Source: Orbicella franksi (taxonomy: Eukaryota). From it: a stretch of DNA of 64,000 bases. Under the pieces are notes generated by a model. The model was not told the DNA's origin, searched no databases, and was given only the letters and a program-made list of their open reading frames with translations. Below, in pieces: positions 1 to 64,000 of the stretch (position 1 is its first letter; the number at the start of each line of letters is the position of its first letter). A program made the translations under genes and the position numbers. Where the stretch lies: the NCBI GenBank assembly GCA_964199315.1, contig OZ116703.1, forward strand, positions 27,900,001 through 27,964,000, in the 5' to 3' direction.

Positions 1-347
1 CTATTTTGACCTAAAAATCCAAATTTGAAGAAAATTGCCGACCCGAAGGTATACTGTAACCTTAAAGATAAATATATTAATATTTTTTAATCCTTCAACT
101 TTGTATAGTCAAAAGACTGCAATTGCACAGGTCAGGGAAGCAAAATCAGCATTGCTCTGATATGAAACTGGAAAAGTGTGCTACAGGCCAAAATGATCTC
201 TACTCACACCAGTTACATTTACAATTTTCATGACTACATGTACAAGAGGCTATCAATACATCATTAATTTCATATTGAAGAAATTTCAAGACCTTTCAAG
301 GGTACAGGTTCTCCTTAGCTACTCAAACATATGAATTAATGCCTCAC

Positions 348-2177
348 CTCTTTTTAAAAATTCAACATTCCTTTTATATTCATAGTCGGCAGATGTTGTA
401 GGCTCTCTTTTGTATGACAGATGAGGACTGCCATTGACCAGTGATGAGCTAGGAGATCCAGACCTTGGAGCACTGCAGAGTGCAGAAGCACATTGATCAA
501 TAAAACAAATAACAGCATACTTCAACACTTTGAAGTTTTCCAAAACCCACACTTCTGCTTAGCCTCCATAGCAGTTGTTTCAAGCCCAAGCACATGAACA
601 ATGAACAAAAGCAAAGGCTTAGGGCACAAAAATGACAAAAAATAGGAAGGAAGGAGGGGCAAGGAAAGTTTTCTTCCCTTCCTTGCCCCTCTCCCTTTCC
701 TATTTGTTTTAGTCACTTTCATGCCCTAAGCCTCTGTATACCTCCCAAACTCATGCGCGCTTGAGGGGGATACGACTGCTATGCAAGCAATCTTGATGTT
801 AAGCGGGGAATGAATGCACATGTGATGGCCTCTAATGATCTTGGAACTTGGGTTATGTACAAATGTGAGTTGATTATCATCTGTGGTTGGTTGTTTACAA
901 ATTCATCCATGGATGCCAAGGTGACGAGTGTAGTGGTATGACAACAGCTAAGCTACGTTTTTCTTTTGCAATTGACATTTTTCGATCAGGAGTAATCGTA
1001 GATTAGGGACTGCCTTTGGTATGTTGTATGGCTGCAGTCTGATCAGGAATGTTACCCTTTGTTTGTGTTCCAATGTGCATGAGGTGTTAACTTCTCAAGA
1101 GTAAATTATAAGTAAATATCTTTGGGATGTGAACTTATTAATTCTTTGACTTATAGAATCAGTAAATTTGAGTCATGACCCAAAATCTTACCATTTGCCA
1201 CCACCGAGCTACATAATCGGTGGGCGTAAGACTTACATGTATTATCTTGACCAAACAATCACTTCAAAGCAAAAAATCTCGCTTTTTCTCGCTCACGTAA
1301 GTCACAAGGAGACAGAGACAAAATTAGAATGCATTCTTGTTACTCTCCAATGCAATTAGAATAGTTTTCATGCCGTCTTAACTTTGATATTTCAACCTAC
1401 TGTCTTTTTATAGTTAAATATTTAGGGTTTACTGTCAAAAAGATCCCAGGGCTTCAATTTTTGTGGAGTTAGTGCCAAGTGCTGACTTACTTAATCACCC
1501 CAGTTATAGGGTGCATTCCTTTGGGGTGATCTGGATTAGGATCAGTGATCCAAGATCACTCGGATCATAGTTCATCAAAGGAACCAATGAATCCGTGACC
1601 AGAGTGGGTTCATCAGTTCCTTCGATGTACCATGATCCGAGTGATCTTGGATCACTGATCCTGATCTAGATCACCCCAAAGGAACGCACCCTATATACGT
1701 GAATATTAGATTTTGACGAAGGGTTCCAGGTGAAATACGAGGATTAAAAATTCACTTGCCCAATTAATCATACATAAGCTTATCTTATTGCGCTGTATTT
1801 AAAATAATCAGCCACCACTTTACGATCTGGATCGGACCAGATGCTAGAAGTAACTACACAAAACAATCCTTCTGAAATTACACAGATTTGTTCCGAAATC
1901 AGCGATATCCATAGGCCTGTGAATTCCCGTGATTTGACGGAAAATACGCGTATGTTGAGCATGTTTAAAAGTAAAGAAATTTACTAACGTTCTCCAATTT
2001 TGATCCATTTGACGTTCCACGTTCATGTTTCTTTGTCCTAAATCAATTAAATCGAAAACATCATTATTGGCTACAAGCCTTTGAGATTGCAAAGATGGAA
2101 TAGAATCGTTCACGTCACCCGAAAACTCGGCAATTCAAATTACCTCTCCGCCTTCCGTGTCCAAAGTGTGTCGCCAT
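348..2177 (-). CDS. Unidentified multi-exon gene, 5' part only (continues off the left edge); tentative exons 2144-2177, 1989-2037, 1884-1916, 348-472
   Basis: Minus-strand AAAATGGCG start context and phase-compatible GT-AG exons give MATHFGHGRRRGQRNMNVERQMDQNWRTPMDIADFGTNLAPRSGSPSSSLVNGSPHLSYKREPTTSADYEYKRNVEFLKR. No recognisable domain; intervening exons may be missed. Confidence 0.35.
1508..1692. mobile_element. Palindromic (hairpin) MITE
   Basis: Long inverted repeat agggtgcattcctttggggtgatc...gatcaccccaaaggaacgcaccct in a TA-rich flank. A second, diverged copy is at ~53165-53335. Confidence 0.8.
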
Positions 2178-2819
2178 TTTGTTTTCAAACTTACAAACCG
2201 ATCGCGGGCGCGCTTTACCTTCCCCATCACGAGAGAAGACGGACAGTTGCTAGGGAACTGCCCATTCTCGTCCCCATAGCCCTTTCGCTTCTCTTAGCAA
2301 AGGCAGTGGGGCCTTGGCTAAGCTCCATTACCAGCCCCTGTTCGCGAAAGGAGTCCGCGCTCCTTCCCCGAAACTTCTCGGGAGCAGGAAGACTGAAGTC
2401 GAGAGAGTGGCGGAAATCGAGCCTAGTCCTGGCAGGAGAAAACGTGTCAAGGCCAACTGAGAGAGGCGAAAAGGATTGGGGACGAAAATGGGTACCCACC
2501 CAGAGTTTGGGACGAGTTGGGGTGGGTTTGTGGTCGGGGTTTGCGGTTAGTGAAGCTACTAGTTATAAAGAATAATAAGAATGAGTATTTTGTTTTCCTT
2601 TCTCTTTATCTTTTTGTTGTAACGTAAGAGGCTGTGGCAGCCTGCAGAATAAGTGTTTTTTTGTTGTTGTTTGTTTTTGTTGTTTTTTTTTTTGTTTAGC
2701 TGATAGTGAGGCCATTTTAGGGGTTTTCGGGATATGGGACTTGGGTAAAAAATTAACTGGAGAGAAGACATTTGGGGGAAAAATTAATGGGATATTTGCC
2801 TCGGAAAAAAATCGGATTA

Positions 2820-3092
2820 TTAAAAACTGGACCATTGGATAATGCAATTCGAGAGTTTTCATTGGCTTAGCCATCATTGGTTATATGAGCCATTATACCA
2901 TGCGCCACAAATATGGTAAGCAAACGCGTGAATTTTGGAAGTTTTTAATTTTTATTTTGGCCTAGTTTAGTAAAACAATTATTCCATTCGCGCTTGTTGG
3001 ATATGAGCTGACTATGGTCAAGTCAGCGATACGCGCCTCGTTGACTATCTACCATCTTGTGTTCAACGCGCTCTCATGGAATAATTGTTAAA
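2820..3092. repeat. Probable interspersed repeat (unclassified)
   Basis: Resembles an abundant coral repeat recalled from memory (cgcgcttgttggatatgag...ggaataattgttaa). Single copy in the window. Confidence 0.4.
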
Positions 3093-3222
3093 CATCGAGT
3101 AGGAAAATCCTTAAATTTGAAACTGGAATAAATGAAATGTCTATGGGATATTTAGGCCAAGCATCATTCCCAGACCCCCCCCCCCCCCCCCCCCACTCTC
3201 TAATGAGGCCTTCATAGCGAGG

Positions 3223-3499
3223 CAGAGTCGCCAACGCTGGGACTCAAATGAGACGTGGATCCGAAAATGAGCTAGATTGAGCCCGGCGCGAGGAAAAATC
3301 CGAAGAGCCTCCAGGAATAAGAGAACTTCAGTTCATACGATTCCCACCGATTCACCAACAGAGTCACCAACGCTGGGACTCAAATGACATGTGACTCAAA
3401 TGAGACGTGAATCCGAGATTGAGCAAGACTGAGTCCGGCGCGAGGAAAAATCCGAAGTGCCTCTAGGAATAAGAGAGCTTCAGTCCATATGATTCCCAC
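3223..3499. repeat. Two-copy diverged direct repeat (~125-140 bp unit)
   Basis: 3223-3347 and 3359-3499 both read cagagtc(g/a)ccaacgctgggactcaaatga...cggcgcgaggaaaaatccgaag...gattcccac. Confidence 0.85.
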
Positions 3500-3689
3500 A
3501 GAAGTCGGTTTAATAGCAATTTATTTTTTATTTACAACAAGACCGGACACATTGAATAAACTTCCGTTGTCATCATTCTCTCCAGTTTGGAGGCAGCATT
3601 ATTTATAAACTCATTTGACCAAATCCGCTTCGGATCTTCGGATAAATATGTACACAATCTCATTTCAACGCTCTACACAGACATCACAG

Positions 3690-4953
3690 TCATCGACTCA
3701 GGTTGCACAGGCCAGTTAGGTTAGGCAGTGAGCCTACTGTCCATTTTTCCAGTGGATGTTCCCTTTTGAACCGCGCGAACTGACAGGCTTGAAGCACCAG
3801 TCTCTCGCTTTCAGAGTCGTTGAATTGGAAGTTTGGTGCCCCGTGTTGCTTTTCTGTCGAGTCGTCGATTGCAGGAGAGCTGGAAAGACAGATAAGAAGA
3901 AGTTAATTGGATCGAAAAAGAAAAATCAATAACAGTAAGACGTCTACGCAGTGGTACGTAGAGGTAAATAATTTAATTTGAAAAAAGAAAGAAAAAACCC
4001 AGCAAATCTTCGATTTTGCTTCAGCCCCTGCCTCAGATCTGACATGTCTGAGATGTTAATGACTTTGAAACTTTTCTTTCCACAGTCATAAAAACTACAG
4101 CAGACAGCCTGAGGAAATTGCATTAATCATGAATGACTCTCCTACCTTGAAGCCTTGAAAGGCTGCTGGGGTTTGTTATTCCTAGCAAGCAGTTTTATTT
4201 CCTCAAGGTAAATCTGCTCCTCCAGAGATTGGATTTGTTGCTCCATTTGAGCTTTCATCTCTGTTAACTTCGCCCTTTCGGACGCAGACATGGAACTACG
4301 AAACCCATGCTTCCTAAAAGAGATGAAAAACGACTTATTAATAACGTTTTTTCTTTTGTTTCTTCTTGTGACATCATAAAAAGATTCAACATTGCTGCCC
4401 GCCGGAATTTTAAAACCCAAACTTATAGACTATTAGCTTGCCATGATCCAATTTTGTTAGACTCTTAAATGGTTTTCTCATATATTTTCGAAGTTATTTT
4501 CCATTATTAACAAGATTTGTTTTAAGAGTAGAGTTTTCCTTCAATATTGAGCAACAGAAGTTATTTCTAGGTAAAACTAAAATTCACCTTGTTGTCAAAA
4601 ACTTAACACAAACTAATTTAAAGGGCTCAAAAGAAAAGAAACTAAGAGACCATTAATTAAAAAAAAAAAAAACTTTAGAGAACGTCTATCACCGATCAAA
4701 ACACTGAAAGAGTATTCATTGTTTAAATTTTGTTGCTCCATAGCGTTCGCACACGTACATAAGAACAGCTTTGCAAAATTATTTAACAGTTCGGGTTAGT
4801 TTTAGTTTTATAGTGCCAAGAAAACACTAGGTTTTTTTTTCCGAATAAAAACCCAGCAAAATGACAGATTTAAATAAACGAAAAATCAACACACCTTTTC
4901 AGTTCCTTTTTCTCTTTTCTCTTTTCTTTATAATAACTCCAAGCAGTTCCCAT
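3690..4953 (-). CDS. Small uncharacterised protein (~138 aa), 3 exons (4895-4953, 4146-4313, 3690-3879), with MGxxxS N-terminus, polybasic patch and coiled-coil-like segment
   Basis: Phase-consistent GT-AG joins give MGTAWSYYKEKRKEKKELKRKHGFRSSMSASERAKLTEMKAQMEQQIQSLEEQIYLEEIKLL...LTGLCNLSR*. Minus-strand AATAAA at ~3520-3532. Confidence 0.55.
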
Positions 4954-5339
4954 TTCGAATGATTTAGCAAGGAAATTTCTCTTTTCACCAAAACGCGTCT
5001 GAAGCGCACGAATTCGTTTTGCCACTGAAATCTCTTTCATTTGTGACATAACAACGGAAGAAAATCGCGCGCGCAAAATTCAGCCAATGAAATTCATTCT
5101 GGTTTGCATCAGGGAAACGCGCGCGCTCGCGTACAAAAAAAGTCTCAGTGGACAGAAATACAGTAATAATGTCATGATAGCATTGATTAGCTGTAGTGGA
5201 CCTCATTCTACTTGCAAGCGGAAAGCTGTACCTCTGTTGGAAACCACTATCTTCCGTTAATAAACTGCAGTTATTTTCAAAAAGTATGCTGTGTGATTGC
5301 AACTAGTTGTATTCATGGTTTCATAGACTACTTGAACGG

Positions 5340-5500
5340 CCGGTAATTCTTTTTTTTTCTTCTTCTTTTTTTTTTTTTTTTTAACTGAAAGAAAATCTCA
5401 AGAAATTTTACTAGATGTGCAAGAGTGTGTCGCTCGGAATTCGAATGAATGCTGGGATAGGTTTAGTCGCGTGACGTCATCGGAAGGGATCGCCATGTTG
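5340..5500. promoter_or_regulatory. Likely bidirectional promoter between the small minus-strand gene and DnaJ-GW182
   Basis: CpG-rich segment with CRE palindrome TGACGTCA (5472-5479), adjacent CGGAAG (ETS-like) and CGCCATGTT (YY1-like) motifs, lying between divergent ATGs at 4953(-) and 5585(+). Confidence 0.5.
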
Positions 5501-5584
5501 GATAAAGCGTTTGAACTGATCGAGTTTAGAAATCTTTGAAATTTGGTGTGGGGTTTTATGGATACCTGAAGAACAACGAGCAGA

Positions 5585-8500
5585 ATGCCAAAAGAAGAGG
5601 AGAAGGAGTACCTTAAGATACTAGGAGTAGATAAATACTCAAATGATAAAGGTAGCTGTTGAATATATCATACGCTTTTGGTACAACAGTACGTACATCA
5701 TAAGGGGTTCACCAAGCAGGAACTTCCGACTCAAAGTGGGCGATGGAGAATGGGTTTCTAGGAAAATTGAACGCACCGGTTTCTCCAAACATACTCTTGA
5801 AAAAGACTTCTCTAAGTCAGTATTTGTTAGAGTCAGGTGGCTTATCGAGAATCTCCCTTTATTTTGCAGATGAGTTCGAAATCAAACGGGCATATAAGAG
5901 ACTTGCGCTTCAATTTCATCCCGACAAGGTATGTACGCAGTGTAATATTGTAAACTTAATTATGGCAGTGCTATCATTTTGTTGCTCTAGCAGCTTTTTT
6001 TGGTGTTTTAAAGTCACTTTTATATCTTCTGTTTGATATTTGCAACCCAGGATTATTATATAGTTTCTAGTTTGTACCATTTGTTCGCCAATAAATGATG
6101 ACCTTGCTGGCTTTCGCTTTTCAGAACCAGAATGACTTCTCGGCAAGAAAGCAGTTCGATGAAGTTAGCAAAGCCTTCGAATTTCTCACTCTAGGTAATA
6201 ACGGACTTTTGTGTGTACACATTTATCCATTAAAGTTAAATATGGATAATCTAGAGGCGTTCTTACAACAATATATGGTTCTTCTAATGCAGGCTTTCCA
6301 TGTACCCGGCCTGTACGGTGACGGCAGGGGTAACAATTTTCGGAGGGTTAGTTCCCGTTATTAGCAGCATTGTTGTGTGATTTTGTGTGATATCACGGTC
6401 TCTTTTCGTTTATTCAGATTACAGAAACGATTCACATCGGCAAGATTATGATCAGGTAAAACTTGCAACTTCCATTTAATTAAAATGTCAAGAGTTTTCA
6501 ACTGAATATGCTTCCGATGACTGACTTTTCTGTTAATGAACACTGTTTTCCCAGAGGTACAGTGTTTAATTTAAAAATGTATGTGCTTTCTTCAGGTTTT
6601 CTTTGACTTTTTACGGGACATATTCGACTGGAAACAAGGTAAATTTTTAAGCGTAAATTTAGTCACGAAGAAGTGTAACTCACGGTGTTGTTGGTTTCGT
6701 GTAACCCAACACAATGCCCTCCTTACGATTCGATGCCATGACTGACACGTAAACAAGGCACAAGTCAGACCGGAAAGCGTTTCTCTGGTTTGTTTTCTTG
6801 TAAATATGCCATCCCGTGACTTTACAATTGAATAAAATAAATACAATCTCGTGACTTTAGCGTTTCTTGCAATTACTTTACATTTCCATTTTTTGTGTGG
6901 TGAATTGCCAATCTACACCGTAATGAACACCAGGAAATCACAGTTTAAATTTATAATGATACTAAGATTTCCCTTTATTTTTCATTTCATAGAATATGAG
7001 CATTATCTGTTCTTCGTTCTTGAAGCAAATGTAGCAATTACTTCTTGTTTCTTCTGATTGAATTCTTCATCAATCGGTGTAAAGAGTACTTATGTTTATT
7101 TGATATGTCTGTCACTATGTTATTATTTGTTCTCTCTTTTGATGTTAAAATGTTACCATTTAGTGCATTCTTTACTTCTGTATAAGCTTGGCACTCTGTT
7201 TAAGTTATTATTATTTACTTATAACTTAGGATCCTTGTAACTAAGACCATGGAGAGCTGACCGTGCGTATATTTTTATGCACATTGCCAGTAAAATTTTA
7301 TGATACACCCAGTTAGAAAAGACAGAAATTGCGTCAAGGGAGCTTTAAGAATATTTTGGGCATTCTGCAATCAAATGTATACAACTTGTGGAATATGTTA
7401 CCATGCAACTACTTGAACTGGGCCACCCAGAAGAAAATTAACCAATCAGAACATAAACTGAGATCTATAAAGTGGTATCTTTTTCATGAATGCAATTGAG
7501 GGTTTGATTGACAAGAAAACATGAATATTATCAACTCTTCTGTGTTTTATACACTCTGTAGATTGAGTCCTTGATGGCAAATTATCATTATCAAACATTT
7601 CACCCGAAAAAATTAGCTTGAAAACTGGTTTTGCGATAACTAAATCAAAACCACTGAAAAGTGCACAAAATTTAGAATCAAAACTAACCAACCAGTAAGT
7701 AGCAAAGTTTCCTTAGAGGTCCACAACACTCCACTCTTTTGTTGGGTTTTCAATTTTGTTTTAGTACTATTGTTTGTATTCTTTAATATTGAATTGGTTT
7801 ATTTATTATTACTTTTTAGCTATCCTTTGTTCTTAAGTATCATTCTGATTGGTTAACTCTTTTCCAAGTGGCCCGGTTTGGGATAGTTGCACTGTTAAAC
7901 ATTTATGATAGATTTGATTGAACTTCTTTCAGTTCTTATTTTCACTGAATGAGTCAAAACAAACTTTGTCTAGTGTGTGACCATTGAAAGCAAAGCTTTT
8001 ATTTATTTTCATGTTGTTTAACTTTGTTGTTTGTTTTCAGATGCTGAAGGTGGCAGTACAAACAACTTTCTCATGTACTTTTGTGGATCAAAACAGCACC
8101 CTTGTTCCTCAGATATGGATTTTGACTCAAGGTGAGAATCATTACACTCTTCTGTACAGCTGTAATTTTTTTAAGGATTCTACTTTGTTTTGTATTAAAA
8201 TCAAATCTGTTCAGCTGTGATCTTTTTAAGGATACTCCTTTGGTTTTTTTTTTTTTTTATCAGCTGTCAAACAGAAGTATTGTTTACTTACAATTTGTTA
8301 ATATACCGTAAACTGTCGCTTTTAAGCGCTTGGCTTATGGATACAACCTCGTAAGGGCTTTTAGATGGGCTTAAAAACAGTAACGTCAATTTTTTCCCTT
8401 GCTATTGAACCCCGAAAGTAACGGTTCCCCTGAAAGTAGCAGCCCACCCGAAAGTAGCAGCCCTCTGAAGAAGTCACTAGAAGAGAAAGTCTCTGTTCTC

Positions 8501-11500
8501 AACCGCAGTTCATGCAGATGGAACAGCCTGACTGCAGGACTGAACATTGACTTGAAGAGCTATCTGTGATTTTACTTTGATCTTGACGGAAACTATGATT
8601 TATGAACTGCATTTGTCTGTATCTGTCTAGCAGCAGAGTCAAATGATACACTGTAGGGTGGTCAGTTGCATTGCGATATAATGCAACCATTATACTTTCA
8701 ATTCGCCCTACAATATCAATCGGTTTAGAGCTTTTTTTTTTTATACAGTCTGCTTTGTTTATACAGTCTGCTTTGTGTATGTTGGCAGTTGGAAACATAC
8801 ATAAACAGAAAGTTTAATTTCCTTTGTTACGCATCTGCTTTGTCTGAAACAACTGTTACTGTGCAAACTTTTTTAACCATCTGAAGGTAACAGCTACCAG
8901 TAAGTAAACGACTACCCGAAAGTAGCGGCCCTTTTTTTGCCTGATAAATCTGAAAGTAATGGAGGCCATTCCTTTGGGAATTCTACGGTAATAGATTTTT
9001 TTGGCTCAGAATCTAATTTGTGGGTTAAATACAAGTAAGATGGTGCCATAAATACTGTCCTGACATACCAGAAATTCTCTGTTATTCCTTCTCTGTGTTG
9101 GATGTGGTTATTTATTTCAAGCCTGTTACTTATTTAATGAGTTAAATATGGTCACTCTGCACCCTAGCACTGAGGTTAAACTTACATTGTAAGCAATGTT
9201 GCTATTCATTGTTGTTGCTGTCAGTTTTAATTGTGATACATGTTTACTCATTGTGGAGGCACGGTGGCCTCATGTTTAGTGCACTCGTCCCTGGATTGAG
9301 TGGTCCGGGTTCGAGCCCTGGCCAGGGACACTGTGTTGTGTTCTCGGGCAAGACACTTAACTCTCACAGGACCTCTCTCCACCCAGGAGTATAAATGGTT
9401 ACTGGTGAATTGTTGTGGAAACTTAACAAATTGCGGGGGAGTGACCTGCAATGGACTAGCATTCTATCCAGGGGGAGTAGAAATACTCCTTGTTGCTTCA
9501 TGCTACAGAAACTGGGATAAGCTCTGGCAGGTATGAGCCAGTCGGCTCCAAGGCTTCACTTATTCTTAGTTTATGTTTACTCATTGATACAGATATCAAG
9601 ATACTGAGGAAGAAGAAGACATTGATGGAGAAAGTGAATTAGACAGTATTATGGAGATAATCAAGGTACAAATTAATAACCTTGTTGTAGTCAATAGTAG
9701 GTGGCTTCCAGCAAAAAGCCTTGCATGTTATGACTTCAACTGGCTACTCTGCTGAGCTTCTCCTGTGATTCTTTAGAAAAAGATGGTAAAATTAGCCACC
9801 TTCTTCAACAGTAAGCCCCCCTACTGTACTCCAAACAGTCATCATGCAACAGAATTTAAATAACACCATCCTATGGTATTGAATAGTCAATAAGTTTATT
9901 TTTGCTCTTGAGAGCAGTAAAGATGCCATTCAGTGACCTAGGGTGAGTGGAATTTCTTTCGAGGGGTGTACATGTATGTAGATCTAAACCCATCGATCTT
10001 GATAAAATGAATTCATGAAACATGTGGCAACTTTTATCTTACTCTCATTAGAATCGCAAAAAGAAAGGCAAACCTGTCCCTGAAGAGTTCAAAGAGGAAA
10101 ATGTAAGTACCTACTGGTAAACCTCTTCAAACATTCCCCTACAATTAACTGTACCTGCGCCTTTCATTTCATTAGATTAGGAACCAGAAAGGAGGAATGT
10201 CGTGTTAAGGGGGGTCCTTCTTAACTACAGATTAAGAGCAGTTGCGAAGGGAATGCTGAAGGCATTATTTACATGAAAACTATTTTGGGGTGTTTTGTAG
10301 TGCTAAGTGTGAATTTTATATGAAGGAACGTTTGCCTTAAAGAAAGTATGATTTTGCTTGAGTAACTAGTGCCAGTCCCAAACTGCTCGTTAGAATTTTA
10401 AATCCCTAAAACTTGGAAGAAAAGAGGAAGAGTTCCTATTTTTCTTAAGAATCAGAAATAACTCAGCCTTCTTTAAAGCAGTATGTACGGAATTACTGTT
10501 TACATGTAAAAGAGGAAAGCCACTGTAGAAGTCTGTTAATATGGGTGTTTATTGCCTTATAACTTTTATGATAATGCGAGTTTCATAAAACCCATACGTA
10601 GCATTAAGTACCTAGACGTTCTTAATCTATTGACACCAATTTAAATTTTTGGATTTAGATGGCTTTTAAGTTTTAGGGTCTTTTTTTATTCTGGTCACAT
10701 GACTGGTCAAATATGGCTGTGATTTGAAACTTTGCAGGACTCTTCAATGGAACTAACCTGTGCAAAACCATATCATTAGGAGGTCTGGTTTTCAAAATAT
10801 GGCAGTTAGAAACCTTCCATAGCAACAAATTCATGACGAAATTGTAGTTAAGAAGGACCCCCCTTGATCCGATCAGTTGGTCCCAGCATCAAGGATCATG
10901 GTTTCTTGTTAAATGGCCATGCATCAAAAGTAATGCAAATCAGGACTTTCATTAAGTTTTGAGTCACCTGCAGTCTTGCTCTGAACACCTGCAACATCAA
11001 GAGCCCATCAACCATACTCAGCCATAGCAGGTGTTATGATTTGTGGCCCTTGTAAACAGCCTTGCAAATGTTGTAGCTGACCAAGCTTGTTACTTAGATT
11101 GACTTGCTTTTCTTTTTCTTCTTGTAAATAATGTTTCATTTGATCATAAAATTATCTTGTCTTATAAGCTGCTGGATATGAAGACCAAGTTAAATCAACA
11201 TAAAGAAGATATGAAGAGGGATGCATCAAAAAAGGTAATGTCTAAGACCCTTTGAGTTGAAACTTGGAATATCATTACTTTCCTAATCTGCAATCACTTA
11301 GGCCATGTTCAACTGGTATTAACTGTTTTAAGTGTGTAAGTTTGGCTGTGTTTCTTTTAAAATTGTTTTGTGTTCAGTTGCTTTTATCCATGCCTACTCT
11401 CCAGGGTTATCCTGGAGTCTTCCAGGTATAAGACCAAATCTAGTCTCCTGTACAGGTCACCAAATCTCCTAGATGTGAAAGAGAGCACTTAATAAGTACA

Positions 11501-14500
11501 CTTTTCACACTTTCTTTGCTTCATTTTTGGGGAAATTGTTTTTGATACTTGGCACCTTTTTGTTGTTGAAGCGATGGAATTCTAGTGTTAACAATCTTTT
11601 TAGGGTTGAGAAGGTAAAATTGGTGATCACCTGGATTTTGATTTGTTTAGGTTGGCATTTCTGGGTCTGGTTGATCGGCTTTTTTACTGGGAACAGTTTT
11701 GGGTGAAACGTTGATTTTGAACAATTTTGAACAATATTCGACAGTACTTTCAGCTAAATCAACCAAACTTTGCTTTCTTGCTCAACTGAATTGGAAGAAA
11801 ATTCAACCAACACAGACAATGGAAAAGGCTGTTGTTCCTAATAGACCACAGGCTAGCAGTTATCATTTGTTTTAATTGGAAGAGTGCTCTGTTCGGACAT
11901 TTAAATGAAAACAAGTTGTGGGTGAAGTGGTTTGGCTCAGCAGAATGTTATCTTACTTCAGCTCTAAGAGGTTAACGGTGCCTCTACGTGATTTCCTTAG
12001 TAATGTTTTTGCTGCAGTTGTCACATTTTTATCAGCTTTGTGATGTATTGTTGAACATATTGTCCCTTTCAGCAATCAGGCAAGAAAGGAAAGACACCTG
12101 TTCCTGTTGCGAAGGTTAGAACACTTTTTTGTTCTTGTAAACATATTTGAATTCAGTTGTAGAAGAGGTTTTAATTGAGTGTCTTAATACCAAAACCAAA
12201 CTGGTAATTACTTTGGCCAATCAGATAGGATGCTGACAATCAAGTGAACCGATCACAACTCTAAGCAAGTTGTTGCATTGGTGGAAAGGGTAGGAAAATG
12301 TGTATGAGCAAGCCACAATAATATTGTGATTTCTTGCTCACACATGTTTGACTCAATTCCTTTTCTCCTCTTGGAAAATAAGGTCAGAACTCATAGATTT
12401 ACCAAACCAATTATTGGTTTTGGTTTTACTTTTGATGAGATAATGAAGTGGCATTTGTTTTTTTTTAATCCATTGTGTAGCATAGTACCTTATGCAAAAC
12501 CAAACCAAATGCAAATTACTTCACTCAGATGAAAACCTCCCTATCAAGTAATTCTTATTGTGAATTAAGTTATTGTTTCTTGCTGTACATGTTGTTAATC
12601 AAAATGTGAATATAATCAAACATTTTCATTTCTAGCCAAAGCCTAAGAGCAAGAAACAACTGCAAGCTGAGCAAAGACGAAGAGAAAAAGTAGGTGTCGG
12701 GCTCATTTGCAAAACTTGACATATTTGAAAAAAAAGTCGGTTTCCAGTTATTAAATTTAGTTGTCATCGAGTAGAAGACCTCTAATGGTGATTTATGTCC
12801 ATTGTAGGAAATGGAGAAGATTGCAATGGAATTGGAAGAGAAACGGAAAGAAGAAGAGGAGAAAGAGAAGCAAAGGAAACAGGTGCAGAGATCTTGACAT
12901 ACAAATTACATGTCTTATATTAAATACATGTAAATGTAGTGTCACATGTTTGTGTGTGTGTCCGAATGGAAAACTGTCGGCTAATGAGCCTTTCTTCCTT
13001 TGTGATTGACTGAAGCAATTAAAAAAACTTAATAAGACTATCTGATGTGCAAACTGTATCTCACATATTGTGCAGCAGCAACCAAAAGCTATAATACTTT
13101 TCTTAGGTGCAGTTTTGTCCTTGTTCAGTTTGTCCCCTTTAAATTTGTTTGTTTGTTTGTTTTGTCTCCTTGTTTGCTCCTTTCATAATATTAATATTAT
13201 TATAGTTCATGAACTGGTACTGTAATGAGTCAATTTTCTTTTATTTAAGTTGCTGTAAACAATATAATCAATATAAGATGTGTGAACTGTAAAATATTGT
13301 ATTGTAACTAGTTTTTGTGTGTTGCATTAAAAAAAAATAAAATAAAAAGTAAGAAAAGAAATTTAAAAAATACATATTGTGTAGGACTGACAAAGACTAC
13401 ATTTTGATAAATGGATCGTGGCTAGGACATTGTGGTAATTGTGTATAGTGAAGGGGATCTCCATCCTTTCTGACCATTCACATGAAAGCTAAATACTGAA
13501 GAAGGTTTTCTTACTTAGGAATGATATCCTGTGACATTACTGTTAGTATCTGTAAATATCAATGGAGGCAGTTTGGCCGAGTGGTCAGCACTTCGGACTC
13601 TCAATCGAGCGGTCCCAGGTTCGAGTCCCACTCTGACCACTACCTGGATTTGTTTCACGGTACTCTTGAGTTCAAATTCTTGGCCATGCTGTAAATAGCC
13701 AACTGGTTTGCCTCTGGCCAGTTGGGATTCTTAACAATGTTATGTTCAATTTGAATTATTTGTTTCAGTTATTTGCTGGGCCTCAATAGCCTTTGTGCTA
13801 TAAACACTGCCGTGGGTAAATAAAGGTTATTTAATTTTTTATTATTATTTTATTAACTTTTTTTTTTACATTTCTAGCTGGAGGTTGAAAAACAGAAACG
13901 ATTAGAAGAAGAGAGAATAAAAGCACAGAATGAAGAGAGGAAAAGGCGTGAAAGGTGAGAATTATTATGCTGCTACACATACACTGGTAAATGTTTTTGT
14001 GGACTAAACGAAATGATTATGCTTCAGTAGACCATCTATTATTTGTCTTACTGAAGGTAAGTACCTGATTTTTAATAAGTTTTGATTCGAGTGGAGGGAA
14101 CCAAATCTTGATGTTGTTTCTGACAATTGATATCAATTTTACTCTGAAGTTTGAAATGATTGACATACATTCTTCCACAGCTTCAGATGGAATGCCTGTT
14201 TTCTGTTAAACATGGTTCATATAATTTATCAAACAATTTACCATAATGATTATTTTAAAAATCACTTAAAATAGGGAACAAAAAGAACGTGAAAAACAAC
14301 AGAAGCTTGAACAAGAGAAAGAAGAGAAAAGACGCCGGCAGCAGGAGGAGGAGAAAAAGCGGAGAGAAGAGGAAGAAAAACGGAGGAAAGCTGAAAAGGA
14401 AAAGGCTGACAAAGAGAAAGCAGCAAAGAAGGTAAATGCTCTGAAGTGCTGTTTGCAGAAGCATATTGTTATAATCAGTAGAGCCCTCAGTGGGGTTTGT

Positions 14501-17500
14501 AGCCATAGCTGGGAAAGCAGTTCAGGCTATTGGTGCAAATGGTGTTGTATTAATTTGCAAAATGACTGCAAGTCAATGGCTATTTGGGGAGCGGGAATGG
14601 CACAGTGGTGAGAGCACTTGTCTCCCATCAATTTGGAGGTTCAATTCAGCCCAGTGCCATATATGGTTGACTTGGTTATGGTTCTTGCTTTGCTCCAAGG
14701 GTTTTCATCCAGGTTCTCCAGTTTTTCTTCCTCCACAACAACCAACATCTACAAATTCCAGTTTGGCCAGAATAGAGGACCCACCTAAAAGCCTGTTAAG
14801 GCTGATGTGGCTTCCTCTTTAAATATTGTAATTTATTTAAGCTTGTGGTACCATGAAACAATTCAAACTGGCTATACATGTACTCGTAAATGTGTTCCAA
14901 ACTGAATCTGAGGCACCAGTTGACTACTTACATGGCTGCATCATGCCAGTCGGTTCCTAGGGTTATGTCTGCCCTCGATGGGTGACAGAATTGCAAGGTT
15001 TGCACCTCCAATACCTTGCAACTTGACTAGGCCATCCCTACAATGTTGAAAGTCCTGATTTGGTAAAAGCCTTGCTAATCACACACTTTTTGTATTTTTT
15101 AGGCTGCTCAACAGGCAGCAAAAGGTGAGTTTTTATTGCCAGCCACATGTAAAATTGAGAGGATGATCCATTTAGGGATGTTTTATACTTGATACTTTTT
15201 TTTTGATGGCATAATGGTAGTCAAATGTTATTTTGGTTTAAGTCAATGTGTTGTTGTTTTGCAGAAAAAGAAGAGAAAGAAAAAGCTGCAAATAAGAATC
15301 AGGTGAGTTCTGATGACACTGATAACCAACAGTGACAGAAAGCTCATCTTTCCTTACATGTATTTTCCCCTGGCAATTGTCGAGAAGATAAGTGATGAGA
15401 ATAAAGAACTTTAATAATGAGAGGCTGTTTCCCCAATGTTTGGTAATCCATGAGGAGAGATAAAAAGTTTCAAAAAACCCCATGCAGCAACTGATAAAAG
15501 AGAGGTTTGACTTATGAATCTAGTGCAGGGATGGCGGAGCGTGTTTCGAATTGCGGGAGGCTCACAAATGAGCACCAGAGGCACTAACTTGTAGGGGGTC
15601 AGGAAATATTTGTAAAATTATTATTTGATATATTTTTGCTTGAAACTGAGGGGGTGGGGGGGGGGGGGTGCTAAAGCCCCCTGGCTCTACCGTCCCTGTA
15701 GTGATATCTAGGTGCATCATTGTTCCTGTAATTCAACATCATGTACAATAGCACAACACATTTAGTATTAATTTTACTTTCTGACTGTTAACAATGAAGA
15801 ACATGAAGAGGCAACAGCAACAGCAGCGTACAGATCAGCAACAATACCCTAGAGAAATACCACCAAGATTTCAAAGGAAAATGAAACAACAACAACAACA
15901 ACAACAGCAACAGGCACAGTTTCAAGCACCTTCACAGCAACTACCACAGCAACAGTCACTTCCACAGCAGCCAAAGATTCAACCAAAGCCTGCTCCTCCA
16001 GGTGATGTAAATCATACTAGATTGTATTTTTGTCAAAAAAGAGATCATTGAATCCCCTATAATTGCTTTCATCGCAGCTGTCAAAAGGGTGCCAGTGATT
16101 TTAATCGTTGGAAACAGTGGTATGAGTTGTAGCCACAGCCAGTGATCCAATTGTGTAGTTTCATACATTGAGTAGACTGGAGCAAAATCATGCCCTTGTT
16201 TTGAACAAGAAAATAGTTGATATTAAGTCTATGTTGAAGAGGGTATAATTTTTTAAAAGCTGAGTTTAAAGACATCAAAGATCGGTTACAAGGTTGAACA
16301 GCTTGTTGGCTAGATTCTATTTCATCCTCACAACCACTGGAAATCTCATATTTCTGCTCTAGTATCCACAAAGGACAGATGAGTTTTTGGCAATTGATGA
16401 CTTTCTTCTTACCTTTCTTTGTTAGTTGGCAAGAAGAAGGATCCAAATCGTTTTGGGCCAAAGGAGTTTGCTGATGCCATAGAGCCTGTAGATGATTCAG
16501 GATGGTCACAGTCAACTCCTGGCAAGGGTTCGGGCTGGGGTAATTCACTGGAAACTTGGGAGGATTCTGACAAATGGGGCAGTGAGGACAGACAATGGGG
16601 TGATAAGGAAGGGACATGGGAAAAACTTGTCGTTGATGGGGGTGATAAAGACACTTGGCCTGCTGTTGGATCAAAGGGAGCAGTAGGCGATAAGTTAAAG
16701 ACTTCCTCAAGTGACGCTGGCTCTGAAAAGGGTCAGTATTCTGCCAATTCCTCACCAAAAACTTCTGTTTCTTCAATGTCTGCTACACTTAAGTCAGATA
16801 GCTCAGCTCAAGGAAATGTTACTTCCAATGTGGACAAAAAGTCATTGCCTTCTAGTAACTGGCAAGGGGCTTATCCAGCCCCGACTGAGAACTGGGATGT
16901 TATTGATGAGTCTATTGATCAAGCTATTGATGCTGCTGATGCAGCAACAGCTAAAGACAATACTGGACTAGCAGCAGGGTGGGGTGGAGTGGCTAAAGGG
17001 GGGTTGGGAGGGCTTATAGGAAACAGTTCAAACTGGGAGCTAAAGGACTCTTCTTCATCAGTACATAGTCAGGAATCTGGAAAGTGCGAGCTTGCGAACA
17101 ATTCAACTGCGTCTGAAGCTCCAAGCTGGAGCAAAACACCTGGAAAGGGATTTAAGACCAAATTACCAACAACATCAACTGTTGGGACTAGTAACGTCAC
17201 AACATCATGGGGAGGAACGCCTGCGGAGACCAATACTAAATGGACTGAACCCAACTCCAGTTCTGATGGAGTGACAAACTCGAAGTCAAGTAAACCACCA
17301 CTTTTGGATTCTACTTCTGTTGCTAAATCTGCTGCGGAAAATAAATCAGAACCGAGTATAACACCAAACTCTAGCAGTAAACTGTCTGCGTCCGGCTGGG
17401 GTGAAGCGCCGCCATCTAATCCCTCCAACTGGAGCAATTCTGCAGATATAACAGGTGCTGCGTGCTGGGACAGTGTTATGTCAAAATCAGATTCCTCTGA

Positions 17501-20500
17501 ACTTAAAGCTGCAAGTAACAGCAAAGTTTCTCAGTGGTTAGAAAGTACAGGAATGTCATTAGCAGATTTTGAGTGGGGACAAGAACACATGGAACATGAA
17601 GAAGGATCTGAGGGATCACTTGATGGGTGGACTACAGCATCCAAAAGGAACAGGGTAAGGGCTTGCCATTGCTATTCTCTGATTCATACCGTGTGGCTCG
17701 AAATTTCATGTTTGCTAACTCTAATAGCCCATTTTGTAGTTGTCTTTTGCCTCGGTGTCAAAACGAGTCTGTGCAAAGCCATTCATATGAAAATGAGTTC
17801 CTCCTACATGGTCTTAGGGACGCGCGGTGGCCTCATGGTTAGTGCACTCGACTCCGGAGCGAGCGGTCCAGGTTCGAGCCCTGGCAGGGGACATTGCGTT
17901 GTGTGCTTGGGCGAGATACTTTACTCTCACAGTGCCTCTCTCCACCCAGGTGTTTAAATGGGTGCCGGCGAATTCAATGCTGGGGGGTAACCAGCAGGAG
18001 AAGAAATACCCCTAGTCGCTTCATGCTACTGAAACCGGGATAGGCTCCGGCCTGATGAGCCACTTGGCTCGTATGCAGACTTTACCTTTACCTTTACCTT
18101 CACCTGCATTGTCATTTTCATGCAAATCAAACTCCTTTTCATATGGAAGGTTTTGCACAAAGACTAGCTTTGAGACAGAGACACAAGGTAACTGGATGGC
18201 CTATTTTTGCGGTTATTTTTTTTTGCGATCCGCAAAAATAAGTTTCTGCGAAAAAAAATCTCGCAAAAACGTTCTCCGCAAAAATTTACTTCATTGGCGA
18301 AATTATGCGTACAAACATCGCATGTGGAATCTTGGTGCCATTTATTTACAACGTCTCTCGAAACAGGAGAGAAATACATTAAGTGATGCCGTAGTTTTTG
18401 CTGAGCCATTGCCGGAGCAATCAATCCAAACTAGGGCAAGACGTAATTGTAATAGCGCGATACCGAGTGCCGCGGCTTACATCTCCGCATGTTTTTCACT
18501 GACTTGTCAGTTGCGTGTAGTTAAATAAAAGAAAACAAAAAAGTAATTCCAATTAAACGCGACTCCCTGATAAACGTAAAATTTAATACCCAGCAAGAAA
18601 AACCAGTCTTTCACAATCGCAAAAATTGGTTGCCACAAAATGCAAAAAATCGGCAATCCGCAAAATTTAACTCACGCCAAAGTTTCGTGCCATACGGTAT
18701 CAGCGTACAACCTTTATACTGTTTGACATTCTTCTTGGATCCAGGTAACAGTTTCTTTTTGAATCAGACACTCAGTTCTGGTCCCAGCCACACGCTCAGA
18801 AAAAGAAAAGGACACTGACATCATTTTTGTAGCTCTTAGGAGCAGACCAATCTCATAAGATGAATATTTATTCTGGTCTCAAGGTTAAATATGATTTCTT
18901 AGCCTTTATTAACCGAGCAGGAGGTCTGTATGGGAGAATCTTGTCCGAGGTCGTGAGTACAGACCGAACGCAAGATTCTCCCATTCGACTAAGCTCGGTT
19001 AATAAGATGTTTATTATATGGCAAACAAGATAAATTTAATTCGTTTAATGTAACTGGCTTGTACCAGCTGACATTTTGCTTGCGAACGGCGATGAGCTGA
19101 ACTTAATTCTGCTTAAGTCTGCTCAACCTCTTTACTTTTCTTTTCCTATCAGGCTTTTTGGCGCTTCCATAAATAAATACTTTTAAGAAAATAGTCAATA
19201 TTTTTGCATTTTAATTTGCATCTTTTTCACCGCAAAGCATTACCGGTCTAGATGGGAAAATCTAGGCCGTTTTCAATGTTGATTTCAGCCAATCAAATTC
19301 GTGAATTCGGTAGTTTCCAGTCCTTGTGAGAAACAGCCATTTAATAATGTAAATTATTACTTAAAGTAATGCGCTACTGTTGTGTTACTGATGGGTCACT
19401 GTTATTAATGGTTTGGGTGTGTTTTAGGCTCCTAAACCTGCTAATGATTCAAATGCTTGGATGAACAGATCTCTTAAACAACTGCTAGACATGGGCTTTA
19501 AGGTGAGGAAACATATCTACTTAATGACGACTGCTGTCTTGGCTAATACTTTTTCAACTATTTGACATAGAGTTGAAGTTGAGCGCACGTGTCTCATCCT
19601 GCTTGTTGAACTCGTTTGGAAAAGGAAATACAATCTTAAAGGTCGTCTTGACTTGGGCTTGAGGATAAGAGAATCCATAAGTTAAAGATATTATGTTTAT
19701 TACGTGAAATGTTTTGCTGATCAAGGTGCAATGTTACCAATATTTCTCTTCTATAGTAATTTGCTTCAGGCATCAAGCAGGTTACTGCAGGGGCCTTATT
19801 TATTGTGAAGAGTTCTTAAGAGTTTGCGTAATGGATGAGAATTATTAGAGTAGGCGCTTAATAGGTTAAATGGTTTGTCATAATTACAATACCGTCTTTG
19901 TCATCGTTTACGGCAGAGTGGAAATAAGCTTGCTCCGAGTCTTAACTAAATGAAGAGGAAGGCTCCACCCGTCTTTTCTTAATATATTTGGAAATACTGA
20001 ATGCCGTGTGTTTTCTCGTTGTGTACAGCAAGACGACGCGGAGAAAGCTCTCAAGGCAAATCATATGAACATCGAAAGTGCAATAGGTAAGTTCGGTAAC
20101 TCTTCGAGTTCCGTGCAATAGAGCAGGTAGTCAAAAGTCGAAGTAAAACTCTGCAACCCGTGCAGTGTAATCTGCCTCGAGCCTAGTCATGTCAGGTAAA
20201 ACTTACTGATTAGACAAACAAATTCTCCTACGAAAATCAGGAATGTGAACCGCACGGAGTGAGGAGAATTTGAGTTCTAACCTCGCAACTGTTGATGTGT
20301 TTTCAGGGGACCTCCTTGCTATGAACATCAGTGAAAGCATGGAACAGACTGTACCTGTTCCAGGGGGAAAACTACAGGAACCTGACCCAGCAGAGGCAGC
20401 GAGGATCCAACAACAACAGCAACAAAGTCAGAGTAAACTGAACAGGAAACAGCGAAGGAAACTTCAACAACAGCAGCAACAACAACAAGCTGAACAAAAC

Positions 20501-23500
20501 ACTCTTGCGTCAAAAACGGATCCGAAACAAGGACAAACTGAACTCGTAGTCTCTAAGTCAATGACTCAAACCAGCGATACTCCTTCTAAACCAGATAGTG
20601 AGCAACAGAATAACACTTCAGAAACTCAATATGCATCTAAGACGGATGAAACACAACAGGACTCTAACTCAAAACCAAGTGCACCAGCAGCAAAAAGTGA
20701 TAAACCACCTTTGTCGGTAGCTGGGCCCTCGAAGCCCTCTAATGGACAAGCTCAGTTGTCAGGAAATGGTAAAAGAGCAGGCCCACCATTAATACCTCCT
20801 GCGCCAGGCCCTGGGGTACAGGCACCCTTGAGACCTCCTCTGGCACATCCTTTACTTCACCCTCAGCTTGTTCAGCAGTTTCATCTTCAGCAGCTACGGA
20901 TGGCTCAAGGAGGACTCCTTCAACCTCCCTTCACTCCTCAACAGTTCGCCATGTTACAGCAGATCGCTCAGCTTCAGCTCGTTCAGCAGCGTCTGGCTGC
21001 ACAATCTGTTGCCCAGCAACACATGGGACAGAAACAACAAGTAGTTCCTCAACAGCAGCTGTATCAACAGCAACAGCAGATTGCGCTCATGATCGCTCAG
21101 ATGCAGCAACAAGTTCTACAGCAGCAGCCGGGCCTGGCAGGGAGACATCCTGCTCTGCCGTTTACTGCAGTGCAGCAACAACAGCAGCAATCACTCATCC
21201 AGCAACAACAACAACAGCAGCAGTCGTCTCCTACTGCACAACAAAAAGGTAATAAGCCTGCAACGAATGAGAAGCCAACGAGTGAGCCTGCACAGAATAA
21301 GACAACAGACACTGTTAAATCTCAGCCAAATGAACCTTCTAACGTTCCACCAGCAACAACGGAAGAACAAACCAAACAACCTTCTCCCGTCCCGCAATCT
21401 CGATTAACACAATGGAAACAGCCGTTATTACAGGATCCTTCAGCTGTCACTCAACCTTCAGTCACCAGTAGCATACCCACCCCAGTGGACTCTAATCCTC
21501 CAACAGTTTCAACGTCTTCACAGTCCACTTCTTCTGTACTTTCTAGTGTTGTGTCAGCTCCTTCCATTTCAACTAATGAAGTCTCTGACCCGTCTGCTCC
21601 CAACAGCAACAATGTGTCTCCACGTACGAGGATTCCGGATCCAGTCTCTAGCAGGTGGGGTGTGGATGCGGGTCCCAAGCTATCTGCTGACCCACCTGAA
21701 TTTAAACCAGGTGTCCCGTGGCGTCCCGCTCCAAGAAACGAGAAACGGGACGACGGACGAGACGTCGTTTCTCCTAGTACTGTGGAAGTTTCAAGTCGCA
21801 CGTCCTCCAGTAGTAGCGATTCTCAAACAGATAGTTGGTCGAATCCAAGCAACCAACCTGTTAGTGCGCCAAGCAGTGCACCTCCTGTGAACACTGGAAA
21901 GGTAGCGGATGATGCTGTCAGCACCACTGCTAATTCCGGCTTCTCTGGACTGTCAATCAATAACAGTACATTCGAATCGAGTGCGATTGATTTCGGACGG
22001 AGCTCCACTCCTTGGCAATCAACCGAAAGTAAAACCCCACCCCAACTTCCACAAGGAACAAACAAACTGGCTTCCAATGCTGCGTCACTGTTAAGACCTC
22101 CCCCGGGTCTGGGAACTGAAAAGTCCCTGCCCGAGTCCCCCCTGTTTGACGATGAACCTCCAGCTTGGTTGAAAAGCTTAATAGACGGCTCCAGCCTTGC
22201 TGGCGACAAAACCCAGCCTGAATTTCAGTTCAGTCGTTTTGGTTTTGCTAACAATCCTGCGCCGTGGAGTCCGCGAGATGCAAGCCCACAGCCCTTTAGT
22301 CCCTTGACACCTAATCCTCAGCCTTGGGCTGCTGTGGGGGGTCCTGCCCCTACATTATCATCCTCAGCGTCAGCAGTGTCCATGGCAACAAGTGAGATTG
22401 TTCGGAGTGGAAGTGTCAGTGCTGCTGAGCCATCTAAGCTGCAGAATTCGGGAATCATCTGGTCTACAAATCAACCCATCCCTAGTGCTGAAGAAAAGTT
22501 ACCTGGGACTCTCCCTGGGGCGTCTGTTCCTGCTGTATCCGCAGCCAGCGGTGTTGCACCATCCAGGAACACGGTCAATTCGATGTCAACGTGGTTGGTT
22601 CTCCGCAATCTGTCACCAAGGGTGAGTTTTAATGATGCGACCTGAACGCCAGTGTCTTGTAGTGTACTGGGTGTACTGCGTCTTGTAACTTGATGGAGAA
22701 TCAGCCTTGAGGCGAGCGTCCATCTTCGCGCTAAACTCCCACTAAAAACTTAATATCATTGCTGTTTTATATACGACACCTGTCTCATTTTGGTTACTTG
22801 CGCGCAAGAATTCTTCAGCATGGAAATTTTCTTGTCCAATCTCAAACAGTTTTCTTGAACGCGCTACGGGAGACGCCTGTTTCATTATGCTAAGGAGCAG
22901 CCAGTTTCCATATTTCTCCTAAAAATGTAGTTTTCTCGATGTATAACCGTCTCTCGGGCGTAGCGTCTAATCAGTTTGTCTTTTATTTTCAGATGGATCC
23001 CAAAGCTCTCCGTCCCCTGTGTGAGAGGCATGGACCACTACTCACATTCCAACTGAATCTCCGTCATGGCAACAGCTTGATACGTTACGGCAGCATGGAG
23101 GAAGCTGCCAAGGCGAGGGCGGCACTCAATGGCTTGATGATGAGTGGCACGCAGGTGGTGGCAGACTTCGCTACAGACAGTGACATCGGCAGTTTCTTCG
23201 AGCAAACTATGGACTGGAGCGCCAACCCATTTCCTAGCAACACTTACGGAAATCAATGGTCTTTCCAGAATGTCCTTGGATCCGCAGCAACCAGTGACAG
23301 TATTCAATCTGCACCTAAAGTACCAGCTGCAAAGAACCAACCACCAGTAACAACCACTGAGCAGCCTGTCCCTAAAATCAATAACCCAACACCTGGAATG
23401 CAGTGGGGTGCTGCTGTAGGGGCGTTGCCCCCAAAGGGCCTCGCTCCCGGCGAACAGTCCAAAATGAACCCGACGACTCCTCAGTGGGGAACCGGCTCGC

Positions 23501-23787
23501 AAAGCAGCGAGCAGCCTGGTACCAAGCCTAATACTGGAACCCCCGGCATGCCGTGGGGTAGTGCTCCGGGAGCCACGCCGGTCCCGTCATACTTGTGGGG
23601 CTCAGGCCCCCCGCAGCAGCCAGCCCTTGGAGGAAATTTTTCCCAGGTTCCCAGCATGTGGTCCTTTCCAGCTGGGGTCCCGCGTGACGTGGAGCCTCAG
23701 TCAGGATCTGGGGATGGGCTGGTTAGTCCTTCCATGACCACGTTCCTTCCGCCGGGGCTTCTGAATGGAGGAGGGGACCCGGTTTGA
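5585..23787 (+). CDS. TNRC6: GW182/TNRC6 miRNA-silencing effector with N-terminal DnaJ (J) domain; 19 exons: 5585-5651, 5870-5928, 6125-6194, 8041-8131, 9593-9665, 10052-10102, 11169-11234, 12073-12114, 12808-12882, 13878-13954, 14275-14431, 15103-15124, 15265-15302, 15800-16001, 16426-17654, 19428-19502, 20029-20086, 20307-22621, 22993-23787 (5562 nt, ~1853 aa)
   Basis: All joins are GT-AG and phase-consistent. J-domain: YLKILGV...IKRAYKRLALQFHPDK. TNRC6 N-terminal motif YPREIPPRF. GW/W-rich exon. UBA: WMNRSLKQLLDMGFKQDDAEKALKANHMNIESAI. Q-rich region. PAM2: [46 protein letters not shown]. C-terminal FLPPGLLNG motif. Confidence 0.93.
9254..9572 (+). mobile_element. tRNA-derived SINE (CORE-like central domain) in GW182 intron 4, with 14-bp TSD
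   Basis: A-box/B-box-like head (tggcctcatg...ggttcgagcc), central gggcaagacacttaactctcac segment, TSD atgtttactcattg at 9240-9253 and 9573-9586. Related copy at 17817-18100. Confidence 0.85.
10209..10863. mobile_element. Non-autonomous DNA transposon with 21-bp perfect TIRs, TTAA-type target (Kolobok-like)
   Basis: GGGGGGTCCTTCTTAACTACA at both ends in inverted orientation; flanks TTAA and TTGA. Confidence 0.8.
13563..13830 (+). mobile_element. tRNA-derived SINE, second family
   Basis: Head tggccgagtggtcagc...ggttcgagtccc. Related copy at 32871-33030. Confidence 0.7.
14587..14840 (+). mobile_element. tRNA-derived SINE, third family (degenerate)
   Basis: Head gggaatggcacagtggtgagagcac...ggttcaattc and a central gggttttcatccaggttctccagtttttcttcctcc segment resembling V-SINE-type domains (from memory). 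Confidence 0.55.
15526..15698. mobile_element. Short MITE with imperfect 15-bp TIRs
   Basis: CAGGGATGGCGGAGC ... GCTCTACCGTCCCTG, flanked on both sides by TAGTG. Confidence 0.6.
17817..18100 (+). mobile_element. tRNA-derived SINE (same family as 9254-9572) with (TTTACC)n tail
   Basis: Head ggtggcctcatggttagtgc...ggttcgagccc, central gggcgagatactttactctcacagtgcctctctccacccaggtg, tail tttacctttacctttacc. Confidence 0.88.
18200..18697. mobile_element. Partial TACCGT-ended MITE with ccgcaaaa subrepeats
   Basis: Right end ttcgtgccatacggta and repeated tccgcaaaa/ctcgcaaaa units; left end not identifiable. Confidence 0.45.
18906..19330. repeat. Interspersed repeat beginning with a ~100-nt hairpin
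   Basis: ttattaaccgagc...tgggagaatcttg / caagattctccca...gctcggttaataa inverted arms at 18906-19005. Confidence 0.55.
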
Positions 23788-24342
23788 CTGGAACCGTGAT
23801 AATGAACTCGGAATCATTTAGCAGCGTTATCGCATTGTAGTTTTATCGCTTACTTGTGTATTTGTTTCGTGTGTTGTGATGTGCGTGAGTTGGCCCTGAA
23901 AATGGGTCTTATGTGTTTCTACATCAATGTTTCAATATTGATTAAATCTCCCCATGCTATACAAATAAGTGTCCTTTTTGTTCCTCAAAAAGTGAGCTTC
24001 AGGCCTGGTTCATTCCTTGACGGGTTTTAAGGGAAAAAGCCCTGGTAACGAACTTGATGGGCCTACAGTCCTATAAACGTCCGGGAGATTTGCTTTGGAG
24101 TCCGGAAGACTTTGCTCTTCTAGCAGCCTTTCTTCATCCCTTGAATCCCCTTTCAAGCAATCAAACGATACCTTACGTTCCTATTTTTGCCAGATTTTTC
24201 CAGTGCTGTCGATGGTTTTATTTCTTATCAGGCCAGAAGCAAATCCTCCTTCCGAGATTAAAAGGTCAAAAATTTATTCGTGTATCCGATGAAGCTTATA
24301 TAAACTAGCGTGTTCCACAAGATCGTTTCGTTGTATCCGCCA

Positions 24343-24740
24343 TACCGTAAATCCTCGAATTAGCTCCCGGGGCGCTTATTTCAAATTTAGAAGAAGATGG
24401 GAGCCGCTTATTCGAGAGGGGCGCTTATTTAATTTTTCCCAAATCGTGCCCTGACATGATCTTTTTTTTTTAATACATCATCTGCACGTAAACAACATAA
24501 GCTGTTTATCGACGTAAAAAGCTGATCCTAAAGTTTAAATCGGGGCACCATTAGCAATTCACGTGGTCACAAACTGAAACAGTGTATAAATCTAATACTA
24601 CACGACGAAAACTATACATCATTTGCTGTCTCATTACTCGTCCACAAAATAGGGGGAGGGGAGGGGGCACTTATTTTTAATTCCGGCCGATGGGAGGGCC
24701 GCTTATTCGAGGGGGCCCGCTAATTCGAGGATTTACGGTA
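24343..24740. mobile_element. MITE with TACCGTAAATCCTCGAATTAGC TIRs (TA-target, Tc1/mariner-pogo-like)
   Basis: Inverted termini; second copy with the same internal sequence at 51375-51805. Confidence 0.85.
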
Positions 24741-24842
24741 GTTACAGGAAAACAGCCGCTTCAATACCTTAGGTTTTTTGTTGATGATTTTTTGAAGTGT
24801 CCCAAAGAAGACTTCGACCCTCTCTGGTTTCACAAGGTGCGG

Positions 24843-25003
24843 CAGTGGAACTGGCCCTGTCTTATGGCCAGCCCGTCAATACGGCCACCTCCATTACGGC
24901 CACTTTATTCAGGTCCGAACAAGGGCTCAGTTAGTAATTGTCCCTTAATTTAATACGGTCAGATTTTTGTGGCCCGTTGGTGACCGGATTAACGTGTTTC
25001 CAC
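24843..25003. mobile_element. CAGTGGAAC-ended MITE family (related pieces at ~25277-25365 and ~36652-36805)
   Basis: Shared gatttttgtggccc(g/a)ttggtgaccggattaa...ttccact segment in three places, one of them inverted. Confidence 0.65.
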
Positions 25004-26724
25004 TAGATTTAGATCAACGATGTTTGGGCCAAGCCGATTACAGTTTATTTGACCGTGAATATCCAGCCCAACTGTTTTGTCCGAAAAGGAGTGGAAAAGT
25101 ATATACCAGCATGTATTTTTTGTCAACCAAGTTGTTTCCGGCTGAAAAAAGTTAATCAACCAAAAACGGCTTGTTGATGTTTGTTTTCTGGACGACCCGA
25201 CTGATCATCGTACCTGCTGTAAGACCAATTTGTCAATTTCGAATTTTCGAGCCAGGGTTTTCGGGCCTACGGTACAGCTAAACTCAACCCCATCAATCCG
25301 TCACCAACGGGCCACAAAAATCTGACCTTACTTAACGGGTGTGGACGTAAGGTGGGGTTCCACTGTAATTTGGGAACGATGCTAATTAACATATAGCGTC
25401 GAGCCCTTATCATGAACAAGTGCTGGTTTAGAAACCTTGGATTATTACTACTTGCTAAAAGTAAGTATAGAAGGATAAATTTAGCACTATACTGTTTGAG
25501 GCAAAACAATTCCCTTCTACTCGCTCAGCTTAGCTCTTCTGAGATCGAAGTTGTATCTGGTTAGCTTTGCTTTGCAAGTAACAAACAACGCGCAAGTAAC
25601 AGCCTTCCACCGACCCACACGAATCTCTGTAGAGTCGCGTCATCAGCATGGAATCGGCCAGTGACAGAAGAAAGTCCATGATAATGATCTATGATGCTTA
25701 CATGTAGCTGTACCCACCGCTCGATACAGCTATACCTTCCTTCCGTTTGTCCTCGGAGGTTAGGGGGGTGGGTGGGTGGGTTTTCAGGGCTAGAACACCC
25801 CCTAACGTTTTTCCTCGGAGGGTGGGTACGGCAACATAAGGCAATGAAAAATACATGTTTGCGCATTCCAGTGCATTATTTCCAAAGATCATGCCAGCGT
25901 CACCCCCTGACAGTTTCTGATGTACCCTCCAGCTTGGGGCGTGTAGGAATTTAATTTTCCCCTTGAAACCTGTCCCAGATGACGTGCACTGCTTGCTGTG
26001 CCCACAAGTCCATCACTTGGTCCAACCATTTGTGTCGGCAGCTCTCAGAACTTAGTAGGTCTTCACCTTGCTCCATAATCTTTCACTTTGTAGTGAATCG
26101 ACCACTGAAAAAACACACTCATTTTAAAACTCATGTTCATCATGTAGATCTTTTATTGAAAATTTGTACTTTAACAAAACTCTGTTTTTACTTTATTTTG
26201 GTTTTAATTTATTTTATATTGTGGATGGACGTGTTTTAATTCTAAAATTACAAAACGTTTTGTACGATTGTCACTAAAATATGTACAATGGTGAAGTTAA
26301 CCTGGCAATAAATAAACTGATCTATGTATGTTTTTTTTTTCTCCCTGCAGTTTCGTTGGGAGAGTAGAGACGAGGACATTCGCGTTAATTTTTTTTAATT
26401 TAACTCTTTTCTCGAAAATATTTTTGTAATATTGGTAAATGGATCGTCTGATTCAACGAAAGTGTCACACAATTGAAGTTACGTGTAACGCCAGGTCAAT
26501 GACAAATTGATGACCAGCACAGTCGATCTTTTGAGGAACAATCCAGTACGGTCACGATATGCACGGACCCTGCAAAGTAGGACAATTCTTCCAAGTCCTT
26601 AAAGTGCCTTCTTGTACAAGTTCCTACATAGAGGAGGAATTCAGGCGTCACGAAGAGGCCTTCAGGACATAGCTTGCCAGGTGCCAATCACACTGGACTG
26701 AGTTCAAGCCTCCAGAAGGGTGTT

Positions 26725-39625
<12,901 letters not shown>

Positions 39626-40037
39626 GCTGCCTGACTTGTATTATTTGATTGAAATAACAAAATCAGGTTTGTAGTTGCTCTCTTTCATGTAAATATCCGT
39701 GTTCCTTTCAGTTGATTTTCGTTCGACGCTGTGACGTCGTTCAATCTGATTGGTTCGGTAAATCGTCGCCATATTGGATTGCTCAGACTGAAAAGGACTG
39801 GAAAGAGGAAGCTCCTCAACCGAAAAATGAGGACTTCTCATTTTTTTCTTTGTATGAATTTTTTTTCACAAATTCTCTTCTTAAAAAGGAGGGTAGGGAT
39901 TCCAATGAATTAAGAATGCTTTTTGCTATAGTCTCTGTCTCTCTCTGTGTCTCTGTGTGTGTTTCTCCCTCAGTTTCTCTCTCTGAGGCCGCATAAAATG
40001 ACTCTGCTATATTCCCCTTTGCCCGCCTCTCGTAAAA

Positions 40038-40338
40038 GGGTGGCTGGAAAACCCGAATAGCGAATAGCGAATAGTCGCGAATAGCGAACAGCGAATAGTC
40101 CCGAATAGCGATTAGTGCGAATAGTGGCGAACAGTCTCGAATAGTGGCGAATAGTGGCGAATAGTGGCAAATAATGGCAAATCGTAGCAAATAGGGTACC
40201 TAGTATCTCGAAGGAACGAAGCAACGAAGGATGGGATTTTCCCGCTGAAAAGCACTGACGCTTATCAGGACAAAAGGTGTTTCTAAACCTCCGGGGGGTA
40301 CTTTAAGAATTTCTGGGTGGGGATGTGCCGCTGGGACC

Positions 40339-40369
<31 letters not shown>

Positions 40370-40559
40370 CAGCTGAATTTTGCTAACCTATACTAGAGTA
40401 AACTCCCCAAATCCCCCCATCTATCGACACTGTTGAGGCTGATTTGCGTAAATTTAAACTTGCCGATTTGATTTTTTTACATTTTTGGGTGGTAATTCCT
40501 GGTTTCCTTACCCAAGATAAAATTTTCAATCAAGCAGTCAGTTTTGTGAAAAATGATAC

Positions 40560-40598
<39 letters not shown>

Positions 40599-41029
40599 CC
40601 TAGAGTAAACTGCTTGAAAACCATACCCTTCACGGCGGCACATACCTATATAGCCCATATATGGCAGGGCCCCTCCCCCCCCCCCCCCGCGTTCTAAACG
40701 TAATTTCTTCTGTTTTAACAGGTTTTAACCACTGCAAAAGCGTAAATACGTCTGTATTAGGTTATCCCTGTGTTTTCTGTTTTCTTAATGTCGGCGATGG
40801 ACAGCCCTAGCCTGAGTCCGGAGAAGAAAAGGTAATAAATTCACTGACATTCTGTTGCTTATTTGGATAATTAATTAACGCAGGATATCAGATCTAAACC
40901 GGTGACTATTGACGACTATTCGTCACTATTCGCCACTTTTCGCGACTGTTCGCTGCTATTCGCAGTATTCGAGACTATTAGCACATTCGGGACTATTCGC
41001 TATTCGCTATTCGGGTTTTCCAGACACCC
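40038..41029. mobile_element. Non-autonomous Foldback/MULE-like element: long TIRs built of CGAATAG subrepeats, 9-bp TSD
   Basis: Left end GGGTGGCTGGAAAACCCGAATAGCGAATAGCG; reverse complement of the right end GGGTGTCTGGAAAACCCGAATAGCGAATAGCG; CTCGTAAAA at 40029-40037 and 41030-41038. Confidence 0.9.
40289..40691. mobile_element. CCGGGGGG-ended MITE nested inside the Foldback-like element
   Basis: G-run/C-run inverted ends and an 8-bp duplication TTCTAAAC at 40281-40288 and 40692-40699. Confidence 0.65.
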
Positions 41030-41735
41030 CTCGTAAAATGTCCTTTGCACCCGCACGATGACAGGACTGAGCGCAGATCGATCCTCTTGTACGTCCAAGC
41101 AAAGTGGTGATCTTGTTACACATGTGGTCCAGCTGTTGAAATTCTATTCCCAAGACAAAACCCACATGTAGGTATCACGTATCACCTGTGGTCACCAGGG
41201 CAGTCGGCATTTCGTAGATCCTTCGTGCCTACTTCGGGCGGGACGATGTGTGACCGGTGACCGTATTTCGTTCGTCTCACAGATAGAATTTCACTGGACG
41301 AGGAGCCCATGACCCTTGAGAGGACATACAATGCAATGTACATACAGGAGCATATCACATGGTAGATAATATTTTCCGTTTGAATCAAAGAAAAATAGTT
41401 GCAATATTTCACGGCGAATTTAAGTTGACATTACGGTCAAATAAGACTCTCTGATCTGTCCCCCTGGCTCGGCCTCTTGTAGTTCGTAGTAGGCGGGATA
41501 TATGGGGGGGGTGGGGTGGAGGCTGGAGGGTAGGAGTAGAGCAATTCGATGGTCTGGGAACGAATGTTTTGCCGCTGACTGCCTGCTTTCTGCAATTCGT
41601 ATTCGTTTCTCTGATGTGAAAGTCAAGCCATCTCGCTGAGGAAATTGTCGCTTTTGCGATAGATGTTTATCTGCTCATGGTCGGTAAAGATTCAATTAGT
41701 CAACGCACAAATGTGCTACGAAGCAGGGAACAGCA

Positions 41736-44700
41736 ATGAGCGCAAAAAAGCCGCCTCCCCGACCACCCTTACCGCGATCATCGACCGCGAGAAGTGGCCA
41801 GCCAACCGGAGTAGCTCCTGAGAAATCTCTCCGAAATCCATTTTCTTCCATCTCTATTCGCTACAGTTCAAGCAACAAGGAGTCAGATTCCGACGAAGAA
41901 ATTTCTATAGTACGTAAAGAAAATAGTAAGGTTCCCGATCCCAATGAACTACGTCAAGAAATCGGGGGAGAAGATGGAGAAGATGGTTTTTTTAATGTGA
42001 CGAAGCGAGTGTGTGAGCAAGTTGGAAGCGCGAACACTTCTCAACCGGAAAAATATAAATATGCTGAAGGAACTTCGAATACGAAACAGAACTCTTCTGG
42101 GACAGGCTTAAATCTTGCAAGCAAAAGTCATTCTACTCAGGAACTGAGGGAAACGCCAGACAGGCGATCGGCAGTTACAAAACAGAGCACTTGGCCGAGT
42201 TATTCGCGAAATGAAGACTCCGATTCGGTGATCATGAAGTTTCTGCGTGGTCGAGAAAGGGAGCGCGAGCAGGGGAACGAAGGGAAAGTTGACTCTTCAA
42301 AAGAAGGTCTTTCGCTTTCCGAGAAGGAGGAAAGCGATGCTGGTTCGCGTCCTTGCAAGAGCCATGCTGACGATGGTTCGGAGAGTAAGTTGAAAGCGCA
42401 CCATCAAAGGTCCAGGTCACCTTCACCATTTCGCATTTTGAATCGTGATCGCCAGGTTGAAAGTGCAGGTGATCAGGAGAAACCTAAATCCTCAGCTGGA
42501 ATTTCCTTATCATCTCTTTTAGCCAGCATAGCGAAAGACGAAGTACATGGTGAGACCGAAGAGAAAATTTCAGATACTGAGGAAATCGAAAGCAACGCGG
42601 ACATAGTTTCTGAAATCCCTTCTCCAGACTTGTTATTCAATTTTGACCACTATAATGAGGCAAGCAGAGAGTCGGGAGCGAGACTCTTATCACGCCCCAT
42701 TCTAGACAAATCGCCTCAGTTCGCAAATTTCTGCTTTTGCTCTTTGCTTGTGTACATCTACTTCATAACAAGTTCTCCGCCGTTCATCTCTGGTTTAGTC
42801 CTTGGAAGTTTGTTGGCGTATTTAGGAGGATGTGCGTTTCTGTGGCTGTTTTGTCCAGAGGATACTCTAGCGGAACGATATGAAAAAGAATTGTTGGAAT
42901 ACGAAGGGAGACTAGCGAGAACACCTAGGCCAGAGTACAAATATGTCGATCCAGGATTGCTTGTGAAAAGAAACGTGCTAGAGGCAAGTATACAACTTGT
43001 GAATTATAAAAAAAATGTTTTCGTGACATCAAATAATGAAAACAAAATTCTGTCATTTATCACCAGCCAAATGATTCTTGAAGTTTAGCAATCAATTAAA
43101 ATGTAACAATGTGACAACTTTCCAGTGATGCAGAGCATTTTAAAACATCGATTGCACAGTCACCCGTAGAGTCTGTGACAGACAGAAACGCTTTCATTCT
43201 TGAGTAGAATAACATTTGCTAATCTTCATGTTTTCAATTTTTAATGAGTCCCTTTATTGATTTTTATCAGCTAAGTTGAAATTTGGATTGGAGTGGATCC
43301 AATTACAATGGACAAGAAGCTTGATGAAACTCAAAAGCGGGCACTTAAAGTGTAACTTCTTTTTTGTTTTTTTAAAAATAGTCTGACTGCTCTTTTTCAA
43401 AAGAAATTGCATCATTCTCACAAATGACATTTGCATTGTAGGCCAGATGCTTCCTTGCATCTTGCGCATAACTAAAGCACATGTATTGCTTGTATGAAAA
43501 ATATTTAAGTTTCTCATTCATTTATTTTTTGTGTCAGCACTTTCTTACTGTCCAAGTCACCAGTATTTTGGCAAGGGGATAGTCTGCCTTGTTCCATTAT
43601 TTGGTTTGTCACACAACCATTCTCCCCACTAATGGCTGGATAAATCCAGGGTTCACCTGAAAATTTGAAGTAGAGGGAGAATAACTTTGAGTAAGCGGCA
43701 GACAATGCCGATAAAAAGATTTGGAGTGGTTTTATCGGAGCCATGTGGAAGGGGGGATGACAGCAACCTGTTATTGGGGGGTCCGGGAGCCTCCCCGGGA
43801 AAATTTTGAAATTGGGGTTCTAAAAAGTGCATTTCAGTGTATTTTAAGCAATCATGGTTTTGTTCTTTTGTTAAAGAAAAGCAATTTCACCGAGAGAAAA
43901 ACATAGATATGTATTGTGATAGTTGAACAGGTTAGTCATCGTCATCCGTATGAAATTTGAAAAAAATATCAAAAATGTTCTCATTTTGTGGTCAATCATG
44001 CATGTAAAAATGAGAAAAGAGTTTTGCTGGCATTGAAGGTACTAGATTGAGGTTTGACATTTATTTTGTTAAAAGACAAGTTTTGAATGGCTTTAAACAC
44101 AGTGCTAGGGGTGGAATTCATTGAACGTGATGAAGCTTGTGATTGGTAACCATTGCAAGTGCAAGCCTGTAATACTTGGTGAAGTTTCCTGCGGATTTAA
44201 GCTCAGAATTTTTTCTGATTAAGCGTGCGGACCATCATCACCGTTTTGAACCTTTGCGATAGTTTGGGTTTTTCGTTCATGATTTCAAAAGTGATAAAAT
44301 TAATACAATCAAACTTAAACTTTACATATTTTGCAAATGTTTCGCTTTATAATGAAGCCTTGAAATAGTGCATGTATTTATTCATACTTCCCTGCTCGAT
44401 AAGTTCGCCAGTTTTATATCTCACTTCCAATATTTACACAAACATCTTACAGCTGCTGAGTTTAAAGATTGTGTAAGATCTTGTAAAGTTTGTTTCTTTT
44501 GTTGAAAGAAATCTTTGTAGTTATTTGTTCTTGAAAATCCTCCATGTGCGAGCCAAGCACTGGGTTGCATGTCATTGTGTTTAAAGAACTAATTAAATTA
44601 CGCTTACATTCACTGGAGATAAAAGAACTAATTTTAATAATATTTTTGAAAGAAAACAACTTATGACCTTCGTTTGTGCCATCTCTATTTTCTTTTCAAT

Positions 44701-47700
44701 TTATCCCTGGTACTTAGTAGCAATTGTTGGGTTTTGCACTTCATGTTCAGAGGAAAAACTGAGCTTTAACTTAATCCCGGCTGTCAAATATTTCAGTGCT
44801 GCTGTCACAGCTCAGTGCCCACGTCACATTTTTGGTGGCAATTCTCATGGCCCAAATGATTTCAGATTTCTTTTATCTTACAGCTATAAGAGTTGCTATG
44901 TATTTGTTGAGAATATTAGACATATTGTTTTTATGCTTAATTTTATTGACGGATAGGCTCACATTGTTACAAATACAATTTTTTCATAATTTATTTACTA
45001 TAAGTAGCTGGCACGCCAAGGACGACTAGACAGCAAATTTCGCCGGTCACCGGAGCTTATGGAGAACTCTGTAAATCTAAGCCACATTCCACTCTCCACT
45101 TTGACACCCACCCGGGGTCCCTCCCTGAGACACCCATCAGCCAAAAATATGCAGTGAATGTTTACCAAAACACAGCTAGATTGCTACAATACTTAAACTC
45201 AGATACATGATGTACTTACGAAATTTTCCTAACTGTGGTCTTCAAATCAGATGTGTTTTATTTGGGTATTATTTTTTATTTTGATGTCAAATGTATGTCA
45301 AATTCAAAAGGTGACATCATTAGTATCTGTTGACATTTTCGACGTCAGGTTCACAATATGAAAAGACTTTTGAATAGTGTAATCGTCAAATCGTGGCACA
45401 ACAAGGTAATGAGATCTTTAAGCAACACTTGTTGTTTAAACAACCAAACCTGGGTATCAACAAATTGTTAGGATGAGTTGACAAAATGCTTGAAACTAAG
45501 CTGTAATGGACTAACATCAGTTGCTTCATGCTACAGATGAGAAGCCAGTGAAAACAAAAACAGTTATGGGCAACAAGGCTTGTGAATACTAACCTACTTA
45601 CACAGTGTTTCATAACCATTTAGTAAGATTTGCTCGAATCATCTTTAATGTTTTACTCTGCTTTTCTCTTCAGGGCTGGATGTTTAAGTCATTTGATTAT
45701 GTCGCAGACAAGTTTGACTTTAGCCACGAGACTGTTCCAATATATGCCTCAGTGAAGGGAACAAAATTAACTCTGTCATATCCCAATGTTGATAGTGCGG
45801 GCAAAAAGTTTGATCTCAGGTCAATTGATGAGGGTGCAAAGGTACTTTTTGCAAGACATGAACACTACGACATAGCTGGAAGTAAAGTTTCACTTTTACC
45901 TTCGACTATGACAATGAAGAAAGTGTGGAGTCGAAAGTTTCCGATCTGCCTTGTTCTTGAAAAGCCAAATGCAGTTACTGAAGACATCACTTACAAAACC
46001 AGAAGTACAGATGAAGAAGATGACGCAGACAACGTGTGCAAGGTCAAACAGCAGGATTCATTTGAAGATGTTGGTGTTCTTTACTTGTTTCCGAGGACTG
46101 GCAGAGAGAAAGAAGAATGGTTCAATCACCTGTGCAGACTTCTGAATGACAATTCTGAGAACACTTCTTCACAGGAAACCATCCAAACGTCTTGCTCATA
46201 TCCACATTACATGGCCAGACTTGTGCCTGAACCTAATGCTTCACAGCAGAGTGAAATTGCCTGGGTGAATGTTATATTTGGAAGAGCATTTTGGGATGTG
46301 TGGCAAGATAAGTACTGGACCAACAAAGTCAAGGAACGCTTTGAAAACAAACTTGCCAAGATGAAAAAGCCCTCTTTTATTCGGGATATCACTATTTCTG
46401 ATCTCAATCTTGGTCAAAGTCTCCCAGTTATAACAAAGACTTTTCCTCCTGTGGTTGACGAGCGGGGCACTTGGGTTGATTTGGAAGTGACCTATGGCGG
46501 TGGCTTGATTCTTACATTTGAGGGCCATTTGAACATTGAGGGCTATTTGAGCTACTTCCTAAGTCTTGGAAACAGTGAACATGGAGAAGTTTCCGCAGAA
46601 CTGGAAATGGCAGCATTGTCACGAAAATATGAAATGATTGACAATGAAAGTTTTGACCCAGAGGATCCAGAAAATGATTCTGAGTCAGAAAGTCCACCAG
46701 ATAGTGACTCAGACTTTGAATCGCCTGAGTCTGACCTTGAAGAATTCACAATTAAAGCTATTCATACACCTCTTAAAGTGCCAGATAAGCCTGATGATGG
46801 ACCGCAGAGTGAAAGCTCTGACTATTTCACATTGAGCAGCTTTGAGGGTGACGAGGACTTTCTAGAAAGCAAGGACACATTGCCTTCTGGCAATCTATCT
46901 GACTCAGAAGTAGGAAATGGCATTTTGGATAGGAACACCCAACTAAAAAGAAGGACACTGTCTTCTCAAAAGCAGAGCTCAGGAGAAGAAACATCTGATA
47001 AAAGCTTACCAACTGGCCCTAGTGACAAGACATCAGACAGTGCCCCTTGTACTCCAGCAAAAAAACATTTAGGTTTTTCAGCTAGACATGGAGCAAAGCG
47101 TAAGATCTTTAGTGTGATTGAACGGCTGGCCAAATCCAAGTGGGTAAAGAAGGCAGCTGAGACTGGCATAGTCAAACGGGCAGCTGAGAGGTTTTCTAAT
47201 ATTCCTATCATTTTGTCGGTGGAGGTTCAAAAAGTCCAAGGAACTCTTGCATTGAACATTCCTCCACCTCCTACAAACAGACTCTGGTAGGTGACTGTTA
47301 GTTGATCTATATTGAACAATCTCCAATCTGCAACATTCACTACCTTTCTTCTTGAGAGAATATATGGTCCTGATTTATTACTGTTTTTCTACCTGGTGAT
47401 CATTTATCTTTGTCGCTAACTTTTAAATAGTAATTTGTTATAAATTGTCATTGCCTGATTTCAAGCTGAAAAGGACTAGGTATGAGTCTGTAAATTATGG
47501 GATTAGCAACTATTGATCCACATAGTCAGAAAGAGCACACCAAGATCCACAAACTCTTCAAGTTTAGTGTTATCAGGCTAGTTTTGACTGAGATACAACC
47601 ATTTAAAAATGCAAAATTACACAAATATTTTGGTTATCATCTTTTATGAAAAACGCTATTGTATATCTTTGTTGTGCAGGTATGGTTTTCGAGGAACTCC

Positions 47701-48292
47701 ATTGCTGTTTGTGTCAGCAAGACCAAAGCTCGGTGATCGTCAGGTCAAACTTACTCACGTCACAGAATGGATTGAGAAAAAGCTTAAACAAGAATTCAGG
47801 GTGAGTCAAGTTTCCAAAACTGCATGTTAATGTAGTTGTTACAATTTCAACTCTGAAATAAAGCAGGTTGAAACCTCGGCATATGATCCTAGTAAATGGC
47901 CTTGCTCACTCCAAGTCCACCTTACTGGATAAAGCACCACGTCTGGTGTTTGTGAGATCAATATAACAAGAATTTGTGTGCTACTGTTGCTGCTGCTGCT
48001 GCTGTTTTTCCCACAAGTATAGGCTTGTGCTTGTTTTGTTTTCTGTTTGGTATTTGTGAATCTCTGATGAAACCTCCCAAATTCTCAAGTTTCCTCCAGT
48101 TTTCCCAGGTTGTAGGTTGCTAGTTGAGACCACCAAGACCCAGTTTTCAGTAGCAAATTAGTCTTACATGTCTTGCTTTTTAATATCAATACTAATATTT
48201 GATTTCAGAACATGTTTGTCTTACCAAACATGGAAGATCTCCCCATCAGACTCATGAATTCAGGACTTGAAGAACAATTCCCGGAATGGTGA
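41736..48292 (+). CDS. TEX2: TEX2 (SMP-domain ER membrane-contact lipid-transfer protein); exons 41736-42983, 45674-47286, 47680-47800, 48209-48292 (~1021 aa)
   Basis: Low-complexity N-terminus, twin TM hairpin (FCSLLVYIYF...LLAYLGGCAFLWLF), PH-like GWMFK...YLFPRTGREKEEWF, SMP AWVNVIFGRAFWD...LALNIPPPPTNRLWYGFR...RPKLGDRQVKLTHVTEWIEKKL...FVLPNMEDL. Confidence 0.93.
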
Positions 48293-50397
48293 TCAGATGA
48301 AAGCATATGTGTACATGCAGAGAATATTTCATAATGAAGTGTAGAATAGCTTACTATAGCTTGTCAGATCAATTAACGTATGAAAAAAGTGTTAAATTGT
48401 TCATAAATTGAGACATTTCAGTAAAAACTGTAGACTTACAATGAGGATGTAGATCAATCAATCTGAGTCTTTATCAAGATTTAATGACCATATATCTAGG
48501 ATAGCTCATAAATTTGCAGGCATGCCTTCATTAGGAATGTGTTCTTTCAGGCTGTAACAGTGTATAATGTCCACAACAGGAATATTATGGTGTGTTTTCA
48601 ATTTCATTTGGTATGAAGTGAGTAAGTTTAAATTTACCCCCCAAAAATTATTTCATGGATTATTCAAAAAGTGAATACAAGTTGTTCAACAGTATTATGA
48701 ATCATAAATGTCAAGCCATTGCTATTTCAAAAATGTTATATTTATTTTTTGCTTCTTTTTTGGAGCAGAGAAAGCATTGCCTTAGAAGTAATTCGTAGAT
48801 ATTAATATGAATTTTCTTCATACATTTGTTTTCAGCAAAGAATCAATAAACTTAAACTATGACATTTAGGTACTTTACTTGACAGTGAATGAAAAGTACC
48901 AATTATAAGTACATTGTAACTGAAGGATCCAAAAAATAACGTGTTAGGACAGAAAAACTTCACAAGAATAACCTGAGTGGTTAACATAAAGGCAGATTGT
49001 GTTGCTTGATCATGCAATTCATGTTTTTGCAGATATGACTCATATGATCAGGTGCAACTGACACCTATAAACCACTCGTGTGATGAGTGTGATGAATTTT
49101 GTTTATGACTTGTGGTAAACCAAACTGTCACCTTGACATTGAATATTGAATAAAAGAGATATTGATCCTGAGCTACCCATCTCTTTAAGATACCTGATTA
49201 TAAGTAATGCAGAACAAAACAGGCATGTTAATGATAACGTTAATAATATTAATAATATTATGATAATTAGTTGCTAAGAGTGTGCATTTCGTTCGCTTAA
49301 CATTAGGCTCGAGGTTTTGGCCTTCATTATTTGAAGCAGTGTATGGAAAAAGACTCTAAGTGACCTCTGATGGACTGCAAGATTCTCCTACCACCTCCTT
49401 GCACAGAAAAGGAGTATTTGACATGAGATCAAGAGTCAGTAGGGTTTTTTCCATGCACCCCTTTATTTATGGGTCACCAATGCTAGTAACCTCTAGACCT
49501 AACCCAGTGACAATCCATAGGCAATAACTAAATTGTAGGTCATTGTTAAGCAGAGCAAATTAAGTTTGGGGTTTTTTGTCATACTTTGGCCAAAATGTAG
49601 CTCATTTTATAAAACACATGAAACAAATTACTCCTATCTGGAATTTGTTTATTCCGAAGAAACAATTTTTGATACCTTCCACCCAATTTATAATTATACA
49701 AAAATTCTAAAATTCATATTACTGTACAGTTATTAATATATAGATTGTGCTATGTGTTTAAAATAATAATTATTATTATTGTTGTTTATTTTAGAAATGT
49801 CAGAGGCCTCTTCTTAAGCCAGTACAGTCAGTCAACAATGGCTGCATTTGTTGTTTTGTTTTGTTAACGGTTTTATTTAAGAAGACTTAAAAGGGTGTTT
49901 ATTGAACTAGAAGTAGAATACTGGATTATTTTTACTTATTTTCATGTTCTTGGTTACAGTTAGCTCCTACATCCTTTGCTTCACATGAAAATAGCAAAAG
50001 AGACTTCTTTATGCGGGCTATTGTCATGGTAACATACAAGTCTTCCTGGCAAAGATTCAAATTGAAACCACTGGCGGCAGCCTTTCTTTTCTTTTCTTTT
50101 CTTTAAATCTTGAAAACTGGCGGAAACAGTCTCACAATAACTATCCTATTCTGTCCATCAGATGTACAAAGTAATTCTCCTTAATTTTTGTTTTATGCCA
50201 CAATAATTTGAAAGAAAAAACTATATAGAGAGTTAACAAATAAATTAATATTTTGTTCTATAGAGAGTGTATTCTTAAGCAACATTAATTTAAAATGTTG
50301 TAATATGTAGAGTAATTTTAAAGACATTGATGTATTAAATAAAACAAAAACTAAACTTGGTTCTTGACAGCTGTGTTTTCTGACTGGTGTGACTGAA

Positions 50398-50900
50398 AAA
50401 TATCCCCAAAGTGCCGGAAAATCAACCCAAAGTTGGGCAAAATCACGATGCGCGTAAGGCGGTCTTGGCTACTTTTTCAGTCTTAAAATGAAGTGGGGCT
50501 ATATTTCGGCCTAGAAGCTCGAAACCGAGCGTTGAATTATTTTTCCTCTGTCCATTTCACTGAAAACCAAGGCCATCACGAGTTAGTTTAGAGTCCCTGG
50601 GACTGGGAAATATCCCCCGCGTTAGGGGAAATCGAGCCAAAGTAGGTCAAAATCACGATGCACGTACGGCGGTCTCGGCTATTCTTTCAGTCTTACAATG
50701 AAGTGGGGCTATATTTCAGCCTAGAAGCTCGAAACCGAGCGTTGAATTATTTTTCCTCTGTCCATTTCACTGAAAACCAAGATCATCACGAGTTAGTTTA
50801 GAGTCCCTGGGACAGGAAAATATGCCCCAAGTTGCAGGAAATCGACGCAAAGTTGCTCAAAATGACGATGCGAGAAAGACGGTCTCGGCTATTCTTTCAG
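50398..50900. repeat. Tandem repeat, 210-bp unit, ~2.4 copies
   Basis: Units start at 50398, 50608 and 50818 (aaatat...aaaatcacgatgc...ctagaagctcgaaaccgagcgttgaatt...gagtccctggga). Confidence 0.9.
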
Positions 50901-51162
50901 TAATAATAACATTTGATATTTAATAATATTTGCGACACATTGGAACCTTTTGTGAAATGTTCAAGGAATTGCTAGAATTGGTTAGTTCGAGTTCATGGTG
51001 AACTGGTTATGCCGTTCCCACAGAACTTAGAATGTACAATATATTAACAACTGAGGTGGCCTCCACTATAAACTTAGTGGTTTTTGAGGGGGTCTCCTCT
51101 TCGCCTTCTGTTACTGTTATTATATCTCATTATTATTTAGGCTGAGGCAAATAAAAGATCGT

Positions 51163-51203
<41 letters not shown>
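51163..51203. repeat. (GAT)n microsatellite
   Basis: About 13-14 perfect units. Confidence 0.95.
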
Positions 51204-51374
51204 TAAAATAATACTTCAAGTGACACAGTGAAAGTTTCAAAAGTGCATGCTTGGGGATGAATTTTTTTCTTTTGTATTTCTCATTTTTGCTGTGCGCGTG
51301 AACAAATGACCCTACCCCTAGAGACATGGCAGAGCCCTGAAGAGGGGCATTTCAACAGCATTTTTGACCTGGGG

Positions 51375-51805
51375 TACCGTAAAACTTCGAATTAGCGCCC
51401 GTGGCGCTTATTTCAAATTTAAGATAAGACGGGGGGCGCTTATTCGAGGGAGGTGCGCTTATTTAATTTTTCCAAATCGTGGCCTGACATGATCATTTTT
51501 TTAATACATGATCTGCGCGTGAACACCAACATAAGCTGTTTACTGACATAAAAAGCTGATCCTAAAGTTTAAATCGCGGCACCGTTAGTACTTAACGTGT
51601 TCAACATGTTCACAAACTGAAACAGTGTACAAATCTAATACTACATGACGAAAACTATACACCCTTTGTTGTCTCATTACTCGTCCACAAAATGGAGGGA
51701 GGGGAGGGGGCGCTTATTCAAGGGGGGGGGGCGCTTATTTTAAATTTCGGCCGATAGAAGGGGCGCTTATTCGAGGCGGGGGCGCTAATTCGAGGATTTA
51801 CGGTA
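51375..51805. mobile_element. Second copy of the TACCGTAAA-TIR MITE, just upstream of RNPS1
   Basis: High similarity to 24343-24740. Confidence 0.85.
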
Positions 51806-52055
51806 TTGGAATTTGACCAAATGAAGATTCAAAATGTCAATCACCTGGGGGTTGCCCAAGAAGCTCCAACAGGAGTCCTGGAGGTTGGCGAGGCTCGAAG
51901 TGACTGATACATGTGAAGGATTGTTCAATGTGCCAGAGGGCCCGCCATTTATTTATTTTATTTTATCTTTATTTTCTTCACAAACGTAAGGGCCTGGGAT
52001 CTAGTGAAGCGCTTGGATTCGGCCATCTTGGCTGTTTTGACTTGCAGTTATCAAA

Positions 52056-55000
52056 ATGTAAGTAGATTCTTGTAAAATCCTCGGTCATCCTGCTATTACT
52101 AAACATTTCATATCTATCTCATACACCTTAAGATGTTTTAAAATTATTCTTTTCCCGTATTAGAATGGTTTTGCTTTAATTTCGTTCTAATTCCCGCTGT
52201 TTTTTCAGGGGTCGCAGAAGTCGCTCACGCTCGCGCTCTCCTGCACCTCGCAAAGACAAAGACAAAGAAAAGAAGCGAACTTCTAGTACCCGAGGCCGTA
52301 GTCCAGTTAAGTCAAGTAAAGCAAGTAAAGGAAAGAATAAAGCCAAAGGGGAGCAAGGCAAAGCAAGTGCAAAAAATGCTACAGAGAATTCGAAGGGAAG
52401 TCGACGCCGCAGCCGTTCATCCAGCAGGTGAAGTAAACCCTCGAGTGAACTTTCATTTCCTTCCTGCCATTTTCCTTGGTGTATGACATTTTACAGACTG
52501 CAGACCGCAGACGTTTTAACTGAAATCGTATTCCCATTTCCATTACCGAGAGCTAACCGTAAACAGGCTAACCTGAGTGATATTTAGGTGAACCAGGGCG
52601 CTATGTTGGCCTAAATGTAGTAACCAGGCGCATCGGCTGCAGTCTGCAAATGTCATACACGGCATTTTTAGACATCTTAAATCTAGAAATTTATTCTGTC
52701 TTTTAGATATTATGGCTAATTGAAATTATGGCTTAGAGTGTTGTTAACTCTCCAACGCGCTGGTCATGGCAAAGTTGAGGTTAAATTACGGGCAACATAC
52801 AGCCTTTCACTGTTTGTCTACAGCACGCGATTCAACAAACTCTACACCTGCAGAGACGTAGATGTTTGCTGAATGAGTGTAACCACAGCCATTATACTGC
52901 AGTGGAGATTAGTTTACTCCCCTTTAAACATAATTAAAGCTGCAAATATAAGAAACTCCCAAATAATGCCCAGCTTGTATGAATTTGTTTTATGAGTTTT
53001 ATCATCGGTCAAAATGGTGTTGAAAATTGAAATATTTTAAAACATAGCCTGTATACCTTTAGCTTAATGTCTTCTTGTTTATTCTGGCTGGTTTAAACAG
53101 AATATATTTTTTTTCCCTATCAGAGGTATCATCCACTATAAAATAATTTAAGGCTGGCTAAAAGGATGGGTTCCTTTGGGGTGAACCAGTTCTGGTCAGT
53201 GATCCAAGATCACTCTGATCATGGTGCATCAAAAGGAACCAATGAGTCCACTCTGGTCACAGATTCATCTGACAGTTCCTTTGATGCACCATAAACCGAG
53301 TGATCTTGAATCCTGATCCAAAGGAACGCACCCTGAAATCATATACATGTAATACATGAACTATGAACTTCTGCACAGCTACAGTGTATTGCTTGTTCAC
53401 ACTTATATCATTCTTTTGTTATGTTTCTGGTGTAGTTCATCGTCAAGCTCTGGCAGCTCGTCAAGTTCTGGCAGTCGCAGCTCCAGTTCAGGATCCAGCA
53501 GTAGTAGAAGCAGCAGTTCAGGATCAAGCAGTGGCTCAAGTCGGAGCAGTAGTAGGTCAAGTAGCATTAGTAGTGGTGAGGATGTCTTATTTTTTTTTAA
53601 ATTTTTAATATTGTTATAAAATTTTTAGCTGTAATTATTTACTATATTTTTTAAATTTATTTATTTATGTTTATTTTGACCAGGGTCTCTTTTGGTAATA
53701 GGTTTTTTGCTTTCAAAAGGGCCACATTGAAATGAATTGNNNNNNNNNNNNNNNNNNNNNNNNNNNNNNNNNNNNNNNNNNNNNNNNNNNNNNNNNNNNN
53801 NNNNNNNNNNNNNNNNNNNNNNNNNNNNNNNNNNNNNNNNNNNNNNNNNNNNNNNNNNNNNNNNNNNNNNNNNNNNNNNNNNNNNNNNNNNNNNNNTAGT
53901 TTCTGAAATTCTTGAACCTGGAATTTTTTCCCTCATTTTTCGGGACTCTGGATTTGTCCAGACTTCAAATACCTTACTTTTTTCCTCTTGCCTGTTCCAT
54001 CATGACTATCACTTAACTGCCTCATTGCCTCAGCAACATTCAATTTCCTCTTGAATTGATACAAATTGCCTTGACTTTCTCGTATTCGGCAAAAGCCACA
54101 GTGCTTTCCAGTCCTTGTAACTGTAGAACAAAAACTTTCCAGATTGCATTTAAAGGGAATCTTTGCTGAAAAGCAGTTCAAGTTCCACAGTATACCTGAT
54201 GGTTCTCATTAATTGATCCTGGTGTTTTAAGTTGATATCTCTGTAAGTGGTTTGATGTCATAGTTTCCCATCAAGCTTGGCAAAAACAAACACGGTGGCA
54301 CATGGGAAATATTTGAAATCCTAAAATAACTGGAAGGAAATGGCCAGCATTCAAAACAGTCAAAGAACTATTGATTTTGAATCACTGAAACAATTTAACA
54401 CCAACACCAGCTTGTGATTTGGAACAAAACGATCCCTTTCACAACTATCAATGAGGTGACACGCCGCAAATCGGGTAAAGGTGCAATTAATGAACTTGAG
54501 CTCAATGGAACGAGAATAACAAATTCAACCAAAATTGCAGAGGGTTTTAATAAATTTTTCGCAGAAATCGGTCCCGAACTGTCCAGGGATATAGAAGAAG
54601 TCGGCACCTCTTTCGATGAATATATTTACCAAACCAGCAATTGTTTTAGTTTCCAGCGAGTGACTCAATCGCACGTTTTGTCCCACCTAAATAAATTATG
54701 CAAGAGAAAGGCTACAGGTCTCGATTCTGTGTCAGCAAGACTTCTAAAAGAATGTCCGGATTTAATCTCCTGGTCACTCGCTCTGATATTCAATCAATCG
54801 ATCGATACTGGTATTTTTCCTGATGAATGGAAAAATGCAAGAATCACGCCTCTTTTTAAGAAAGCAGGAAGTAGGAGTGATCCTTCTAAGTATCGACCGA
54901 TCTCGATTATCCCGGTTGTGGCCAAGGTTTTCGAGCGAATTATTTATGATCAGTTGTATCATTACCTAAATGAAAATAATCTTCTCAGTAGACACCAATC

Positions 55001-57274
55001 CAGTTTTCGCTCGCTTCATTCTACAGTTACTGCATTGATTGAAGCGACTGATAATTGGTCTTTAAACATCAATCGTGGCTTTATTAATGCCGTTATATTT
55101 TAGATCTTAAGAAGGCTTTCGTTACTGTGGATCACTCTATTCTTCTCTCAAAATTACAAGCTTATGGTATTCAGGGTTCCACAAACCAATGGTTCTGCTC
55201 TTATTTAAAAAACCGAACCCAGACGTGTCTTGTAAACGGGAATAAATCGTCCAAAACGTTCCTTCGCTGTGGTGTTCCACAGGGAACGATTCTTGGGCCC
55301 CTTTTATTTCTATTGTATATAAATGATTTGCCTAATTGCCTCCAGCATTCCCAACCAAGGATGTACGCCGATGACACTAGTATTACATTTGCTGGTAGTG
55401 ACGTTGATGAAATAAATAGTTGTATTAATCTTGATTTGGAGAGAATTCATGTGTGGCTTGCAGCCAACAAAGTAACTTTAAATATGACAAAGACAGAATT
55501 CCTTCTGATTGGTTCCAAGCGAAGGCTTTCAAATTTTACAGTGAATCCTACTGCTAATATCGACCAGTTTCCGATAAAACGAGTCTCGACTGTTAAATCC
55601 TTAGGTGTACACATTGATGAAAATCTTACTTGGGAGTGTCATATCAATGAGCTTTCCAAAAAGATTGCTTCTGGCATTAGCGCCATTAAACGTATTAGGT
55701 ATTCGGTCCCATATAAGACTTTACTTTCCGTTTACAATTCATTAGTCCAACCTCATCTCGATTACTGCAGTTCGGTGTGGGGATCCTGTTCTAAAACTCT
55801 TTCTCAAAAGTTACAAAAATTACAAAATCGGGTAGCACGCGTCATAACTTTTTCAAATTACGATCGTAATACTGATGAATTGTTGAGGATGGTCAACTGG
55901 GTTAAACTGGACCGTCAACGCCTTGTTAATAAATTAATAATGATGTACAAGATTGTAAATAATATGGTTCCGGAATATCTTTGTTCACGCTTTGTCTTCC
56001 GTTCCGATACTTTGACTTATAAGCTAAGAGATAGTGATGGTACGCTTGCTATCCCACAGCCCCACACTAATTACTGTAAAAGAAGTCTTTCTTACAGCGG
56101 AGTTGTACTATGGAATAGTCTGCCCTTGAATATTAGACAATCGCTCTCCCTTAATCAATTTAAATCTAAGTTGAAGAACTATGATTTTGACAGTGGTCTT
56201 ATATAAATTTTATTTTGTTTTTATACACGGCTTCCTTGTAAAGCAGGTTTTTATCATTTCTCTTATTCTAGTAGTTATTTACAATATTAAATTAGTTAGG
56301 TAGTTAGATTTATTTAAATTAAATATTGTATAGTCCTGAAGGAAATACCGTGTCTAAATAAAGATTTTACCTTTACCTTACAACCAGACTCACCTTTGGT
56401 TCAAAATGCGTTCAAAAAATTATTTTTCTTTTCTTTTCTCCCTTCAGGTGGTGAAAAAGACAAGACAGCCAAGGCTAAGAAAGAAGTGAAAGAAAAAGAG
56501 ACAAAAGAAGTGAAAGAAGTCACAAAGGAACCCAAAGAAATCAAGGATAAAGCTCCTCCCCCTCCCCCTAAAATCAAGTCGCCTAAAGTGTCTCCTCCCC
56601 CAAAGTCACCCAAGAAATCTCCAGTCACCAAGTCACCCACTCCGCCTCCTCGTGCCAGGCCCACGCGACGATCAGTTTCGAAATCCGTGTCGAAGTCACC
56701 CAGCCCCGTGAAACGTGCACCTCGTGCGCGTTCGTCGTCCTCGTCAGGCTCCTCGCGCTCGCCAAGGAGACGTAAAAGAAGTCCAACTCCCAAACCCACT
56801 AAGCTGTACGTGGCGCATCTCACACGCAACGTCACTAAGGATCATGTGTTCGAGATATTTAGCGTGTACGGTCACGTGAAGTCAGTAGACTTGCCTATGG
56901 ACCGGTTTAATTTTCTTCCTCGGGGATTTGCGTACGTGGAGTATGACGAGGCTGAGGATGCGGAAAGCGCTTTGAAGCACATGGACGGAGGACAGATTGA
57001 TGGACAGGAGATCACAACTCAGATGGTACACCCCATGAGGCCTCGCGACGTTAGACCTGCTCGCCGTCCCAGTCCACCTCCCCCACGGCGCCGTCCTCCG
57101 CCGCCAGCGTGGAGAAGATCCCCGCCCGCCAGATTCCGTGGTCCTTTCAGGGCGGGAAGACGATCGCGTTCACCATCACCACGACGCCGTTCTCGTTCGA
57201 AATCACGAAGTAGAAGTCGATCTCCGCCGAGACGACGAAGATACAGCCGATCAAGTTCGAGCTCCTCTCGATAA
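52056..57274 (+). CDS. RNPS1: RNPS1 (EJC/ASAP-associated SR-related RRM protein); coding exons 52056-52057 (AT), 52209-52427, 53436-53575, 56448-57274 (~395 aa)
   Basis: Ser-rich domain followed by RRKRSPTPKPTKLYVAHLTRNVTKDHVFEIFSVYG...ALKHMDGGQIDGQEIT...WRRSPP...RSSSSSSR*, the RNPS1 architecture. Exon phases are consistent. Confidence 0.92.
53165..53335. mobile_element. Diverged copy of the 1508-1692 hairpin MITE
   Basis: ttcctttggggtga...gatccaagatcactc...ccaaaggaacgcaccct. Confidence 0.75.
53740..53895. other. Assembly gap (156 N) in RNPS1 intron 3
   Basis: Run of n characters. Confidence 1.
54410..56382 (+). mobile_element. 5'-truncated, frameshifted non-LTR retrotransposon (L2/CR1-group RT) in RNPS1 intron 3
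   Basis: RT motifs YRPISIIPVVAKVFERII; AVIF-DLKKAF broken by a 1-nt deletion near 55100; GVPQGTILGPLLFLLYINDL; YADDT. 3' UTR ends in AATAAA plus a (TTTACC)n tail. No endonuclease domain. Confidence 0.92.
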
Positions 57275-58044
57275 GCTTGCACTTGGTTCCAGTGAACTTT
57301 GTGCGTAAGGAAAGAAAGCTCTGTTCAAGGACAACATAATCGAAAAATAACTGCGTGTTTGCAGTCTGATAGTCATATTAGCTCAAGTTGCATCGGTGAA
57401 AGAAGAGAACATTTCAGTGAAGGAAACAGTTTTCGATTCAAAAGTCCTAAAACGACAGTTTCTTTCCGTTAGTCTGGTACAATTTTGGAAACAAAGACAA
57501 ACAGAACGTTTCACTAACAGAAATTTACTGGGACACTTGAAGAGGTTATATTCATGTGAAAATGAGTCAAACTTACAGATCTGTTTCAAGATTGTATGGC
57601 TTTATTACTTTTAAATTGTTTGATAGATGCTTCATCATTTTTACTTCAAGAGACAGTTGCTAAGTTTGTACATTCTTGCTTTTGAATTAAAAGCAGTTTG
57701 TACTTTTTATTACCTGGCTGTGATGCTTCGCTTTTTGTTGCCTTTTTTTTTGTTGTTATTGGTACGTTTTTTCCCTTTTTTTTTCTTATTATTTTAATTT
57801 ATGTAGTTTTTGTTTTGTTTTTTTGCCAGTACTGGTTTTCTGTTATTATTTCTGTGGGTTAAACTTCAACAGTCTTCCTGTTGATTTGCTTTAAAATTCC
57901 ACTGATAAGAGACAAAAACTGAAATGCGGGCCTCTATGAAGATCTGGTTTATGCTTTGAGTGCGTCTATCGAAGGCTGTTCGTGTGAGTAAAGAAAGTAC
58001 TTTAGAAGCTGGAACTGTGCTTTAGGTGAAGGAAACATCCATAA

Positions 58045-58445
58045 AGCCCTGGCGAAACGGACTCGCAAGAAGTCGCAAGTAGCCGCAAGTTGAATTTGCG
58101 TAGAGACTTGCGTTGGGTGGCCAAACGGACTCTCAAGATTCCTCGCTAGTTAGCCTACGTCTAGCCGTAGTAGGCCACGCGCTAGTACACGCAAGTCGCA
58201 AAAAAAAAGAACACATTTCAAGGCAGACATATCCTGTATTTCATTGGCTAATACCGTGTAATGGATTAATGGGTGGCCAAACGGTGAAAAACTTGCGTCG
58301 ACTTGGGTGAAAATTTGATCTTGACCAAAGTGAGCGCAAGTCATTGCAAGTCAACGCAAATGCACGCCAGGTCTGGCCAAACGAAGTCGCACGTGGACAT
58401 AAGTTTTCAACTTGCGTCTATTTGCTTGTCCGTTTGGCCAGGGCT
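58045..58445. mobile_element. PIF/Harbinger-like MITE with TAA TSD
   Basis: TAA|AGCCCTGGCGAAACGGAC ... GTCCGTTTGGCCAGGGCT|TAA. Confidence 0.85.
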
Positions 58446-59236
58446 TAACTCGACAGACTCCACCAAAAGTATGAAACAATTCTTTTGCATCATCGCGGCA
58501 GGGATCGGGGAAAGCTTTGGTTAATGGTTAGAAGACTCGGCGATTATTTGTTGCATTGGAGTGAATTATTGAGGTGTGTCGACCGAGTTAGGGATGATCG
58601 CTCACGCTGCCGGGTCATAATGAGTATATAACGCGAATTTATTGATAATTACAATTACCGCCAAGCCCCGCTCATAAGATATAAAATTCTTTGTATTTTC
58701 AGCCCTTTTCGGTCGCAGAAGAAAATTAAAAGGAATTTATGAAAGGCAAATATTGAGAAAACTATATCCAAAAAAAGTTATTTATGGATGGACTCACCTG
58801 AAACATTTTATTTCAGGTGAGTCCATCGTAGTTTTCGTATTTCTTTTGGGCTGAGTTGTTCAAATGGTCGATAAAACTATTTGCATGTTCACCGGCCAAA
58901 TCACTATGAAGTATTCTTGTCTCCCAATTTTTAGCCCTTGAATAATAAGTTATTCAGCAGAATGCGTTATCCATCCATTGAACAACTACTAGCAGCTATT
59001 AGTTTCACTCAGAGTGATCTAAGTCTATTTTCTTTCTTACACCTGGGTATCGATTCATTACGAGGTATACAGATTCTAGAAATTGCTATGTTAATTTTTG
59101 TTGGAAAAACTTGTAGACTGATGTTGCTCGCCAAAATGGCCAGAGCGGTCAGCGGTTTAAATGAAACTAGAGTGGAACCTGGGAAGAAGATACCAGGACG
59201 CGAAGACGCCTGGCAAAGTTTGACTTTACGTTGATC

Positions 59237-62200
59237 ATGTCGCTGAAGACAGTTACTGTGTTTTGTGGTTCTAGCTCAGGAAATGATCCGAGGTTTGAGG
59301 AAAGCGCTAGAGGTGAAGTTGTTTCGAGTAACTTAATGTAACTTTACTATATATTTCTGAGATTTTTTATGGGATGTCGTCGTAGTCTTGCAGTCCTGAA
59401 ACTCCATGTGAAACTAGAATTTGTTCAGATTTGTTGAACTACCGAACAACATATTAGGCTGGCTGAAGTTGTAGTGTTGAAAACCCACTAACCTAGACAC
59501 AATCTTTGAAACATTTACCTTCCCAACCACAAGAAATTGAAACAAAGTAGAGCATATAGGTTTTCTCTCGCCGTCTATCAACGAAAGATGAACAGAATAC
59601 ACAAGCAGTCTGTAATGTGCTTGAGTTCAAAATACCCGGCAACTGGCCGCCTACATAAGCTTACATGCAACGTTTACGAACAACGTTTTTTTACTCTCGA
59701 ATATACAGAGTTCAATGTTGCATTTCTGCTAATTTCTTAGGGCTACCGAAGTTGCAAATTAAAAACTAATAAAAAAATTAGGGCCCACAAATTTATGCAT
59801 TATTGTAGGACAAAATTAATCTTTTGACTACAGAATGTGCTACAAAAGGTGTTTAAAAAAATACAATTGAAAAGAAAACAGAAAGAATCATATTTTCTTC
59901 CTAAGAAAGATGCAATTGGGAACAACAGAAAATACTGCCCACTGTGCAAGGGCAGATTTAGGAGGGGGGTACTCGCAGTATACATGACGGGGAGGGGGGG
60001 AGTCCAACATATTTTTGGGGTTGAAAATTGACACCCTCAATATTTTTGGGGGTCAAGAGATCTGTCATGTATTTTATTAGGTCTTAAAAAATGCGTAGTT
60101 TTTGGGTATACACATCTCCGAGTGAAATTTTTGTTGCAATCAGACAAGAGAGGATAAAGAGACATTAACAGATCTACCAGTTTCGTTAGATCATGCATTA
60201 GAAGAGTCTGTTTGATTGAATAAATCAGTATTGAGGTATTTAATTCTTGCATTTTTTTGGTTAAGATAGTTTGATGCTGGGTATTTTTGGGGGGGTGTAA
60301 AATTTCAGGCTCATATTTCTTAGGTTTGCAATATGAAGGTCTGTCAGGCCCACCATCATGTATACTGTGAGTACCTCCTGGGGGGTGGATTGGTTAGCTA
60401 GCCACTGTCTTTTAGAGAAGCAGAAAAAAATGAAAACAATTGTGAATATTTTAGCAGAAATGAAGGCAAACACTCTGGGCAGGCACCTCATTGTAATTTC
60501 TAGTTTGTGGTATTGCTAGTTTTTTTGGTGTAACAGTTTTCAGTTCGGTTCCAAATCTCAAGTTACACTGTTTTGGGAGGATGCCACATTGAGTCTGTAA
60601 CCCCAAAGTACCAGTCACCCACCCCCCTTGAAAAATCCTGGATCCACTCTTGACTGTCTAACAAAAATATACGAAAAGGTTGCTAAGTAATATTAAAAGA
60701 ATCAGCCGAAAATTAGACAACAATAATTGTTGTTTTTTCAATATTAGCCATTGGTAGAGTTAAATCTTTTAAAGCTCAAAATGTATTCAAAGACAAGCTG
60801 TTTTGTTCTAAACAACACACTTGTTCATATTGTGTTGGTTTTTAAGATAGTTTAACATCATTTGCAGCTCTTGGTCAGTGCCTGGTGAAAAACAAGATTA
60901 ACCTGATATATGGTGGAGGATCAGTTGGACTCATGGGAACTGTAGCTAAGACTGTAGCTGATGGTGGTTGTGATGTTACTGGATTTCTCCCTGAGTTCTT
61001 TGTTACGAGAAGTAAGCCAAGCAAAAATGATAGTTTCAACCGATAAAATTCAGCCTTAAGCTTTAAAAAGTAAATGTCTTGACTAATAATTTGAGAATTT
61101 GTTACTACTGACTATATTATGTATATAAATAGACTGTGAAATGCAAAACGAGATCTTTTTTAGTTGATTCTTTTTTTCTACTTGACAATGTGTCTACAAA
61201 GTTGATTACCGTAACGATATTATACATGTATATTTATTACATCTACATTTATATACATACATGTAGTAATTCAGGAGGTATTAAATAACAATAATAAGTT
61301 GATCAATAATAATAAGTCTTTACAAGCCTAGTCACAGGACCACAACTTCCACACGTTAAGAACAAATAACTCTTACTACTTGTTTCTGAAGAGTAAAAAT
61401 TTTATTTACCTTTTGTGCTATATTCAATAACTGAGTTTAAAATATAGCTTTGTTGTTGTTGTTGTTGTTGTAGTTGTTAAAACTCAAATAAGTCTTTAAA
61501 GTATAATGTCTGATGTTGCCAAAACCATGATAATTCCAGAGCTATCCTAGCTAGCCTGCATAGCAAGCATTCCTATACAAGTGAGGGGTTTGTTGCCTGC
61601 TGTGATGTAAAAATTGAATGCAGGAAAAGTTCTTAGGTTTGTATGAGAACTTTTACTAGTCCACTGAAATCTGAACTGAACTAGTGGGAGCACTTTATAT
61701 GCAGGCTAGAGCTAGCTTAAACAAGCCAACATGAGCATTATTCAGGCTTTGAACCTGAGCATTACTTAGACTAACCAGAGTACTATTGAGATGACCAGAG
61801 AGCTCAAGGCCGATTACTAATCGTGCTATTTAGGGTAATGGAAGCACTATTATATTCATGCTAACTAGAATGCGATTAATTTTGTTCTTTAAAGTGACTC
61901 ATTCACTCATGACTTAATTATTTGACTCAAAATTCCAAAAATAATGGAAGCCTTTCTATAACTTGGATGCTAGATAAAAATTTAGTCTCAAAAAATAAAA
62001 ATAATAAATATCGGGTAGTTTAGATAAGGTTATAGAAAATCGTTTTTTGTAACTTGTTTTACTCTTTTAGATCCTGAACACTTGAAGGGCATTGGTAGGA
62101 CAGTGCTGGTTGAAGATATGCATACTAGAAAAAGAAATATGCTAGAACAGGTAACATCAAGGCTATTGATGTATAGTGGCTATTGCTACTGAGAAGAATT

Positions 62201-63848
62201 TTATTAATTTATCAATCTATCCTCTTTCCATCAATTTTGTATGTGAACATCTCTGTTCATAAGTACTTATAGGTAATATGTTGACTGCACAAACCCAAAA
62301 AGTAATTTATACATCTCATTGGGTTTTTTAATAACGTAAACACTAGTGAATAAACTATACCTTTTTACTCAAAATTTTTGTAACAAATTGGGGATGAGGC
62401 TTTTCTGCCTTTAAGTTGCATAAATTAACACTTTTCATCAAAAATTATAAGTCTGTATAGCATTTACTAATAAGAACTTCATAACACTATACCAGAGTAC
62501 ACAAAAATCATTGCTTAAATTGCAAGTTTGATAGCTTATGCGGGTTTATGTTCAACAAAATTAATGTAAGCTTCTATACATGTAGAGCATCTTTCTTAAG
62601 ACTCCACTTTTGATTTATTTTGGTATCTCTCCAAAAACATTTTTTCCAAAATTTGAGCTCCAAACTTAGGGGTTCGGCTTATGTACCAGTGCAGCTTATC
62701 CACTGGTGTTCACAGTACCATATTTTGCTTACTTTTCAACTTTTTACTCACCTCTGTAGGATTTGGAAACATACAGCAACTCATAAAATATCTGCACATG
62801 TGAAGAAGCTAGTCATAAAAAGGGATAAGTGACGATTTTGGTTGTTGTTTTTTTTTTTGCTCCAAATTAGCTGAAATTTTGCATGTGGACTTCATTTCAG
62901 CTGAAAGTATTGCCCTGTATTTTTTTTTTCGCTGGGTTGCTCTTCGTTTTCGAGAAATAACATATGCAAAAAAAGGCACTTTTCCTAGCGGCATCTTTTT
63001 GTCGAACGCGAAACAAAAGAAACCTTTTGTTTTGCTGGACAATGAAATCAACGAAGCGTCACATTAGCCGCTCGTTGTTCGTGCCGATACAAGTATCCCA
63101 TTCATAAGAAAATGCTTACTTATTCATATTGTCGTGTTAGTACAGGCGATTAAAGCGCTACATGGATCGAGAGCAGGTACATTTGTAGTGAGTCGAGTTC
63201 GACACGACGCCGGCCCCTCTTTTTTTTTCTTTTTTTTTTTTGTTTGTTTGTTTGTTGTTTTTTTTTTTTGTTGATTTCTCCTCTTCTTTTTGAAACCAAA
63301 ACATTAAAATAGCCCGTTCAGTCGACGCTGCTAGTGCTAAAATAAACCGTTCGAGTTCACATCGAAATACACCTTCGATTAATAACATTCGGTGTGTATC
63401 GAAAGATTCACCCATTTATCGATGCCACCATCTGTAGGATTTGGAAACATACAGCAACTCACAGAATATCTGCACATGGTTGTGTTGTCAGTGGTAAAAT
63501 ATTTATTTTGGGTTTATAATTTTTCAAGCCAGTTTGATTTCTAGTTCCCTTTGTTTCAAATTATATGATGACTATCACAAGCCATTGAAAAATAAAAGTC
63601 AACCTGGTTTGAAACAAAGATAAATCTAAATGTTACCACAACATATTTTATAATAATTTTATTTAATGTCTCTTACTAAAATGTTTGGTAGAAATTTGTC
63701 AGATTAATAGTATTTTTTGATAAATTTATTGTTGTATAATGAAACTATTGAATACAATTAAAATTTAACTTCATTTCTAGGCTGATGCACTGATAGCTTT
63801 GCCAGGAGGTTATGGTACCATTGAAGAACTTCTTGAAATGATCACATG
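59237..63848 (+). CDS. LOG: LOG (LONELY GUY)-family nucleotide/cytokinin-riboside-5'-monophosphate phosphoribohydrolase, 3'-incomplete; exons 59237-59312, 60868-61011, 62071-62150, 63781-63848
   Basis: Spliced product MSLKTVTVFCGSSSGNDPRFEESARALGQCLVKNKINLIYGGGSVGLMGTVAKTVADGGCDVTGFLPEFFVTRNPEHLKGIGRTVLVEDMHTRKRNMLEQADALIALPGGYGTIEELLEMITW. It carries the VFCGSS, YGGGxxGLMG, DMHxRK and PGGxGTxEE signatures. All introns are GT-AG and in phase. Confidence 0.93.
59947..60652. mobile_element. Nested MITEs in LOG intron 1 (inner ~59961-60385 within an outer CAGGGGCGGATCCAGG-type element)
   Basis: Inner TIR gggtactcgcagtatacatga / tcatgtatactgtgagtacc; outer ends caagggcagatttagg / cctggatccactcttg. 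Confidence 0.6.
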
Positions 63849-63885
63849 GTGAGAATATACATGTACCCCGGTATGATATTCAACT

Positions 63886-63975
63886 GCCGCCTGGTTAGCT
63901 CAGTTGGTAGAACACCAGACTGCTGTATGGGAGGTCGAGGGTTCAAGCCCCAGACCGGACCAACACTTAGGGTCT
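63886..63975 (+). mobile_element. tRNA-derived SINE head in LOG intron 4
   Basis: gttagctcagttggtagaaca (A-box) ... gggttcaagccc (B-box) followed by non-tRNA sequence; the anticodon arm does not form a clean cloverleaf. Confidence 0.65.
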
Positions 63976-64000
63976 ACCTTTGTGCTACCTTGGTAAATAC

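What the first reader, a model, noticed from the sequence alone, without database searches (positions are those of the whole stretch)
59237..63848. Intron-containing, catalytically intact LOG (cytokinin-activating-type) enzyme gene embedded in an animal chromosome
Seen: four exons, none long enough to appear in the ORF track, splice into a LOG-family protein. It keeps the catalytic Arg (DMHTRK), the PGGYGTIEE motif with the catalytic Glu, and the YGGGSVGLMG loop. It lies next to RNPS1, and its introns carry MITEs and a tRNA-derived SINE like the rest of the window, which argues against a bacterial or algal contaminant. Established: LOG proteins cleave ribose-5'-phosphate from (cytokinin) nucleotides in one step, are typical of plants, bacteria and fungi, and to my knowledge are absent from human, fly and worm. 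Inference: this is an ancient retained gene or a domesticated horizontal transfer. In a probable coral it could free isopentenyladenine from tRNA turnover as a host-made signal to algal symbionts or microbes, or it could be a purine/AMP salvage enzyme. The remaining exons are outside the window.
Basis: partly seen in the sequence, partly recalled or inferred. Interest (0 to 1): 0.88.

Follow-up and report, generated by a model that had tools for sequence, protein, structure and literature searches.

The report
Coral LOG-family nucleotide hydrolase gene
The window holds the first four exons of a real, intact coral gene for a LOG-type enzyme (the kind that frees cytokinin bases in plants), but it is an old animal gene already annotated in other corals, sea anemones and Trichoplax, and it is not tied to algal symbiosis.

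Summary
Four GT-AG exons (59237-59312, 60868-61011, 62071-62150, 63781-63848, + strand) splice into 122 residues colinear with positions 1-118 of TIGR00730/LOG. The catalytic Arg (DMHTRK), the PGGYGTIEE motif and the GGGSVGLMG loop are all intact.

The spliced product is 98.4% identical, without gaps, to the RefSeq protein 'probable cytokinin riboside 5'-monophosphate phosphoribohydrolase LOG4 [Orbicella faveolata]' (190 aa, 6 exons). Exons 5-6 lie beyond the window.

It is a host gene. The locus is colinear with O. faveolata at about 96% DNA identity, RNPS1 included. RNPS1 also sits next to LOG in Nematostella.

All five intron positions and phases are shared by Orbicella, both Nematostella paralogues and Trichoplax adhaerens. 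The gene therefore predates the cnidarian-placozoan split. That favours 'ancient retained gene' over recent horizontal transfer and rules out contamination.

Its deep origin (eukaryotic or alphaproteobacterial) stays unresolved.

The five residues proposed to bind the prenyl group in cytokinin-type LOGs are conserved, so N6-isopentenyl-AMP is a plausible substrate. This is untested.

Non-symbiotic species keep the gene, which argues against a symbiosis-specific origin.

Novelty is low: orthologues are already named in databases, although no functional study was found.

The parts
59237..59312 (+). Exon 1 (76 nt). It starts at an ATG, encodes the N-terminal strand with the FCGSS phosphate-binding serine, and ends with 1 nt of a split codon.
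   Evidence: GT donor. (TIGR00730 positions 1-21). Identical in sequence to O. faveolata exon 1. All orthologues start here.
59313..60867 (+). Intron 1 (phase 1). It contains a weak 49-nt inverted repeat at 59965-60013 / 60330-60378.
   Evidence: 93.7% identical to O. faveolata intron 1. Same position and phase in Nematostella and Trichoplax.
60868..61011 (+). Exon 2 (144 nt). It encodes the GGGSVGLMG nucleotide-binding loop and the FLPEFF segment.
   Evidence: Three synonymous differences from O. faveolata.
61012..62070 (+). Intron 2 (phase 1).
   Evidence: 92.5-93.5% identity to O. faveolata. It holds a sub-threshold H/ACA-like hit at 61610-61726.
62071..62150 (+). Exon 3 (80 nt). It encodes DMHTRK, which carries the catalytic Arg and the Met, His and Lys of the proposed adenine/prenyl pocket.
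   Evidence: Residue roles are taken from CgLOG in PMC4979012. Two non-synonymous differences from O. faveolata, P/S and R/K.
62151..63780 (+). Intron 3 (phase 0). It carries a 623-nt lineage-specific insertion (62803-63425) flanked by 48-nt direct repeats.
   Evidence: repeat family D11; the insertion is absent from O. faveolata.
63781..63848 (+). Exon 4 (68 nt). It encodes PGGYGTIEELLEMIT plus the first 2 nt (TG) of the Trp codon, so it carries the catalytic Glu and the pocket Glu.
   Evidence: (PF03641 E 4e-8). Identical to O. faveolata exon 4.
63849..64000 (+). Start of intron 4 (phase 2), with a tRNA-like stretch at about 63885-63960. Exons 5 and 6 (about 68 codons) lie beyond the window end.
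   Evidence: GT donor. The O. faveolata model has exons 5-6 of 76 and 126 nt. The tRNA-like A-box occurs once and is not called as a tRNA.
56396..57274 (+). Upstream neighbour RNPS1 (an RRM with Ser/Arg-rich flanks). It serves as the host-genome anchor.
   Evidence: RRM_1; PDB 4a8x RNPS1, E 2.6e-30. It is also adjacent to LOG in O. faveolata and Nematostella.

Best explanation
This is the 5' two-thirds of an ordinary, functional nuclear gene of the coral. It encodes a type-I (short, about 190 aa, dimer-type) LOG-family phosphoribohydrolase.

Shown:
- The gene structure.
- Intact catalytic and nucleotide-binding motifs.
- Near-identity to an annotated Orbicella gene.
- Conserved linkage to RNPS1.
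- Five intron positions shared with sea anemones and with the placozoan Trichoplax.

The gene was therefore already in the genome of an early animal, before the cnidarian-placozoan split, and was inherited vertically. It was not found in other animals in my searches, which could not cover them exhaustively.

Inferred mechanism, from the family's known chemistry. The Arg of DMHTRK and the second Glu of PGGYGTIEE cleave the N-glycosidic bond of a purine nucleoside 5'-monophosphate in one step. This releases the free base and ribose 5-phosphate. All five residues proposed to line the N6-prenyl pocket of cytokinin-type LOGs (Met, His, Lys, Glu, Trp) are kept. N6-isopentenyl-AMP from turnover of i6A-modified tRNA is therefore a likely substrate. 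AMP and damaged or odd purine nucleotides are likely secondary substrates, as in the Dictyostelium, fungal and mycobacterial enzymes.

The most probable cellular role is nucleotide salvage and clearance. Free isopentenyladenine would be a by-product that may or may not be used as a signal.
For: Structure and motifs.

Identity to annotated genes:
- 98.4% gapless identity to RefSeq O. faveolata LOG4-like P0151.
- P0151 passes TIGR00730 (175 bits against a cut-off of 96.35) and PF03641 (130.5 against 27).
- P0151 aligns over 184 residues to solved Arabidopsis LOG3 at E 2e-51.
- Its AlphaFold model (pLDDT 75.7) matches AtLOG8, AtLOG3 and type-I LOGs at TM 0.80-0.88.

Host gene:
- Window 56144-64000 is colinear with the O. 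faveolata scaffold at 95-97% identity, RNPS1 included.
- An RNPS1 RRM (77% identical) lies beside LOG in Nematostella.

Purifying selection: exons are 98.6% identical to O. faveolata against 92.5-95.4% for introns. The five exon differences are 3 synonymous and 2 non-synonymous.

Ancient vertical inheritance:
- Exon lengths are 76/144/80/68/76 in Orbicella and both Nematostella paralogues, and 67/138/80/68/76 in Trichoplax.
- All five introns sit at the same aligned codons and phases 1,1,0,2,0.
- The tree constrained to Cnidaria + Trichoplax is 7.6 lnL better than the free tree, p-AU 0.70.

Expression and splicing in relatives: intron-free Logan contigs carry the complete ORFs of the Acropora millepora protein (L003, L004) and of a pocilloporid-like orthologue (L002). 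A P. acuta 'LOG3' gene is up-regulated in oral epidermis (PMC13581030).

Expression in this species group (indirect): poly(A) RNA runs hold 0.33-0.64 of the sampled words of exon 2 plus 100 nt on each side. An exon-only signal would give 0.36. DNA-like runs hold 0.75-0.89.

Pocket residues: CgLOG Met96, His97, Lys100, Glu125 and Trp129, with catalytic Arg99 and Glu122 (PMC4979012), map onto DMHTRK and PGGYGTIEELLEMITW.
Against: - No reads could be laid on this locus. Splicing in this very species is therefore inferred, not seen.
- Exons 5-6 are outside the window. A disabling change there cannot be excluded for this genome.
- No enzyme assay exists for any animal LOG, so substrate preference is inference from five pocket residues.
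- The narrow NCBIfam equivalog 'CtkRMPhLog' (NF058542) is not reached: 108.5 bits against a cut-off of 300.
- Trichoplax has a diverged pocket (NFYERK). Pocket conservation is therefore not universal in animals.
- Protein trees are poorly resolved at depth. In the free careful trees the cnidarian clade sits near Hyphomicrobiales-like alphaproteobacteria, not with plants and chytrids.
Confidence: 0.85

Rival explanations
1. Ancient horizontal transfer. An early animal, before the cnidarian-placozoan split, took the gene from an alphaproteobacterium of the Hyphomicrobiales type. The gene then gained its five introns. It is 'animal' only by adoption.
For: - In careful trees the cnidarian clade groups with Methylobacterium, Salinarimonas and Rhodobiaceae sequences (99/96*, 94/97), not with plants, chytrids and Amoebozoa.
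- No bilaterian, sponge or ctenophore orthologue appeared among the best 120 hits of three searches.
- The Salinarimonas protein lies in a true bacterial gene context.
- No intron position coincides exactly with one in a plant LOG.
Against: - The AU test does not reject all eukaryotes as one clade (p 0.21).
- With more sampling, fungi (Yarrowia, Rhizopus) fall into the same unresolved cluster as the animals.
- By similarity, the best non-animal hits to the coral protein are plants and chytrids at 50-54%, against 44-49% for bacteria.
- The direction of any transfer between eukaryotes and alphaproteobacteria is unknown, because the trees are unrooted.
Confidence: 0.12
2. The gene's main role in corals is to make free cytokinin (isopentenyladenine) as a host signal to dinoflagellate symbionts or the microbiome.
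For: - The classical prenyl-pocket residues are conserved in all twelve hexacoral sequences aligned.
- The gene is expressed in a tissue-specific way in P. acuta.
- Animals make i6A-tRNA, a source of iPRMP (general knowledge; PMC7076654).
Against: - The gene, with the same structure, is kept in Nematostella (as two tandem copies), Actinia tenebrosa, Desmophyllum pertusum and Trichoplax. That these do not host algal symbionts is my own knowledge, not tested here.
- In P. acuta it is higher in oral epidermis, which is not, to my knowledge, the symbiont-bearing tissue.
- Full-text searches found no report of cytokinin signalling between coral and symbiont.
Confidence: 0.08
3. It is not a working host gene: either contaminating plant, algal or bacterial DNA in the assembly, or a decaying pseudogene.
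For: The family is typical of plants, fungi and bacteria. Only four exons are visible, and no reads were laid.
Against: - The flanks are colinear with an independent O. faveolata assembly, and RNPS1 is linked in two genera.
- The introns are animal-specific and shared with Trichoplax.
- There are no stop codons, and exons are more conserved than introns.
- Spliced cDNA contigs exist in related corals.
Confidence: 0.02

Closest known systems
RefSeq 'probable cytokinin riboside 5'-monophosphate phosphoribohydrolase LOG4' of Orbicella faveolata (P0151; scaffold MZGG01000218.1)
   Same: 120 of 122 residues are identical, without gaps. The first four exon lengths (76/144/80/68) are the same, and RNPS1 is the upstream neighbour in both.
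   Different: Two substitutions (P/S and R/K in exon 3). Introns differ by about 5-7%. The window has a 623-nt insertion in intron 3. The window therefore comes from a related coral, not from that assembly.
Trichoplax adhaerens TRIADDRAFT_61856 (XP_002117840.1) and the two tandem Nematostella vectensis LOG genes
   Same: Six exons, with all five introns at the same aligned codon and phase. All are TIGR00730 members above the cut-off.
   Different: 58-59% identity to the Orbicella protein P0151 for Nematostella. Trichoplax is on a long branch with a changed pocket: NFYERK in place of DMHTRK, and the Trp shifted. RNPS1 is adjacent in Nematostella but not in Trichoplax.
Plant LONELY GUY enzymes (Arabidopsis LOG3 At2g37210, LOG8 At5g11950; rice LOG)
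   Same: About 50% identity over the whole length. Same fold, same catalytic Arg and Glu, same PGGxGTxxE motif, and the same five proposed prenyl-pocket residues.
   Different: Intron positions differ. One Citrus LOG8 intron lies 2 nt from a coral intron and none coincides. Plant LOGs refuse AMP (PMC11228631); whether the coral enzyme does is unknown. In my trees the plants form their own well-supported clade, and no coral sequence falls inside it.
Broad-specificity LOGs of non-plants: Dictyostelium DdLog, Claviceps CpLOG, Mycobacterium Rv1205, yeast LOG1/YJL055W
   Same: Short type-I LOGs found in organisms without plant-type cytokinin signalling. They act on iPRMP and also on AMP (PMC11228631). 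This is the most likely model for the coral enzyme's behaviour.
   Different: No animal enzyme has been assayed. Sequence relationship to these is no closer than to plants.
PpnN / type-II LOGs (hexameric, N-terminally extended nucleotide nucleosidases)
   Same: Same superfamily and the same chemistry (N-glycosidic cleavage of nucleoside monophosphates).
   Different: Much weaker matches: TMt 0.34-0.35 for PpnN and 22-26% identity for type-II LOGs. The coral protein has no N-terminal extension.

Membership tests
LOG / TIGR00730 / Pfam PF03641 family | PGGxGTxxE nucleotide-binding and catalytic motif | tested here: met
   PGGYGTIEE is encoded in exon 4, 63781-63848. PF03641 matches it at E 4e-8.
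LOG / TIGR00730 / Pfam PF03641 family | Catalytic Arg (CgLOG Arg99) and catalytic Glu (Glu122) | tested here: met
   The Arg is in DMHTRK (exon 3). The second Glu of PGGYGTIEE is in exon 4. Residue roles come from PMC4979012.
LOG / TIGR00730 / Pfam PF03641 family | Gly-rich GGGxxGxMG loop after the first strand-helix unit | tested here: met
   YGGGSVGLMG in exon 2. It aligns to AtLOG8 and AtLOG3.
LOG / TIGR00730 / Pfam PF03641 family | Whole-protein profile score above the curated cut-off | tested here: inconclusive
   The window's four pieces match colinearly, but each is below the cut-off on its own. The 98.4%-identical full-length orthologue passes: TIGR00730 175 against 96.35, PF03641 130.5 against 27. 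The C-terminal third of this genome's copy is outside the window.
LOG / TIGR00730 / Pfam PF03641 family | Rossmann-like alpha/beta LOG fold | tested here: met
   The AlphaFold2 model of orthologue P0151 matches AtLOG8, AtLOG3, PaLOG and CgLOG at TM 0.80-0.88. This was tested on the orthologue, not on the window's partial protein.
LOG / TIGR00730 / Pfam PF03641 family | Phosphoribohydrolase activity (base + ribose 5-phosphate from a nucleoside 5'-monophosphate) | not testable with these tools
   Needs a recombinant enzyme assay.
Cytokinin-type ('classical') LOG | Proposed N6-prenyl pocket residues Met, His, Lys, Glu and Trp (CgLOG 96, 97, 100, 125, 129), identical in AtLOG3, OsLOG and CpLOG | tested here: met
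   Met, His and Lys are in DMHTRK. The Glu is in EELLEM. The Trp codon is split across the exon 4/5 junction: TG is in the window and the full Trp is in Orbicella. The pocket itself is a structural proposal, not a proven determinant.
   Plant LOGs refuse AMP, while Dictyostelium, Claviceps and M. tuberculosis enzymes accept it (PMC11228631). No data exist for animals.
NCBIfam NF058542 'CtkRMPhLog' equivalog | Score of at least 300 bits | tested here: not met
   108.5 bits for Orbicella, 107 for Nematostella and 132.6 for Trichoplax. It is a narrow model from NCBI's library for naming bacterial and archaeal proteins, so failing it does not bear on family membership.
Type-I (dimeric, short) versus type-II (hexameric, extended) LOG | About 180-200 aa without an N-terminal extension, and closest to type-I structures | tested here: met
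   The protein is 190 aa and the LOG homology starts at residue 4. The best structural matches are type-I. Type-II matches are weaker, at 22-26% identity. The oligomeric state itself was not tested.

The most novel reading that the evidence does not exclude
Non-bilaterian animals (hexacorals, sea anemones, placozoans) have kept an ancestral one-step route from tRNA-derived N6-isopentenyl-AMP to free isopentenyladenine, a route not found here in any bilaterian. In reef corals this host-made cytokinin would be used as a chemical signal, either to dinoflagellate symbionts and associated microbes or within the animal's own epithelia. The hexacoral enzymes keep the full classical prenyl pocket, which fits this reading.
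Probability: 0.12. Interest if true: 0.7.

Novelty: already known. Interest (0 to 1): 0.3.

Why it matters
As a gene call it adds nothing. The orthologue is named in RefSeq and UniProt for at least nine cnidarian genera and for Trichoplax, and a 2026 coral paper lists one as a differentially expressed gene.

What this check adds is modest. The animal LOG genes share one six-exon structure across Cnidaria and Placozoa. They are therefore one old animal gene and neither contamination nor a recent transfer. The hexacoral copies also keep every residue proposed to hold the prenyl group.

My full-text searches found no paper that studies an animal LOG. Reports of cytokinins in insects and mammals lack a known activating enzyme. 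Nematostella is genetically tractable and has two copies, so it would be a cheap place to ask whether any animal makes cytokinin bases on purpose. That question is open but not pressing.

Tried and rejected
- Read laying. No junction reads were obtained, and I did not resend.
- Protein atlas. Exon 2 alone, and then P0151, returned only bacterial or plant LOG clusters and gave no help on animal distribution.
- Exhaustive representative search with exon 2. It mostly returned short exon-sized ORF fragments from coral contigs. It was useful only for P0016 and, later, for Trichoplax P0083.
- Plant intron comparison. Citrus LOG8 shares no intron position with the coral gene; one lies 2 nt away. This gives no support for a plant donor and none for introns inherited from the last eukaryotic common ancestor.
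- Bacterial donor hunt in species-representative genomes. It found only 32-49% identical proteins from many phyla and no close donor.
- Deep phylogeny. Three careful trees and one FastTree disagree on the sister group of the animal clade. I report the origin as unresolved and do not pick one.
- Microsynteny beyond RNPS1. The lipid-transfer-like ORF at 45605-47290 and ORF 41736-43088 gave no match in the Nematostella locus.
- Literature. Nine searches found no study of an animal LOG.
- Earlier findings of this scan. Nothing relevant turned up.
- snoRNA idea for intron 2. The SNORA69 match scores 29 bits against a cut-off of 47, and the fold z-score is -1.7. This is not convincing.

Full report
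THE OBSERVATION

Reading the sequence and splicing it in a script gives four exons on the + strand: 59237-59312, 60868-61011, 62071-62150 and 63781-63848. Each intron begins with GT and ends with AG. The introns fall at phases 1, 1, 0 and 2. The joined frame of 122 codons has no stop.

The four in-frame pieces match the TIGR00730 profile in order, at positions 1-21, 24-65, 77-95 and 97-118 of 178. They also match Pfam PF03641 and PF18306. Exon 2 alone finds the solved Arabidopsis LOG8 and LOG3 structures at E 4e-10 and 3e-9.

WHOSE GENE IT IS

Sequencing-run labels say coral.

To find full-length relatives I aligned the four exon pieces to a full-length hit and searched with that alignment. 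The spliced product is 98.4% identical over all 122 residues, without a gap, to P0151. P0151 is the RefSeq protein 'probable cytokinin riboside 5'-monophosphate phosphoribohydrolase LOG4 [Orbicella faveolata]', 190 aa.

The O. faveolata scaffold (L001) is colinear with window 56144-64000 at 95-97% DNA identity. That stretch includes the upstream gene. The upstream gene is RNPS1 by its RRM: PDB 4a8x at E 2.6e-30, Pfam RRM_1.

The Orbicella model has six exons of 76/144/80/68/76/126 nt. The window therefore holds exons 1-4, and the last 68 codons lie past its end.

Exons are 98.6% identical between the two corals: five differences, three synonymous and two conservative replacements. Introns are 92.5-95.4% identical. 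That is the pattern of a gene under purifying selection.

The window is not the O. faveolata assembly itself. Its introns differ by about 5-7%, and intron 3 carries a 623-nt insertion that Orbicella lacks.

HOW OLD IT IS

Three homologue searches and cluster look-ups give annotated orthologues in:
- Oculina, Desmophyllum, Acropora, Montipora and Stylophora;
- Actinia;
- Nematostella, with two tandem copies;
- Trichoplax adhaerens (XP_002117840.1), first picked up by the exon-2 representative search, placed next to the cnidarians in a large FastTree and identified by cluster look-up.

I mapped the gene models exactly onto their genomic loci. Orbicella and both Nematostella genes have exons of 76/144/80/68/76 nt before the last one. 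Trichoplax has 67/138/80/68/76. In the protein alignment all five introns fall in the same codon with the same phase (1, 1, 0, 2, 0) in all of them.

Five out of five shared introns between two animal phyla is hard to get by chance or by independent intron gain. A gene with this structure therefore existed before cnidarians and placozoans separated.

Linkage to RNPS1 is also kept in Nematostella, where an RRM 77% identical to the window's lies about 1.2 kb from the second LOG copy on the opposite strand. It is not kept in Trichoplax.

A Citrus LOG8 gene shares none of the intron positions; one lies 2 nt away.

WHERE IT CAME FROM BEFORE THAT

This is not resolved.

By similarity, the best non-animal hits to the coral protein are land plants and chytrids (50-54%). 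Bacteria reach 44-49%.

In careful maximum-likelihood trees:
- The cnidarians are one clade (92/89).
- Plants are a separate, well-supported clade (starred in all three trees), and no coral sequence falls inside it. This rules out a plant donor.
- The cnidarian clade sits near a small group of Hyphomicrobiales-like alphaproteobacteria, not with plants, chytrids and Amoebozoa.
- With Yarrowia, Rhizopus and Trichoplax added, all of these fall into one unresolved cluster.

An AU test does not reject all eukaryotes as one clade (p 0.21). The tree that holds Cnidaria and Trichoplax together is 7.6 log-likelihood units better than the one the free search found (p-AU 0.70).

So the animal genes are one lineage. 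Whether that lineage descends from the eukaryotic ancestor or from a very old bacterial transfer cannot be told from about 200 columns.

One eukaryote-looking mRNA contig from a JGI sample (P0016, L053: an ORF followed by about 790 nt without an ORF) groups with the cnidarians on a long branch. Its source organism is unknown.

No bilaterian, sponge, ctenophore, octocoral or medusozoan orthologue appeared in the best 120 hits of any search. Those lists are capped and word-seeded, so this is absence of evidence only.

IS IT EXPRESSED AND SPLICED

I therefore have no junction reads for this species.

Indirect evidence from relatives:
- Intron-free assembled contigs from public runs carry the full ORFs of the Acropora millepora protein (L003, L004) and of an orthologue 87% identical to the window's product (L002).

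Indirect evidence from this species group comes from a 344-nt probe made of exon 2 with 100 nt of intron on each side:
- Fourteen RNA or probably-RNA runs hold 0.33-0.64 of the sampled words. The six poly(A) or cDNA libraries among them hold 0.36-0.44.
- An exon-only signal would give 0.36.
- DNA-like runs hold 0.75-0.89.
- This fits spliced transcripts but does not prove them, because I cannot see which words are held.

WHAT IT MOST LIKELY DOES

The full-length orthologue passes the curated cut-offs of TIGR00730 and PF03641. It aligns end to end with Arabidopsis LOG3 at E 2e-51. It folds (pLDDT 75.7) into a model whose best structural matches are AtLOG8, AtLOG3 and the type-I LOGs of Pseudomonas and Corynebacterium, at TM 0.80-0.88.

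In the Corynebacterium enzyme (PMC4979012):
- Arg99 and Glu122 are the catalytic pair.
- The PGGxGTxxE residues hold the phosphate.
- Met96, His97, Lys100, Glu125 and Trp129 are proposed to hold the N6-prenyl group. These five are identical in the cytokinin-specific plant and Claviceps enzymes.

Mapped onto the window, these are the M, H, R and K of DMHTRK and the E, E, E and W of PGGYGTIEELLEMITW. All are conserved, with the Trp codon split by intron 4. They are invariant in the twelve hexacoral sequences aligned. Trichoplax has changed several of them.

My reading is a type-I LOG phosphoribohydrolase. It would cleave N6-isopentenyl-AMP, which any animal produces when it degrades i6A-modified tRNA. 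It would probably also cleave AMP, as the Dictyostelium, Claviceps and mycobacterial enzymes do (PMC11228631). The chemistry is inferred from the family. The substrate is inferred from five residues. Neither has been measured in an animal.

THE SYMBIOSIS IDEA

The gene is kept, with the same structure, in Nematostella, Actinia tenebrosa, the cold-water coral Desmophyllum pertusum and Trichoplax. By my own knowledge none of these hosts algal symbionts. It therefore did not arise for symbiosis.

The one expression datum places it in oral epidermis, not, to my knowledge, the symbiont-bearing tissue.

A co-opted signalling role in reef corals is not excluded, but nothing here points to it. Full-text searches found no report of it.

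NOVELTY AND VERDICT

'Ancient retained gene' is the better of its two origins.

The claim of surprise does not hold at the level of the gene. Orthologues have carried this name in public annotation for years; the Nematostella and Trichoplax entries come from those species' first genome assemblies.

Two things are not in the literature I could search. One is any study of an animal LOG. The other is the shared six-exon structure across two phyla shown here. I rate the finding as already known as a feature, with modest residual interest as an unstudied enzyme in early-branching animals.

Noticed in passing
window 62803-63425, with flanking repeats at 62753-62800 and 63431-63478: Intron 3 holds a 623-nt insertion flanked by 48-nt direct repeats (96% identical). 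O. faveolata has a single copy of the repeat and no insert. This looks like a lineage-specific insertion with an unusually long target-site duplication. The insert is T-rich and GTTT-rich on the + strand.
   Followed up: partly
window 61610-61726 (+), intron 2: A sub-threshold match to the H/ACA snoRNA family SNORA69: 29.3 bits against a gathering score of 47, with a 3' ACA. The fold z-score is only -1.7. It is possibly an intronic snoRNA, more likely chance.
   Followed up: partly
ARAGORN and Rfam do not call it, and its 21-nt A-box occurs once in the window. It may be a SINE head, cut by the window end.
   Followed up: partly
L005 (Nematostella DS469540.1) 10001-30531 and 31202-34863: Two tandem LOG paralogues on the same strand with identical exon structure. 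The annotated first gene has a 14-kb first intron.
   Followed up: partly
L001 (O. faveolata MZGG01000218.1) 12369-14091 and 17662-19384: The window's intron 2 to intron 4 region matches two places in the Orbicella scaffold equally well (about 95%). This is a 1.7-kb duplication, or an assembly artefact, inside the gene. It stretches the annotated intron 4 to about 6 kb.
   Followed up: no
L001 22265-30318: The gene downstream of LOG in O. faveolata carries the Pur_DNA_glyco domain (methylpurine-DNA glycosylase type). So two purine N-glycosidases sit side by side. This is probably coincidence.
   Followed up: no
L003 (Logan contig SRR26351933_18316) 380-997 and 1022-1618: In one Acropora contig an HMG-box ORF ends 25 nt before the LOG ORF on the same strand. 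A second contig (L004) has a poly-A run in place of the HMG part, and the two agree only from the last 8 nt of the HMG ORF onward. This is most likely an assembly chimera and not a bicistronic RNA.
   Followed up: partly
L053 (JGI 3300018935, Ga0193466_1034822): A 1444-nt contig with a 195-aa LOG ORF followed by about 790 nt without an ORF, which looks like a eukaryotic mRNA. It groups with the cnidarian clade on a long branch and has a degenerate Gly loop (YGSGQDGLMG). Its source organism is unknown; it could be another marine animal lineage with this gene.
   Followed up: partly
L056 (Trichoplax DS985268.1) 8001-10618: The placozoan orthologue keeps the catalytic Arg and Glu but has NFYERK for DMHTRK and a shifted Trp. 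Its proposed prenyl pocket therefore differs from that of hexacorals.
   Followed up: partly
window 54414-56206 (+) and 53.66-53.94 kb: Two adjacent ORFs of 229 and 359 aa that read like the reverse-transcriptase part of a LINE-type element (judged from the translation, not tested) lie just upstream of RNPS1. A run of N lies at about 53.7-53.9 kb.
   Followed up: no
window 45605-47290 (+) and 41736-43088 (+): Two long ORFs (561 and 450 aa) lie upstream. By eye the first looks like a lipid-transfer (SMP/PDZD8-TEX2-type) domain. Neither matched the Nematostella LOG locus by tblastn.
   Followed up: partly
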